Positions 1 to 64,000 of a stretch of 64,000 bases of DNA are shown in pieces; the stretch's first letter is position 1, and each line of letters starts with the position of its first letter. Below the pieces are notes generated by a model. The model was not told the origin of the DNA. It did no database searches and saw only the letters and a list, made by a program, of their open reading frames with translations. This DNA comes from Candidatus Poribacteria bacterium. GTDB taxonomy: Bacteria > Poribacteria > WGA-4E > JAJDTR01. The stretch lies in NCBI GenBank assembly GCA_965222225.1, contig CBDCTK010000002.1, positions 3,136,001 through 3,200,000 on the forward strand, in the 5' to 3' direction. Made by a program: the position numbers and the translations under genes.

Positions 1-186
1 CGTCCAGTCCAACTGTTTCTAGGATGGGGCGCAGAACGTTCGCATCCATTTCTTCGGATTGCCGTGCAGGTCGGCGGCGTTAAACCCGGCGTCCTTGATG
101 GTTTGTAACGTGTCACGCGAATTTTCAAGGACATCGCAGCCGAGGAATGCGAAGATATCGAATACGACGGTGTACTTGAAACTCAT
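1..186 (-). pseudogene. 5' part of a probable sugar phosphate isomerase/epimerase (TIM-barrel) gene with an apparent frameshift; runs off the window
   Basis: ATG at 186 after a GGGGAG RBS reads MSFKYTVVFDIFAFLGCDVLENSRDTLQTIKDAGFNAADLHGNP and stops at TAG 19-21. A shifted frame continues EMDANVLRPILETVGLD to the window edge. Confidence 0.5.
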
Positions 187-270
187 TACACTCTCCCCAT
201 GTTTCTGGCTGGTACCTGAATAATTTTGACAACTTGATACAAGCTAAGGCCTCACATCGGCCCTGACGCT

Positions 271-1047
271 TCATCCACTAAACAGGTGTTCAACCGAAGC
301 CAATTGAACGCGGGCCGCATCTACGATTAAGTTGTAATCGGTGGCGTAGCATAGAAATGTAAATCCCTGCGCAATCCGCTGGCGCACTTCCTCAGGCGTT
401 CCGCAATGGTACCCAATAGCGACTCCGTTCTTTCGGCCGGCAGCCAATGCTCGCTCAAGCGCGGCCTCGTTCTCCGGAAGCGGATCCGGCTGCATCGGGT
501 CCACTCCCAAGGACAAGCTCAGGTCAAATCGGCCTCCGTAAAGTACGTCAACACCGGGCACAGCCGTGATCGCTTCCACGTTTTCCACAGCCTCCTTGGT
601 CTCTAGTATTAACGCCACGAGGATGTTGTCATTCGCACGTCTGAAATAGTCCTCGTTATCGAGTGTGTACTGCGACGCTCGCAGCGCTCCAAAGCTGCGC
701 GTACCATCTGGGGGGTAGCGCGTGGCATTGACAATGGCCTGCGCTTGGTCGGCTGTCTTCACCATTGGGACGAGAATCCCCATGGCCCCCGTGTCCAACG
801 CCCGCTGAATGAAGACCGGTTCGGACGATGGGACGCGCACAATGGGAATTGTCTCGGTACCGTTCATGGCCATGAGCATGTGTTGAACCTGCGCGGAGTC
901 CAGCGCGTTGTGTTCCATTTCAATAGACAACCAATGGTATCCCACGCGTGCCAGAAGCTCAGCGACGGTAGGACTTCCCAATCCCATAGTGCAACCAATG
1001 GTCGGGTGACCAGCATGCAATCTCTCGCGCACCCAGTTCGTTCTCAT
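271..1047 (-). CDS. HpcH/HpaI-family class II aldolase
   Basis: Motifs IEMEHN, IVRVP, ALDTGAMGILVPMV, TRYPPDGTRS, ILETKEAVENVEAI and DLSLSLG; GAGGAGG RBS upstream. Confidence 0.9.
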   Translation of the reverse strand: MRTNWVRERLHAGHPTIGCTMGLGSPTVAELLARVGYHWLSIEMEHNALDSAQVQHMLMAMNGTETIPIVRVPSSEPVFIQRALDTGAMGILVPMVKTADQAQAIVNATRYPPDGTRSFGALRASQYTLDNEDYFRRANDNILVALILETKEAVENVEAITAVPGVDVLYGGRFDLSLSLGVDPMQPDPLPENEAALERALAAGRKNGVAIGYHCGTPEEVRQRIAQGFTFLCYATDYNLIVDAARVQLASVEHLFSG

Positions 1048-1612
1048 GTTAGCGTTCCTCCTCAGATTTGCCTCGGGTTACTGCTTCTCAGCACCTACAG
1101 CCCGGACGGAGCCACGCCACGAAAATGAGTGACGGGCATAAATTAACTCGCAGACAGGTAAGCCACTGGTTGAACCGGTGGACAGGTAAAGGTTTGAGCC
1201 ACAGAATAAATAGTTGTTAAAATACCTTCTTAGCTTGACGGATAGATAACATCGAAAACTAAAGCGGAGAAGTGGATATTTTCTGCGAGTTGAGCACATC
1301 CGAGACCAAATTGTAAATCCTATGTGGTGTTTATACCTGAGAGTCGGCAGTGTACTATCATGTAACCCGCAGCAAACTCAGTGGCGGCTGCATGCGCTGT
1401 CTTGTGTGAACGTATTGAGAGCGGGGGAGAAAGCCGCCGCTGAGCACCGGGGCTCATCCCGTTTGCACCGCCGTTTCTGGGTGCTTGGCATTTTGGGTGG
1501 AAATCTTGTTTTCATGCCGGTTTATCACGCATTTAGGAATAGGATGTCATAGTAGTGATAGAACATCGAAGTGATATGCAACAACTCCAAGTTCTGTCTC
1601 GCGATACCTGTG

Positions 1613-3559
1613 TTACAGAATCCCAAATTTGTAGGTTGGCGTTTGAATGACGATGCTGAGCGCGCTCCAAAAACTTCCTACCACAAACTCGCCCAATATT
1701 AAACCCAAGAAAAATGGAACTGCTTTCCGATGTGATTGCAATCCTCCATATTTAAGAATTATCCATTTTGCCAAGAAGCTTATCACAAGACAGAACCAGA
1801 TGAAGTCTACTCCGTAATTAATGGAGATGGCATAACCTGCTGGATGAAATGGCCACCAGAGAAAGCGCATCCGCATGGCCATCAGTATCAAGGTGAAAAA
1901 GAATCCTAAAGCCATGAGGAGAACCGCCCTATAGTCTGTTCCCGAGGGATAAGACAACTGTTGATGCAAAGTACCGAAACTCTCCCAACCCGCGTAACTC
2001 ATTTGCACACCAAATTTGTAGGCCAGATGCAAAAAACTCGCGAAGCATGTGGGGATGGCAATGAGGGTTGCAAGTACCATTGCCGTCACGAGAATCGGCA
2101 TGCGTATGTTTGCTCTTTCACCTATCTTCAGGTTTTCCAAGTACTCCGGCATGGGATGACTCGAATAGGTACGGTTAAAAAACTGGAACAATGCAATGGC
2201 GGTCAGATTGAAGGGGCCTAATCGACGCGGGCCAAAGATATTAAACATGATTGGGCGTGCACTCACTCCCCATAGGTTGTGAAAGGGAGGTCCTACCTCG
2301 GCGCGTACTCGCGACAACGCAAGGAAGATCGCGTAGTCTATCGCGAAAAACAGGAGAATGACCCAAATCGACATTCCCATAGAGTAGCAAAACACAAATA
2401 TGAACAGCATTGCCGCTATCATTCCACCAAACGCCCACTTGTATTCCAACCCTTCAGCCCGGTCCTGTTCTGACCGAGGATGAAAGGTTTGCCGGAACAC
2501 TTTTGCAAAATGTCGCCGCGTGACCCAAACCGTTATAAGGGCAAAACCCAACCATGCACCTTGCGCCTGTTCATCGAAAATTGGCATGCCTGTCGTGCCA
2601 GTATTAAGAGCATAACCAAAAACTGCTGCCAATACCTGTATCGCCTTTCTAAAGAGAAAGAAAAACCAGAGGGAAAAAGATAGATCCAGGGGAAGGAAGA
2701 AACTCATGCCAACGAGAAAGGGAGAAAACGCCACCGCAGTCCATCCAATGGCATTCCATGGCTTATCTGTAAAAAAATGCCCTATTGGCGTCAATTTAAC
2801 GTGCAAGTATGGCACCCTAGGGAAGAAAAAGTTAAGGCCGTTCAACAAATCAATTCCGGCAGCGATGCTAAATCCAACCCACAGTAACTTCGCCGTGAAG
2901 ATTCCAGATTCTTTATTCGTAATTGCCAGCGGTAGTTGAACGATAGGATAGGCGAGTTTTTCATTTTCTGTCCACTGCTTTCGGACAATAATACATAGAC
3001 ATAGCATAACTAAAAGCAACGCCAGAATGAAAAGTGACCACCAGAACACCGGCACCAACCATGTGGACAAATGCGCGCGAGTGAAAAAGGCAGAATTGCC
3101 CTCGTAGTATCCGTGCAAAACCGTTTTATTTCTGATAGAAAGCCAAGTGGGAACATAAGGATGAATTGTCTGCGCCCACTCGTTTTCGGGCATCGCAAAC
3201 CAGAAGGCGTGAGGCATGAGCTGGACGAGAAGGGGCAAAAACTGACGGGCAGCGATTACAGATACCGCGCAAAGCATGCTGTAAATCGTCAGCAGTTCCC
3301 CTCGATTCAGCGCCTCGGACGGGATAAACCTTTGAAGTAATAGATTGATGAAGAGGACGACGCATAAACTGAAAACTGCGTTGAAAAACAGCGTTGCAGC
3401 GGTCGGATGTCCCGAGAACCATATACACTCTATTAGTATAATCCAGTAACAGTTGAGAGGTACCAAAACAAGCCCAATAGCGACAGCACGCCATCTAATT
3501 GCCCGAAATTCCGTTGGCATGGGGTGTTGCGGAAGGGATGCGGGTACATGATGGTCCAT
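1613..3559 (-). CDS. Polytopic membrane protein, DUF6785/DUF6784 type (putative transporter), copy 1
   Basis: Many hydrophobic helices; motifs RKQWTENEKLAYPI, FFLPLDLSFSLWFF, RVRAEVG, WWPFHPAGY and PFFLGLILGEF shared with the other two copies in the window. Confidence 0.8.
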   Translation of the reverse strand: MDHHVPASLPQHPMPTEFRAIRWRAVAIGLVLVPLNCYWIILIECIWFSGHPTAATLFFNAVFSLCVVLFINLLLQRFIPSEALNRGELLTIYSMLCAVSVIAARQFLPLLVQLMPHAFWFAMPENEWAQTIHPYVPTWLSIRNKTVLHGYYEGNSAFFTRAHLSTWLVPVFWWSLFILALLLVMLCLCIIVRKQWTENEKLAYPIVQLPLAITNKESGIFTAKLLWVGFSIAAGIDLLNGLNFFFPRVPYLHVKLTPIGHFFTDKPWNAIGWTAVAFSPFLVGMSFFLPLDLSFSLWFFFLFRKAIQVLAAVFGYALNTGTTGMPIFDEQAQGAWLGFALITVWVTRRHFAKVFRQTFHPRSEQDRAEGLEYKWAFGGMIAAMLFIFVFCYSMGMSIWVILLFFAIDYAIFLALSRVRAEVGPPFHNLWGVSARPIMFNIFGPRRLGPFNLTAIALFQFFNRTYSSHPMPEYLENLKIGERANIRMPILVTAMVLATLIAIPTCFASFLHLAYKFGVQMSYAGWESFGTLHQQLSYPSGTDYRAVLLMALGFFFTLILMAMRMRFLWWPFHPAGYAISINYGVDFIWFCLVISFLAKWIILKYGGLQSHRKAVPFFLGLILGEFVVGSFWSALSIVIQTPTYKFGIL

Positions 3560-3880
3560 TTATTTATCCATTGACTTCACTAGTCTTGCACTCAGGTTGA
3601 GTCGTTCTCGTACATCCTCCTCGGCCTCACAATTAATACCGGTACATAGGCCGTCAGGTGCAACCTCTCAGCGCAGTGGTTCAATCTCCCAGGTCATACG
3701 TATACAAGTGCGCTTGCCCTTACTTTGGACGTGATTGAGAAGCGGAATCCACTGCATTATACCTTCTGTAACCCCCGCCCCCGATACCCATTGGATAGCA
3801 TCCCAATGGGGGCACTTTACCACTTCTATAAACTGAACTAAACAGTTGCTCCGAATTTAATGCCGCCCCGCATGGTAGAG

Positions 3881-3913
3881 AAAAAAAAGCCAGGAGGTCA
3901 AAAACCCCCTGGC
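3881..3913 (-). terminator. Intrinsic terminator after the LamG gene pair
   Basis: Minus strand GCCAGGGGG-TTTTTGA-CCTCCTGGC (9-bp stem, one G-U pair) followed by T8, about 35 nt after the stop at 3947. Confidence 0.85.
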
Positions 3914-3946
3914 CAAATAAACTCATGCAGATTGGCTGTGGTGAGG

Positions 3947-4762
3947 CTATCTTGATGCCTTTATTGCTCCCCAGGTGATAGCTAACTTATCCGCAGGTGC
4001 TACAGCAAGTCCCGATGCCCGATAGTTCCGTCGGATTTCCGCGTCACTGAGGGCGCGATCATAAATGGCGACTTCGTCGATGAGGCCGTCGTGAAACCTA
4101 AGTTTATCATGAAATCGAACCCCCAACCCGAGGATTGAGTCGTTGTCAGGAGTATATTTTCCTACGGGTGCGGTTTTCGGTGAGATGCGTTTACTTTCCC
4201 CGTTAACATATATCAGTGGATCGTTCTTGTCGCTAGAGGAATCGTAAACCATCGCCGCATGAAACCATTCTTCAATTTCATATTCGCCGGCGCGCGTATG
4301 CCAGGCGCCGTTCGTGCTATCAAAGTCAGCGTGGATATATAAAACATTGCCGCCGCCTTCCTTGCGATGCATCAATGTCCACTGGTTTTTGTCGCCGATT
4401 CTGCCTTGATCATTCTGCCCCAACGATTCTGAAAATAGCCAGGCCATAAATGTACCACCGCCATCAAAAATATTGGCTAGACTGTTTCTCTTTCCGCAAT
4501 TGACGCCATCTTGTGCCCCATCAAAGTTCAGGGCTTCACCGACTCTTCCCGGGCTTGGTTCTGGATCCCCTACTTCCGTGCAATCGTTAGGTCCAACAAC
4601 GTCCCTGATTCTTTTGCCCTTGATGGTATTGGCATCCAAAGACCAGTAGCTTACCAGTCCGTCTTCAACCAAAAATTGGGCATCTGCTTGATTCTTATAC
4701 CCGGCCAAAGTGATTATCATTGTCAGGACAAAAAGCCTCGCGAGATTCCTTCTAAAATCCAT
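3947..4762 (-). CDS. Secreted LamG/concanavalin A-like domain protein, copy 1
   Basis: Signal peptide ending ADA; GLVSYWSLD, GEALNFDG, WFHAAMVYD, IYVNG and GLIDEVAIYDRALSDAEI; tail LAVAPADKLAITWGAIK. Confidence 0.9.
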   Translation of the reverse strand: MDFRRNLARLFVLTMIITLAGYKNQADAQFLVEDGLVSYWSLDANTIKGKRIRDVVGPNDCTEVGDPEPSPGRVGEALNFDGAQDGVNCGKRNSLANIFDGGGTFMAWLFSESLGQNDQGRIGDKNQWTLMHRKEGGGNVLYIHADFDSTNGAWHTRAGEYEIEEWFHAAMVYDSSSDKNDPLIYVNGESKRISPKTAPVGKYTPDNDSILGLGVRFHDKLRFHDGLIDEVAIYDRALSDAEIRRNYRASGLAVAPADKLAITWGAIKASR

Positions 4763-4763
4763 T

Positions 4764-4816
4764 CCTTATCTCCTCGTGTCGTTCTAATAACCATTGCCTT
4801 ATCTCCTCGTGTCGTT
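4764..4816. repeat. Duplicated 20-nt RBS-containing unit CCTTATCTCCTCGTGTCGTT (4764-4783 and 4797-4816; third copy at 5660-5679)
   Basis: Exact direct repeat read from the sequence; on the minus strand it carries GAGGAG in front of the LamG start codons. Confidence 0.9.
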
Positions 4817-4842
4817 TGGGCAATCTGCGTATGGTAGTGAGG

Positions 4843-5658
4843 CTATCTTGATGACTTTATTGCTCCCCAGGTGATAGCTAACGCATCCGCAGGGGCCACA
4901 GCAAGCCCCTCTGCCCGATAGTTCTCTCGGATTTCCGCGTCACTGAGGGCGCGATTATAAATGGCGACTTCGTCGATGAGGCCGTCGTGAAACCTCATTT
5001 TATCATGAAAACTCATCGCCAACCCGAAGATTGAGTCATTGTCAGGTGTATATTTTCCTACGGGGGCGGTTTTCGCTACTATGCGTTTACTTTCCCCGTT
5101 AACATATATCATTGGATCGTTCTTGACGCTAGAGGAATCGTAAACCATCGCCGCATGAAACCATTCTTCCAATTCATATTCGCCAGGGTGCGTATGCCAG
5201 GCACCGTTGGTGGCATCAAAGTCAGCATGGATATATAGTACGTTGCCGCGGCCTTCCTTGCGAAGCATCAGTGTCCATTGATTTTTGTCGCCGATTCTGC
5301 CTTCATCGTTCTGCCCCAACGATCTTGCAAATACCCAGGCCATAAATGTACCACCGCCATCAAAAATATTGGCTAGAGTGTTTCTGTTTCCGCAATTGGC
5401 GCCAGCTTTTCCCCCATCAAAGTTCAGGGCTTCACCGACTTTTCCCGGGCCTGGCTCTGGAGCCCTTACTCCCGTGCAATCGTTAGGTCCAGCAACGTCC
5501 CTGATTCTATTCCCGTTGATGGTATCGGCATCCAAAGACCAGTAGCTTACCAGTCCGTCTTGAACCAAAAATTGGGCATCTGCTTGATTCTTATACCCGG
5601 CCAAAGTGATTATCATTGTCAGGACAAAAAGCCTCGCGAGATTCCTTCTAAAATCCAT
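4843..5658 (-). CDS. Secreted LamG domain protein, copy 2 (recent tandem duplicate of copy 1)
   Basis: Same length (271 aa), identical signal peptide and same LamG motifs; tail LAVAPADALAITWGAIK. Confidence 0.9.
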   Translation of the reverse strand: MDFRRNLARLFVLTMIITLAGYKNQADAQFLVQDGLVSYWSLDADTINGNRIRDVAGPNDCTGVRAPEPGPGKVGEALNFDGGKAGANCGNRNTLANIFDGGGTFMAWVFARSLGQNDEGRIGDKNQWTLMLRKEGRGNVLYIHADFDATNGAWHTHPGEYELEEWFHAAMVYDSSSVKNDPMIYVNGESKRIVAKTAPVGKYTPDNDSIFGLAMSFHDKMRFHDGLIDEVAIYNRALSDAEIRENYRAEGLAVAPADALAITWGAIKSSR

Positions 5659-5854
5659 TCCTTATCTCCTCGTGTCGTTTGGGCAATCAGAGTTCGGAGT
5701 CAAGGGCGATGAGAAACACCACCGGAAGTTTGAGTTTAAGTGGACAGTATAATTCATTTGGAAAAATCAAACTTTAGCTTTCGGACAATCGCGATAGCAA
5801 AAGTTGATATTATCCCAAAATGCTTTTGTGCTTGTAGGTAACCGTGCAATACAC

Positions 5855-6106
5855 CCCATAAGGATCAAGTTAAGCGTTTTAGGGTGCAAGTCACGCGGTT
5901 TTAATGACTTAAACTGTTAATCTCCATTTAGACTTGGCGAGGGAAAATCAACTCATTCATTAACAGGTCTACCGCGGAAGATGACTCATGGCGCTCGTTT
6001 CCGTAGGGGCGGTCCCGGTGCGGTTGGAAACCGCACCTACCGAAGGGGTTTGCGACGGAAAACCCCATCAATACTATACGAACTTCCTTAACTTGATCCC
6101 TATGGG
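5855..6106. mobile_element. MITE-like element (252 bp) with 20-bp terminal inverted repeats and a long flanking direct repeat
   Basis: CCCATAAGGATCAAGTTAAG (5855-5874) and CTTAACTTGATCCCTATGGG (6087-6106) match at 19/20. AACCGTGCAATACAC flanks both sides (5840-5854 and 6108-6122). No transposase inside. Confidence 0.8.
6003..6040. repeat. REP-like palindrome (GTAG...CTAC type)
   Basis: GTAGGGGCGGTCCC-GGTGCGGTTGGAAACCGCACC-TAC; the same hairpin core recurs at 59267 and about 60992. Confidence 0.75.
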
Positions 6107-6524
6107 CAACCGTGCAATACACCCCTGAGAAAGAATCGCACTAATATTGGCAAATAGTTCTTCAAGGAAGTTGCACTGCGACTGCATTCGAGCACTCTTG
6201 AGCAGTGGTTCGTGTCCCCAATTACGCAAAATTCACGCCGAAACCCTGTCGTGAACGATGTTTAGACGTTCCAAATGGCAATCGAAAAGGAGCAACTGGG
6301 CAGGGGTGGAAGGGGGAAACTCCCGTGCGATGACTGAATTGACCAATAAAGGAACAGCGATTGAATAACTTCTGCATCCCCTACCTTCTCTAAACTCATC
6401 CGTCTAGAGGAGGTAGGGGAAAATGCCCCGACATTGCTTTGCTTGGTCTCCAATCCGAACTCCCACTCGCTGCCGCACTTCAAACACGCTTGGTGTCTAC
6501 GTGGAAGCGGCTTGCGTCAATCAG

Positions 6525-6552
6525 GGGCCAGGGGATCAAAACCCCCTGGCCC
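6525..6552 (-). terminator. Hairpin after LamG copy 3, homologous to the terminator at 3889-3913
   Basis: Perfect 10-bp stem GGGCCAGGGG/CCCCTGGCCC; no U-tract follows. Confidence 0.55.
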
Positions 6553-6583
6553 AAGAATGTAATGCGGATCGACAGTGTTGAGG

Positions 6584-7420
6584 CTATCTTCTTGCAGTCT
6601 TTACTGCTGCCCAAGTGATTGCCAGCTTATCCGCAGGGGCCACGGCAGTTGATCCCTCTAATCCCGCATAGTTCTGTCGCACTTCCGCCTCACTGAGGGC
6701 GCGATCATAAATGGCGACTTCGTCAATGATGCCGTCGAAGAACCTTTTCAAGTCATGAAAACGAATCCCAATCCCGAAAACCGACTCGGTGTCGTCCACA
6801 TATTCTCCTTCGGGTACGACTTTCACTGTTATCTCTTGACTTACCCCATTAATAAATACCATCGGATCGTTCTGGTCGCTAGAGGAATCGTAAACCATTG
6901 CCCCATGATACCATTCGTTAAATGCAAATGTGCCAACGGGCGAACGCCAAGCACCGTTGGTAGTGGTGAATGCAGCATGAACATATAAAATGTTGCCACG
7001 GCCTTCGAACCGATGCATCAATGTCCACTGGTCCTTGTCACCCAGTCTGCCTTGATCGTTCTGGCCCATACTCCGTGGATATGCCCATGCCATGAATGTA
7101 CCGCCACCATCAAAAATATTCGCCAGACTTGCATCGTTTCCGCACGTGACGCCATCTTCTATCCCATCATAGAGCAGGGCTTCACCGACCTTTCCTTCGA
7201 CTACCTCTAAGGCGCCTACCTGGCCGCATTGGTTAACTCCAACCAGGTCGTCGACCTTTCTGCCCTGAGTGTCCTTCTCATCAAAAGACCAATAGCTTAC
7301 TAGACCGTCTTTAACCAGGAAATCGGGCACTTGGGCATTGGCGGGATTCGTATGCCAGGCGAAAGTATTGATCATTGTCAGGACAACGAGCGTCGCGATA
7401 TTTCTTTTCGGGCTAAGCAT
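6584..7420 (-). CDS. Secreted LamG domain protein, copy 3 (more diverged paralogue)
   Basis: Signal peptide ending ANA; GLVSYWSFDE and GIIDEVAIYDRALSEAEV; tail AVAPADKLAITWAAVK; AGGAGG RBS. Confidence 0.9.
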   Translation of the reverse strand: MLSPKRNIATLVVLTMINTFAWHTNPANAQVPDFLVKDGLVSYWSFDEKDTQGRKVDDLVGVNQCGQVGALEVVEGKVGEALLYDGIEDGVTCGNDASLANIFDGGGTFMAWAYPRSMGQNDQGRLGDKDQWTLMHRFEGRGNILYVHAAFTTTNGAWRSPVGTFAFNEWYHGAMVYDSSSDQNDPMVFINGVSQEITVKVVPEGEYVDDTESVFGIGIRFHDLKRFFDGIIDEVAIYDRALSEAEVRQNYAGLEGSTAVAPADKLAITWAAVKTARR

Positions 7421-7569
7421 TGCTTACCTCCTGTGCCGTTTAGGCAATCATTCGAATTTGACCGCTCTCGCGGCCATGAATAGGAACCGAGATCTGCGTT
7501 CCCTACATTTGCTGAGCAAAACCGCTTTTATCAAGGTGGAAATTCGGGTTAATTTAACAAAATCGTTGC

Positions 7570-7598
7570 ATTATAACAGTCTTCGAGAAAAAATGCAA
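7570..7598 (-). promoter_or_regulatory. Sigma70-type promoter for LamG copy 3
   Basis: TTGCAT-17 nt-TATAAT with extended -10 TG. Confidence 0.65.
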
Positions 7599-7846
7599 GT
7601 AAATTTCGATGCAATTTAGAGCCTGATTGAAACGTAGGTCGCTAGACAATTTTTTGTCCCGGTCGGGACAAAATCATTTGATCTTGAAGAAGTCTACCCT
7701 CAAATGGACATTCTCAACGAATTGATTCACTGTTGAATCAACCCAAGATTGACCTAGCTCCGTACGTTTCTGGTTCCAAATCGAGAATTGGTGTCATCAA
7801 TGTAGACACCGATTTACCCCACTTCTAGGGAGATATTCTCGATCAT

Positions 7847-8599
7847 TTACTCATCCCCGTTTTCCACAGTGCGTGCAAGCAACTCTTGCAATCTTGGCGG
7901 GAACGCCTCATAAACCTCGCGCTTGACGAGCGGCCAAATGCGTCGAGGCCGGTGGACGAATTTCGGCGTATAGAAGGCGTTCGCGAACACTCGATGTTGA
8001 TCGGTGGTGGTGTTAGCACTGATGGCGTGCCACAATCCGTTATGGTAAATAAAGAGTGAGCCGCGCTCCCCAACAACAGAGACCTCGGAGGCGTAGGAGG
8101 CGCGTGTTGGGCCACGCTGCGTGTGGTGACTAAACGGGACGATGCGGGTTGCGCCGTTTTCAACGGTGCCATCGCTAAGCATCCAGAACGCTTGTAACCC
8201 GCCCCATGGCGGCGTCGGAGAACTTACCGAGGTCCACGTCCAAGCAGCTGCAAGTAGCGGCCAATCGGGGTGTAATGCGCCGGCTTCGGTGCCGGGTTTT
8301 GCCCACCTCACCGCAACATTATTAGCTAGGGTAAAACCTTCCCCAAGGACGGTCTCGGCGATTTCCATGATAATTGGGTGAATACATAATGGGGCAAGCT
8401 CCGGCACGACGTTGAGCGCACACTCAAGACTGATGTACTGTTCACCCCCTCCGGTAGCGTGTCCGCGACGCACGTTTCGCGCCTCTATTCTCTCGCGGCA
8501 GATGTGTTCAAGGCGTTTTGCCTCCCCGGCCTCCAACACCCGCGGAAAGAGGCAATAACCCTCTTCGGATAAACGAACCTTCACAGCCTCAATATCCAT
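7847..8599 (-). CDS. Phytanoyl-CoA dioxygenase (PhyH) family Fe/2-oxoglutarate oxygenase
   Basis: EEGY, HPD, ENGATRIVPFSH and LWHA. Start moved to ATG 8599 because the ORF-track start (8686) lies within the predicted -10 box. Confidence 0.88.
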   Translation of the reverse strand: MDIEAVKVRLSEEGYCLFPRVLEAGEAKRLEHICRERIEARNVRRGHATGGGEQYISLECALNVVPELAPLCIHPIIMEIAETVLGEGFTLANNVAVRWAKPGTEAGALHPDWPLLAAAWTWTSVSSPTPPWGGLQAFWMLSDGTVENGATRIVPFSHHTQRGPTRASYASEVSVVGERGSLFIYHNGLWHAISANTTTDQHRVFANAFYTPKFVHRPRRIWPLVKREVYEAFPPRLQELLARTVENGDE

Positions 8600-8684
8600 G
8601 AATCTGTCCTTCCCGGCAACTGAGAAAATCAAATCTTGATGTTGGCTATTATCCTTGCTATAGTGGCATTCATTAATCAACGGC

Positions 8685-8715
8685 ATTATAGCACTCTGTT
8701 CTAATCGCTTGTCAA
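8685..8715 (-). promoter_or_regulatory. Sigma70-type promoter for the phyH gene
   Basis: TTGACA-19 nt-TATAAT with extended -10 TG; the spacer is long. Confidence 0.55.
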
Positions 8716-8892
8716 GTCCAAAACACTGGATGGTCCATGGTGTAACGAAGAGTTGACAAATTTCCTTATTGTGCGTTTGGATGCTTTCATTTTGTCCCCA
8801 AGTCCATACTCAAGTCCATACGTAAGAAGGAAACCTGAGCCCGATAGGCGTCTATAACTTCCGCCTGAATACCGCACATCCGGAGATTCCTA

Positions 8893-8921
8893 TTGACCTG
8901 AAGACGAAAAACAGGTAGAAT
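8893..8921 (+). promoter_or_regulatory. Sigma70-type promoter upstream of the glycoside hydrolase
   Basis: TTGACC-17 nt-TAGAAT. Confidence 0.5.
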
Positions 8922-9270
8922 GCGCGAACGCTGCCAATAGATTCTTCATTTCAAACGTTCTGGAATCAAACCATAGAGATTCTTCGCTCAAGCCTTGAGA
9001 ACAAACACAACGTGCGATCCATTTGGGTCATTCCTACAAACGATATGAGGTCTAGAAAGGCGACTTTCACAAGAAATCGGACATTACCTGTTCACGCTAC
9101 CTTTCTCTTTGGGAACTCCCTGAACCAAAGCCTCTCCACAAGAGGAATAATCTTGAAATGTGCCCATACCCTCTGAGGCCCACCCCAGAGCCCGGTGAGG
9201 TCGGACATGCTCGCGACCGCCGCGGATCGTGTCCACACCTTCAACGAAACAGTTACACGGAGACTAACCC

Positions 9271-11244
9271 ATGATTAGAAGGCTTCATCCCGATTTTCAC
9301 ATTCCTGAGTATGTAACGAGTGTGGCTTCGGAGTTTGATGGCGATGATTTTGCCGATTCGCTGGTTGATGCACACATAGATTCGGTCGTCATATTCGCCA
9401 AGTGTATGTACGGATTGGGATATTGGAACACGACGACTGGTAAGCGTCACCCCGGGTTAGGTGAGGCGGATTTCTTCGGCGAAGCCACGGAGGCGTGCCG
9501 TCGTCGCGGTATTGAGGTGCTGGCTTATTTTTACCCTCTTATCGAAGCTGCGCTTGATGACGACGATAAATGGCAACAACGAGATCAAGAGGGAAAACCG
9601 TGTCGATTTCAGTGTCCGAATTCGGAATATACGGAAGCATTTCTACTACCCCAGATGAGGGAAGTGACTCGGAATTATCCGATTTCGGGTTGGCATGTGG
9701 ACGGAATTGTCTTGACCTCTGGTGGCTGTTGGTGCGATCGATGTCGCACGCTCATGGAGGATGAAGGAACGGACGCGAATGTACCCGAAGCGGTGCAGGA
9801 ATTTTCTCGGCGTACGATTGCCAGACTCGCCCAACGAATGACTGAAGCGGTGCGCCCGGAACGTGACGGGCTTATCCTCAGCTACAACAATCTTGTAAAG
9901 ATAGGTTGCTATCCGCAAGTTCAGTGGTCCGATGTCGTAGACATAGAAGTTTATAACGTCTTACAAGGCTTGAACTTCAACTTCAGTAGGGACGTGCTGT
10001 ACCACGAGGACATCGGTGCGATGAGAGCTTCTGTGTTTAGTCGACACATTCGCACAATTGGGCGCGACTTCGCTGTCACAACGTGCTGTCGGACACGCGG
10101 CGTTGCGGTGTACGGATCGGTATCCACTGCCGAAGAGTTACGCTATAGCGCGGGACTAGGGCTGGCATTAGGAGGATACTGCCAATTCATAAATGAAATG
10201 CTTCCCGAAGGAAAGATGGAGCCTCCACTTCTCACCCGCGTAAAAGATGCGTACCAGTTCGTCAAAGAAAGAGAACGCTGGTGCATCGGGGCAAAGCCGG
10301 TATGTCATACCGCGGTTTTGGGCGCCACCGAACCGGGAACGGGCGAGGCAGCCTGCGTCCAAGGATCGCTTTCTGGGCTTATGGGGGCGGCACGTCTCAT
10401 GAAAGCGTCTCACCTGCCGTTTGATGTCGTAGATGAGAATGCGGATCTTTCCCCCTACAAGCTAGTGATACTACCGGAAACAGAGGTGACCGATCCCGAT
10501 GCGCTCGCTCGGTTACGCGAATACGTGCGAAACGGAGGCGTTTTACTGGCAACGGGAGACGCCACAATCGGAGAGGATGGGCAACTAGGGCTGTCGGATG
10601 TCTTCGGCGTGACATGTCAGGGAAAAGGTGATGACATCTCCTATTTTCAACTCGGCACACGCCTTTCTGCGAATCTGATAGATATGATTCGAGTGGTGCG
10701 GGGGGAATGGTTGCGCGTTAAGCCGGCCGCCGGTGTTGAACGGTTGGCGGAAATTGTGCGGCCTCGACTTGCGGACGCAGGTTTGCCGATTGGCCATGGG
10801 AAACCCCCTGAAAAGGAGGATTCGGGTTGGCCCGCACTTGTTCGAACTCAATTTGGGGATGGATGGGCAGCGTATTCTCCGGCGCCAATCTTCGCGGACT
10901 TCGACGAAGCACCCGATGAGGAACAACGGTGCTTCCTAAACAATATCGTGGAGTTGGTCGCCCCGAGCAGTGAGAGACCCATGCTCATTCCGGATTTGTC
11001 CCCCTCCGCCGAGATTTCATTGATGACGTTAGATGGAATGTGGGTTCTTCACATCCTAAGGGGAGGGGAGACAGCGCCACCCGAATTGAGAGATTTGGCA
11101 GTAACGCTGCGGCCCGATTTTGAGCCAAGCCGCGTCTATCTTGCTCCAGAGCAAGAGCCTATCCCCTTCCATTTCGAGGATTCAACACTACAGTTGACGC
11201 TGCCCCGCGCGGGAAGTCACACAATCGTGGTGTTAGAACCCTGA
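9271..11244 (+). CDS. Putative glycoside hydrolase (GHL6/alpha-fucosidase-like TIM barrel plus beta-galactosidase trimerisation-like domain)
   Basis: LHPDFH, FAKCMYG..Y, HPGL...D..GE...AC...GIEVLAY, GWHVDG and CWCDRC; later LSPYKLVILPE...YVRNGGVLLATG. Confidence 0.75.
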   Translation: MIRRLHPDFHIPEYVTSVASEFDGDDFADSLVDAHIDSVVIFAKCMYGLGYWNTTTGKRHPGLGEADFFGEATEACRRRGIEVLAYFYPLIEAALDDDDKWQQRDQEGKPCRFQCPNSEYTEAFLLPQMREVTRNYPISGWHVDGIVLTSGGCWCDRCRTLMEDEGTDANVPEAVQEFSRRTIARLAQRMTEAVRPERDGLILSYNNLVKIGCYPQVQWSDVVDIEVYNVLQGLNFNFSRDVLYHEDIGAMRASVFSRHIRTIGRDFAVTTCCRTRGVAVYGSVSTAEELRYSAGLGLALGGYCQFINEMLPEGKMEPPLLTRVKDAYQFVKERERWCIGAKPVCHTAVLGATEPGTGEAACVQGSLSGLMGAARLMKASHLPFDVVDENADLSPYKLVILPETEVTDPDALARLREYVRNGGVLLATGDATIGEDGQLGLSDVFGVTCQGKGDDISYFQLGTRLSANLIDMIRVVRGEWLRVKPAAGVERLAEIVRPRLADAGLPIGHGKPPEKEDSGWPALVRTQFGDGWAAYSPAPIFADFDEAPDEEQRCFLNNIVELVAPSSERPMLIPDLSPSAEISLMTLDGMWVLHILRGGETAPPELRDLAVTLRPDFEPSRVYLAPEQEPIPFHFEDSTLQLTLPRAGSHTIVVLEP

Positions 11245-11409
11245 GATTTTCAGTCATTCACGGATTGAGTTAGAGAGCTAAGCGTGCGAGAACAACCAAC
11301 TTTGACCCTCCACGTCAAGCATGTAGTTGAACACGGAAAGCGCTTTGCGTTCTATAGGATTTCTTGGTAATTGCTTTAATCTGTTCGTTGCGAGGAGGTT
11401 TTCGATTCT

Positions 11410-12177
11410 ATGGCTGAAGTTGACATAGATCTTGAATTGTATCATCGCCAGGGCTTCTTGGCGGGGTTCCAAATCTTTGAGGAGGATGAATGCCCGCGGT
11501 TATTGGAGCTATATTGGCGGTTACGCAAGCTATTGCCGTCCGGTATGTCGACGCAAGAGATGGACTGGTGGCATGCCACGGATAGAGAATTGTGGGAACT
11601 TTGCAAGCATCCCAAAATCTTAGATTATGTTGAATCAATTTTGGGACCGGATTTCTTCCTATGGGGCACCCAATTCTTTAGCAAGGAACCCGGAGACGCC
11701 AACACAACCCCCTGGCACCAAGACGCCTTTTATTGGCCGCTGTCACCGCACAATGCCGTCACGGTGTGGCTCGCTTTTGCCGATAGCGATGAAGGAAACG
11801 GAGCAATGATGGTCGTACCGGGGTCGCATCGCGCCGGTAAATTGAAGTATCGTAAGACGACACGGGACTCGGATGTTCTCGACATGGTGTTAGAACATGG
11901 CGAGTTCCACGAAGCGGAAGCAGTTCCGCTTATTTTGAAGGCGGGCCAAATCAGCTTGCACGATGACAACATCATCCATGGCTCCGCACCGAATCATTCC
12001 GACCGGCTGCGCTGCGGTCTCACTATGCGATATTCTGCCGGCGAGGTGCGTGGCGACCTGTCGGTATGGCCATTCTTCAAGGCATTTTGGGTGCGCGGCG
12101 TGGACCGGTGGGGACACAATCCGGTTGGTGTGCCGCCGAAGGGAGAAATGACGCACTACATCCAAGTTGCCGGTTAA
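11410..12177 (+). CDS. PhyH-family dioxygenase
   Basis: FFSKEPG, PWHQD, TVWLA, NGAMMVVPGSH and HGSAPN.SDRLR. Confidence 0.92.
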   Translation: MAEVDIDLELYHRQGFLAGFQIFEEDECPRLLELYWRLRKLLPSGMSTQEMDWWHATDRELWELCKHPKILDYVESILGPDFFLWGTQFFSKEPGDANTTPWHQDAFYWPLSPHNAVTVWLAFADSDEGNGAMMVVPGSHRAGKLKYRKTTRDSDVLDMVLEHGEFHEAEAVPLILKAGQISLHDDNIIHGSAPNHSDRLRCGLTMRYSAGEVRGDLSVWPFFKAFWVRGVDRWGHNPVGVPPKGEMTHYIQVAG

Positions 12178-12285
12178 CCGCATTGTACACGTAGGATTTA
12201 GCAACGGGAAACTACTATTTTCTTCGTCCGACCTTACATCTGGTAAGAAACTTTTCTCACCAATTTCAAGTCAGGAGGGTTAATC

Positions 12286-13287
12286 ATGATAAGACGCAGT
12301 TGTCCGAGTACACCATCTCATACTACAGAAAACCGCCTTGCCTTTGTTCTGATTCTAGCCTTGGCATTGATGAGTATCGAGCAGGGCGTCCAGGCACAGA
12401 TTGCCTTTTCGTCGGATCGCGGCGGAGATGTCGACATCTATGTGATGGATGAGGATGGAAAGAACGTGGTGCAACTCACCAATCACCCGCGAGTCGACTC
12501 TAGTCCAGCTTGGTCTCCAGATGGCAGACGAATCGCGTTTAGTTCGTTGCGGGATGAACCACCGAATACTCATGGAAACTCGGAAATCTATATCATGGAT
12601 GCGGATGGTGGCAATCCCATGCGGTTGACTCAGGAACCCCAAATCGATACACTGCCCGCCTGGTCACCGGACGGAAAACGGATTGCATTTGCCTCCAACC
12701 GACATGGAACTGGCGACATATATTTGATGAACGCTGCCGGCGGGAATGTGACGCGTCTTACCCATGATGATACGAATGGTGTTTCATACGATTGGGCTCC
12801 TGCATGGTCGCCAAACGGACGGTTCATTGCCTTTGAATCCACCCGCGGCGGTCGCGGATCCGATATTTGGTTGATGAAGCCCGATGGAACTAAACCTATC
12901 CAATTAAGCAAACACGCTGGCCATGATACTTCGCCCGCATGGTCACCGGACGGAATACAGATTGCGTTTGCCTCTCGAGATGGGAAGAACTTCACTTGGG
13001 AAATCCATCGCATAGATGTAGATGGTGGCGGCATAAAGAATCTGACGAACAATTTAGCAAATGACAAATACCCCGCATGGTCACCGGGTGGAGAGATGAT
13101 TGCTTTTAGCTCTGATCGGGATGGAGATTCTGACATTTACGTGATGAACCCCGATGGTGAGGATGTGTTTAGGCTTACAGATCATCCGGCATACGACTTT
13201 ACTCCATCTTGGTTCCCCGGTACGTTAGCGGTTTCGCCGCGAGGAAAGTTGCCAACTCAATGGGCGGCTATCAAGAGCAAACGGTAG
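12286..13287 (+). CDS. Secreted TolB-like PD40 beta-propeller protein
   Basis: Signal peptide ending VQA; five PAWSP(D/N/G)G..IAF repeats plus a final PSW; tail LAVSPRGKLPTQWAAIK. Confidence 0.9.
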   Translation: MIRRSCPSTPSHTTENRLAFVLILALALMSIEQGVQAQIAFSSDRGGDVDIYVMDEDGKNVVQLTNHPRVDSSPAWSPDGRRIAFSSLRDEPPNTHGNSEIYIMDADGGNPMRLTQEPQIDTLPAWSPDGKRIAFASNRHGTGDIYLMNAAGGNVTRLTHDDTNGVSYDWAPAWSPNGRFIAFESTRGGRGSDIWLMKPDGTKPIQLSKHAGHDTSPAWSPDGIQIAFASRDGKNFTWEIHRIDVDGGGIKNLTNNLANDKYPAWSPGGEMIAFSSDRDGDSDIYVMNPDGEDVFRLTDHPAYDFTPSWFPGTLAVSPRGKLPTQWAAIKSKR

Positions 13288-13485
13288 AAGTACATCGCGT
13301 GGTATGCCTATCAACGTGGTTCAATCAAGCAGTGGGCGATGGACTTTACTGCTATCAAGGAATATGCCCCGGATTCTTGAGTAGGAATTGCCTAAAAACG
13401 GACGCTGCAATCTGCAATACCTCGGAGAGTTAGCCACAATTAGCGCCTTTATTGGTCGTGAAGGAAATTGTAGATTGCATCAAGT

Positions 13486-15441
13486 TTGAGGGTTTTCGCG
13501 CGTATGCCCGATAACAAGCCTAAGAGAGAAGTAGGTGTCACCGGAAGAGCTGTCTGTATTGCCTTAGTCCTAATTCCACTTAATTGTTATTGGTGTATAC
13601 GGCAGGGGGAAATATCGTCCAATACCCCTACAACGCTTTCCCTCATATTCACCGCCGTATTTTCGCTTTTCTTTCTGACGATAATCAACACGTTCGTTCT
13701 CCGGCGGTTCTTCACCCGATTCGCTCTATCGCAAGGCGAATTTTTGACAATCTACATCATGATATGTTTGGCTTCAATCATGAGTGGATTTGATACAACT
13801 CAGGTTTTTTCCGCCGTCATCGGCCATGCGTTTTGGTTCTCTACGCCAGAAAACGAGTGGAAGCAGCTACTGGGCCCATATCTTCCGAGTTGGCTCGCAG
13901 TGTCGGACATGAAGGCACTTGAGGGATATTACGTAGGGGGCTCAAGTTTTTATCAACCCTCGTTTATCAAGAAATGGTTCAAACCGGTCCTGTTTTGGTC
14001 GACATTCTTGGTCGCCATTGCGTGGGTGGCGCTATGTTTTAACACCCTTTTGAGGAAACAATGGGTAGAAAGAGAGAAACTCGCATATCCCATCATCCAA
14101 ATCCCGCTTGCTGTAACCACGGGCAGCGGTTTACTCACATTATTCAGAAGTAAGCTCTTTTGGATTGCTTTCATAGTCGCAGGAAGTCTTGATACGCTAA
14201 ACTCTTTGCATGCGCTCTTCCCCAGCATCCCCGGAATCCCAAATCGCGGATTAACAATCCACCAATTTTTCACCGAAAAACCTTGGAGCGCCGTAGGCAT
14301 TCTCAGAGTTGAACTGATGCCATTCAGCATCGGTATGGCTTTCTTTTTGCCTTTGGATCTATCCTTTTCCGTCTGGTTTTTATTCCTATTTCAGAAGATA
14401 TTGAAGGTGGCGTTCAGCGCGCTGGGAATCAGGCCAAGTCAATTTTATATCGGGTTCTATGAAGAATTATTGCCGTATCATAGCCAGCAAACATCGGGCG
14501 GGTATTTTGCGCTGGGGGTCTTGGCGTTACTGAAAAGCCGGCGGCACCTGTTACGGGTGTGCAAGTCAATCTTCGGAGTGAAAGGCGGCGACGAGGATGC
14601 TTCGGAGCCGATGGGTTATAGGACGGCATTCTTGGGAATGCTCCTTGGATTCGCTTTCTTGGCTGTTTTCTGTCTCAAAGCCGGAATTACTTTATGGGTC
14701 ATCGCCCTGTTTTTTCTCTTCTTTTTCGTGATGTCCATCGGGATTGCGAGAATGCGGGCAGAACTAGGACCACCTTCGCACGATGTGTGGTCAGCCTCCG
14801 CCGACCAGATGATAATGTCCGCCTTCGGGTCAAGGCGTGTCGGTTCGCCTAACATCGCAATGTTCACGTTATTTTACGGTATCACGCGCTCCCAAAGAAA
14901 TGAGCCCATGCCCCATCAGTTGGAAGGCTTCAAGATGGCGGAGAGGACGGGCATTAGCGGCAAGCGATTGGTATATGCGATGATGCTGTCCAGTGTTCTT
15001 GGCGCGATATTGGGGTTCTGGATTATTCTTGATAGATCGTATAAACACGGCAATGACTTCTGGTTTGCGGGCGAGATATTCGCCAAGACTCAGCGGTGGA
15101 TGCACCATCCGACTGACACCAAACTTGACGAAACGGTGGCGATGGTTTTCGGCTTCGGCTTCACCATGTTTCTAGCCGCGATGCGTCGCTTTCTCTGGTG
15201 GCCCATTCATCCGATTTCTTACCCCTTGATTCTGCTCGACTATACGGTGCGCATGATGTGGATTAATTTTATCATCGCCTGGTTCGTTAAGTGGATAGCG
15301 CTAAAATATGGCGGATTGAAAGTTTATCGAAACCTGATCCCGTTCTTTTCAGGTTTACTGCTGGGGGAATTTATCATTGGAGGCGGATGGAGTTTAATAG
15401 GTATGATTTTCAATGTACCCGTGTATGCCTTCTGGCATTGA
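13486..15441 (+). CDS. DUF6785/DUF6784-type polytopic membrane protein, copy 2
   Basis: RKQWVEREKLAYPI, FFLPLDLSFSVWF, RMRAELG and WWPIHPISY; true start may be ATG 13504. Confidence 0.8.
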   Translation: MRVFARMPDNKPKREVGVTGRAVCIALVLIPLNCYWCIRQGEISSNTPTTLSLIFTAVFSLFFLTIINTFVLRRFFTRFALSQGEFLTIYIMICLASIMSGFDTTQVFSAVIGHAFWFSTPENEWKQLLGPYLPSWLAVSDMKALEGYYVGGSSFYQPSFIKKWFKPVLFWSTFLVAIAWVALCFNTLLRKQWVEREKLAYPIIQIPLAVTTGSGLLTLFRSKLFWIAFIVAGSLDTLNSLHALFPSIPGIPNRGLTIHQFFTEKPWSAVGILRVELMPFSIGMAFFLPLDLSFSVWFLFLFQKILKVAFSALGIRPSQFYIGFYEELLPYHSQQTSGGYFALGVLALLKSRRHLLRVCKSIFGVKGGDEDASEPMGYRTAFLGMLLGFAFLAVFCLKAGITLWVIALFFLFFFVMSIGIARMRAELGPPSHDVWSASADQMIMSAFGSRRVGSPNIAMFTLFYGITRSQRNEPMPHQLEGFKMAERTGISGKRLVYAMMLSSVLGAILGFWIILDRSYKHGNDFWFAGEIFAKTQRWMHHPTDTKLDETVAMVFGFGFTMFLAAMRRFLWWPIHPISYPLILLDYTVRMMWINFIIAWFVKWIALKYGGLKVYRNLIPFFSGLLLGEFIIGGGWSLIGMIFNVPVYAFWH

Positions 15442-15613
15442 TTGGTGACAAACTTGACCGAGATGCCGTCGCAAGTCAAATCCACGGCAAGAGAAAGGTT
15501 TTCCGAGTTTTTTCATTTCGCCTTGATTCCACATTGATACGACTATTCCACTGTCTCGACCCCAACACCCAAATTCGGCGCACTATAGCCCCATGTTTTA
15601 GCGGAGAATTAAA

Positions 15614-17398
15614 GTGGTAAAAATATACTCAAGATGGGTTGGGAGAAAGATTAACCGGTTGCATGTAGCAATACTCGCGCTGGTTTTGACTTCCCTCATC
15701 TTGAGAATACCCATTCTCCTTCTAAGGTGCTTCTGTCCAGATGAATTTCAGCATCTGCACGCCATCCGATCCGTTGTTCATGGAATGGTTCCGTACCGTG
15801 ACTTTTTTGAACATCACACCCCATTTCTCTATTACTTTCTTGCTCCCGTTTATGCTATCGTAGGTGATAACATTAGTATGTTATTCTATAGCCGAGCCAT
15901 TATGCTCCTATTTACAGGCGGCATCATCTACCTCGTTTATAAACTCGGCAAAATGGTCTACGGGGCAGATACAGGTTGGATAGGCGCGTTATTTGTTGCC
16001 TACAACATGATGTTTATGGACAAAACCATCGAGACGCGACCGGACTTGCCCGGCATGGTTTTTTGGCTTCTTACCCTAATCTTTTTCATTGAGGGAATAA
16101 AGTGCAAACAGCGCAAATACTATCTCCTCACCGGTGGGTGTATTGCGTTAGCCATTCTGTGCACGCCGAAGATGTTGTTTGGGGGCATTGGGCTATTTCT
16201 TGCCACAATGTGGCTTCTTATTGACAAGCGTGCGGGGAACACGCTAAAGGAATCGGGCAGTGCTATTGCTTGGATGGCTTTGGGTGTCGCCATTCCTACG
16301 GGGGTAACATGTATCTATTTTGGGATAAATCAGGGCTTGGATGATTTTGTCTACAGGAATTTCACCATGAACCTTGGCTGGCGGCATAGAAACTCTCTAA
16401 GCGCCACTTGGTCGTATTGGTTGTATAATGTTGCACGAAACCCCTTCTTCTCGGTATTTAGCCTCACCGGCTTGGCAATTGCTTCATACCGTTTGAAATC
16501 CAAAAATGACATCATAAAGGGGGCATTTGTCCCCGTGATCGCAACCTACGCACTCATCGGAGCCCTTTTCCTGATTCCCGAAGCCTATGGACAGTATTTT
16601 GTGTTCTTTCTCATCCTCCTTGCTATTTTTTCCGGGTTGACTGTCTCGACGATAATGAACCGTGTTTCCCTATCAGGGCTTAAGGAGATGCTGAGAACAA
16701 GAAAATTCGATTTCGTTGTCTACGGTTTGATAGGCATAGCGACGACTGTTGCACTGGGTTACGCGCTCGTCGACAGCAAGCCCAAACTTCCCTTTTTGTC
16801 CAGTCCCGGTGGCAATAATCTTTGTTCTCATGCTTGTTTCCCTGCAGCCGGCCAGCTGCCGTATTCAGGTCTTATCTATCTTGCTGTCTGGACGTGCCTT
16901 CTGGTTGGTGCATTATGGGTCTTCCTCCATAAACGGCAGTACGCCGCCGATTCGACCTCAAAACGGCGGGTGGCGACATTCCTACTTCTGCTTGGGATCT
17001 TTATGTATCCTCTGAGTGAAGTCGCATCACAGGTGAAGCGCACGAACGCATTAACGCTGAAGGAGATCCAGTTTGTCCTAGACAACACTTCGGAAGACGA
17101 TTATGTCATTGACGGCTTTCACGGATCTGGCGTCTTTAGACACCATACTTACTATTACCATTTCGTGCATGTCGGGGTTCGCATGATGATGACGGAAAAA
17201 GAACTCTCCACAGATATCGTGTCGGCGATGCGTGAGAAGCTGCCAAAAATTGTGGTATATGACGGCGACCTACAAAGCACGTCGGAAGCTGTCAAACAGT
17301 ATGTCAAGGAACACTATGAACCGACAGGCGTTGGCGACCTCCACATCCTGAAAGAGACCGAGTTAGAGCCAAGGAAGAGTTCACCAATAGAAGATTAG
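15614..17398 (+). CDS. GT-C fold membrane glycosyltransferase (ArnT/PMT, GT39/GT83-like)
   Basis: N-terminal helix then DEFQH...GMVPYRDFFEHHTP and ETRPD; many TM helices and a soluble C-terminal domain. Confidence 0.8.
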   Translation: MVKIYSRWVGRKINRLHVAILALVLTSLILRIPILLLRCFCPDEFQHLHAIRSVVHGMVPYRDFFEHHTPFLYYFLAPVYAIVGDNISMLFYSRAIMLLFTGGIIYLVYKLGKMVYGADTGWIGALFVAYNMMFMDKTIETRPDLPGMVFWLLTLIFFIEGIKCKQRKYYLLTGGCIALAILCTPKMLFGGIGLFLATMWLLIDKRAGNTLKESGSAIAWMALGVAIPTGVTCIYFGINQGLDDFVYRNFTMNLGWRHRNSLSATWSYWLYNVARNPFFSVFSLTGLAIASYRLKSKNDIIKGAFVPVIATYALIGALFLIPEAYGQYFVFFLILLAIFSGLTVSTIMNRVSLSGLKEMLRTRKFDFVVYGLIGIATTVALGYALVDSKPKLPFLSSPGGNNLCSHACFPAAGQLPYSGLIYLAVWTCLLVGALWVFLHKRQYAADSTSKRRVATFLLLLGIFMYPLSEVASQVKRTNALTLKEIQFVLDNTSEDDYVIDGFHGSGVFRHHTYYYHFVHVGVRMMMTEKELSTDIVSAMREKLPKIVVYDGDLQSTSEAVKQYVKEHYEPTGVGDLHILKETELEPRKSSPIED

Positions 17399-17413
17399 AG
17401 TAGATAAAGGACT

Positions 17414-19318
17414 TTGGAAAAAGGCAAAATTCGTACTCACGTTTTTCTAATCGCGATTCCCCTGATTGTTGCCAATTCCTCTTGGCTCAATGCCAACTGG
17501 GGCGCCGGAGGATACATCACGGGGCAGAGTTTTCCGACGATTGTGAGCCTTTATTTCAATGCAATTTTCGCCCTTACCGTGCTCATCGGTGTCAATTTTT
17601 GCCTTCGCCAATTCTCGGCGCGTCTGGCGTTCAGCAACGCGGAACTGTTGGCGCTATACACCATGCTCGTCGTCGCATCGGCAGTAGCGGGACACGATAC
17701 CCTCCAGATTTTATGGCCTATGGTCACCTACCCTATCTGGTTCAATACCCCCGAGAACGAATGGGCAATTTTTCATCCGTACATACCGGATTGGTTGACG
17801 ATTAAGGACAAAAGTAGCCTCACCTCCTTCTATCAAGGTGAGTCAAGTCTCCACATCGGAGAACACTTCGCTCTATGGTTCCCGCCGATATTATGGTGGT
17901 CTGTTTTCTTTATCATTCTCACGCTGGCGATGCTTTTCATCGTCGTGCTGGTAAGAGCACAATGGATAAGACACGAGAAACTTTCATATCCCATCATCAG
18001 GATGCCGATGGCAATGACGGCGGAAGAAGGGAGGTTTTTCAAGAACAGGCTGATGTGGATTGGTTTCTGCATCGCCGGTGTAATCAACCTTGTTAACGGT
18101 CTGCATTTCCTCTTTCCCAGAGTTCCCGGACTCGGAGGCTCGTGGTACGACATCGGAGCCCTGTTTGATATGAAACCGTTTTCCGCTATCGGGACAACAC
18201 CGATTGCTGTCTTTCCCTTTACTGTCGGCTTGAGTTTCTTCATTCCGGTCGATCTCTCGTTTTCGATCTGGTTCTTCTACCTGTTCCGCAAGCTAACACG
18301 CATTGTCGGAGACGCAGTAGGCCTAACCCGCATCCCCGAGTTTCCCTACACCGAAGATCAATCCACCGGTGCCTGGGTTGGTTTGGCGCTGGTAGTTGGG
18401 TGGATGGGCAGGAAATATTTTCTTGAGCAACTCAAAACAGCAGGTCGAACCGGAAAACCGTTAGGAGACGAACCAATCTCCGCTCGAACCGCCCTCATTG
18501 GGCTCCTATTTGCGGGGATTTTCTTAATCGGCTTCTGCTGGATAGCCAATGTGTCGCTGTTGCCAATCCTTGCCTATTTTTTCCTATTCTTTGCGCTTGG
18601 GTTCGCAATTACGCGCGTGCGCGCCGAGGCTGGCCCCCCATCTCATCATGTTTTTACACAACCTACGACAATATTAACGACGTTCTTTGGTCCGCGATGG
18701 GTCGGCACCTCGGGACTAACGCTTTTCAGCTTTTTTCGCGGATTCAACCGCTCTTATCGAAATCACCCGATGCCGAGCCTGCTAGAAGGATTCGCCATCT
18801 CCGCCCATCGGAACATTAAGAGTAGCACACTGTTCTGGGCAATCGCCCTTGCGGTGATTGTCGGAACATTGTCATCCGCTTGGTCGTATTATGCCCAAGC
18901 CTATACCTACGGCGGAGCGCTCTATGGCGAGCAAAATCAATGCCGCTGGTACTATGATGAGCTGGCTCAATGGGTCTCCAATCCATCGCCGCCGGATGCA
19001 AAAGGCATTGCCGCCGCCTTAACAGGTGGCGGGTTTACCGCGCTGCTCATGGCGCTTCGATATCGGTTCTTTTGGTGGCCCTTTCACCCAGCGGGGTACG
19101 CGCTATCGTTGGGCGAGTGGAACATGAATTGGTACTGGTTCTCTATCTTCATTGGTTGGGGGTTAAAGCTGATTGTCCTCAAGTTTAGAGGGATTCAAAC
19201 ACATAGGCAAGCGCTCCCGTTCTTTATGGGGTTGATTTTGGGAGAGTTCATCATGGGTGCCGCGTGGACGCTATTGGGCATCTCCATACAGCAGCCGATG
19301 TACCGGTTTATGCCCTAG
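17414..19318 (+). CDS. DUF6785/DUF6784-type polytopic membrane protein, copy 3
   Basis: RAQWIRHEKLSYPI, FFIPVDLSFSIWFF, RVRAEAG, WWPFHPAGY and PFFMGLILGEF. Confidence 0.8.
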   Translation: MEKGKIRTHVFLIAIPLIVANSSWLNANWGAGGYITGQSFPTIVSLYFNAIFALTVLIGVNFCLRQFSARLAFSNAELLALYTMLVVASAVAGHDTLQILWPMVTYPIWFNTPENEWAIFHPYIPDWLTIKDKSSLTSFYQGESSLHIGEHFALWFPPILWWSVFFIILTLAMLFIVVLVRAQWIRHEKLSYPIIRMPMAMTAEEGRFFKNRLMWIGFCIAGVINLVNGLHFLFPRVPGLGGSWYDIGALFDMKPFSAIGTTPIAVFPFTVGLSFFIPVDLSFSIWFFYLFRKLTRIVGDAVGLTRIPEFPYTEDQSTGAWVGLALVVGWMGRKYFLEQLKTAGRTGKPLGDEPISARTALIGLLFAGIFLIGFCWIANVSLLPILAYFFLFFALGFAITRVRAEAGPPSHHVFTQPTTILTTFFGPRWVGTSGLTLFSFFRGFNRSYRNHPMPSLLEGFAISAHRNIKSSTLFWAIALAVIVGTLSSAWSYYAQAYTYGGALYGEQNQCRWYYDELAQWVSNPSPPDAKGIAAALTGGGFTALLMALRYRFFWWPFHPAGYALSLGEWNMNWYWFSIFIGWGLKLIVLKFRGIQTHRQALPFFMGLILGEFIMGAAWTLLGISIQQPMYRFMP

Positions 19319-19393
19319 ACTATAGTAGGGAAAGACAGGTATGCATAGGAAAATATTGAGAAGAACGCTTGATAAAACCAAACGAATCTCTTA

Positions 19394-20642
19394 GGGACTT
19401 AGTAGTTAACTGCTTTTTGGTCGATTTGCTTGCTTTTCTCTTCTTAATGTACAATCATTTTAGACAGTGTTCGGAATCTTGATTCACACTAAAATACATC
19501 TCTATAAGAGAGAAATGGAGGCATATCATGTTGACCAAGCGTTTGTACATGCTCGCGGGAGCATTGCGGGTTATCTGCGGGATTTTAATTTCCAACACTA
19601 TGGGATTTTCAGCACACCATGATGTTGTCGTTGACAGAATATACCGATAGCCAAACAATTCATGTGGCTCAGGTGAAGCATTCATCAAAAAATCTTATGA
19701 AAATCTCATCATCTTTTCTGCGATTATATTTCCAGCAAGACTCCATGATATACAGTGGCAGCCACTTCTTGCTGTAGTGATGATGCGTTCCGTAGAATGA
19801 CCTCTTGACACAAGCCCAAAACGACTCGATGGTGTTGGTGTGAGTTACGCCGTCCTCAGAAACATATCTCTCTTGGTGATGGATAACATGTCTTTCGATA
19901 TCTTCGTCCAGACTATTGTAAGAGCGAAATTCATCAGTCATAAGAATAGACTCATCGGGTGAGACATTGCTAAGGATGAATTCTCTGATATTTTCACCAG
20001 ATAGAACCTTCATGAATTTAGCAACCACCCGACCGCCTCTCTCGACTACGCCGATGACGGGAGATTTATTTGTGCCTCTACCTCTCTTAGATTTTGCTCT
20101 GGGTTTGCCGCCGACATAGGTTTCGTCCGCTTCAACTATCCCTTTCAGCAATTCATCACTATCACTCATTTTCTCACGGAGGCGCATTGCCATATACCAA
20201 GCGGACTTTTGATTCATGTCCAAGTCACGAGCAAGCTGACAACTCGATATGCTTTTCTTGGCATTGGAAAGAATTGAGATAGCCAAAAACCATTTCTGGA
20301 GAGGTATCTTGGTACCATGGAAGATGGTTCCTGCTGTAGCCGAAAAGCTAGATTCACAATCGTAGCAATTCCAACCAGTAGTAATGTCGTTTTTGTTCTT
20401 GCGTCCAACTTTTTCACTGCCACAGTGGATACAGCAAACACCGTCCTTCCAACGTTTTTCCTCTATAAATCTGAGACAAGATTCTTGATTTGGAAACTCT
20501 TTCATAAGATTCAAAATGTCCATAGCAAACTCCTACGAGAAGAATAGTCACTATGGACATCTACGTGTGACGAAAAGATTTACGACAGGGTACCAAGTTT
20601 TATGTTTGTCGTCAGTCTAAAAGCTACAAGCTACTAATTCCG
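19394..20642 (-). mobile_element. Complete IS1595-family insertion sequence (1,249 bp)
   Basis: Imperfect TIRs GGGACTTAGTAGTT (left) and AGCTACTAATTCCG (right); exact 8-bp target duplication ATCTCTTA at 19386-19393 and 20643-20650. Confidence 0.9.
19669..20523 (-). CDS. IS1595-family DDE transposase
   Basis: Zinc ribbon CIHC...CYDC, GTIFHGTKIPL.KWF, EADETYVGG, MTDE..SY and HTNTIESFW. Confidence 0.95.
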   Translation of the reverse strand: MDILNLMKEFPNQESCLRFIEEKRWKDGVCCIHCGSEKVGRKNKNDITTGWNCYDCESSFSATAGTIFHGTKIPLQKWFLAISILSNAKKSISSCQLARDLDMNQKSAWYMAMRLREKMSDSDELLKGIVEADETYVGGKPRAKSKRGRGTNKSPVIGVVERGGRVVAKFMKVLSGENIREFILSNVSPDESILMTDEFRSYNSLDEDIERHVIHHQERYVSEDGVTHTNTIESFWACVKRSFYGTHHHYSKKWLPLYIMESCWKYNRRKDDEIFIRFFDECFT

Positions 20643-20694
20643 ATCTCTTATACTGTTTACAGTGAATCGGCAAGAATGAACGCAAGATACCATA

Positions 20695-21528
20695 ATGGGC
20701 GAAGTGATGAACCAAACGACTGAGATAGGCGGCTTAACGGATGCGCAGCGAGGTTTCTACGAGACTTTTGGCTATGTGGTCTTGAAAGGGGTATTTGCGA
20801 CGACAGAGCTCGAAAGCATCCGACGCGAGTTTGACAATATGCTGGCAGACCAATACTCGCACACTCCCTACGACGGCTCGGCCCGCCATTGGACGCCGAT
20901 GATGGATGAGAATACCCCCTTTCTTGCCAACATGATGGAAGATAGCCGCTTTCTTTCTGTTGCCCAACAGCTTTACGGAGACGACGTGCTCGGTGTCATA
21001 GTTGATGGAAATCGGTACACCGGCGACACACGCTGGCACCGTGACACGGCTACCGTTCATCAATACGGCGTGAAGTTTGCGTTTTATTTTCAGACCGTAG
21101 ATGCGGACACGGGCGCCCTGCGCGTTATCCCGGGCACGCACCGTCTGCCAAATGACGATGAGTTTGCTCAAGGCGTACGTTCTATGCTTGGGGAGTCCGT
21201 CCCGGCTACCGCGCTCGCTTCTGAACCGGGAGACGTAGTTGCGTTCGATCTTCGAATGTGGCACGCGTCCCTTGGTGGCAGTGACGATCGCCAAATGTGT
21301 ACCGTTGTCTACTACGCGAACCCCAAAAATGCCGAAGAATTTAAAGCGCTTCGAAACCAAGGAGCGCGAAATGTCGAGGCAGGAATCAAGTCGTTCAAAC
21401 CCAGGCGACCGTATATTTACTCGAAAAGATGGGTCTCCAATCCCCACGGCAACCCGGTCCGTCAATATTGGATAGATCGCCTAACAGAAGTAGGTTACTT
21501 CAATGCACCGGGTGTTGTACAGGCATAA
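20695..21528 (+). CDS. PhyH-family dioxygenase
   Basis: FYETFGY, WHRD, GALRVIPGTH and PGDVVAFD...WHAS. Confidence 0.9.
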   Translation: MGEVMNQTTEIGGLTDAQRGFYETFGYVVLKGVFATTELESIRREFDNMLADQYSHTPYDGSARHWTPMMDENTPFLANMMEDSRFLSVAQQLYGDDVLGVIVDGNRYTGDTRWHRDTATVHQYGVKFAFYFQTVDADTGALRVIPGTHRLPNDDEFAQGVRSMLGESVPATALASEPGDVVAFDLRMWHASLGGSDDRQMCTVVYYANPKNAEEFKALRNQGARNVEAGIKSFKPRRPYIYSKRWVSNPHGNPVRQYWIDRLTEVGYFNAPGVVQA

Positions 21529-21546
21529 CAATCGCAAATTGAGCGT

Positions 21547-22422
21547 TTGAGGAGGCGCCCTAAAATGGCACAACAAGAGTCCAGCCACAACTCATCAGAC
21601 AAAGCAGCTGTTACGGAAGTGTCCCGACCCACCCAGGCAGAACGCTTTTTCTTCGACAACAACGGTTATCTCATTGTGGAAGACTTTCTGAAGGAAGACC
21701 ACATTAATGCGCTTACAGAAACGCTGTTCCGTGTTGTCGCTTGTCGACGTGAACAACAGGAAAATGGAATCCCTCATACGGGCATTACAAGTATTAGCGG
21801 CGAGCGCAGTGCGCGCGTCGTGTACATCTTGGATGATGATCCGCTTTTTCTTGAGATGATGGATTGGCCTCCAATTATGCCTTACGTGACCGGCCTGCTC
21901 AATGAACGTCCCCACCATCACTCCTCCGATGCGTTTGTAGAATATGGCAGCGATCAAGGCGGACGAGGGATGGGTTGGCACATTGATGGCCATGACAACG
22001 GTTACCGTGACCTCGGCACACCTATTCCGCTCCTCCAACTCAAGATCGGCTACTATTTGAACGACATGACAAGCCCCGGACAAGGCAATGTCTCCGTCGT
22101 TCCCGGGAGTCACAAGGCGTCATACAGCCCCGACGCGGAGGATGTGAAGCGACCGGATCTGTTCCCCGGCGCCGTCCAAATCTGCGCTCCGCCCGGTGCG
22201 GCTATCCTTTTTCACAACGCACTGTGGCACTCGGCGGGACCATTTTCCAATCCCGATGGCTGTCGATTACTTCTGTACTACGCCTATGAACAACCGTGGA
22301 TGGTCGGTTCCCACCAGCACTGGGGATATCCTAAGGATTTCTACAACAATCGACTTGCTCCAGAGCAACGTAAACTGTTTCACGGTTTTCTGTTTGACCC
22401 GCCCGAGGAACGTTGGGGTTAA
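21547..22422 (+). CDS. PhyH-family dioxygenase
   Basis: FFDNNGYL, WHID, VVPGSH and FHNALWHS; probable start ATG 21565. Confidence 0.9.
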   Translation: MRRRPKMAQQESSHNSSDKAAVTEVSRPTQAERFFFDNNGYLIVEDFLKEDHINALTETLFRVVACRREQQENGIPHTGITSISGERSARVVYILDDDPLFLEMMDWPPIMPYVTGLLNERPHHHSSDAFVEYGSDQGGRGMGWHIDGHDNGYRDLGTPIPLLQLKIGYYLNDMTSPGQGNVSVVPGSHKASYSPDAEDVKRPDLFPGAVQICAPPGAAILFHNALWHSAGPFSNPDGCRLLLYYAYEQPWMVGSHQHWGYPKDFYNNRLAPEQRKLFHGFLFDPPEERWG

Positions 22423-22581
22423 TGCCGCGTTTCACAGAAGATCGCGGAATCTGAAACTCCGGTGAATCTGCCATGTGGAGGATTCCTCAAGCTTTTGCAA
22501 CACCTCAAGTCGAAAATACTCCACGTGTAGCGGAATTCGGAATGGGAAGAACGGATAATTCATTTATGGAAGGTATCGGTT

Positions 22582-23241
22582 ATGGCTAAAAACATTATTG
22601 ATTTGACTCATCCTTTTGATGACTCAACGCCCCCGTTTCCCGGCAATCCGCCGGTTGAAGTAGGCATACTCGCGGCAATTCCCGATAACCATCCCGCTGG
22701 CAAGCCGGGATACGTGAACTCCTGCACGTTTAAGACCTGTGTCCACACGGGAACGCACATGGATGCCCCTTTTCATTTCTATAGGAACCATCCCACTATC
22801 GATCGGATTCCCCTAGACCGGTGCATGGGACGCGCGCTGCTTATTGATTTGTCTGATATAGCGCCCAATGCGGAAATCACACCCGCAGATCTTCACCCGT
22901 ATCAGGAACAGATTAGTGAAATTCGCAGAGTAGTTCTCAACACCGGTTGGGCAATCCACTGGACGAAGGAGATGTTCTTTACCGATTTTCCGGTTATAAC
23001 GACGGAAGCCGCCCAATTCCTCGTGGACTGCGGCACCGAGCTTATAGGCATTGACACTCCGTCCATTGATAAAGCGCCTAACGAATCCCATTTCATCGTA
23101 CTTGGCAACGATACCCTAATCATCGAAAATCTGACGAACCTCGATCTCATTGAAGAGGATGTGTTTCATCTCATTGCACTACCATTGAAAATCACGGGCA
23201 GGGACGGATCGCCGGTACGAGTTGCAGCGGTCTTGGAGTAG
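22582..23241 (+). CDS. Cyclase-family metal-dependent hydrolase (kynurenine formamidase-like)
   Basis: IDLTHP, HTGTHMDAPFH, GIDTPSID, IIENLTNL and DGSPVRV. Confidence 0.92.
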   Translation: MAKNIIDLTHPFDDSTPPFPGNPPVEVGILAAIPDNHPAGKPGYVNSCTFKTCVHTGTHMDAPFHFYRNHPTIDRIPLDRCMGRALLIDLSDIAPNAEITPADLHPYQEQISEIRRVVLNTGWAIHWTKEMFFTDFPVITTEAAQFLVDCGTELIGIDTPSIDKAPNESHFIVLGNDTLIIENLTNLDLIEEDVFHLIALPLKITGRDGSPVRVAAVLE

Positions 23242-23373
23242 GTAGAAACTCGGTAAGACAACATGGTGCGAAGTGGATACTTTTGGGATTCACACGGAAA
23301 TCCTGACCAAGGGAACTAGACCTGTTTTCAACCCATTGATTGGCTAACTACTGTAGTTTAGGGAGGCGTTTTT

Positions 23374-24228
23374 ATGTTCAAGGCTTTACAGCCCGGCGCC
23401 ATCGGCATCCGGGCAGGCATGCAGGAATGCCTACGGTTGGCAAAAAATGCTGGTTTCGAAGGTATGGACCTAGCGATTAGCGAGGCTAACGACCTCGCAC
23501 AGGCAAATTCCGTGGATTACGTCAAGGATCTCTGGTCTGCGTCCGGATTGAAGATCGGGGGATGGGGACTTCCGGTAGATTGGCGCGGTAGCGATGCGGA
23601 ATACAACGAAGATCTTCGAAAACTTCCGCGACTGGCAAGACTTGCCGCAGACCTTGGGTGTTTTCGCTCAACAACCTGGATTCTTCCCTCTGGCGAAATA
23701 CCGTTTAAGGAGAACTGGGATTTTCACGTCAAACGCCTACGGCCGGCGATGGAGATTTTGAAGGAGTATGGACATCGGTTCGGCTTAGAGTTTGTGGCAC
23801 CGGCAACCAGGCGAAAGGATGGGGAGTTCCTTTTCCTTCACACAATGGATGCAGTGCTCGGGCTTGCCGCCGCAATCGGCACCGGCAACGTTGGTTTACT
23901 GTTCGACGCGTGGCATTGGTATACTAGTCACGCCACGCTTGATGACGTTAGGAAACTCGGCAAAGGTGATGTCGTGTACGTCCACATCAACGACGCCCCT
24001 GCAGGTATCGATCGAGACGATCAACTCGATCTTGTCCGATGCCTCCCCGGCGAGACCGGTGTGATTCCAGTCGCAGAGTTACTCCAAATCCTGGACGATA
24101 TCGGTTACGACGGGCCCGTAGTGCCGGAGCCGTTGAGCGAGAAAGTCTATGCAATGGAGTCTCAGGACGCCGCCAACGCCACCGCGCGATCACTGGATAA
24201 GGTGTGGCAGCTGGCGGGATTTGAATAG
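23374..24228 (+). CDS. Sugar phosphate isomerase/epimerase (AP-endonuclease-2 TIM barrel)
   Basis: GLEF, GLLFDAWHW, VHIND, RCLPGETG and GYDGPV.PE metal-ligand pattern. Confidence 0.88.
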   Translation: MFKALQPGAIGIRAGMQECLRLAKNAGFEGMDLAISEANDLAQANSVDYVKDLWSASGLKIGGWGLPVDWRGSDAEYNEDLRKLPRLARLAADLGCFRSTTWILPSGEIPFKENWDFHVKRLRPAMEILKEYGHRFGLEFVAPATRRKDGEFLFLHTMDAVLGLAAAIGTGNVGLLFDAWHWYTSHATLDDVRKLGKGDVVYVHINDAPAGIDRDDQLDLVRCLPGETGVIPVAELLQILDDIGYDGPVVPEPLSEKVYAMESQDAANATARSLDKVWQLAGFE

Positions 24229-24248
24229 GCGAAAGAATTCTGGCTACC

Positions 24249-26274
24249 ATGAACTACGAACAATGGAATCAAGCCATCATCTCGTACTTCTTTGAAGAGT
24301 GCAACCCGGGTGAGATTGTCTTTCTGCAAACAGATGATGAAACACTGGCTGAAATCGCTGAATTGTCCAATTTTAACATAGAGAATCCTGCGGATAGTTT
24401 AAAACAAGCCGTCAGAGGCAAATTCATTTGTAACGGGAGTCGGGTCAATCTGTGGGATAGCGTTCCGGAAAGTTTTTGGAAAATCCGTCTGCCCCAAGAA
24501 GCGCCTCAAGTTGCCTTCCTCGCTTTATCAGTCCTTGCCGCATCGCAGATGAGTTCTACAGAATAGTATTTCACATACAAATTACTATGCACGATTAAAT
24601 GAACTCTTGTTTGACCTACTCATTCAAAGACGCCCGAAGGGACTAGAGACCGCCTATTTTAAGGAATGCTGGATAAAGCTTCAACGATGGGCAGAAAATC
24701 GACATCATGTCAATCTCTATCTGACCGAAGGTTCATCAAACCGTAAGTATGTTTGGTACCCGATTTCACAATGTCTAATTAGCGAACACGATCGACAGAG
24801 GATTTACCGTTTCTTTTCCAAGCATAATCTTACGCCGTTCTCAGAGCCACGTGATAATGAATTATATACTCAACTACACTATTGGACATCATCGCCTCAG
24901 GGATCTTCAAAAATAGGTCGCTACCTCACCAACCAATATTACAAGGAATCCATTCTCAGCCAGGTTAAATCAATTCTGAAACATTGGGATGGTCAAGTCC
25001 CGCCAGATGAAACACCTATTGGTACAAAACACAGAAAGGCACCAATCAGCGTTCAGTTCTGCTTTGGGCACATTTCTGATACCGTGGAAGTTCGTTACTG
25101 GTTCCCAAGACGTGGGAAGGACAACATAACCTGCAAAGCCAACCCTCTAGGCATTCAAATACTACAAACATTTGACTCGGAAAAATGGTTTAGGCCTGTT
25201 GTTGATGAGAAAAGCGCGTTTTGGAATTTGCAGAATCGCTGGGAAGTGACCACCGATGAAACTAAACCAATAATTTACTCCCTGCATCCCTCCGACGTCT
25301 GGGTTTTCCGAGAAGATCCAGAACGTGACGATGGTTGGCTTTTTCAGCGGAACATGCAACTGTACGAGGACCACTTGATAGTGTTCCGCGAGAAACTCGT
25401 TGAGCACGTTCTCCATTGTCTAAAACAGACTTGCGCGCTGAGCGATGACAAACCAAATCGCATCCATGATGGCTGGCTCTATATGCGAGCCAAACCGATC
25501 AGACTTCAACCTTTTTCTACGAGGGAACTCTGGCGACTTTCTGTGATTTCTAGTAAACAGATTCGGCTTATTGGCGGATTGTCAGTTCAAGACCAGCACC
25601 GACGCAGAGCATATCTCAGTATTTGCCTTCCTGATATTTTCGTTCCTAATCTCGGACTTTCAAGTGAAGTGCCTTTGAAAATTGACGCGCACGCCTACCC
25701 CGTTGGTGAAAATAGGCTCGTAAGGTTCGAAAACCCGTTGTCACCTCGAGTTTATCAACTTTCCTATGGGACACAATCAAGGGCGCTATGGGTCATAGGA
25801 CCGGAACGCGACATTGAATACGAAAGCCAAACTCTAATGGCAAACTTATCTCATGATAGGATAGCGATTCCGATGTATTCTGTAGAGAAGATTTCAGAGA
25901 GATCGAAGAAATTCGGAGTGTGGATTGCAGGTGCCAAATTCTTTGGGAAAAACGTTCCAGAACTTACATGGGACGATGTGCAGACCGAACCCCAAATTAA
26001 AGAAGATAATGGCTTATTGCCTAAATCTCCTGCTGAGCTTATTTCAGCAGTCGTAAAGGCAGCAATCGAACTGAGGAAGGACAAGGCTTCGATAAAAGAG
26101 TGGTTAGATCAAGTAATCGAACATCTAGATCAGGATATCGCGTTACGAGCTCTTGTTGAAAAGAAATTGTGGCACTATCGTGAAACGGCTTTGTCATCTG
26201 CAAATCTCCGCAGCCGAGAAGGTAGGTATCCATGGAAGCGAAACCGTACCCAGAAAAAAAACGGAGACATTTAA
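24249..26274 (+). pseudogene. Putative Druantia DruH-like protein, N-terminal part; frameshifted near 24553-24563 (ORFs 24249-24566 and 24607-26274)
   Basis: MNYEQWNQAIISYFF...VFL start. The second frame is open from 24553 and reads NSISHTNYYARLNELLFD, so removing one base joins both ORFs into about 674 aa. DruH likeness is from recalled motifs and operon context. Confidence 0.6.
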
Positions 26275-28160
26275 TAGACCGGGGCAATGAAGACTTTATT
26301 GCGTTCTTGGAACAAGTAGAGGCAACAAAAGAAGGACAGCGGGCTCTAAAAAGTCTACTTCCAACCAAGGTGAAAGGATTCCGACCTGGGCATGCACCAT
26401 TAAAAAGAAAAGTCCCAATATTGACAATTGAGTTGAAAAAGGAAGGTGAACTTTCCAACTCCTCCTCCCTGATTTGGGCCTCCTTCAAAAACGCATGGAC
26501 CGCATGGGTTAGGTCGCACGATGAACTGAATCCAATCTTGCTTGAATTGGACAATGCAGCGGATTTCGACGAGAAACACGAGTGTACAGCACTTCCGAAC
26601 AGCGAAATTGATATGCAGTGTTTCAAACACCTGCTGGAAGCAAGTGAAAACTATTTGGTTGATAAGGAGACGATTGAACGCTTTTACGATTACGGCTATT
26701 TCCTTCCTTCTGAAGAAATCGAAGCTATCATCAAACAAGCACGCCCCCGAGCAGAAATCGAACGACAGCGACGAATAGTGGCACTTCCTGCACTCGTTGA
26801 CCAGCTATTTGAAGATATTAACTCTCTCAATTCGAAGCTTTCTGCAATTGAGTCCGCCGACATAACGACAAAGACACTCAACCAGCGAACAGCAGAAGTG
26901 ATTGACTCTTTCGAACGTCAACTTTCCGATACAAAGGCAAACTTCAATAAAAGCGTTGGGCAGTTAAAGCAATCAATCAATTCCCGACTTTCCAAGGTAG
27001 AAGATTCGGTAAAGTCTCTTGAAACCCAACTGGCGGATGGCCAATTTGTCGAAAGTGTGAGGCAGGAAATCGCACAGCTTGGTCAGACTATCGAAGAAAG
27101 TGTCCACTCACTTCGGACCCGGCAAGATGGATTGGACAAGAAATTCGCTGAAATCGAGACAGATCGAGAAGAACAACATCGAATGACCAACGCACCAAGA
27201 ATTGCCAATCAAGCCGTGCGGATTGGAGAACGTTATAACTCCCAACTAAGAGAAGACAATGAACATTACTTAGATGAGATTGATTACTTGTGGAATTTTG
27301 CAGGTTGTCTAAGAAGATTTGGCGTAACGAACTCCGGCGAGACGGGAGATGAAATGGCGGCGGCCATCCACATTGCCTTGAAGACCTTTCCTGCACTTGC
27401 AGTCAACGACACGCGAATATTCAAGGTATGGCAACTGATGTGTGGCAATCACTTGCACGTTACGGAAATCGGTGTAGAAATGGGGTGGCTTGGTCTTCAA
27501 GATTGGTTCCCTGAACTTTTTTATCAAGAGTGTTTTGGGGAACAATTAAGGCGGATGGACCTCGACATCTCAATTAGGAGAATGCTTGAAATTGGAGATA
27601 TGCCGTGGGCAATTCATATGAGTAATTGTGACCGGTCATTTCCAGAAAGTTACCTTCCAAGATTTCTCGACTGGATTGGGGAGTTATCCGACGGTGAGAT
27701 CAGGATTTTCCTCACACGTTCTTCTGGGGTGAATCGCTGTGGGACGACTCAAGATGTTTATGCTCGAGTGGCACGTCTTCTTGCACCTGAGAAGCTAGAG
27801 CCAATTGAAGCAAGGAACTTACAACCTCGCGACATCCTTACGTGGCATGAGTGGACATCGTGGTGCCAACCGAATGATGCTGTCAGTCAAGTTGAATTTC
27901 TGAATCAACTTCAAGAAGCAATTGAAAATGCCGGTACTCAAATTCCGCTGTCGCTTCTTTGTGAAATCCAACGTTATGTTCAACTTTCACATGGTATTTT
28001 GTCATCGTCTAAAGCTCTTGATTGGGCATTAACCTTACGTCTCCTGCCGTGGATTGTATACCACCGCGAGCTGATTGATACCGCGCAGAATTTGATCCAT
28101 CGGGAAAATCGGGAATTGACACACTTCCAAGATGGATTACTACAAGCACGAGAGAAATGA
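26232..28160 (+). CDS. Coiled-coil protein with a degenerate McrB-like AAA+ C-terminal domain lacking Walker A
   Basis: Heptad-rich segment at about aa 185-310, then IHIALKT, VEMGWLGLQDW, IHMSNCDRSFPESYLPRFL and ALDWALTLRLLP in McrB motif order; no GxxGxGK[ST]. Confidence 0.6.
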   Translation: MEAKPYPEKKRRHLIDRGNEDFIAFLEQVEATKEGQRALKSLLPTKVKGFRPGHAPLKRKVPILTIELKKEGELSNSSSLIWASFKNAWTAWVRSHDELNPILLELDNAADFDEKHECTALPNSEIDMQCFKHLLEASENYLVDKETIERFYDYGYFLPSEEIEAIIKQARPRAEIERQRRIVALPALVDQLFEDINSLNSKLSAIESADITTKTLNQRTAEVIDSFERQLSDTKANFNKSVGQLKQSINSRLSKVEDSVKSLETQLADGQFVESVRQEIAQLGQTIEESVHSLRTRQDGLDKKFAEIETDREEQHRMTNAPRIANQAVRIGERYNSQLREDNEHYLDEIDYLWNFAGCLRRFGVTNSGETGDEMAAAIHIALKTFPALAVNDTRIFKVWQLMCGNHLHVTEIGVEMGWLGLQDWFPELFYQECFGEQLRRMDLDISIRRMLEIGDMPWAIHMSNCDRSFPESYLPRFLDWIGELSDGEIRIFLTRSSGVNRCGTTQDVYARVARLLAPEKLEPIEARNLQPRDILTWHEWTSWCQPNDAVSQVEFLNQLQEAIENAGTQIPLSLLCEIQRYVQLSHGILSSSKALDWALTLRLLPWIVYHRELIDTAQNLIHRENRELTHFQDGLLQAREK

Positions 28161-28169
28161 ATATCCTCG

Positions 28170-29060
28170 ATGGGTACAAACATTCTTGATGGGCTCCTAT
28201 ACTACCTATCGCACTTGGGACGGTTAAGTTTGGAAAAATTCAAAGATGCGGCCAAGAATCTCACTGAAGGACAGCCCCGGTTTAAAGATTCCACATACCT
28301 GAACACACTCGCACGACTAGGCCATCTTGATTATGACCCAATGAAACTAGACCGTCGTATTGTTATTGCGCCTTCCGTTCTCGTTGAAACAGCCGTGAAG
28401 GATCGGTATGTTTTCGTTGGAAGTCGAACTCCCGATTTTCTTGAAGAAATTGAAAGGTGCATTTCCGAAGCAGGCGGAAAATTGGAAAGGATTTCAGAAC
28501 AATATGCTCCAACCTCAATTGTGTTAAGCGAGTTGTCAGAAACTTCATTCGCGGAAATCGAGAGTTTGGGCATTCACATCAGTTGCGCATTTTCGGCGAG
28601 ACTTTCAAGCATACTACCATCTCCAGAACGCACCAGTTTTTTGAAAGATGAAGTTCTGCTTCCCGATTCAATCAACAGATTCAATATCAGAACCTTGGAG
28701 TACGAATCTGATAACTACTCATTGCGTAGCGACGGGCTTTACGAAATCCCTAAATTTGGCCGGAATGTCTACGTCTTGAAATCTGGCACCGACCAACGCA
28801 TTGTCCCACGCGACTGGGGAGAGTGGCTGTTTCTTAATAGCCGCAGTAGAACGGTAGGATTAATCTCGTATGAACGCCAATCTCAAACCTGGTGCGTCAA
28901 TAGGAAGTTGCATGTACCACTAACATTGGATCGGTGTGCAACGCTCTGTTCAGGATTCCCTCCACAATTGAGAGACGATTTGTTTTGCTATGCGGACGTG
29001 CCAGCCGGCATAGCATACCGTTTGACTAAAGCGCTTTATCAGAATTGGGAGGTGGTTTGA
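28170..29060 (+). CDS. Putative DruH-like C-terminal domain encoded as a separate gene
   Basis: LLYYLSHLG, LARLGHLDYD, IAPSVL, FVGSRT and LDRCATLCSGFPP; the stop overlaps the helicase start (TGATG). Confidence 0.6.
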   Translation: MGTNILDGLLYYLSHLGRLSLEKFKDAAKNLTEGQPRFKDSTYLNTLARLGHLDYDPMKLDRRIVIAPSVLVETAVKDRYVFVGSRTPDFLEEIERCISEAGGKLERISEQYAPTSIVLSELSETSFAEIESLGIHISCAFSARLSSILPSPERTSFLKDEVLLPDSINRFNIRTLEYESDNYSLRSDGLYEIPKFGRNVYVLKSGTDQRIVPRDWGEWLFLNSRSRTVGLISYERQSQTWCVNRKLHVPLTLDRCATLCSGFPPQLRDDLFCYADVPAGIAYRLTKALYQNWEVV

Positions 29061-32000
29061 TGTCAGACCCGTTTGAAACGTATGATTTGCTCTGTGACTC
29101 CTATATTCGCTACATCCAGACGATTTTGGGCTTTAACAACAATAAGCTAGAAGAGGAACGTGACAAACTACTGCGGGAAAACGGGCTGCTTTTTCAAGCT
29201 CCACGTTTTGAACCTATCATGCCTTATCCCTCTTCGGGGCAACCGCTCTCGCAGTTATGCAACCATCTAGGCCTGGTCGCTGACATAGGTGATTTTCTCG
29301 CTCAGGGTGGAGATGACGGGCTTTCACCGAAAGACCGTCCACTCTATGAACACCAAGCCTCGGCTTTTGAATCGTCAGTGATTGACGGAAAGGATGTCGT
29401 TGTTACAACAGGCACAGGTTCCGGAAAGACAGAATGCTTTTTGCTACCGATTTTCAGTTATCTCATCAAAGAATCAACAAACTGGAACAGCCGTGGTCTA
29501 CGGAATGCAAATCATCCTTGGTGGCAAAGCCTTGAACGCAGAACAAGTGAGTATGTTCCACGGCGTCAAGGAGAAAACCGGCCTGCAGCCCTTCGCGCGC
29601 TAATATTGTATCCACTCAACGCGCTTGTTGAGGACCAACTTATGCGTCTACGGCGCGCTTGCGATAGTCCTGAAGCACGCCGCTGGCTCGATCGCCATCG
29701 GGGCGAGAATCGGTTTTACTTTGGTCGTTATACCAGTTTGACGCCGGTTTCAGGTCACAAAACTAGTAGAAACCTATCGAGACTCCAACGCCAACTGGAT
29801 CGGGCACACATGCAGGCTACAAAAGTACATGATTCCGAGGAAAAGCGCTTTTTCTTCCCGTCCACTGAGGTTGACACGGCTGAGATGTGGTCGCGTTGGG
29901 ACATGCAAAAATACCCGCCTGACATCTTGATTACGAACTATTCAATGCTGAACATCATGCTCATTCGCGACTTAGAAGAGCCGATGTTTGAAAACATCAA
30001 AAAATGGCTTGAACAACAGGACAGTCTTTTCCATCTTGTTGTTGATGAACTGCACTCATACCGTGGCACTGCAGGATCAGAGGTTGCCTATCTTCTTCGC
30101 ACCCTATTTGACCGCCTCGGCCTCGATCCCGATTCACCGAAGCTTCGAATCATCGCGTCAAGTGCTTCACTTGAAGATGATGAAGGACAAGGAGAAGAAG
30201 CACGAAAGTATCTTCGTCAATTCTTTGCCCGAAGAAAAGACTTTAGAATCATCGGTTCGCCGCTCCATCCCGATCGAAGTGTCGAACTTCAGAAATGTCT
30301 TAAACACACCGCACAATTCGAGAAGTTTGAGCGAGACAAAGATTCTACTCAGTTGGATAAGATTCTGAGCGAACTTGATATAAAATCTGCTGTGGCACAA
30401 CTTTGCCATCACAATGGGAAGTTGCACGCTTCAACGCTGGAAGAAATGGCAGAAAAAGCAAACGAAGCTACCTCGACACTGGTAACTGAACCTACCGTCC
30501 GCGGTCTTATTCGCTATCTAATCGAACAAAAAGATGTGACGACAAGTCAAGCCTTATTACCACTCCGCGTACACTACTTCTTCAAGAATTTTGAGGGATT
30601 GTGGGCATGCAGCAACCCGAATTGTCAAGGTGAAGGAAACCAGGCTCTTATTGGAACAATGTTTGCAAATCGGCGTGTTTTGTGTGATGAATGCGGTTCA
30701 CGAGTGCTAGAGTTGCTAATCTGCCAAACCTGCGGAGATTTATTCCATGGCGGCTACAAACAGTCAATTTCGGAGATTTCACCTGGCTGGTACCTAAGTG
30801 GTGATTCTCAAGAATTAGAGGGATTGCCTGAAAAAGGGATTAGAAATCGAAACTACGGAACGTACGCCATTTTTTGGCGGAGCAACGGGCGAACTCCCGA
30901 TTCACTTGAGTGGACGCAAGATAAGATCAAAAGACGATGGACACCGGCACAATTCTCTCCTTCCGAGGGAACGCTTATGCCCAATTCATATGACTACAAT
31001 GGCTACTTCTACAAAATTGACCGCCCGGATGAGTCATGTTCAGAGATTCCCAAGTATTGTCCATATTGCGGCGATGCATGGGCTTTCTCAGGGGAAAGGA
31101 TCATTGTTAACGGGAAAGAGCAGGTGTATTCCCCAATTCGTCATATGGGAACAGGTTTAGAAAAAGTAATCCAGATTCTCATCCAAACCCTGCAGACTAC
31201 TGTAAAATCGCAATCCAAACGAAAGACCATTATTTTCTCCGATAGCCGACAGGATGCGGCAAAACATGCCGTTGGAATTCAGTGGTCACATTATCAGGAC
31301 ATGATTCGGCTAATTGCGGTCAAGGCTATGCGAAAACATAGCGATAATAAAGATTTGAAAACCATTCGTGATTTTCAAAGAAAAAGGCTCGATTTTCGCG
31401 TTGTTCAAAAGGCAATTCGTAACTTGCGCGAAAAATTCCCAGATAAACGACAATTTCTTGATTCTCTTGAGGATGCTTTCGCTGACGAAGAGTCTCTGAC
31501 ATCAGATCAAGAAGGTCAACTTGCAGCACTAGAAAGCAATTATCCCTTCACGGCACTTCAGAAGGCGTGTTTTGATGAGTTCATCAATTTAGGCATGAAT
31601 CCCGGGGGGCATGGAAAGAATGTCGAAAATATTGACGAAGGACGTAACTGGGAGGCCCTCTGTGATTGGGAAAGCAATCCGGTAGCGCTGCGCCCAACAA
31701 GATTGCTTGAACGCCACCATGAACGCCTAATTATGAGAATAGAGTCTGAATTTAAGAGAATAATTACCGAACGGATTCTGTTTGCACGAAAGGACATGGG
31801 GCTGGAAGGACTTGGGCTCGCTTGGTGCGAACCCAGTATTGAAACTGGCATGTGGCCAATCGAAAAGATTAATCCCGTTGAAATGATGGCAGCAGTCACG
31901 CGAATTCTCGGCGAACGAAGATACACCGAGATATACCGTCCTTATGATGAACAACCGAGCATGCCAAAGTTTCTTGAGGATTACCTCGCGGGCTCTGCAG

Positions 32001-34324
32001 ATAAAATTGGATGCTCTTTAGACGAATTAGCGGCAGTAGTTCGCGAGCAAGTTGAAGCATCCATTAGTTTCAAGGGTTTCCTTTTACGTATTGAGAATCT
32101 AAACTTTCGACGTCCTCAGGAGGGGGTAATCTACCGGTGTAACACTTGTAGACGCAAGCATTTGTATAAAGCAGGGGGAATTTGTACAAATACGAAGTGC
32201 CTTAGTGAATTGGAAGCAATTGATCGAACCGAGGACACGATGGAAAAGTATGGGGGATACTACGCCTATCAGGCGGATCCCGACAGGCTGGGGATTCAAC
32301 CTTATCGTTTCCACTGCGAAGAATTATCAGCACAGACCGATTCAGAGGAACGCCCAAACCGTCAACGGTGGTTCCAAGACGTAATCCTAAAAGGTGAAAT
32401 TCGCCACACAGATGAAATAGATCTCCTCAGTGTGACGACAACGATGGAAGCAGGGGTTGATATCGGAGGCCTATCAATGGTATTGATGGGAAATGTACCC
32501 CCACAGCGTTTTAACTATCAACAGCGCGTTGGACGGGCGGGACGACGCGGCGATTCAATTGCCTATGCTCTGACGCTGTGTCGCTTGCGTACCCATGATG
32601 ACCATTATTTTACTCACACTGATGAAATAACAAATGCGTCAACCCTCTTGCCATATTTGGATCTACGTAGCTTAGATATTCTCAAGCGTGTTTTGTCGAA
32701 GGAGATTCTGTACAATGCTTTCCGGCAAACATCAGGTTTGGCAATCTACGACGAAAGGAATGTGCACGGTGAATTTGGCAAGGTTTCCGATTGGGCAGTG
32801 AATCGAGACACGTTCGTACGATGGATAGCAAATAACAGAGAAAAAATTGAACAGATTGTACAATTACTTGTAACGGAAACTGAATTGGGGGCCAAAAAAG
32901 AAGAACTGTCAGAGTGGGGATTGAACAAGCTTATACATGAGATTAACGGCCGTGTTGAAGTCCATCCTTTTGAGGAAGACGATCTGAGCCAGTCGCTTGC
33001 GGAATCCGGTATTTTGCCAATGTTTGGCTTTCCAACGGGCGTTCGTCTTTTGTACCATGATTGGCCAAAGCGATCCAATTGGCCTCCTACATCAGGTGTC
33101 GTCGATCGGGACATTGAGATAGCCATCAGCGAATTCGCCCCTGGATCAGAGACCGTCAAGGATAAAAAAATTCACACGTCAATCGGCATTGTATCTTTTA
33201 GGCCAGAAGGGGATCGCATAGTAACTGAACGTGGCATTGCTCATGAGAAATCAATCGGATTCTGCCCCGATTGTAAGGCAATTTTCTTCGGTGATTCTGC
33301 GAACGAAATCGACTGCCGAATCTGTGGCTCTGAGACATTTAAGCAAATTCAAGCGATAGAACCAAAAGGTTTTTTGACGAATTTCAAACCGGACGACGCG
33401 CATGAGTCTTTCAACTGGACTCCGCGATCTACCTATTCCCGCCTCCCTTCTGACGTGTCCGCAGTCCTGCAGAAAGATTTTAATTTCCGGTGGGGGACGG
33501 AAAGCAAACTAAAGCTAGTCTCGGTCAACACTAATGGCGATCGCTTGTTTGTACTCCAGAAACAGCGTGGAAGTGAAGCACTCGTATCGGCTGAAGTCTG
33601 TCGTGGCTTAGCTGCCAAGAATGACGCATACGCGCTTAACGAGGAAACTGACTTGATTGGGGATGAGTGTAGCGTGGCACTTTTCGCCGCCAAAACAACT
33701 GATGTATTGTTAATTGAGGTTGATGAAATTCCAGTTGGTCTGATGTCCAATCAGAGAAACGAATACTGGCGAGCTGCGCTTTATTCGTTTGGTTTTCTGT
33801 TCCGCCAGTTTGTGGCGAGTCGACTCGACATCTCTCCAAATGAGTTGCGCGTTGAAATCCGTCCCGTGGAGGAGGGTGAAAATCACAAACAACAGGTATT
33901 TCTCGCGGACTCGTTGGCAAACGGTGCGGGATACTGCCGCCATTTAGGCGAGCGCGATGGCCAAGGGAGACCGTTCCGGTTGATTCGACTCCTAAACGAT
34001 ATGAATGATCCCGCGCAGGATTTTGCAAAAGGATTGATTGCACATGCAAACGATTGTGACTCGTCTTGTTATACCAAGGGATGTATGCGTGACTACTCCA
34101 ATATGCCCTATCATCCGTTTCTTGATTGGCGGTTAGGCCTGGATGTGGCACGACTCTGTCTCGAAAAAGGCTATCAGATGAATCTTCAAGGGAACTATTG
34201 GGCATCGTTGGTCAATCGGGTCGAGAAAAACCTCATGGAGCTCTTTCCAGATCTTGAGCGCCATGATCGCGACGGCGCACCCGTCTTCAAGGCTCAAATA
34301 CAGAATACATCATCCGTTAGCTGA
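29060..34324 (+). CDS. druE: Large SF2 DEAD/DEAH helicase with zinc-binding inserts and C-terminal DUF1998 (Druantia DruE-like)
   Basis: TGTGSGKT, YPLNALVEDQ, PDILITNYSML, DELH, SAS, FSDSRQDAA, TTTMEAGVDIG, QRVGRAGR and DSLANGAGY...CDSSCYTKGC. ATG 29060 follows GGAGG. The true end is probably TAA 34424 via a frameshift near 34290. Confidence 0.85.
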   Translation: MSDPFETYDLLCDSYIRYIQTILGFNNNKLEEERDKLLRENGLLFQAPRFEPIMPYPSSGQPLSQLCNHLGLVADIGDFLAQGGDDGLSPKDRPLYEHQASAFESSVIDGKDVVVTTGTGSGKTECFLLPIFSYLIKESTNWNSRGLRNANHPWWQSLERRTSEYVPRRQGENRPAALRALILYPLNALVEDQLMRLRRACDSPEARRWLDRHRGENRFYFGRYTSLTPVSGHKTSRNLSRLQRQLDRAHMQATKVHDSEEKRFFFPSTEVDTAEMWSRWDMQKYPPDILITNYSMLNIMLIRDLEEPMFENIKKWLEQQDSLFHLVVDELHSYRGTAGSEVAYLLRTLFDRLGLDPDSPKLRIIASSASLEDDEGQGEEARKYLRQFFARRKDFRIIGSPLHPDRSVELQKCLKHTAQFEKFERDKDSTQLDKILSELDIKSAVAQLCHHNGKLHASTLEEMAEKANEATSTLVTEPTVRGLIRYLIEQKDVTTSQALLPLRVHYFFKNFEGLWACSNPNCQGEGNQALIGTMFANRRVLCDECGSRVLELLICQTCGDLFHGGYKQSISEISPGWYLSGDSQELEGLPEKGIRNRNYGTYAIFWRSNGRTPDSLEWTQDKIKRRWTPAQFSPSEGTLMPNSYDYNGYFYKIDRPDESCSEIPKYCPYCGDAWAFSGERIIVNGKEQVYSPIRHMGTGLEKVIQILIQTLQTTVKSQSKRKTIIFSDSRQDAAKHAVGIQWSHYQDMIRLIAVKAMRKHSDNKDLKTIRDFQRKRLDFRVVQKAIRNLREKFPDKRQFLDSLEDAFADEESLTSDQEGQLAALESNYPFTALQKACFDEFINLGMNPGGHGKNVENIDEGRNWEALCDWESNPVALRPTRLLERHHERLIMRIESEFKRIITERILFARKDMGLEGLGLAWCEPSIETGMWPIEKINPVEMMAAVTRILGERRYTEIYRPYDEQPSMPKFLEDYLAGSADKIGCSLDELAAVVREQVEASISFKGFLLRIENLNFRRPQEGVIYRCNTCRRKHLYKAGGICTNTKCLSELEAIDRTEDTMEKYGGYYAYQADPDRLGIQPYRFHCEELSAQTDSEERPNRQRWFQDVILKGEIRHTDEIDLLSVTTTMEAGVDIGGLSMVLMGNVPPQRFNYQQRVGRAGRRGDSIAYALTLCRLRTHDDHYFTHTDEITNASTLLPYLDLRSLDILKRVLSKEILYNAFRQTSGLAIYDERNVHGEFGKVSDWAVNRDTFVRWIANNREKIEQIVQLLVTETELGAKKEELSEWGLNKLIHEINGRVEVHPFEEDDLSQSLAESGILPMFGFPTGVRLLYHDWPKRSNWPPTSGVVDRDIEIAISEFAPGSETVKDKKIHTSIGIVSFRPEGDRIVTERGIAHEKSIGFCPDCKAIFFGDSANEIDCRICGSETFKQIQAIEPKGFLTNFKPDDAHESFNWTPRSTYSRLPSDVSAVLQKDFNFRWGTESKLKLVSVNTNGDRLFVLQKQRGSEALVSAEVCRGLAAKNDAYALNEETDLIGDECSVALFAAKTTDVLLIEVDEIPVGLMSNQRNEYWRAALYSFGFLFRQFVASRLDISPNELRVEIRPVEEGENHKQQVFLADSLANGAGYCRHLGERDGQGRPFRLIRLLNDMNDPAQDFAKGLIAHANDCDSSCYTKGCMRDYSNMPYHPFLDWRLGLDVARLCLEKGYQMNLQGNYWASLVNRVEKNLMELFPDLERHDRDGAPVFKAQIQNTSSVS

Positions 34325-34475
34325 CTTCAATGGGCCCGAATTCATCAACATTTTTGATATTATCCGACGAGTGAGTCGCGTTATGAATCAAGTCGGACCA
34401 ACTCTAAATAGAAACGCTGTCTAACCTTTCGAGTCGTGCTATGGAGTGTAATCAAGGGAACCTGGACAAACCGCC

Positions 34476-35159
34476 TTAATTCGCCAAGAGTTGATTCAAA
34501 TCCTGAATTCGTCTCAGTTGAAAATTCGCGGCTGACAACTCTGAGCACCGCCTAGGTTGATCGCCGACCAGCCACGCCGTCCACATGCCTACGCATTTTG
34601 CGCCCACCATATCGTCCAAATAGGTGTCGCCGACATAGATTGCCTCGTTTGCCGATATGTCTAACTGTGACAACGCTGCCCGAAAAATGCCGCTATCAGG
34701 TTTTTTGATACCGATGATCGTGGAATCAACGATGACTTCAAGTAGAGGCGAGAGGTCATAGTCATCACACCAGCCCTTTGTATTCCCGAAGTTGTTGCTG
34801 ATGACACCCAGCCTGTAATCCGCCCGAAGCGTTGCGAGCCATTGACGATTCCGATGTAACGACATCTCCGCATCGTGGCAAAAATTGTGAAGAAATAAAT
34901 CCCTTATATTTGGATCTAGCTCTAGCCCTTCGTAAATTCCCGTGAAAATGGCATCTGCGGTTTGCCTGAGGTTGTATTTCCGACCATCGTCACTCGCGAT
35001 GAACTGTGCTACGGAAGCACGGTCCGCCCGATCAAATTCCTCACGACTCACGTGTGGAAACCTACCGTGAATGAATCGGTAGGCGCGTTCTCGCCAATGC
35101 AGCCCATTCCCGTCGAGCGTTCCGCCAAAGTCAAATAGAATGGCTTGGATTCTTGTCAT
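34476..35159 (-). CDS. HAD-superfamily hydrolase
   Basis: FDFGGTLD, ISN, KPD and YVGD...DMVGA. Confidence 0.9.
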   Translation of the reverse strand: MTRIQAILFDFGGTLDGNGLHWRERAYRFIHGRFPHVSREEFDRADRASVAQFIASDDGRKYNLRQTADAIFTGIYEGLELDPNIRDLFLHNFCHDAEMSLHRNRQWLATLRADYRLGVISNNFGNTKGWCDDYDLSPLLEVIVDSTIIGIKKPDSGIFRAALSQLDISANEAIYVGDTYLDDMVGAKCVGMWTAWLVGDQPRRCSELSAANFQLRRIQDLNQLLAN

Positions 35160-36205
35160 GGATAATCTGGCAGATTGAAGTGCGTGGTAATCCGCTCAAT
35201 TACGTCCGTAGCTTGAATTTCCGTCATGCACAGATTGGGAGCATCCTTCCGCATGCACTTGCGCTTGTAGCAAGGGCGGCATGATACATCTTTCTCAATC
35301 ACGTGATGCCCTTCGCCGTATGGTTGGTGTCGTGTCGGGTTGGTCGGACCGAATAGAGCAATTGTCGGTGTGCCAACAGCCGCGGCAATGTGCATAGGAC
35401 CACTGTCACACGTCAGATAGAAATTGCACCGTTCAATAAGGGCTCCGAGTTGCAAGACAGTTGTTTTTCCAATAAGGTTTATTACCTTTGCCTTGACCAG
35501 TTTCTGCAACGCCTTCCCCAGTCCCACTTCTGAACTTGAACCCGTCAGAACGACAGCGCCCTCAAATCGATTTTGTATTCCTGCAATCACATCCGCAAAT
35601 CTGTTCAACGACCAAGACTTCGTCCCCCATGTTGTACCAAGGTTAATACCAACAATGCGGTCTTCAGGATTGACATTGCAGCCACTCAGTAGTTGATGGA
35701 CAACGCGACGATCGGCGTCCCTGTGCCAGAACTCCAGATTGAAGGCTGATTCATCTATACCCATAAGTTGGAGCACTCGCAGATAACGATTTACTTCGTG
35801 AAGATGTGTGTCATCCGCGCAGGATTGCGACAACAGAATGCCTCTGCCGCTTACGTTAGAACCGATTCGCGAAGGCACACCTGCGAGGAAGGGAATCAAT
35901 GCATTGCGAAAAGAAGTCGGATGCAAGACGACTGCGAGATCAAACCGCCCCCGCCGGATGCGACGTACGAGTCGGCAGAACGATTGTACAGCACTGACTC
36001 CCTGTCCCTTTTTGTCGACAATTACCTCGTCAACGTGCGGACACGTGTTCATGAGATTTGCGACAAGCGGCCGAATCAGTAGTGCAAGATACGATTGTGG
36101 ATAGACGCGCTTCAACGCTCTCAGAGCAGGGGTGAGAAGAATCATGTCACCAATCCAGCCGCCAGTCTGTGTGACAAGGATCCTATCTGTGGGATTTACA
36201 TTCAT
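35156..36205 (-). CDS. waaF: GT9 lipopolysaccharide heptosyltransferase II-like
   Basis: WIGDMILLTPALRALK, DSGPMHIAAAVGTPTIALFGPT and CRPC...C...CM; ATGA overlap with the HAD gene. Confidence 0.85.
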   Translation of the reverse strand: MNVNPTDRILVTQTGGWIGDMILLTPALRALKRVYPQSYLALLIRPLVANLMNTCPHVDEVIVDKKGQGVSAVQSFCRLVRRIRRGRFDLAVVLHPTSFRNALIPFLAGVPSRIGSNVSGRGILLSQSCADDTHLHEVNRYLRVLQLMGIDESAFNLEFWHRDADRRVVHQLLSGCNVNPEDRIVGINLGTTWGTKSWSLNRFADVIAGIQNRFEGAVVLTGSSSEVGLGKALQKLVKAKVINLIGKTTVLQLGALIERCNFYLTCDSGPMHIAAAVGTPTIALFGPTNPTRHQPYGEGHHVIEKDVSCRPCYKRKCMRKDAPNLCMTEIQATDVIERITTHFNLPDYP

Positions 36206-36285
36206 TGAATTCTCGAAGAGTGACTCGGAATTAAAGACGTGATCCGCGCCCTTTTACGGCGTATACTGACCTATATGTATCGAAT

Positions 36286-36314
36286 AGCTTAATAAGATTG
36301 ACCGGGGCAGTCAA
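36286..36314 (-). promoter_or_regulatory. Promoter for the GT9-HAD operon, overlapped by a TTGAC-N7-GTCAA palindrome
   Basis: TTGACT-17 nt-TAAGCT on the minus strand; inverted repeat at 36298-36314. Confidence 0.45.
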
Positions 36315-36554
36315 CGTAAATCACCCTAATGGATTTCTGACAATCGCGGCAAGGTATATGCCCGGAAAGACACCAATGATTGGTATATAAATCAAAAACC
36401 CGGTCTATTGCGGCATTCCTAAGGGATTCTCTCGTCTGACTTGGGTGCATTTCGACAGTTTAATTTCTCATTGCCATTTTTTTGTGGTATAATTGACTTG
36501 TCCTTGGGAATTCTCGTTAATTCAAGATCCAAGCCTAAGGCGGAGAACCCCCAA

Positions 36555-37184
36555 ATGCAAGAAACCCGCAGTCAGATTCTGAAGTTGATTAAACTACAGT
36601 ACAGTATGACCGTTAACGAATTGGCGGATGCCCTCAGTATCAGTTCAATGGGGGTGAGGCAACATCTCGCGATACTGGAAAAAGACGGTTTGGTTGAGTT
36701 CCAAAGGCAGAAACCGAAACGGGGCCGCCCAATTCATCTCTATCAACTAACGGAGAAAGGGGACAGTCTCTTTCCATTAAGTTATGAGAGTTTCGCCCTC
36801 AATCTGTTGCAAGAGATGGGAAGGCTTGATGGATGCGGACTTATCAATAAAGTATTACGGGGCAGAGTAGAATCACACATGGAGTCTTATGCACGACGCC
36901 TTGAAGGCAAGAGTCTGGCTGAGAAAGTGAAGATTCTCGCCGAGATCCGGGACGAAGAAGGCTACATGGCAGAGTTTACCGAAGATGACGAAGATTACCT
37001 GCTAGTCGAGCATAACTGTCCAATTGTAAGTATCGCTGAAGAGTATCCTCATGTGTGCGAAACCGAGTTAGCATTGTTTCGCCGATCGCTGGGCCAAAAG
37101 ATTCATCGCGAAGAACATCTCATGAATGGCAGCCACAGATGCAGTTACCGGATACCCAAGGGACAAAAAGCAGACAAGGGATGA
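36555..37184 (+). CDS. SufR-like HTH transcriptional regulator with C-terminal Fe-S-binding cysteines
   Basis: HTH ELADALSISSMGVRQHL..LE.DGLV, GRP...Y.LT, EEGYMAE and EHNCPI...CETEL...C.Y; ATG 36555 after GGAG. Confidence 0.85.
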   Translation: MQETRSQILKLIKLQYSMTVNELADALSISSMGVRQHLAILEKDGLVEFQRQKPKRGRPIHLYQLTEKGDSLFPLSYESFALNLLQEMGRLDGCGLINKVLRGRVESHMESYARRLEGKSLAEKVKILAEIRDEEGYMAEFTEDDEDYLLVEHNCPIVSIAEEYPHVCETELALFRRSLGQKIHREEHLMNGSHRCSYRIPKGQKADKG

Positions 37185-37205
37185 GTCGAAGCAAGGACAT
37201 CGGGA

Positions 37206-37874
37206 ATGACGAAATCCGACGATTCAACCTTGTCTGAAAGGCGTGTCTTTTTCAAGCAAGCTGTCAGTAAATTCATGCAGCATGTGGCAGGATACTTGGA
37301 CGAGGGAATCGGCGACTATCTTCCCACCACTTCGGATTCGTCTCCCAATCAGTCCCTTGACCTACCAATCTTGCGTCCCCCGGGCGCGCTTTCCGAAACG
37401 ACGTTCCTAGAGACTTGCCAGCGTTGTGGAAATTGTGTTGAGAGTTGTCCCGCCGAGGCTATTCAGGTTTACCAAAGTAACAATTCACACCTTGCCGGAA
37501 CCCCCCACATTGATCCGAATTCCCAGCCGTGTGTTGTCTGCACCTCACTCGCATGTATGCAAGTGTGCCCTAGTGGTGCGCTTCAATCACTCTCGGTAGA
37601 TCAGATTCAGATTGGCTTGGCGGAAGTAAACCAAGACACCTGTCTGCGCACACAAGGGATTGAATGTACCTATTGCGTAGATAGTTGTCCAATCGGGGAA
37701 ACAGCCATTCGGCTTGATGCCCGAAAGCGAATCCAGGTGATACCAATGGGTTGCGTCGGGTGTGGCGTATGTCAGTATGAGTGCCCAACCGCGCCCGAGT
37801 CGGTTGTCGTCAAACTGCTTGCGAAATCGACATCATCGAACCAAGCACACGGGGAAAAGCACTTAACTAGCTGA
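37206..37874 (+). CDS. NapG/MauM-type multi-[4Fe-4S] ferredoxin
   Basis: ERRVFFK, LRPPGA, CQRCGNCVESCP, CVVC...CMQVCPSGAL, CTYCVDSCP and CVGCGVCQYECP. Confidence 0.88.
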   Translation: MTKSDDSTLSERRVFFKQAVSKFMQHVAGYLDEGIGDYLPTTSDSSPNQSLDLPILRPPGALSETTFLETCQRCGNCVESCPAEAIQVYQSNNSHLAGTPHIDPNSQPCVVCTSLACMQVCPSGALQSLSVDQIQIGLAEVNQDTCLRTQGIECTYCVDSCPIGETAIRLDARKRIQVIPMGCVGCGVCQYECPTAPESVVVKLLAKSTSSNQAHGEKHLTS

Positions 37875-38012
37875 AAGTTAAACAACCAAAGCTACTCGGC
37901 GCTACAAACAAATATGTGAATGCCGCCTAGCGTGCGAACATCCTGATTGCTTCTCAATTAACTCTCTCCGGCAAACCAGACGCGGTTCCTCAGAGTCCGT
38001 ACCGATTTGATG

Positions 38013-38042
38013 TTGACATCCGATTTGCCCAATTGTTATTAT
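38013..38042 (+). promoter_or_regulatory. Sigma70-type promoter for the SpoIVB-like/propeller operon
   Basis: TTGACA-18 nt-TATTAT with extended -10 TG. Confidence 0.55.
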
Positions 38043-38156
38043 TAGTTGGGTTTGTGCTTTCGAATAGCCGAGTTCAGAGGTTTTCAAAAGCATCTCAACT
38101 GTAAATGATGGCGAATTTCAACCACAATGACCGACAATTATAAGTAAGGCGGACAA

Positions 38157-40010
38157 TTGAAGAAGGTTTGGCTATTTGGGATAATTACATTTTGCCTGAT
38201 GACGCTAGAAGCAAACGGGCAAATCAAGTGGGACCCCGCGAAATTTATGCCGCTCTCTGAGGTTAAACCCGGCATGATGGGGGAAGCCTACACCGTATTC
38301 TCCGGCACAACGGTAGAGAAATTCAACTTTGAAGTCGTTAGCATTGAATACAATTTCGCGCCGCAGTGGCATGTGATATGGGTAAAGGGAAGTGGAGAGA
38401 ATTATGAACGAACCGGTGCTGCTGGTGGAATGAGTGGTAGTCCCGGATACATCAACGGACGGCTTATGGGTGCGTTGTCCCTCGGCTACTTCAACCAGCG
38501 CGAGTATGCAAACATTGTAGGGTTCACGCCCATTGAATCCATGATTGACGTTACTCATCGAGGAATGACGCCGAAGCTTAGTTATCGAGGCGGCAGGTTG
38601 TTTAACTTTGGGGCTAATATTGTAGGGGAAGGAATTGACATGCTCCCGTTTCCTACTAAAGGTTCCGCAAATGACATCGGCTTGACTGGGGCTCCCTCCG
38701 CTTTTTCCGATGTAGCCGTGAACACGGCCCGTCTTGAGGTTCCAGTAGCTGTTTCAGCGATGAGTCACCAAACGATGGCGTTTCTAGCGCCATTTCTTGC
38801 GAAATACCGGCTTCAGCCACTACAAGCGATGGGAGGCGGTCCGCCCGTTAAGGACGCCCCCATCGAACCGGGCCAGATTATCGGCACTGAATTCGCGCGT
38901 GGCGATTTTTCGATGTTCGGCTACGGAACGATGACATATATCGAAAACAACCAAGTGATTGGATTTGGGCATAGCGCATTCGGAGAGGGCAATGTTAATC
39001 TTCCGGTCTCTGGGGGTTACGTACATTTCATTTTACCGAGCATTGCGAGATCCTTCAAAGTAGCTGGTCCAACGAAACCAATCGGTACAATGGTTCAGGA
39101 CAGACAAACTGCAATTGCAGGTGTTCTCGGATCTTCGCCCAGCTATATTCCAGTTCAAGCCAATATAGAAACCACTGATGGACGGACATACCCGATGCAA
39201 TTTGATGTCATGCGTCATCAGGGATTTTCGTCACTGGTTGCCATGTTAGGTGCGTTAAATCTTCTGGACTCCGTTGAAATGAGCACGGGAGACCATACTA
39301 TCAATATAAACTCGGCGATTACGCTTAAAGATCAACCGAACTTGGTTTCCCGGGAGATCGTGCACGAAAACGTCTATTCCTCTAGTTTTTCCCCAGGATT
39401 TGCGGTGTTTCAAGCACTTTCGCCACTATCAAACCTGATTGGAAATACTTACGCTAAGGTTTCTGTTGAGCAGGTAGTATTGAATCTGAAACTAGAAGAC
39501 AAACGCAAAACCGCAGTCATTGAAGCACTTAGAATTAATAAAGATCGCTATCGTCCCGGCGAGGCCATTGAAGTTAAAACTACGCTGCGTCCATATTTGG
39601 AAGCGCCCATACTTCAGATTGGGCACATCACGATTCCGGACGACGCTCCCGAAGGATTAACAACTCTTCTCGCCACGAGCGCCACCTCTTATGAAAGTTT
39701 TCAGCGGGCTCGGGCACCCATGAATTATCGTCCGACGGACATCAACCAACTAATCAAACTTTTGCAACGTGGCGAAAGCAATAGTGATGTAATCCTCGAA
39801 CTCTTCACAACGGAGCGTGGAATGACAGTGCAAGGTCAAGAATTCTCAAACCTTCCGTTATCGGTAATGTCGGTAATGAATACAGCCACACAGATTGGCG
39901 AGGGCGGAGATACACTTGGAACCACCATTCAGGTTGCAAATCTTTCAACAACGTATGTCATTTCCGGCAGTAGATTTGTAAGATTCGCCATCGACCACAA
40001 TGCACCGTAA
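38157..40010 (+). CDS. Secreted SpoIVB/peptidase S55 domain protein
   Basis: Signal peptide; MPLSEVKPGM.G.AYTVF.G, GMSGSPGYI.GRL.GA, TPIE.M, GTMTY...FGH and QDR..AI.G. Confidence 0.85.
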   Translation: MKKVWLFGIITFCLMTLEANGQIKWDPAKFMPLSEVKPGMMGEAYTVFSGTTVEKFNFEVVSIEYNFAPQWHVIWVKGSGENYERTGAAGGMSGSPGYINGRLMGALSLGYFNQREYANIVGFTPIESMIDVTHRGMTPKLSYRGGRLFNFGANIVGEGIDMLPFPTKGSANDIGLTGAPSAFSDVAVNTARLEVPVAVSAMSHQTMAFLAPFLAKYRLQPLQAMGGGPPVKDAPIEPGQIIGTEFARGDFSMFGYGTMTYIENNQVIGFGHSAFGEGNVNLPVSGGYVHFILPSIARSFKVAGPTKPIGTMVQDRQTAIAGVLGSSPSYIPVQANIETTDGRTYPMQFDVMRHQGFSSLVAMLGALNLLDSVEMSTGDHTININSAITLKDQPNLVSREIVHENVYSSSFSPGFAVFQALSPLSNLIGNTYAKVSVEQVVLNLKLEDKRKTAVIEALRINKDRYRPGEAIEVKTTLRPYLEAPILQIGHITIPDDAPEGLTTLLATSATSYESFQRARAPMNYRPTDINQLIKLLQRGESNSDVILELFTTERGMTVQGQEFSNLPLSVMSVMNTATQIGEGGDTLGTTIQVANLSTTYVISGSRFVRFAIDHNAP

Positions 40011-40081
40011 CTATGAAAAATGCGGCATACCATCTCTTTCTCCGTCTAACCCTTACTACATGAAATGCAGATCCGATAAGC

Positions 40082-42202
40082 ATGATTTCCCAACATGGAT
40101 TTAAAGGAGGCCCTTTCCTGACGTCTTTTCGTTTGAGTTCGGCTATTCTTGTACTCTGCCTTATTGGTATCACTCCGTTGTCGGCAGTAACTACATCAAT
40201 CTGGGAGCAAAACAGCCAGAAGGACTTTGAAGCCGGCACTCTCAAAGATGTATCGGTTACAAGCAAAGGCGACATTCTGTTAGCGCGGAAAATCGACCAA
40301 TTTGCGGAGATACAAGAAGAAATTTACGTTTGGTGCCTTGCTGAAGATTCAAAAGGTAATGTCTATGCCGGAACGGGAAATCAGGGCAAAATATACCGAA
40401 TCACTCCGGACGGTCAGTCGTCACTCTTCTACGATTCTCCCGAAGTCTCAATTCTAAGTCTAACTATAGACGCAAACGATAATGTCTATGCCGGCACGGG
40501 ACCGGATGGGTTGATTTACAAGATTACCGGCGAGAATGTCCCGCCGACAACAATACTGAGCTCCGAAGAGAAGTATGTATGGGCGTTGACATTCGACGAT
40601 AGCGGCAATCTCTACGCTGCCACCGGCACTGCCGGAAAAATCTACAAGATTGCGTCGACCGGTGAAGCCACGGTTCTCTTTGATTCGGAAGAAACCAATA
40701 TCAGGAGTTTGCTTTACCACGGAAATTCGCTGTACGCTGGAAGCGGCGGCAAAGGGATAATTTACCATATTTCCACTGATGGTGAAGCTGCCGTTGTACA
40801 TCAAACCGCGGAGAAAGAGGTCTCTGTGCTCATAGCGGGCATGGACGACAATATTTATGCCGCAACGATTACATCAGCGCCGCCGCAACCCGGTAGCCAG
40901 AGTCGCCCATCGCCTCCACCGCCATCGGGAGGTGGTCCTCCTGAGGAAAAGACGTCTTACATATACCAGATCCAGAAAGATGGTGTTGTCTCGAGAATCT
41001 GGGTTTCCCCTGCGCCACTCATACTATCGATGGTTTTCGAGAGTGACAATCAGTTGCTGATTGGGACGGGTGATGAAGGAAAAATCTATAGGGTTGATAT
41101 TGACGGAGATTTCATTTCGTTGGGAAAATGCGAGGCTAGCCAGATTCTAGCGATGCACCGTGTAGCGAGTACGGACAAACTGCTATTAGGAACGGGAAAC
41201 TCCGCTAAGATTTACGCATTGACAACCGAATATAAAGCGGAGGGCACTATTGAGTCCAAACCGCACAACACTCAAGCCATATCTCGGTGGGGCAAATTGC
41301 GGTGGGAGGCGGCACTGGAAGAGGGAACATCTATCACTTTCGCGACACGTTCCGGCAACACCAAGAAGCCCGACAACACGTGGAGCGACTGGTCAGATGA
41401 ATTGACCATCCCGGAAGGCAATCAGATTGCAAGTCCTTCAGCGCAGTGTATCCAATGGCGTGCGAAACTTACCGCGAGTGATTCGTCGCTAACTCCTATC
41501 CTCGACAAAGTTGTTCTCGCTTCCGCGCAAGCCAACATTGAGCCTCGATTTACAGAGATTGAAATTCAACACGGAGACGAATCAAAGGAACCCGGAGCGC
41601 CGCCCAGCCCACGTTCCCGTGAAATCGGACCGCCAAAGAGTTCGGGAAACCAGTCGAAGCAGTGGACTGTCCAATGGAAGGTAGAGGACTTGAATAAAGA
41701 TACGCTGCAATTTACCATTTACTACAAGGGGATTGATGAGGAGAACTGGAAACTTTTGAAGAAAGAACTGACAACTACCAGCTACAACTGGGATACAACG
41801 TCAATGCCCGATGGACGCTATGTCATCAAAATTGATGCAACGGACAAATTCAGCAATCCCCCGGCTTGGGCAAAATCCTCGGAGAAGATAAGTAAGCCAT
41901 TTGACATTGACAATACCCAACCAACAATGGGAGATGTCGTAGCTACTGCGAATGAAGACGGAACATACAAAATAACCTGTACCACCGAGGACGAATCCAG
42001 TCATATACAGAAGGCAGTGTATAAAATTGATGGCGACGAACACTGGAAGATAATCTTTCCCGAGGACGGCATCTTCGATTCTAAAAAGGAGACGTTGCTG
42101 CTCCAAACAAGATCTCTTCCGGCAGGAACGCACACAATCACAATTCAAGTGACTGACGCAGCGGAAAACGTAGCGGTTGACAGTACAAACTTCGCGAATT
42201 GA
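40082..42202 (+). CDS. Secreted beta-propeller protein with Pro/Ser linkers and C-terminal beta-sandwich domains
   Basis: Signal peptide; repeated D..GN(V/L)YA(G/A)TG..GKIY(R/K)I blades; TRSGNT..PD.TWS.W, PDGRY and DNT.P. Confidence 0.8.
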   Translation: MISQHGFKGGPFLTSFRLSSAILVLCLIGITPLSAVTTSIWEQNSQKDFEAGTLKDVSVTSKGDILLARKIDQFAEIQEEIYVWCLAEDSKGNVYAGTGNQGKIYRITPDGQSSLFYDSPEVSILSLTIDANDNVYAGTGPDGLIYKITGENVPPTTILSSEEKYVWALTFDDSGNLYAATGTAGKIYKIASTGEATVLFDSEETNIRSLLYHGNSLYAGSGGKGIIYHISTDGEAAVVHQTAEKEVSVLIAGMDDNIYAATITSAPPQPGSQSRPSPPPPSGGGPPEEKTSYIYQIQKDGVVSRIWVSPAPLILSMVFESDNQLLIGTGDEGKIYRVDIDGDFISLGKCEASQILAMHRVASTDKLLLGTGNSAKIYALTTEYKAEGTIESKPHNTQAISRWGKLRWEAALEEGTSITFATRSGNTKKPDNTWSDWSDELTIPEGNQIASPSAQCIQWRAKLTASDSSLTPILDKVVLASAQANIEPRFTEIEIQHGDESKEPGAPPSPRSREIGPPKSSGNQSKQWTVQWKVEDLNKDTLQFTIYYKGIDEENWKLLKKELTTTSYNWDTTSMPDGRYVIKIDATDKFSNPPAWAKSSEKISKPFDIDNTQPTMGDVVATANEDGTYKITCTTEDESSHIQKAVYKIDGDEHWKIIFPEDGIFDSKKETLLLQTRSLPAGTHTITIQVTDAAENVAVDSTNFAN

Positions 42203-42377
42203 TTACCGTCCGGAATGAAAGTCAGTTCGCAAGAATTCAGTTGGATTTCAAAATCTCCCACCTTTGACCTTCATCCGCGCCATTCATAAAGTCTAACCTT
42301 TCGCGGAACATGTTGGCGCCAAATCCTATGTAACAAAGAATAACGGTCATTGTGTAATGCTAGCAGATTGTTAGGAA

Positions 42378-43748
42378 TCAGGAGTCGCGCCCGGAGCGCT
42401 CGCCTGTAATCCGCTGGATAGCGTTATACACGATTCTAAGGAGTCGGTCGAGTTCAGCAATGGTGATTTGTAAGGGCGGAATCAAGACAATGACATTGAC
42501 GAGCGGTCGCAACATCGCACCATTTTTTAATGCTTCTTGGCACACCCGCATGCCCACCTTTTCTGCTGCCGGATACTCCTCTTTGGTAACTCTGTCTTTC
42601 ACTAACTCTATACCTGCCGCCAATCCACAGACCCGCACATCCCCAACGTGGTCGAGGGCATAGAATTCCTGGAGCTGTTTTTTGAAGTGTTCAATCGTGG
42701 GTTGAATCTGGTCAATTAGATTTGTTTCCTCGAAGAGATTGATGTTTGCCAATGCGGCAGCACACGCCAACTGATTGCCTGTGAAAGTGTGCCCATGAAA
42801 AAAGGTCTTGAAATCCCTGTAATCTCCGAGGAATGCATTGAAAACTTCATCAGTTGTTAGGGTTGCAGCCAACGGAAGATATCCGGCTGTCAGTCCCTTG
42901 GCAGTGCATAAAAAATCCGGTACAACCTCCTCGTGTTCACATGCCCACATCCTTCCCGTACGTCCGAAACCTGTCATCACCTCATCCAAGATGAGAAGTG
43001 TGTCATACTTCTGCGCGAGTGCCGCTGCACCTTTCAGAAATCCTTTCGGCGAAACAATCATGCCGCCCGCTCCTTGGATAAGAGGCTCTAGAATAACCGC
43101 GGCGATTTCGCCCGCGCGCGTTTGTAGAACTTTTTCCATCTCACGCAAACAATAGTCCCTTACTGCGTCGGAATCTTGTCCAGCGACCGACCGATAAACA
43201 TAAGGCGTGGGCACTGTCTTGGTTTCAAAGAGAAGCCCATCAAATGTCTTGTGGAATAGGTCGATTCCGCCTACGCTCATTGCGCCTACAGTATCGCCGT
43301 GATAGGCTGCATCGAGATGTAAATACACCTCCCGACGCGACTCTCCCTTCTGCCGCCAATATTGATATGCCATCTTCAAAGCGACTTCGACCGATGTGGC
43401 GCCATCATCGGAATAAAAAACCCTGTCCAGCCCGCGTGGTGTAATCTCTACCAGTCTTTTCGCGAGTTGAATCGCCGGAACGTTAGCGTACCCCAATAGG
43501 GTAGAGTGTGCAATCTTGTTGAGTTGTGCCGTGACGGCATCATTGATTTCTTTCCGGTTATGGCCGTGAATGTTTGTCCACATTGAGGCAACCCCATCAA
43601 TGTACGGATTGCCTTCGGTATCGATTAGGTAAATCCCTTCCCCCTGTTCAATGATAACCGGGACTTCCTCCATCCAATCCTTCATTTGCGTGAACGGGTG
43701 CCAAAGGTACTTTCTGTCCCAGTCAGCGAGTATTTTCTTGTCCAACAT
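42378..43748 (-). CDS. bioA: Adenosylmethionine-8-amino-7-oxononanoate aminotransferase
   Basis: LWHPFTQM, SVEVALKMA, YHGDTVGAMSVG, EPLIQGAGGM, DEVMTGFGRTG, AKGLTAGYLPL and FFHGHTFTGN. Confidence 0.95.
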   Translation of the reverse strand: MLDKKILADWDRKYLWHPFTQMKDWMEEVPVIIEQGEGIYLIDTEGNPYIDGVASMWTNIHGHNRKEINDAVTAQLNKIAHSTLLGYANVPAIQLAKRLVEITPRGLDRVFYSDDGATSVEVALKMAYQYWRQKGESRREVYLHLDAAYHGDTVGAMSVGGIDLFHKTFDGLLFETKTVPTPYVYRSVAGQDSDAVRDYCLREMEKVLQTRAGEIAAVILEPLIQGAGGMIVSPKGFLKGAAALAQKYDTLLILDEVMTGFGRTGRMWACEHEEVVPDFLCTAKGLTAGYLPLAATLTTDEVFNAFLGDYRDFKTFFHGHTFTGNQLACAAALANINLFEETNLIDQIQPTIEHFKKQLQEFYALDHVGDVRVCGLAAGIELVKDRVTKEEYPAAEKVGMRVCQEALKNGAMLRPLVNVIVLIPPLQITIAELDRLLRIVYNAIQRITGERSGRDS

Positions 43749-43900
43749 ACGGATTCATGTAAGGTAACGAAATAAGCCCAAATGAAAATGCGGAATCCAG
43801 AGCGTGTCTCCAGATTCCGCATTGTAGGAAAGGGAAGAAATATTATGGCGAACCGCCAACGCGCTCGTACCGAGCCATCGGGCATAGTGATTTGTATATG

Positions 43901-45139
43901 CTATCCTTTTAATTTGGCGTAGTGCACCGGTTGATCAATCACAAGATTAGCAGCTTTTCCGGTTTTCGGCACGATTATCTCAAGCACCTTATCGCGCAGA
44001 TCCGCACGATAATCGCCCGGTCTCCCTTCAACGTTGAAGGTATTTCTGAAACCGTTGGGAAATGAACTTGCACGCCCTAGAACTTGAGAAAATCGTGGGT
44101 CTTCTAATTTAGCTTCGACGGTTAGCGTGTCATTTTGCAAGTCAATTTGGTATGTGTAATCGGGCATCCGATCGGGGAGATCGAACTGCTTCTTATACAC
44201 CGAGTCAGGCACCCAACGTGGAAATTCGATTTCGATCTGGTAGTAATCCGATGTTTCTTGAATATGATTTACCATTCCGTAACGACGATACCGCTCCCTC
44301 AAATCGTCTGAGTAGATTGGACCATCCGTCAGAACTGCTCCCGGCACACTTGAACGCGGTGCGCTTGGCTGTGAAATAATGGCAGATTTAAGTGCTGAAA
44401 GAAGCATTTGTGCAAGAAACGACGGCACCCAACCGTAAAATGCGGCTCGGTATCGTGAATTCTCATCGCTTTCTGTTGAAATCAAATCGTCCTTGAAGCG
44501 ATAAAGGCCTTCAACCACCGCAAACACAACCCCAATCAAGATGAAAAAGTTCCCCTCAGTCGTAAAAAGACTAATACCTCGTCCTTTGACGGCAAATAGG
44601 AAAAGTAGAACCGGATAAAGTGTCAAATTAATCAAGCAGTTGATTCCGGTCGAAACTGCAGCGCTAAATATCCGCGGATTGTCAACCATCTCCTCCAGTT
44701 CACTCTTGAACTTCGCGGAAAATGCACCCAACACCGGTTGCGTAAGCGTTACGAACAGACGTAGCGCCGGGCGAATTGAGGAGTCCGGCAAATCGGGCAG
44801 TTGGACAAACTCTTCCGGAATACCCTGTCTTTTCTCTGTTTTCTGTCCGTCTCCACCGGCGCCTCCGGCGGCGTCACCGCCAGCATCGGGTTTAACGAAA
44901 GTCTCAAAAAATTTCTCGTTTAACTCAACATAAGAATTCCATTCTGCTGGAACCTCGTCACGCATGAAAATTGCGTTGACAGGGCAAGCTGGCTCGCATG
45001 CGGCACAATCAATGCACTCATCCGGGTTGATGTAGAGTTGGTTTTCGCCATCGACAGTATGAATGCAATCAACGGGACAAACATCAACACAAGCTGTGTC
45101 TTTGACATCAACGCAGGGTTCGCAAATCACATACGCCAT
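43901..45139 (-). CDS. Fusion of an N-terminal dicluster (FdxA/7Fe-type) ferredoxin, membrane helices and a C-terminal Hsp20/alpha-crystallin-like domain
   Basis: YVICEPCVDVKDTACVDVCPVDCI...INPDECIDCAACEPACPVNAI; Gly/Ala linker; two or three hydrophobic segments; YQIEIEFP...LQNDTLTVEA...FRNTF...LRDKVLEIIVPK. Confidence 0.75.
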   Translation of the reverse strand: MAYVICEPCVDVKDTACVDVCPVDCIHTVDGENQLYINPDECIDCAACEPACPVNAIFMRDEVPAEWNSYVELNEKFFETFVKPDAGGDAAGGAGGDGQKTEKRQGIPEEFVQLPDLPDSSIRPALRLFVTLTQPVLGAFSAKFKSELEEMVDNPRIFSAAVSTGINCLINLTLYPVLLFLFAVKGRGISLFTTEGNFFILIGVVFAVVEGLYRFKDDLISTESDENSRYRAAFYGWVPSFLAQMLLSALKSAIISQPSAPRSSVPGAVLTDGPIYSDDLRERYRRYGMVNHIQETSDYYQIEIEFPRWVPDSVYKKQFDLPDRMPDYTYQIDLQNDTLTVEAKLEDPRFSQVLGRASSFPNGFRNTFNVEGRPGDYRADLRDKVLEIIVPKTGKAANLVIDQPVHYAKLKG

Positions 45140-45194
45140 TTTCCGCTTCTCCTAGCTAAACGCACCTGGTTTTCAACTGTTGATTATGGGAACA

Positions 45195-45223
45195 ATTATA
45201 CCATGGCCAGCCTGTTGTCGCAA
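45195..45223 (-). promoter_or_regulatory. Sigma70-type promoter for the ferredoxin fusion gene
   Basis: TTGCGA-17 nt-TATAAT with extended -10 TG. Confidence 0.6.
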
Positions 45224-45581
45224 GAATTTATGGTTACTTGTGCGTGCCTTATATTCCTAATCTTGCAATCCTTTTATGAATTACTACAATTCAGGAAAAT
45301 TAATTGGGACCGCTCCGTTGTACCCCGATCAATGGTTATTATAATCCAATTGAAATAGAAAAGTAATTATGGTATTTTGGGGACTCAGATGATATAATTC
45401 GGGCAATTGTGGCATTGTGACTATAATTGTGTAGTCTTTCCATTGCATGAACTCCATTACATGAACTGCGAGATTCACGTTCGCGAAATCCTTTTTGATT
45501 TTTGAAACGCGTGTCCTTCACAAGCGTTGAGAGTTGTAGCAACAGGGTCTGAAGTGCTCGGGGCAAAGGAGGACACGAATT

Positions 45582-46193
45582 TTGGTGCACCGGATGATTG
45601 ACGACCCCTCAGCTCAGGAAGATACGGACCTAGCCAAGCTTACAAAGAATCATGATGAGGCTGCATTTCGTGCTCTTTTTGATAAGCATTACAACTGGGT
45701 TCATAGCAAGACTTACCGTATGCTGGGTAACCACCAAGACAGTGAAGAGGTTAGTCTAGATATATTTGTCAAAGTATGGCAAAAGATCGAAAAGTGGGAC
45801 ACCAATCAGGGGAGTTTTCAATCATGGTTAAACGTTGTTGCGAAGAATACTATTATTGACGCAATACGGAAGAAAGAAAGGATTCGTGAATCACTTCTAA
45901 ACATGGAGGACGAAGCTGACGTGCCACTTAGCGAATACGAAGACAGTAAACCAACTCCTGACAAGCAACTTGAATCCCAAGAAGTTCAGGAAATTGTGGA
46001 ACAGGCTCTCCTACAGGTGACAAAGCCGAATCACCGGCTTGCTTGGATTCTACGTCATATAGAAGGATGCAGCATCGCCGAGATTTCACACATTCTTCAG
46101 CGTAAAGAGGGTACGGTGAAGATTTGGATTTTTCGCTGTGCAGGTGAGCTCCGTCAAATTTTAAATAGAAAAGGGATCCAGTTGATTTACTGA
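45582..46193 (+). CDS. ECF sigma factor
   Basis: D.AAF..LF, DSEEV....FVKVW, FQSWL..VAKN..ID..RK; region 4 EG.SIAEIS..L...EGTVK..I.R. Confidence 0.92.
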   Translation: MVHRMIDDPSAQEDTDLAKLTKNHDEAAFRALFDKHYNWVHSKTYRMLGNHQDSEEVSLDIFVKVWQKIEKWDTNQGSFQSWLNVVAKNTIIDAIRKKERIRESLLNMEDEADVPLSEYEDSKPTPDKQLESQEVQEIVEQALLQVTKPNHRLAWILRHIEGCSIAEISHILQRKEGTVKIWIFRCAGELRQILNRKGIQLIY

Positions 46194-47326
46194 TGGGAGG
46201 AAATAGGTTAATGAGTTTTTGGATAAGATTTAAGCCAAACCATGGACACAGTGATGAGGTCCAGCAGGCAGAAATGTTGGATGTTTACACGCGTTGGCTT
46301 AAGGGCGAGAAGTTGTCACGTAAGCACAAACACGTGTTAAAAGCGTGTCAAGAATCGGCAGAACTAAAATCCTTGAGGGAATTAGTTGATTTCACGCATT
46401 ATCAGTTCCAGGAGACTGACAATATTGAACCTCGCCCGGGTGCAAAAGAACGAATTTCGAACGCGGTAATGAGAAGCGTTAGTCGACTATCACCGGAGTC
46501 CGATTCATGGAGCGTGGATGACATCGCTTTAGAACCGGTGTATAGCCCTGAACAAGTTGGGAGCGAGAGTGAGCTCGCTTACTCTCCAACTCCGGATGCT
46601 TCGCCTATTCTTTCTGGCGCAGACACTTCTCTTGATGAAACAATTGTTGTGGAGCCGGAAAGCATCGATGCAAACCATCTTCCTTCACCCACGTTTAGAA
46701 ACCGCAGCCTAAAGTTAAAAGTTATTCAGGGTGACCAGGTGGGAAGTGAATTTAATCTTGTTTTCGCACAAATGACGGTTGGACGGGGAGCCGATTCAAC
46801 CATCCATTTGAAGAACAATGCTAGCGCCTCACGTGAGCATGCCCTGTTGAGCATCGAAAACGAGGAACTGTATATTACCGACCTCAACAGTAGAAACGGT
46901 ACATTCGTCGACGAGCAGCGAATCTCAAGCCCAACGCCGATATATCTTGCCTCCCAAATAACCATTGGCGATCAGGTGCTTCAGGTCACTGAACTGCGAC
47001 GAGAAGACGGTGCATTCCACGTCACCTTTAAGGCGGTAGCCGGCGCAGATATCGGACAGCCCTCCTATACGGTAAACGTTCGGGAGATGACTATAGGACG
47101 CGGCACAACAACGAGCCTTCGTCTCTCCGACTCGACAGGAAGGCTCTCGCGACGCCACGCCGGATTCGAACTGACGAACGGGCAATTACATCTCAGGGAC
47201 TTGGGCAGCACAAATGGAACCTATGTCGATGGAATCCGGATAGAAGCACCCACAAGAATAAATGTAGGGACCGTCATTAAGCTAGGCGGCATCATCTCCG
47301 AAGTAATAGCCATCGAACACTCATAA
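46193..47326 (+). CDS. Soluble protein with an anti-sigma-like N-terminus, acidic linker and two FHA domains
   Basis: TGATG coupling to the sigma gene (alternative ATG at 46211); FHA1 VGRG...SREHA...DLNSRNGT; FHA2 IGRG...SRRHA...DLGSTNGT. Confidence 0.85.
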   Translation: MGGNRLMSFWIRFKPNHGHSDEVQQAEMLDVYTRWLKGEKLSRKHKHVLKACQESAELKSLRELVDFTHYQFQETDNIEPRPGAKERISNAVMRSVSRLSPESDSWSVDDIALEPVYSPEQVGSESELAYSPTPDASPILSGADTSLDETIVVEPESIDANHLPSPTFRNRSLKLKVIQGDQVGSEFNLVFAQMTVGRGADSTIHLKNNASASREHALLSIENEELYITDLNSRNGTFVDEQRISSPTPIYLASQITIGDQVLQVTELRREDGAFHVTFKAVAGADIGQPSYTVNVREMTIGRGTTTSLRLSDSTGRLSRRHAGFELTNGQLHLRDLGSTNGTYVDGIRIEAPTRINVGTVIKLGGIISEVIAIEHS

Positions 47327-47372
47327 ACCGAAGTACCTTATACGCAAGCTGGGCCGCTTGTTTTTTTATATT

Positions 47373-47420
47373 CCCGACTGTTTCCACCATCTTGATAAAA
47401 CGGTGAACAGTCGGGTTTTT
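47373..47420 (+). terminator. Probable intrinsic terminator after the sigma-FHA operon
   Basis: Stem CCCGACTGTT/AACAGTCGGG with an inner CACC/GGTG pairing, followed by TTTTT. Confidence 0.7.
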
Positions 47421-47516
47421 ATTATTCTATTTTAAGCGCTTTACGTGTCTGAGGCGTCTAATCGAGAGAGGTGAATCCTACCCCAATTTTGCACTCAAAT
47501 TTTTCTAAGAACGCCA

Positions 47517-48644
47517 ATGAATCGGACACAAGTCGCAGGGACGCACTTCAATCGCGCTACGGACTGTTTTCAACGTGGTCGCTACGGTCAAGCTATCCGG
47601 CACTACCGGAATGGACTGGAGGTTGACGCCAGCCGCGCTGAGATATACGCCGACTTGTCCAAATCGTACGAAATGGTGGGGCGGTGGGATGATGCTCTGG
47701 ACTGTTTGGAAGATGCGTTGAAATTGCGACCGGACTATTCAATCGCCTTGCGGCGCAGGGAGCGCATCCAAGAAGAAAAACAGGTTTATGAAGCGTTAAT
47801 CCGCGAGTGCAATCTAAATTCGGAACCGCCCGGCGACTTTCTAGTCGAGTACACAGGCACCGGTTCTTGTCCGATAATTAGGCGCGAACGTTTCATTCTT
47901 GAGTGTGACGACACAATCCCGTTGAAAGCGTCGTGGTTCTTATGCCAACTTATTGAGCAGACCTCCCATGAAATAGGCGAACTCCTCCAATGTTACCCTC
48001 CACGAGAAGTTTCGATCGTGCTTGAAGATTTTGAACTTCATGATGAAGCGGAGATTCAAAAACATATCCCTGCTAATTCCACCTTCTCCTTTTCAGGCGT
48101 TTCCGACTACGGGGGTCACATCCGACTCACCATCAGCGTTTATGAAGAGCCTAATCTTGGGCTGTTGCTGGCATTGATTCGCCATGAGTGGGTCCATCTG
48201 CTTGTGGATTTACTGACATACCGGCAGTGTCCCGTGTGGTTCAACGAAGGACTCGCTCAGATTCTCGCTCGACCTCTCATGAAGTTTGAGAGAACGCGAT
48301 TGCAGCAGACATACCATAAACGTCAGTTCTTACGGGTTGATGAACTTCAACAGCAATTTGGCAACATGTCGCCGGATCGGCGAAAGTTAGCTTACCTGCA
48401 ATCAACTGGGTTCATGGAGTATTTGATTCATCAAAACGGTTTTGCCCGAATTTGCGATTTCCTTCGTTGCATCGGTAATGATGTCACGACTGAAGTTGCG
48501 TTTCAACAAATTTTTGGTGGAACAGATGAGGCAATCATGGACCTGTGGAAAGAGGTGATTGACCGTGGCGAAACTCGACATCGCAATCATTGTGCTCGTG
48601 ACCTTGGGCGGCGTCAAGTGTTTCCGCGCTGGCTTTACGCGTAG
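47517..48644 (+). CDS. TPR-repeat protein with a peptidase MA (gluzincin-like) domain
   Basis: N-terminal TPRs (A...Y...LE.D and AL..L..AL.L.P); HEWVH...PVWFNEGLA...AY.QS. Confidence 0.85.
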   Translation: MNRTQVAGTHFNRATDCFQRGRYGQAIRHYRNGLEVDASRAEIYADLSKSYEMVGRWDDALDCLEDALKLRPDYSIALRRRERIQEEKQVYEALIRECNLNSEPPGDFLVEYTGTGSCPIIRRERFILECDDTIPLKASWFLCQLIEQTSHEIGELLQCYPPREVSIVLEDFELHDEAEIQKHIPANSTFSFSGVSDYGGHIRLTISVYEEPNLGLLLALIRHEWVHLLVDLLTYRQCPVWFNEGLAQILARPLMKFERTRLQQTYHKRQFLRVDELQQQFGNMSPDRRKLAYLQSTGFMEYLIHQNGFARICDFLRCIGNDVTTEVAFQQIFGGTDEAIMDLWKEVIDRGETRHRNHCARDLGRRQVFPRWLYA

Positions 48645-49068
48645 TGTGTGGGGAATTGCTGCCATCTCCGCTGGCCTTTTTACCGCAAATCAATCATGGC
48701 AGGCCCTCGCGCCAATTCTGCAACATTGGATTGAAGATCGAGGAACAGTGAAGTGGGTAAGTGTGATTGTAATCACGCTAGTGGTTAGTATAGTAATTGA
48801 CATAGTGTTTGGGCGTGTTCAGGAAGTTCTTGATAGCGGGGTTTTAGGTTGGATAAACAGCCTCGTTGGTGGTGCGTTTGGTGTGGTAGCGAGCAGTGTG
48901 TTGCTTGCCATTGCAATCATGTTGGCGAACCGTTATGGAGACGAATCCATACAAACGATAATCAACAATTCTCGCTTTGGCCCCTCACTATTGGAAATTG
49001 GCATTCAAATCTTTGATTTTGGGAAAGAGGCTATTAAAGAACAAGCCGATAATTTGCAGAACCTGTAA
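48565..49068 (+). CDS. cvpA: CvpA-family membrane protein
   Basis: LDIAII, RAGF..S, four TM helices, LGWINSLVGGAFG and S...P; GTG 48565 after GAGGTG. Confidence 0.8.
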   Translation: MAKLDIAIIVLVTLGGVKCFRAGFTRSVWGIAAISAGLFTANQSWQALAPILQHWIEDRGTVKWVSVIVITLVVSIVIDIVFGRVQEVLDSGVLGWINSLVGGAFGVVASSVLLAIAIMLANRYGDESIQTIINNSRFGPSLLEIGIQIFDFGKEAIKEQADNLQNL

Positions 49069-49072
49069 TTAA

Positions 49073-49585
49073 TTGACCAAGAAAATGACGAACTTGGCGA
49101 ATCGCTTGGAAGATATCATCTCTCGGGAGTTTTGTTCCACCCACTGTTTTCTCCGTTCGATCGCCGTGGGAAGTTTTCTGATGTTGCTTACGATACCGAT
49201 TCAAGCCGATATCTCCAGCACGCTAAAAACAACCTTGTTGGAAAAAGCGATCGCCCAAAATCTCACCTACCAGTCGGTGTCATTCAGTAGCGCCTCCGAA
49301 TCGAAGTCGTCAGCCTCGAATCCGCAGCAACAAATCGGTTCAGCAAATGCCAGTCTGCGACTACTATTAATTCTTCCAATCCGACTGCATCGAGAAGTAA
49401 TTACACATCAAGACGGAGACGTCTGTAGTTTTCAGCCCAGTTGTTCGCGTTACGGTTTGGCAGCCATTCGACGTTACGGCTTAAAGGGGCTATTGATGGC
49501 AAGCGATCGACTATTGCGATGTCATAGTGGAAGCCACAAATACTATCCCGTGTTTCAAGGATCTGCCTATGACCCCGTACCTTGA
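49073..49585 (+). CDS. YidD/haemolytic-domain protein with an N-terminal signal-like extension
   Basis: CSFQPSCSRYG..AI.RYG..G.LM..DRLLRCH...YDPVP, preceded by hydrophobic FLMLLTIPIQA. Confidence 0.8.
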   Translation: MTKKMTNLANRLEDIISREFCSTHCFLRSIAVGSFLMLLTIPIQADISSTLKTTLLEKAIAQNLTYQSVSFSSASESKSSASNPQQQIGSANASLRLLLILPIRLHREVITHQDGDVCSFQPSCSRYGLAAIRRYGLKGLLMASDRLLRCHSGSHKYYPVFQGSAYDPVP

Positions 49586-49673
49586 AGACAGCTATCCTCG
49601 CCGATGCAAACGCCAAATTCATTTTTTTTCATAGCACGAATGTTGACCTCGCTTCCAAATCGCAAGCAAGCAA

Positions 49674-50624
49674 ATGACAAAAACGCATTGCCGCCTCGTC
49701 CCTTTGTTTCCCGCCATAATACTGTTTTTCGTTTTGCTTCCAACTGCCCATTCTCAAGAATTCAATAAAACCGAACTGCTTGATTTTGCCGATTCTCTGT
49801 TTCAAGAGGAGGATTATCTCAACGCGGCGCACGAATATAGGCGCTATCTCTTTTTATTTCCTAAAGAGGAAAATAGCGATTATGTCCAATTTAGTCTCGC
49901 CGCCTCCTATCAGAACGCGGGCAGGTTGGCATCGGCGATTCAAGCCTACCAGCTCTTGATTGACGCATACCCGCACAGCCCCGTAATGCAGCGTGCACAA
50001 TCCAATATCGCCCAATGCCAGCTCTTGGAGGGAAATAAAGACTTGGCGATTCGATCGTTACAACAGTTCTTATCAAGATATCCCGAGAGCGATTTGGCAC
50101 CGCGAGCGCAGTTTATGATTGCAACCGTGCAAATGGAGGGCAAAGATTGGGAAAAAGCATCAAAGACATGGGAACAGATTGCCGTCAAATACCCCGATAC
50201 GCAGTTCGCAGAGGCAAGCCATCGGCTCACACGTATGGTAAGAAGCCGCAAGTTGATGTCTAAGCATTCTCCTACTTTCAGTGGCGTGCTCTCGGCGGCA
50301 ATTCCGGGACTTGGACAAGCGTATAGTGGTCGTTTTTCAGATGGCATTCAATCGCTGCTCGTTGTTGGCGTTATAGGGGCAGGAACGGCATACTACATCA
50401 ATCGGGAGCAATACGAAGTAGCCGTCCCGGTGGGGCTGCTGGGGCTATTTTTCTATGCGGGCAATGTTTATGGAGGCATGCGAGCTGCAAAGACCTTTAA
50501 TAGTCGCCAGGAAGACAAGTTCCTTAACGGTTTACGAGATGAAATCTACAAGTCAGGTCTTTTCGGCATGTCACAACCTGAATCTACGGATGTTTCATTT
50601 GTGTTATTGCGTGCCCGCTTCTGA
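49674..50624 (+). CDS. Secreted BamD/YfiO-like TPR protein with C-terminal membrane segments
   Basis: Signal peptide ending AHS; repeated YP.S/FP TPR turns; LSAAIPGLGQAYSG and FYAGNVYGG. Confidence 0.8.
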   Translation: MTKTHCRLVPLFPAIILFFVLLPTAHSQEFNKTELLDFADSLFQEEDYLNAAHEYRRYLFLFPKEENSDYVQFSLAASYQNAGRLASAIQAYQLLIDAYPHSPVMQRAQSNIAQCQLLEGNKDLAIRSLQQFLSRYPESDLAPRAQFMIATVQMEGKDWEKASKTWEQIAVKYPDTQFAEASHRLTRMVRSRKLMSKHSPTFSGVLSAAIPGLGQAYSGRFSDGIQSLLVVGVIGAGTAYYINREQYEVAVPVGLLGLFFYAGNVYGGMRAAKTFNSRQEDKFLNGLRDEIYKSGLFGMSQPESTDVSFVLLRARF

Positions 50625-50789
50625 TGTTGAATCACCGTATCTTTGCTTGGATATCCAGTTCTTGACATCTGAATGAGGCGATTGCAATCGCTCAACGAAT
50701 TAATAGAACAACTCGCAACAGCTTGGAGACTTTAATACTAGACACATCCCACATCAAGTCAACCGAATTACCGCCTGAGAAATAGACCC

Positions 50790-51953
50790 CTAGTTGGCAT
50801 ATGGATCTGCCGCGTCTCGCAAACCGTCGCCCAAGAAGTTGAATGCGAGGACAGTAACGATAAGAAACAGACCAGGAATCATGAACCACGGAGTTTGAGA
50901 GATGATTCGGAAATGCTGCGCTTCACTCAAGAGCACACCCCAACTAATTGCCGGCGCCTGCAATCCAAGACCTAGAAAACTCAATGTGGTTTCACCAAGT
51001 ATCATCCCGGGAACGCTTAGCGTGGTCGCTGCAATGATGTGACTGTAAAACGAGGGCAGCATGTGGGAGAAAATAAGCCTCCCCGTGCTCGCGCCGCCCA
51101 ACTCTGCTGCCCGCACAAAGTCCTCCTCTCGCAGAGACATGAACTTTCCTCTTACCTCGCGGGCAAGGTCCGCCCACCCGACGATGGAAAGCACAACCGT
51201 AATGGCTAGAAACCGTTGGGATATAGACCAGTGGTCGGGAAGAGCGACACTCAATGCAAGCCATAGTGGAAGAGTTGGTATGCTCCGCAGTGTCTCAATA
51301 AGGCGCTGTATCAGAAGGTCCGGAGTCCCACCGAAATAGCCCGATATCCCCCCGAGAAGGATTCCCAACAGGAGTGCCAAGAAAACGCCCAAGAGACCGA
51401 TGGTTAGAGAGAGTCTCGCACCGAAGATTGTCCTAGAGAAGAGATCGCGTCCGGCGGCGTCCCCACCAAAGGGCATGAACCTTCCGTTTTTCACCCCGAA
51501 CAGGTGTATGTCGCTCCCAATCAGCCCCCACAATTTGTAAGGATCGTCACGGACAAATAGCCGCAATCTTAATGGAGTATCTTTGTCCTCGGTGTATTGC
51601 GTCGCAAGCGTCTGCGGATCTCGTCCCTTCACAACGGGAAAAACGAAAGGTAAAGAGAGTTTTCCGTTGTAGAAGATTCTTATACGTTGCGGCGGGGCGT
51701 GGGTATATTTTGAGTCGAAACTGCGCGGATTGTAAGGGGCAACGAATTCGGCGAACATAGCGCAAAGATAGAGGAGAGCCAGCACGCCGAGTGCGATGAC
51801 TGCCATCCGGTGTTTGAGAAATCTCCATCGAATCAACTGCCACTGCGAAGCCCTGGAAAACGCGGAGGATTCCACCTTGATTTGGGGATCGAAATCATCT
51901 TCGATTAGAGATTGAGAATTTTCTCTATTCTGTTCTCTGTCATTCATAGGCAA
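50790..51953 (-). CDS. ABC transporter permease, OppC/DppC type
   Basis: WRFLKHRMA, GRDLFSR, LREEDFVRAA...GAS and ETTLSFLGLG; probable start ATG 51947. Confidence 0.92.
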   Translation of the reverse strand: MPMNDREQNRENSQSLIEDDFDPQIKVESSAFSRASQWQLIRWRFLKHRMAVIALGVLALLYLCAMFAEFVAPYNPRSFDSKYTHAPPQRIRIFYNGKLSLPFVFPVVKGRDPQTLATQYTEDKDTPLRLRLFVRDDPYKLWGLIGSDIHLFGVKNGRFMPFGGDAAGRDLFSRTIFGARLSLTIGLLGVFLALLLGILLGGISGYFGGTPDLLIQRLIETLRSIPTLPLWLALSVALPDHWSISQRFLAITVVLSIVGWADLAREVRGKFMSLREEDFVRAAELGGASTGRLIFSHMLPSFYSHIIAATTLSVPGMILGETTLSFLGLGLQAPAISWGVLLSEAQHFRIISQTPWFMIPGLFLIVTVLAFNFLGDGLRDAADPYAN

Positions 51954-51986
51954 TCCGTTTGCCTTTTAGGATACTGCAAGTCAGCT

Positions 51987-52972
51987 CTATGTACCATGCT
52001 TGATTCTCGGATCGATGATAGCTAGGAGCAGGTCAGACACTAATGTTCCGACCAGGGTAAGAACGCTCAAGATAAGCACGATGCTACCCGCCAAAAACAT
52101 GTCTTCTGTTTGAAGGGCGCGCAATAACACCGGACCAATGGTAGGAAGCCCAATAACAATTGATGTAATCACCTCTCCACTAATCAGCGCGGGCAAAACA
52201 TAGCCGATATTGCTGATGACGGGATTGATTGCCAACCGCACCGGGTATTTGAGGATAAGCCTAATCTCGGACACCCCCTTTGCCCTGGCAGTCGTGACAT
52301 ACAGTTTTTTCAATTCATCAAGCAGATTCGCGCGGACGATTCGTATTAGCCCTGCCGTACCCGCTGTTCCAATAATCACGGCGGGTATCCATAGATGATT
52401 GAGCAGGTCAAAAAATTTCCGAAACTCCACGGAGCCACGGCATATTCCGCCGAGAAAATGCCTACCAGAGCCTGCCCGGTAGCTTCAAAGTAGCCCCACA
52501 ACAGAATCAGGGCGAACATAAAGTTCGGAATGGCAAGACCGATGAATCCAACGAAAGTAAGGACGTAGTCGGCAATCGAGTATTGGCGCACCGCCGAGAG
52601 AAACCCTATGGGAAATCCAATCGAATAGACGATTATGAACGCCGAAAATGAAAAAAGGAGACTCCACGGCAGGCGATCCATGATTATCCTCGACACCGGT
52701 TGATTGTACGCCATGGATACTCCCAGGTCCCCGTGCAGGATGTTCCCGATCCATATAAGGTATTGCTGCCATAACGGTTTTCCCAATCCGTAGCGCGCTC
52801 TCAGGGCATTGATTAAATCCTCGTCAACCTGATCGCCCCGCGCTTCCATTTGTACGGCCAATGTGGTTACAAAGTCTCCCGGAGGTGCCTGAATAATAGC
52901 AAACGAGATTACCGAGATGAGAATCAGGGTTGGAATGAAATACAGGAGCCTACGGATAATGTAGCTTTGCAT
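51987..52972 (-). pseudogene. ABC transporter permease, OppB/DppB type, split by a 1-nt frameshift near 52410-52420
   Basis: The 5' ORF ends ...APWSFG and the 3' ORF continues KFFDLLNHLWIP...YVTTARAKG. One base is missing in GG-AAA-TTTTTT (minus strand), typical of a homopolymer error. Confidence 0.88.
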
Positions 52973-53118
52973 AATTCTCGATTATGAATCAAAAATTGTT
53001 GATTATAGATTAACAATCCCTTTGTTTTCCAAAGATTGCCATCGCCTAGAAAAGCGACAATTAGCCACAAGAGAAGAGGAACATCAAGGGTTGGGGACAT
53101 CTAGAAGTTAAGCTGCAG

Positions 53119-54120
53119 TTAATCCGCGAAATGGCAGGCAATAAGATGCGAATCTTTCGTGTCCGTTGTCTTGGTCTCAAGCGTTGGTGTTTCGTCGTGA
53201 CAGATTTGGGCGGCGTATGGACAACGGTGGGCAAACACGCACCCACTGCCCCTTTCCGACGGTTTTCCCACCTCTCCACTCAACTTCGGCTTCCACGGTT
53301 TGTGGGGGTCTGGCACAGGCAGTGCCGCCATCAAGCTAGTCGTATAGGGATGCATCGGCTGTGAGAATAACTCCTCCGTATCCGCCTCTTCGACAATCGA
53401 TCCCATATACATCACAGCCACCCGATCACATATATGTTGGACTACACTCAAATCGTGCGCGATAAACAGGTAACTCAACCCTAGCTCATCCCTGAGATCG
53501 CTCAAGAGGTTGAGGATTTGCGCTTGGACAGACACATCAAGCGCGGACACCGGCTCATCTGCGATGACCAGCGAAGGGCTTAGCGCCAGTGCTCGGGCAA
53601 TCCCAATCCGTTGCCTTTGCCCGCCGCTGAAAGCGTGGGGATACCTCGGCATAAAACTTGGGTCAAGCCCCACCATGGTAAGCAATTCCGTCACGCGTGA
53701 TTCGCGTTCGTCGCGCTTCACGCCGAAGTTGAGGAGGGGATCAGCCACAATATCCAATACTGTCTTGCGGGGGTTGAGCGAAGCGTATGGATCTTGAAAC
53801 ACGACGCCCATGTGCCGACGGATCTGTTTTAATCGAACTTTCTCAAGCGTCGCCATATCCACGACTTCGCCGTTGCTACTCCTGAAGAGAATCTCCCCGG
53901 CAGTGGCTTCATGCAGTCGTAGGATCGTCCATGCCGTAGTCGTCTTGCCACACCCACTCTCTCCCACGAGCCCCATGGTCTGTCCCTTGCGCACCGAAAA
54001 ACATACGTCGTCAACCGCACGGACATAACCGGCAACCCGCCGAAGGAAGCCCGTCTCGATGGGGAAGTATTTCTTAAGATGAAGGACATCCAAGATAACC
54101 TCGTTAGGGTTGTTGGCCAA
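53119..54120 (-). CDS. ABC transporter ATPase, OppF/DppF type
   Basis: [24 protein letters not shown] and HPYT; start set to TTG 54120 after AGGAG. Confidence 0.92.
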   Translation of the reverse strand: MANNPNEVILDVLHLKKYFPIETGFLRRVAGYVRAVDDVCFSVRKGQTMGLVGESGCGKTTTAWTILRLHEATAGEILFRSSNGEVVDMATLEKVRLKQIRRHMGVVFQDPYASLNPRKTVLDIVADPLLNFGVKRDERESRVTELLTMVGLDPSFMPRYPHAFSGGQRQRIGIARALALSPSLVIADEPVSALDVSVQAQILNLLSDLRDELGLSYLFIAHDLSVVQHICDRVAVMYMGSIVEEADTEELFSQPMHPYTTSLMAALPVPDPHKPWKPKLSGEVGKPSERGSGCVFAHRCPYAAQICHDETPTLETKTTDTKDSHLIACHFAD

Positions 54121-55168
54121 TGTCAGGCTCTCCTGTATTCGGTTCTGTCTCCCTATGGCGTGAGTAGAGAAAGCAGCCGGCAAAATGATCTGCTTCAACT
54201 TCTTCCAGAGCGGGGTGCTCCCGAAGACATATTTCTCCGATGATCTCACGACAACGCGGGTGGAACGCGCATCCGGATGGCAGGCGAGATGCGTCCGGCA
54301 CGTTTCCTTGGATAGTGGCAAGCCTCTTTTCCGGTCTGTTCAGCTTGGGGATTGACCGAATGAGATCGCGAGTGTATGGGTGTTTCGGACTGTCGAATAT
54401 TTCGACCACCGGCCCTTTCTCGACGATGCGGCCAAGATACATCACGTAAACAAAGTCCGCCATGTGTGCGATGACGCCGAGATCATGCGTAATCAGGACA
54501 AGAGCAAGACCTAGCTCTTGCTGCATCTTCTTGATGAGCATTAACACCTGTGCTTGAATGGTCACATCAAGAGCGGTCGTAGGTTCGTCGGCAATAAGCA
54601 CCTTCGGATTGCAGGCTAAAGCCATGGCAATCATCGCCCGCTGCCTCATACCTCCGCTGAGCTGAAACGGGTAAGCGTCTATCGTCCGCTCCGGATTTGA
54701 AATGCCCACCATGCTGAGGTACTCGATAATCTTCTCTCTGACTTTTTTGTCCTTGGGAGGTTGGTGCAGCAGAATCCCTTCCGCGATCTGGTCCTTAATC
54801 GTGTGGACAGGACTGAAAGATGCCATCGGTTCTTGGAATATCATGGCTATTTCGCCACCCCTCAGCCTCCTCATCTTTCGACTTCGCGGGTTAAGTTTCG
54901 TTATGTCGATAACGTTCCCGTTACCCTCGCGGTACCTCACTTCACCGGATACGATTTTTCCGTTCGAGGGAAGTATATTCAGCAGCGAATACGATGTGAC
55001 CGTCTTGCCACAGCCGCTCTCCCCAACAATCCCGACTGCCTCGCCCTTATGCACGCGAATATCCACGCCGTTCACGGCTTTGACCGTTTCGTCGTCTTGA
55101 GAGAATGTGACGTGGAGATCTTTTATGTCTATGAGCCACTCTCTGTCTGAATTGTTATCTGCATTCAT
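54104..55168 (-). CDS. ABC transporter ATPase, OppD/DppD type
   Basis: [24 protein letters not shown] and GCAFHPRC; probable ATG 55168. Confidence 0.92.
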
Positions 55169-55176
55169 ATTGATAA

Positions 55177-57297
55177 CTACCTTTTGCCGATCGACCACGT
55201 TTCCGGTTTGCCGTAGGTGTAGTCCCCGGGTAAAGGAAGTGGAACGTTGTACATCCTGTTGTGAACGATTATGTTTCGTGTAGGCGAAATGGAAGCAATT
55301 TTCAGCACCACTAAGAACCAGAGGTTCTCGGCGTGAATGGCAAGCATCTCGTTTTCCAGTGCAATTCTCGCTTGTTCTTCTGTTTCAAGCAAAAACTTTC
55401 GGTACAACTCGTAGAGACGTTTGAAATCATCGGGAGGCTCGTTACCTTCAGCCCCATCGGAATGCACCCATTGCGTCCAACGCGGAGATGCCTGGTTCCA
55501 CGAAGCTGGACTGCTTGGCACCATCGTGCTCCTAACGCCAGGGCGGGTTGGGCGCACCCCGCCGCCAAAGGTGCCGCCGCCTGTGAACATGTCAAATTTA
55601 TTGGCAGCCACCCGCTCGATAATGAATGCCGTTTCTCGCGGATTAATAGAGATGTCAATACCGACAGCCTTCCAATCCTGCTGAAGCATCTCCAACATGG
55701 GAACATCAGACACGCGCAGATCAGTGCGTGCCATGAGAACGAACTGGGCTGGCGAGCCGTCCGGAAGTAACCTTGTTTCCCGATTCGCGTCCCACTTCAA
55801 ACCCATTTCGTCCAGCAGCTGATTTGCTAAACCGGGTGTGTGTCGTGTGTAGGCGATGAACTTCTCCGCCTCTCCGTGATATGGGGGACCATCCGCCGGC
55901 GCAGCATTGGAAACGATCATAAGCCCATCTCTGAAAACTTCGTTCATTTCGTCCCGATCCATGGCTACCGAAAGCGCAACGCGGAAGCGCCTGTCTAGGA
56001 AGACTTCACGTACGGCGGAATTTCCATGGGTCAAATTAAAGAAGATTGTCGTGATGAACCCCGGACTGCCGAACGCGGGTGTAGTACGATAGTCCCCAAC
56101 ATCTTCGTTTATTCGGAAATGTGACGGGTTGTCACAGCAAGCAAATTCCACGTCCACGTCGCCAGCGAATATTTTGAGGTATCCAGTCTCCAGATCGTTT
56201 ACAAGGAAGTTCTGTACGCCATCAAGATACGGAAGCTGGTTTCCGTCCGGGTCGACTTTGAAGTAGTACGGATTTCTCTCAAGCACCCAGACGAGAGAAC
56301 CCCTCTCGTTTGTCGCCATCCACGGAGAAATCGTCGGCGCTCCCGGATGACTAATTCCCAAAACTCCGGTGCTCCACACGTCCATTTTGGCGGTGAACAA
56401 TTTTTCCCAAGACGCAAACCCCTCCGCCTTCAACGTGTGTTTCAGTGCCTCCGGAGTAGTGTAATCCGGATGGAACTGTCCCATGTAATGCTCGGGAAGG
56501 TACGGATGGAATTGAAAGCGACCCACCTTATCAAGAAACAGCGGATTGGTTCGGTTGAACGTAATCCGAATCGTATAATCGTCAATTTTCTCAATGACCC
56601 CCATCTCGCCATCCGAACTCTTCAAGCTGGAAATGCCGCTCGGATTGAGTGTCTCATTCAGCGCAAACGCCTCGTACCAGAAGATGACCGCATCGGCATG
56701 GAACGGCATCCCGTCACTCCATTTCATGCCTTCCCGCATGAAGAAGGTATACATTGTGGAGTCGTCGCTAACATCCCATCCCTTGAACACATTGGGTTCG
56801 AGGCTTTGTACGTCCGAAGAATAGTTGACCGGATGCGTGACCATGGCGTCCCACAATTTGTTTGAGGTCGGCCCCGGCAGGTATATCTTGCGCCAGAAAC
56901 CGCCATACTCCCCAATGCCCTCTACGGGGACACAAACCAACGGCTCCACCGGCAGCCTTTCTTCAACAGGCGGTAGTTCTCCCGCCGCAACTTTTGCACG
57001 CAGAGTTGGCGCTTCGTTGTATCGCGTGATTGCATTTCCCGTCTCCGCCTCATAGTCTGCAGGCGTGGCGTACACGCCCACAATTGGCACCTCTCCGGCA
57101 ATGACAAGGTCTCGTAGCATTTCGAAGCGATCTTGCGGACCAATCCCGTCTCCGTACGAGAACGCTAACGGAAACAGTATCAAAATCACTCGGAGAATGG
57201 TTAAGCGTCGCTGTAAGGATGCTCGATAGCGATTCCATCTTAATCTGGTAATTGAGATCGTCGGAATTAATACCATTTCTCTGTATTTGAAGTGCAT
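55177..57297 (-). CDS. ABC transporter substrate-binding protein, family 5 (possibly oligosaccharide-binding)
   Basis: EAP.L...V.AGELPPVEERLP.EP, REGMKWSDG.PF and RNPYYFKVD..GNQLPYLD; exact start uncertain. Confidence 0.9.
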   Translation of the reverse strand: MHFKYREMVLIPTISITRLRWNRYRASLQRRLTILRVILILFPLAFSYGDGIGPQDRFEMLRDLVIAGEVPIVGVYATPADYEAETGNAITRYNEAPTLRAKVAAGELPPVEERLPVEPLVCVPVEGIGEYGGFWRKIYLPGPTSNKLWDAMVTHPVNYSSDVQSLEPNVFKGWDVSDDSTMYTFFMREGMKWSDGMPFHADAVIFWYEAFALNETLNPSGISSLKSSDGEMGVIEKIDDYTIRITFNRTNPLFLDKVGRFQFHPYLPEHYMGQFHPDYTTPEALKHTLKAEGFASWEKLFTAKMDVWSTGVLGISHPGAPTISPWMATNERGSLVWVLERNPYYFKVDPDGNQLPYLDGVQNFLVNDLETGYLKIFAGDVDVEFACCDNPSHFRINEDVGDYRTTPAFGSPGFITTIFFNLTHGNSAVREVFLDRRFRVALSVAMDRDEMNEVFRDGLMIVSNAAPADGPPYHGEAEKFIAYTRHTPGLANQLLDEMGLKWDANRETRLLPDGSPAQFVLMARTDLRVSDVPMLEMLQQDWKAVGIDISINPRETAFIIERVAANKFDMFTGGGTFGGGVRPTRPGVRSTMVPSSPASWNQASPRWTQWVHSDGAEGNEPPDDFKRLYELYRKFLLETEEQARIALENEMLAIHAENLWFLVVLKIASISPTRNIIVHNRMYNVPLPLPGDYTYGKPETWSIGKR

Positions 57298-57352
57298 TGA
57301 TAGCGTTGCTCAAATCTTGCCAATGCGGGGCAAGGAGATCTCTATGGGAGCT

Positions 57353-57424
57353 CTATCGCAGTCATTATCCATTCCTTTGATCGGTCGTTATTCACTCCCT
57401 TGATCCTCGCCTACGGGTTTGGTG
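57353..57424. repeat. Modular TTGATC-unit intergenic repeat, copy A
   Basis: CTATCGCAGTCATT...TTGATC...TTGATCCTCGCCTACGGGTTTGGTG; matches 61102-61185 and 63021-63075. Confidence 0.8.
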
Positions 57425-57728
57425 TACGGGGTAATTTGGCATTGGTCATTTCATAACAGTAAATTGAAAGACCTCATACGCAATATTATTCAAGCGACAT
57501 GGTATAGCCTGTGATTCTGCCTCATGTTTGTCACCAATTCAAACTACAGCGCAAGTCCGAATCTGGCAATTCCCCCAGCGGTCAAGCAATACGTTAATCG
57601 ACTGTTTGATGCTCGTTGGGGGGAAAGTTCTAAAGCTATAGTCATGTGCATTTATATTTACATATATGAGCGTTGATTGACTCGATTTAGCTCACAATCT
57701 CCCGGTTTGCAACATTTCCCATTGAGCG

Positions 57729-57752
57729 GGTCGGGCTGGAAGCCCGACCTAC
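57729..57752. repeat. REP-like hairpin
   Basis: GGTCGGGCT-GGA-AGCCCGACC followed by TAC. Confidence 0.6.
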
Positions 57753-57954
57753 GGGAATGAGTGAGAATTTGGGTATGTTAATAAACACATGTGTAATTCT
57801 TAGCCGCAATGACTATAATCGGCGATTTGACACTCGCCAACCTGCCCCGGTGCCAAACACAACTCCGTTTTGGAAGGGGAGGTTGTAATCGGCAAAAGGA
57901 AGAAGGGAATCGTCTTTCGCTTTCGTTTCGGAGCATCATCCTTGCAGTTACCAC

Positions 57955-59217
57955 CTATTTTCTTTCCTTAATTGCCCCGTAGATGACGGACCTGAGCGAT
58001 TTGCCGAGTTGCTGCATCGGAAGCTGTTGGCTTAGGACGACCACGGCTAGAGCGTCGCGAGGCGAGATCCAGAACTCGGTGCCGGCTCCACCGTACCACT
58101 CGTACTCCCCGACAGGCGAGGGATTCGTGTTGATTCTCCTGACGCGAACCGCGAAACCCAAACCAAAGCCTCGACCCTCCGGCTTACGGTTAATTGGCAA
58201 CAACCCTACCGGAAGTTGATTGCGCGTCATCATCTCTACAGTTTCCGCTTTCAGCAGCCGCACCCCATCAAGAAACCCATCGCCTGTTAGCATCAAGCAG
58301 AAACGCATGAAATCAGTCGCCGTCGAGACCAGTCCTCCTCCACCAGATAGAAACTTCGGCTGAGTCATAAAACTCGTCTCGGAGATGTTGCCGGATCCGC
58401 CTTCCGCAGCATCAATAGTCTCCAAGCCACCATTCGGTGCTGGTCCATACATACGGGCAAACCTGTCGATTTTCTCAGGTGGTACGTAGAAACCGGTATC
58501 CTTCATGTGCAATGGCTGGAATATCCTTTCGGCTAGGAACTTGTCGAAAGCCAGACCGGAAATGACCTCTATCAGTCGACCTAGGACATCCGCCGCAATG
58601 CTGTAGTGCCACCGCGTACCCGGCTGGTATAGCAAGGGAACAGTACCGAGTCTCTCGACCACCTCCTGTAAGTTGCACTCGCTCAAGCGCTGCAGACCCG
58701 CTTCCCGATAGAGCACTTCAATAGGAAACTTCTCACCCAGGTATCGGCTAGAGCCGGGCAGCCCGGAAGTGTGACGAAACAAGTCGAAGACGGACATGTC
58801 TCGTATCGGGTCAACCAGTACGAGCTCTTCGGCGTCAGGGTCGACCGCCACCCTTAATCCACCCAACTCCGGAATGTAATCCGAAACCGGGGCATGGAGA
58901 CTTAGCGATCCCTCCTCATAGAGCATCATCGCCGCCACCGCAGCGACCGGCTTGGTCATGGAATAGATGCGGAAAATCGTGTCCGTCGGCATCGGCGCCC
59001 GCACCTCGCGATGCCTCATGCCGTATGCTTCAAAGTGGACAACCCTGCCGCGCCGTGCCACAATCGCGACTGCCCCCGCGATTTTCTCCTCATCAATAAA
59101 TTTCTGTATGGTTGAGGAGATACGTTGGAGGTTTTCCGCCGACAGCCCCACCGACTCCGGATCAGCCGTCCAGCCGGCGCTGAATGTATGCTCCTCGTTC
59201 TGTGCTTGCACTACCAC
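57955..59217 (-). CDS. Serine hydrolase, beta-lactamase class C/esterase family
   Basis: FRIYSMTK (SxxK), HTSGL, PGTRWHYS, GGGGLVST..D and W.G.AGT.FW. Confidence 0.92.
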   Translation of the reverse strand: MVVQAQNEEHTFSAGWTADPESVGLSAENLQRISSTIQKFIDEEKIAGAVAIVARRGRVVHFEAYGMRHREVRAPMPTDTIFRIYSMTKPVAAVAAMMLYEEGSLSLHAPVSDYIPELGGLRVAVDPDAEELVLVDPIRDMSVFDLFRHTSGLPGSSRYLGEKFPIEVLYREAGLQRLSECNLQEVVERLGTVPLLYQPGTRWHYSIAADVLGRLIEVISGLAFDKFLAERIFQPLHMKDTGFYVPPEKIDRFARMYGPAPNGGLETIDAAEGGSGNISETSFMTQPKFLSGGGGLVSTATDFMRFCLMLTGDGFLDGVRLLKAETVEMMTRNQLPVGLLPINRKPEGRGFGLGFAVRVRRINTNPSPVGEYEWYGGAGTEFWISPRDALAVVVLSQQLPMQQLGKSLRSVIYGAIKERK

Positions 59218-59266
59218 TCAAACCTCCCTGCCGTAGTCATTCTCATTTATATTAGTACATGTTTAG

Positions 59267-59293
59267 GTAGGTGCGGTTTCCGACCTCACCTAC
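59267..59293. repeat. REP-like hairpin
   Basis: GTAGGTGCGGTTTCCGACCTCACCTAC, a reverse-orientation relative of 6017-6040. Confidence 0.7.
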
Positions 59294-59485
59294 GGGATGG
59301 GATAAATAGCGATTCGGTTAGGATACCGAATTTACCGCAGTGTATAGACAATTGCTGGTTTTACTATAATAAACCCTTGGGTAGTTGGCCGGACGAGAAT
59401 AAAGCCGAGCCGAATGAAACAGTATGCGAAAATCTCGGAGCAATCGCCCGTTATAGATTGACGGTCATCAACGATATCGTGAAGA

Positions 59486-60748
59486 TTATCTTTGTTCTGT
59501 AGGCATAACCGGGACGCTAATGTGGGCGTTTGCGTCTGCTAGACTTTCAGGGTTTTCCTCCATTTTCCGGATGCCCGATAGTGTGCGCTGATGGGCGACC
59601 CATGCCCGATCCAGAACGGGTTGCTGCAATGTGTCCTGCTCATCGGGGCAAAGATGTCGCATCAGAGGTTGCAAATCGACGGGCAACGCACGATACTCGT
59701 CGTGAGACAGCGGGCGGCAGACGGCGTTGTCTACCCCGCGCGGGGCATAGTCATCAACGGACAACCACCACGGACACCACCGGTTAACTACGGCTACTCG
59801 ATCGCGCCCACTGGAATTGTGCAGGGGTGATGCGTGCCAACTCCGCGAGTCCTGAACATATACCGAGCCGGCGGGAGCGGTGACCTGCATATCTCCGGGA
59901 ATAGGCGCCGAAGTCGTGATCCCGTCGGAGGGGCCTCGCGGGTTCCGCTTCTCCCTGTGAGAGCCGGGAACGACCCATGTACCACCCGAACTCGCATCGA
60001 CATCCGTGAGATACCATATCATCACCAAGCACATGGGGATGTCGGGGAACGGTAGGCGGATGCAGCCGGCGTTCCTGCCGGCATCTTTGTTCCCGTAAGC
60101 AGACAGGTCATGAGGCCAATCCGTGTGCCATCCCCTGGCTTCCGGGCGTCCTCTGCGGCTAACGGGACCAAAACCGCCTGGAGACCCGTCCGGTTTGTCT
60201 GTGTCAACCATGCGAATGTGGAGTTGCCCGATGCGCAGGTGATCGTCCAAAACGCGGCGCGCCACACCCGTAACCAATGGATTTGCGAGATGCTGTGCAT
60301 ACCGGGGCATCCAAACGATGTCGTTGGGAGGCTTCGGGGGATGGTTCACTCGGCGCACGCGCCTTAACTCCACTCCGTCCGCCGCGTTGAGGGCGTCGCT
60401 TAAACTCAGCTCTTCCCTTCCAGTCGATCTTATCACATCCTTTATCGCTTTCATGTTTCGGTCTATAGTGGCGTGCGCCGCCTTGACCTCTTCGCACACG
60501 GCTACCACTTCGTCCGACGGTATGAGGTTATCGATCACACAGAATCCATATCGGTCAAGGGAACCGACACAGCCGTCGATCACCTCGTCGGCGGAAAGCG
60601 CTTCGGCGCTGAAAGCGAACGCGCGGGTGCGGCAGAGCTCCCGTGTGAAGGCTTCCGCGTCGTGGGTAGATTGTGCGAGGAGTGCGCGGGTCTCCTGCAG
60701 TTCTTGCTCTAGCTGCATGATATTGGCGTGTAGATCGGAAATTTTCAT
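59486..60748 (-). CDS. PhyH-family dioxygenase with an N-terminal coiled-coil extension
   Basis: LDRYGFCVI, WHTDWPH, GGTWVVPGSH and DSRSWHAS; the first ~40 aa are heptad-like. Confidence 0.88.
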   Translation of the reverse strand: MKISDLHANIMQLEQELQETRALLAQSTHDAEAFTRELCRTRAFAFSAEALSADEVIDGCVGSLDRYGFCVIDNLIPSDEVVAVCEEVKAAHATIDRNMKAIKDVIRSTGREELSLSDALNAADGVELRRVRRVNHPPKPPNDIVWMPRYAQHLANPLVTGVARRVLDDHLRIGQLHIRMVDTDKPDGSPGGFGPVSRRGRPEARGWHTDWPHDLSAYGNKDAGRNAGCIRLPFPDIPMCLVMIWYLTDVDASSGGTWVVPGSHREKRNPRGPSDGITTSAPIPGDMQVTAPAGSVYVQDSRSWHASPLHNSSGRDRVAVVNRWCPWWLSVDDYAPRGVDNAVCRPLSHDEYRALPVDLQPLMRHLCPDEQDTLQQPVLDRAWVAHQRTLSGIRKMEENPESLADANAHISVPVMPTEQR

Positions 60749-60948
60749 TTCACTGTCCTATCGTTGTTCCAAATATCTCCCAATTCTAAGCTCGACTGTG
60801 TACGTTTGAGCGAGGCAACAAACGGTGTCAATCAAGCGCTGAGGAAATGTAGAGAAGATTTTAACCATCTAGTCTTTTGGGTTGACCATTGAAAAAGTCT
60901 CCAGCGGTTCCTGATACTATGCAACCTGTCCGGATTGCTTCCCCTGTG

Positions 60949-61016
60949 GTAGGCGCTGTTTCTAACTGCGCCTCGCGGGGGGTTGTGTCATCGGTGCGGT
61001 TAGAAACCGCACCTAC
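60949..61016. repeat. REP-like doublet (two inverted hairpins)
   Basis: GTAGGCGCTGTTTCTAACTGCGCC ... GGTGCGGTTAGAAACCGCACCTAC. Confidence 0.75.
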
Positions 61017-61101
61017 CGTTAGTACCTATTTAGGTTTGTGACATCGGCGGAGGTGAAGAGATTTCTATCGCAGCCACTTTGGGATTTACTATCGGGACTA
61101 G

Positions 61102-61185
61102 CTATCGCAGTCATTGTCCATTCCCTTGATCCATCGCTATCCACTCAGTTGATCGTTCGTTTGATCCCCGCCTACGGGTTTGGTG
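61102..61185. repeat. Modular TTGATC-unit intergenic repeat, copy B
   Basis: CTATCGCAGTCATT, three TTGATC units, then CCCGCCTACGGGTTTGGTG. Confidence 0.8.
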
Positions 61186-61239
61186 CTTCACGGCTTTCCG
61201 TTCAACCCAACGTTGTACGTTTGTACAAAGTCAAGCTAA

Positions 61240-61491
61240 GAGCCTGTCTGAAAAATAGGCCGCAAAAAAGTTTTTGGATACCTGGGCAAGAGTTTTTATC
61301 ACAATTTTGTTGCCGGCTCCTATACACCTGTCGCCCCGCTGGGGCTTTAGTATGTGGGGTTTCGCAGTTACTATACACCTTCCGCCCCTCCGGGGCTAAC
61401 TACGACTGGTGCACGGAGTTTATCTTGATTCAATGATAAAGATAAGTTTTAGAATGATGGCACTACTCGAAACGCGTTTTCAAACAGGTTC
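61240..61491. mobile_element. MITE (252 bp) with IS5-like ends and TAA target duplication
   Basis: TAA-GAGCCTGTCTGAAAA ... TTTTCAAACAGGTTC-TAA (13/15 TIR match); internal direct repeats CTATACACCT..CGCCCC...GGGGCT at 61320-61347 and 61371-61397. Confidence 0.75.
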
Positions 61492-61522
61492 TAAGGCGTT
61501 CACATGTCCAATCCGATTATGC

Positions 61523-62878
61523 TCATCGTTGCGCCAAAAACGTCTCCAACTTGGCTCGCAGTTCCGCCAAGTCATCGGCGTAAGCCTCGTCATCAATCAG
61601 ATTGCGGTTTTCACGAGGATCGACCGCCAAATCAAACATTTGGTCGGGCCAACCTTTTCCCTCAAAACGGAAGTATTTCAGAAAGTCACGCTTGACCATG
61701 GCTGAAGGCCCGTTAAATGGGTGGTATAACTCGCTATAGACCTCATTTCGCCATCCATCGGTGCGTCCCTCCATCAGCGGCACAAGCGAGCGCCCGTCCA
61801 ACCCATGGGGTATAGGCACGTTCGCGATTTCGCAGAGGGTAGGGAATAGGTCAACCAGCGAAACGTTATGTTGAACGATGTCACAGCCTCGGGGAAATCG
61901 TTGCGGCCACGATATGGAGAACGGCACCCGTACCGATGCCTCGAAATACTGCTGCTTTTCCCAAAGCCCCTTCTGCCCCAGCATCTCCCCGTGATCGCTG
62001 AGAAAAACCACCACAAAATTGTCAAGAACGCTTAACTCCTCAAGTTTGGAGATAACCCGTGTGTACTGCATATCCACCCACTCAATCATGCCGTAGTAGG
62101 CGGCTGTTGCCCGGTGCGCTTCGCGGTAGGTGACATCCTCCCCTATCTTCACTTTGAAGAACTCATGGCAGTCGAAGTTGGAGGGCAAATCCTCGACATA
62201 CGGTTCCACGCGACGCATATAGTAGTTAAACAGATCTTCGGGGCACTGGTAGGGATAGTGCGGACAATTGAGGCTCACCGCGAGTAACAACGGGTGGTCG
62301 CCGGGCCTATCGTGAACTTCGTCAACAAAATACTCGTCGAGAATCATCAAAGCCCCTTTGGCGGAGTACCGGTCGTGCTGCATCCAGGACCCTTTTCCGA
62401 CACGGGCGTTGGTAATCTCTTTGGCAGCAGACCATTTGCCAGTCCCTTCCTCAGGAAATGTCGCGGCGGTATGAACCGGGTCATCTACGGGTTCGTAGCC
62501 GTTTGGTCCCCGGATGTCGCGACCGATGCGCTCGTGCCAGCCGTGCATCTGATCGGGACCGACAAAGTGCATCTTTCCGGCGCTTACCGTTCTGTAGCCG
62601 TAGCGTGAGAGGTGTCCGGGAAGGGTGAGCACGTCGCTTGGCAATGGGCAATCGAAGCCGGTGCAACCGCTGTTTCGTGGATAGAGCCCCGTCAGAAAAC
62701 TCTGCCGTGCCGGCACGCACACCGGCGCTGGCGTATACGCGTTCCGAAAATATGCGCCTTGGTTAACGAGACGGTCAAGGGTCGGCGTGCGAATATGCGG
62801 ATTCCCTTCGACAGACATCAGATCGGGACGGTGTTCATCGTCAATCAGCAGCAGGATGTGCGGTTTCTTCTCAGGCAT
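61523..62878 (-). CDS. Sulfatase (choline-sulfatase-like, Cys-type)
   Basis: PHILLLIDDEH, TP.LD.L, CVPARQSFLTG, GKMHF, SDHGEMLG and K..YFEASVRVP. Confidence 0.93.
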   Translation of the reverse strand: MPEKKPHILLLIDDEHRPDLMSVEGNPHIRTPTLDRLVNQGAYFRNAYTPAPVCVPARQSFLTGLYPRNSGCTGFDCPLPSDVLTLPGHLSRYGYRTVSAGKMHFVGPDQMHGWHERIGRDIRGPNGYEPVDDPVHTAATFPEEGTGKWSAAKEITNARVGKGSWMQHDRYSAKGALMILDEYFVDEVHDRPGDHPLLLAVSLNCPHYPYQCPEDLFNYYMRRVEPYVEDLPSNFDCHEFFKVKIGEDVTYREAHRATAAYYGMIEWVDMQYTRVISKLEELSVLDNFVVVFLSDHGEMLGQKGLWEKQQYFEASVRVPFSISWPQRFPRGCDIVQHNVSLVDLFPTLCEIANVPIPHGLDGRSLVPLMEGRTDGWRNEVYSELYHPFNGPSAMVKRDFLKYFRFEGKGWPDQMFDLAVDPRENRNLIDDEAYADDLAELRAKLETFLAQR

Positions 62879-62949
62879 AGATTCTCCAATGTCAATCAGA
62901 CAGCAGCTACATAATGGTATTCAGTTCATTCGCTAATGTTTAGTAAGGA

Positions 62950-62975
62950 GGTCGCGACCTGGAGATCGCTCCTAC
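62950..62975. repeat. REP-like hairpin
   Basis: GGTCGCGACCTGGAGATCGCTCCTAC (imperfect GCGA/TCGC stem, CCTAC end). Confidence 0.55.
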
Positions 62976-63020
62976 CGACAGTTGGGTGGCGTAAGGCGGT
63001 TTACGGCTCACGGGGGATCT

Positions 63021-63075
63021 CTATCGCCTTCGCTATTCACTCAGTTGATCCTATTCGGTCGCTTGATCCTCCTAC
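63021..63075. repeat. Modular TTGATC-unit intergenic repeat, copy C
   Basis: CTATCGC...CGCTATTCACTCAGTTGATC...TTGATCCTCCTAC. Confidence 0.7.
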
Positions 63076-63098
63076 AGAGTCCCAGTAGCAATTCGGTG

Positions 63099-64000
63099 TT
63101 ACGCAACGCCCCATCCGGGATATTTGTCCGGGTTTGCAAAGTCCTGACCCAGATCGAGAAATCCCCGCGCACCTCGTCTTCCATAGTCAAACGGATCGTG
63201 GGTCACCTCCATCCAACGGTGAAGTCGAGCCTCCATCTCCTCCAAAGCAGGGCGCGCCTCTGCCGCGTCCGCGAGGTTAACCATCTCCAGGGGATCCTCC
63301 GCGCGGTCAAACAACCAGGGTCCTCGTTCATTGGCGTACCAGCGTGTATAGGTCCAGCGCTCCGTGCGAACCCCACGCCATCGCCCTACCCAACCATTCC
63401 GATCCGGCCATCCGTTTGCCATGTTCTGCAGGTATACGGAATCAGATGCCTCTCGCGCAAGTTCCGCACTACGCGAATCGCCCCTTCCGTGAGCCAATTC
63501 CTCCTCTGTCGAGCCGGACTCCCCGCGCCACACGCGTGAAATGTCTCGCCCCTGCAGCCCGTCCGGTAGCGGTACGCCGCACGCACCGAGCAAAGTCGGC
63601 ATGATGTCAATGGCGCCCATAAAAGCGTCGCTGCGCGTGCCAGCATGCGTCACGCCGTTCCAGCGCAGGACAAACGGTACATGAATCGACTCTTCATACG
63701 GCGTGGCTTTGGAGGCGCGCATCGACTCGTGCATCCAGTCGTCGAATGGCTTGCCGTAACCGTGGCTGGAGAGATGGTCGCCATGGTCGGACGTGTAGCA
63801 GACGATGGTATTGTCATTGACGCCAAGACGATCGAGCGCTTCCATAAGTCTCGCCATCTGCTCGTCAAGCCCAGTGCAGCACCCGTAATAATCGGCGATC
63901 TCCTTACGCGCAAAATCCACCATCTGTTCCGGGACATTGCCGGGCACATCCACCTCGGCAGGATCGTACACTGAATGCGCCGCCGGATACTGCTCGTAGG
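63099..64000 (-). CDS. Sulfatase, 3' part (5' end outside the window)
   Basis: YYG....LD, NTIV.YTSDHGD, PYEESIHVPF, DIMPTLL, RGVRT and LFD..EDP.E..NL; the frame stays open to the window edge. Confidence 0.9.
   Translation of the reverse strand, partial: YEQYPAAHSVYDPAEVDVPGNVPEQMVDFARKEIADYYGCCTGLDEQMARLMEALDRLGVNDNTIVCYTSDHGDHLSSHGYGKPFDDWMHESMRASKATPYEESIHVPFVLRWNGVTHAGTRSDAFMGAIDIMPTLLGACGVPLPDGLQGRDISRVWRGESGSTEEELAHGRGDSRSAELAREASDSVYLQNMANGWPDRNGWVGRWRGVRTERWTYTRWYANERGPWLFDRAEDPLEMVNLADAAEARPALEEMEARLHRWMEVTHDPFDYGRRGARGFLDLGQDFANPDKYPGWGVA

Follow-up and report, generated by a model that had tools for sequence, protein, structure and literature searches.

The window, a stretch of 64,000 nucleotides from Candidatus Poribacteria bacterium, a member of a phylum of sponge symbionts, carries a block of four co-oriented genes on the + strand (24249-34324), whose junctions, on inspection of the ORFs, are either overlaps or a 9-nt gap (Table 1). 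The flanking genes are metabolic and bear no relation to the block. A scan of the flanking ORFs identified two PhyH genes, a cyclase and a xylose-isomerase-like TIM barrel upstream, and a HAD hydrolase and a GT9 glycosyltransferase downstream. This agrees with the sequence-only reading, an earlier annotation of the same DNA, which had described four coupled genes in one orientation between unrelated metabolic genes. Its statement that there is no methylase or PLD gene is also borne out, as neither protein was encoded by any of the ten flanking ORFs scanned and the PADLOC methylase models gave no match to the five ORFs of the block. The GC content is 0.44-0.47 within the block compared with 0.50-0.53 upstream. 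In a scan for promoter and terminator sites the count was not above that in shuffled sequence. Contigs from an RNA-library run span druF and portions of the other genes, a weak signal for which DNA carry-over is possible.

Table 1 Features of the four-gene block, in positions of the window.
Feature	Coordinates	Strand	Description
Gene 1, druF	24249-26274	+	Two frames: 24249-24566 (105 aa) and 24607-26274 (555 aa)
Gene 2, druC-like	26232-28160	+	642 aa
Gene 3, druL	28170-29060	+	296 aa
Gene 4, druE	29045-34324	+	1759 aa
Site of the 14-nt deletion in druE, followed by the out-of-frame C-terminal remnant	34303-34424	+	Alignment with L002 and seven orthologue C-termini

Gene 4 encodes an SF2/YprA-like helicase with the Pfam domains DEAD, Helicase_C and MZB/DUF1998, and its translation contains GSGKT, DELH, QRVGRAGRRG and several Cys pairs. 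It matches the DruE4 model PDLC00051 with an E value of 0 and 1623.8 bits, residues 6-1733 aligning with model positions 3-1742 of 1829. The score falls from DruE4 (1624 bits) to DruE2 (1516), DruE1 (648) and the best of the DruE3 models (445). The earlier proposal of a Druantia-family operon around a DruE helicase holds.

The two fragments of gene 1 match the PADLOC model PDLC00052 (DruF4) at positions 9-108 (E 1.1e-11) and 149-495 (E 1.1e-23) of 692, and an intact orthologue (L003) matches the same model at 1.2e-34. Gene 3 matches PDLC00057 (DruL4) along its entire length, its residues 7-294 aligning with positions 4-306 of the 309 in the model (E 8.4e-21). The same protein aligns with the C-terminal positions 740-1000 of the 1030-position model of long DruF2, PDLC00016 (E 4.4e-15), while gene 1 is matched to long DruF2 by hhalign (97.4%) and residues 754-1004 of the Alisedimentitalea DruF2 (1013 aa) match DruL4. 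Based on these comparisons, the long DruF2 proteins (1011-1030 aa) combine DruF4 and DruL4 in a single chain, and the term split gene applies to DruF, not to DruH. The suggestion that genes 1 and 3 are the ends of one protein is thus upheld in that a single chain is found elsewhere, but that chain is DruF2 and not DruH.

Neither DruF nor DruL matched a Pfam family at E<=0.1. The AF2 model of DruL is poor (pLDDT 54.6), and its fold matches, small and too weak to rely on, are winged-helix-like for residues 1-68 (Z 5-6) and ACT/ferredoxin-like for residues 69-149 (Z 7.2). A wide structure search with DruL (VIA) returned nothing at Z >=8 and the protein atlas gave no usable match. For DruF, the atlas gave a sub-threshold score (0.87-0.88) to a YjiT-like assignment (YjiT_N/YjiT_2nd), which is unsupported by sequence: neither hhalign nor the HMM built for DruF detected any similarity to yjiT of E. 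coli K-12, and the local Pfam copy gave no YjiT match for DruF.

Gene 2 matches PADLOC DruC1 over residues 17-318 (E 1.4e-17), its C-terminal half lying beyond the reach of that HMM. Profile comparison with three DruC sequences extends the similarity to columns 3-484 (hhalign 99.9%, E 6e-37), and 16 of 20 second-tier relatives of gene 2 match DruC1 nearly end to end. Relatives with a known context lie in DruA-B-C-D-E1 operons (L024, L026) and in a DruB-C-D-E1 operon (L028). Gene 2 therefore encodes a divergent DruC, a component of Druantia type I. PDB sequence searches with the gene 2 and gene 3 profiles returned coiled coils or nothing, and NCBIfam gave generic helicase and coiled-coil matches and no further family. 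Three distant gene-2-like proteins (P0275, P0294 and P0381) had no plasmid match and no viral contig match, and cluster look-ups gave them no names. Gene 2, DruC and DruL were each compared with the DruG2 of L030, and none of them resembled it.

The protein comprises an N-terminal helical domain (residues 1-170), a coiled coil (~173-341) and a domain of AAA+ fold (~347-641) in which Walker A is absent. In the AF2 model (pLDDT 73) the last of these is predicted to have an AAA+ alpha/beta core with a helical lid. The closest fold found with VIA is the MoxR-type 2r44 (Z 13.9, rmsd 3.8, 253 residues), followed by RavA (Z 11.9) and McrB 6hz4 (Z 7.5, rmsd 3.8, 148 residues), and the best Foldseek matches are MCM, RavA and RFC. 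Where Walker A (GxxxxGK[ST]) would be expected, strand 388-391 is followed by NDTRIF, and 25 homologues have the consensus xDTRIIKVW at this place, with no Gly-Lys-Ser/Thr. The gene 2 motif NCDRSFPESY aligns with NRSAPExY of DruC, and GK[ST] occurs in neither. The description of gene 2 as an extra subunit with a coiled coil and a pseudo-ATPase domain was thus correct as regards its architecture, but the protein is not new, being a divergent member of the DruC family.

In PADLOC, type IV is defined as DruE with DruF and DruL, and without DruM or DruG (Payne et al. 2021, PMC8565338, in the available text). The DruF4, DruL4 and DruE4 matches fit this definition, as do the co-oriented, coupled genes and the status of the block as a variable accessory insert; DruM and DruG gave no PADLOC match among the five ORFs, and the flanking ORFs are metabolic. 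The locus departs from the available published definition (PMC8565338) in having an additional 642-aa DruC-like gene, and from type IV in general in that druF and druE of this strain are frame-broken. We consider it likely, with a probability of roughly 0.78, that the block is a catalogued Druantia type IV operon, predicted to act against phages, with a divergent DruC homologue between druF and druL. The unusual part would then be the combination, namely a DruC-like gene inside a DruF/DruL/DruE4 operon.

As in type I (e.g. Ralstonia solanacearum pUW163a, L024), a DruC-family protein is encoded two genes upstream of DruE, and in both proteins an N-terminal domain is followed by a coiled coil and an AAA+-like domain lacking Walker A. 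The block differs from type I in that DruA, DruB and DruD are absent (PADLOC, and hhalign for DruB and DruD), DruE is of the E4 type and the C-terminal half of gene 2 has diverged past the DruC1 HMM. Type II has the closely related DruE2, and its long DruF2 (Alisedimentitalea plasmid, L023) joins what are here separate genes, DruF4 and DruL4. Classical type II (Agrobacterium pR76, L030) has the order DruM-DruF2-DruG2-DruE, whereas the block has neither a methylase nor DruG. Type III likewise has a large helicase of the DruE family that carries the zinc-binding MZB domain, but DruH is absent here and DruE3 models score far lower. Inactivated coiled-coil homologues of CnuB, an McrB-like GTPase, have been described in Druantia I and II as type IV CoCoNuT (available text of a preprint, Bell et al. 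2025, PMC12458937). Gene 2 is in keeping with this view in that its product combines a coiled coil with an inactivated AAA+ domain and has some similarity to McrB, but its structural matches are best for MoxR/RavA/BchI, and no McrC/CnuC-like partner was found by Pfam at E<=0.1 among DruF and DruL, the model of DruL being too poor for its fold to be judged.

The sequence-only reading had proposed a search for the four-gene order in other genomes. The order druF, druC-like, druL, druE (F-C-L-E) is kept in all 18 related Poribacteria loci, which were found with search patterns built from the Poribacteria clade itself, and the flanks differ between these loci. Gene 2 occupies a constant position in each of the 18, at 42-78% identity. 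F-C-L-E appears to be the standard form of this operon in the Poribacteria. The comparison outside the phylum was a small sample, of plasmids only: a DruC-like ORF was present in 0/10 plasmid DruE loci from other phyla, seven of which have DruF and DruL. The F-L-E arrangement, with no gene between druF and druL, occurs in five plasmid loci (Nostoc, Calothrix, Deinococcus, Oscillatoria and Aphanizomenonaceae), so that the five inspected plasmid type IV loci lack the DruC-like gene while the poribacterial loci have it. Because the search patterns were derived from the clade and the plasmid sample was small, F-C-L-E may also exist elsewhere.

The spread of the block within the phylum is patchy, with matches at E<=1e-3 in 34 of 176 genomes, about 27 of them strong. 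A match was found in one of nine other genomes of the same genus, and in four of five same-genus genomes examined the site is empty, the flanking genes abutting. The 10.2-kb block is thus strain-variable, as an insertion/empty-site polymorphism. Directly 3' of druE, a complete PD-(D/E)xK nuclease gene is present in 4 of 19 loci (the window counted) and fragments in one more. The window locus has no nuclease gene, and a search with the L010 query found no DruK-like nuclease in this genome.

In this strain druF is a pseudogene and the 3' end of druE is truncated by a frameshift. DNA alignment with the L002 orthologue places one extra A at about 24562; the 3' part of druF is in the other frame from about 24565, with its first start codon at 24607. 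The need for a frameshift repair of gene 1, already recognised in the earlier reading, is confirmed by this alignment and by the related loci, 17 of 18 of which have druF as a single ORF of 651-690 aa. The extra A is omitted in runs X3 (15.8/15.8), X11 (13.8/13.8) and X16 (8.12/8.12) and present in run X1 (0/106.7 left out). The druF stop codon has also been lost (TAA in L002, TAT here), giving a 15-codon extension (26227-26274) that overlaps the start of gene 2; in most relatives gene 2 starts 2 nt beyond the druF stop. In druE, alignment with L002 and seven orthologue C-termini reveals the 14-nt deletion near 34303 that takes the gene out of frame, and the X1 contigs are identical to the window at this site. 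The remnant of the conserved C-terminus (HHPLADF...INIFD.IRRVS.VMN) continues in the other frame to 34424, which accounts for the end coordinate given in the earlier reading. The Druantia system in this genome is probably inactive or decaying. Across the 19 loci, the window counted, frameshifts and IS insertions have left a gene broken or aberrant in six, which could mean relaxed selection.

Three other explanations of the gene content were weighed. The sequence-only reading had taken the operon to be type III-like, with DruH split into genes 1 and 3 and a new subunit inserted between them. The sizes are roughly compatible (674 + 296 aa compared with about 1100 aa for DruH; available text of 10.64898/2026.05.12.722862), and a single chain whose two ends match genes 1 and 3 does exist elsewhere. 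That chain is, however, DruF2, the DruE4 score is far above that of the best DruE3 model, and the DruH models gave no match to the five ORFs at E<=0.01, nor did they match gene 2, gene 3 or the tail of gene 1 when the threshold was E<=10. The genome as a whole, at 94.87% completeness, contains no match to the DruH3 family PDLC00038. What the genes do match is DruF4, DruL4 and DruE4, an outcome that the sequence-only reading had itself named as refuting, and as far as HMM similarity goes the DruH identity is already refuted.

It is also unlikely that the block is a plain three-gene type IV operon with gene 2 as an unrelated passenger, even though the PADLOC definition needs only DruE, DruF and DruL (PMC8565338, available text) and the five plasmid loci do without an intervening gene. 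Gene 2 keeps its position and its identity in all the related loci while the flanks change, its start is closely spaced to the druF stop in most relatives, and its homologue DruC is a fixed member of the type I operon. Equally improbable is a type I derivative that has lost DruA and whose DruB and DruD have diverged past recognition, to be labelled DruF and DruL. Such an origin would explain why the layout X-DruC-Y-DruE matches the B-C-D-E of type I, with genes of similar size, but hhalign of DruF with DruB and of DruL with DruD gave a probability of <=1.3% (against DruB and DruD profiles of three sequences each), DruE is E4/E2-like and not E1-like, and the DruF and DruL matches are specific. 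A type IV operon with a DruC homologue is the reading retained here.

Each step of a mechanism for this operon would be by analogy. Type III DruE unwinds DNA in the 3'-to-5' direction, loading at free 3' overhangs (10.64898/2026.05.12.722862, available text), and DruE of the present operon may likewise be the motor, a DNA helicase of the same polarity that would load at free 3' overhangs in phage DNA or at replication intermediates. The fusion of DruF and DruL in some type II systems suggests that the two may act as one unit, a sensor or DNA-binding partner as DruH is in type III. The DruC-like protein would be a non-catalytic coiled-coil/AAA+ scaffold that ties these partners to DruE. The N-terminal half, which it shares with type I DruC, would be the part likely to face DruE, and the diverged C-terminal half the part likely to be adapted to DruF/DruL. 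A complex prediction for gene 2 residues 335-642 with DruL gave no answer (score 0.06, mark 0.32). As there is no methylase, discrimination of self from non-self by modification is not expected. In the available text of PMC8565338 and 10.64898/2026.05.12.722862 no experimental test of type IV was found, and one cited type I report is the only experimental work on types I, II and IV found in the available texts.

The mixture of a type I component with a type IV set suggests that the accessory proteins around DruE are swapped as modules. A tentative extension, to which we give somewhat less than an even chance, is that the coiled-coil pseudo-AAA+ protein of the DruC type serves as a portable adaptor for differing Druantia partner sets, DruB/DruD with DruE1 in one case and DruF/DruL with DruE4 in the other. 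If this were true, F-C-L-E, sometimes with a DruK-like nuclease, would be an uncatalogued fifth Druantia architecture, and the two settings would provide a natural experiment on how contacts with the helicase and with the variable partners are divided between the two halves of DruC. With its four genes, and with relatives that carry intact copies, the operon is a compact system for studying a dead AAA+/coiled-coil protein, and an example of a strain-variable, often inactivated defence operon in sponge symbionts.

The operon belongs to an already described system, Druantia type IV, as a variant that is typical of its lineage and includes a type I DruC-like subunit. Its four co-oriented genes (druF, druC-like, druL and druE) lie on the + strand at 24249-34324, with junctions that overlap or are spaced by 9 nt. 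Two PhyH dioxygenases, a cyclase and a xylose-isomerase-like TIM barrel are encoded upstream, a HAD hydrolase and a GT9 glycosyltransferase downstream, and the GC content of the block is 0.44-0.47 compared with 0.50-0.53 immediately upstream. The ORFs, junctions and flanking domains confirm the sequence-only reading of four closely coupled genes amid unrelated metabolic genes. An IS1595-family transposase gene (DDE_Tnp_IS1595 and zinc ribbon; 19669-20523, - strand) lies 3.7 kb upstream, and a relative of it interrupts gene 2 of the Poribacteria locus L019.

Coordinates of the operon genes, of the nuclease gene following druE in relatives, and of damage to the operon
Locus	Feature	Coordinates	Strand	Remarks
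Window	gene 1 (druF)	24249-24566 and 24607-26274	+	105 aa and 555 aa, two frames
Window	gene 2 (druC-like)	26232-28160	+	642 aa
Window	gene 3 (druL)	28170-29060	+	296 aa
Window	gene 4 (druE)	29045-34324	+	1759 aa
L010	PD-(D/E)xK nuclease gene	18385-19518
L014	PD-(D/E)xK nuclease gene	18328-19461
L016	PD-(D/E)xK nuclease gene	18411-19520
L019	PD-(D/E)xK nuclease gene	20532-21662
Window	damage			druF and druE frames broken
L002	damage			druF frameshift
L004	damage	16100-17182		DDE transposase gene within druE
L005	damage	15581-16500		DDE transposase gene within druE
L019	damage	10969-12175 and 12717-13625		IS1595-type and DDE_3 transposase genes within gene 2
L015	damage	6526-12957		druE fused in frame to Eco57I/TaqI_C-type N6 DNA methylase

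When PADLOC models were run on the operon ORFs, DruF4 (PDLC00052) matched both gene 1 fragments (model positions 9-108, E 1.1e-11, and 149-495, E 1.1e-23, of 692), as did the DruF2 models, and DruL4 (PDLC00057) spanned gene 3 end to end (positions 4-306 of 309, E 8.4e-21). Gene 4 scored best on DruE4 (E 0, 1623.8 bits), with DruE2 at 1516, DruE1 at 648 and DruE3 at 445; it has DEAD, Helicase_C and MZB/DUF1998 domains, and its translation contains GSGKT, DELH, QRVGRAGRRG and several Cys pairs. No DruH, DruG or DruM model matched among the operon ORFs; even at E<=10 none fitted gene 2, gene 3 or the tail of gene 1, and the DruH3 family (PDLC00038) had no match anywhere in this genome. Type IV is described in the available text of PMC8565338 as DruE, DruF and DruL without DruM or DruG (168 instances, 11 phyla). 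Given the PADLOC matches and this definition, the earlier proposal that genes 1 and 3 are a split DruH fails under the refuting condition stated with it. That they represent two parts of one chain holds for the long DruF2: gene 3 also fits positions 740-1000 of the 1030-position DruF2 model and DruL4 matches residues 754-1004 of the 1013-aa DruF2 of an Alisedimentitalea plasmid, so the long DruF2 corresponds to DruF4 plus DruL4. No similarity was found between DruF and DruB or DruL and DruD, the DruB and DruD profiles having only three sequences each, or between DruG2 and gene 2, DruC or DruL.

The DruE zinc-ribbon region (residues 503-565) matched E. coli K-12 by tblastn (L035:12013-12213, 68 residues, 35% identity, E 8e-8) in the spacer before, and the start of, the yjiV pseudogene, which may be what is left of a DruE-like helicase adjoining mcrBC.

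In the AF2 model of the gene 2 product (25 sequences, pLDDT 73), residues 1-170 form a confident helical N-terminal domain, residues 173-341 long helices of low confidence, and residues 347-641 an alpha/beta domain with a helical lid. As modelled, this last domain is placed in AAA+ by Foldseek and VIA-align, with the best match to MoxR-type 2r44 (Z 13.9, rmsd 3.8, 253 residues) and others to RavA (Z 11.9), BchI (10.6), BrxL (9.8) and MCM (about 8.5-9.6). The Walker A position reads NDTRIF and GK[ST] is absent from the family consensus which, with the predicted fold, bears out the description of gene 2 as a coiled-coil pseudo-ATPase.

DruC1 matched gene 2 on residues 17-318 only (E 1.4e-17). 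When 1.84 billion representatives were searched exhaustively with the profile, 364 proteins matched at E<=1e-3, with only about six representatives, plus fragments, matching along most of the profile; a second tier of 590-680 aa matches positions 1 to about 310, and in 16 of 20 of these the DruC1 match covers almost the full length (the other four match no PADLOC model). By hhalign, the gene 2 profile matched three DruC sequences at 99.9% (E 6e-37, columns 3-484), and a joint alignment pairs the Walker-B-region motif NCDRSFPESY with NRSAPExY of DruC. DruC relatives with visible context lie in DruA-B-C-D-E1 loci (Ralstonia plasmid pUW163a, L024; metagenome locus L026) and a DruB-C-D-E1-DruK locus (metagenome locus L028); the context of the more distant gene-2-like proteins was not recovered. 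Based on the DruC1 matches, hhalign, the shared motif and the context of relatives, gene 2 is a divergent DruC. This identity fits the statement in the available text of PMC12458937 that the homologues of McrB-like CnuB in Druantia I and II are inactivated coiled-coil proteins, although the fold matches favour MoxR/RavA over McrB (Z 7.5, 148 residues).

The four-gene order recurs elsewhere: scanning genomes with the gene 2 family as seed, and with patterns derived from the Poribacteria clade itself, returned 18 loci, all labelled Poribacteria and all ordered gene 1, 2, 3, 4 (18/18), with flanking genes that vary between groups. Gene 2 matches were present in 34 of 176 phylum genomes at E<=1e-3 (about 27 strong, 7 weak and coiled-coil-only) and in one of nine other genomes of the genus. 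Outside Poribacteria, a small, plasmid-only sample of ten loci with a DruE relative had no DruC-like ORF (0/10); DruF and DruL were present in seven, four of which had been used to build the DruF and DruL HMMs, so that only L031-L033 are independent on this point. The arrangement is plain F-L-E in five of the plasmid loci, those of Calothrix, Deinococcus, Oscillatoria, Aphanizomenonaceae and Nostoc, the last with a dcm gene upstream. No literature naming both Druantia and Poribacteria was found, and one paper names Druantia together with DruC; the figures or supplements of PMC12458937 and PMC8565338 may already show the order.

A PD-(D/E)xK nuclease gene (369-377 aa; Pfam PDDEXK_1, E 4e-24 and 5e-26) follows druE, overlapping its stop, in four of 19 loci (window included in the 19), with fragments in L011, and resembles the DruK-like gene following DruE1 in L028. 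It is absent at the window's locus and was not found elsewhere in this genome with the L010 nuclease as query.

In the available text of 10.64898/2026.05.12.722862, type III DruE unwinds dsDNA 3'-to-5' from 3' overhangs and type III DruH binds ssDNA. By analogy, DruE4 would be the motor, working at phage DNA ends or at replication intermediates; DruF and DruL may together form a single unit for sensing or DNA binding; and the DruC-like protein could be a scaffold without catalytic activity, with the conserved N-terminal half probably turned towards DruE and the diverged AAA+-like half probably towards DruF/DruL.

In four of five same-genus genomes examined, the TIM-barrel gene directly adjoins the HAD gene with a gap of 88-306 bp; in the fifth (G024, L049:4513-8220) they are separated by 3.7 kb of other genes (FGE-sulfatase-like, weakly LolA-like and one unknown), and the site is thus variable beyond the Druantia insert. 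The 10.2-kb operon fills it in the window and in L002 of genome G022. Loose contig ends at 24228 in sequencing runs X11 and X16 resemble the empty-site spacer, and the same runs also hold the operon, which suggests that these samples contain both occupied and empty alleles. The operon borders showed neither an integrase nor repeats.

Gene 1 needs repair, as had been proposed: relative to L002 it has one extra A at about 24562, which is left out in X3 (15.8 of 15.8), X11 (13.8 of 13.8) and X16 (8.12 of 8.12), runs from other studies, and present in X1 (0 of 106.7 left out), probably the source sample. The druF stop reads TAT instead of TAA, adding 15 codons, and druE has a 14-nt deletion near 34303; its C-terminal motif HHPLA...INIFD.IRRVS.VMN, conserved in seven orthologues, can be followed in another frame as far as 34424, and this accounts for the end coordinate first assigned to the operon. 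In an RNA-library run, where DNA carry-over is possible, contigs cover druF and parts of the remaining operon genes. Among the window and 18 relatives, 13 loci have four uninterrupted ORFs and six are damaged. The insertions in L004, L005 and L019 together involve DDE_Tnp_1, DDE_Tnp_1_3, IS1595-type and DDE_3 transposases; the L015 fusion is a 2143-aa ORF, with the methylase after about druE residue 1301, and may be a chimera of its single-cell amplified genome assembly or a real rearrangement. In this strain, the Druantia type IV variant is probably inactive or decaying.
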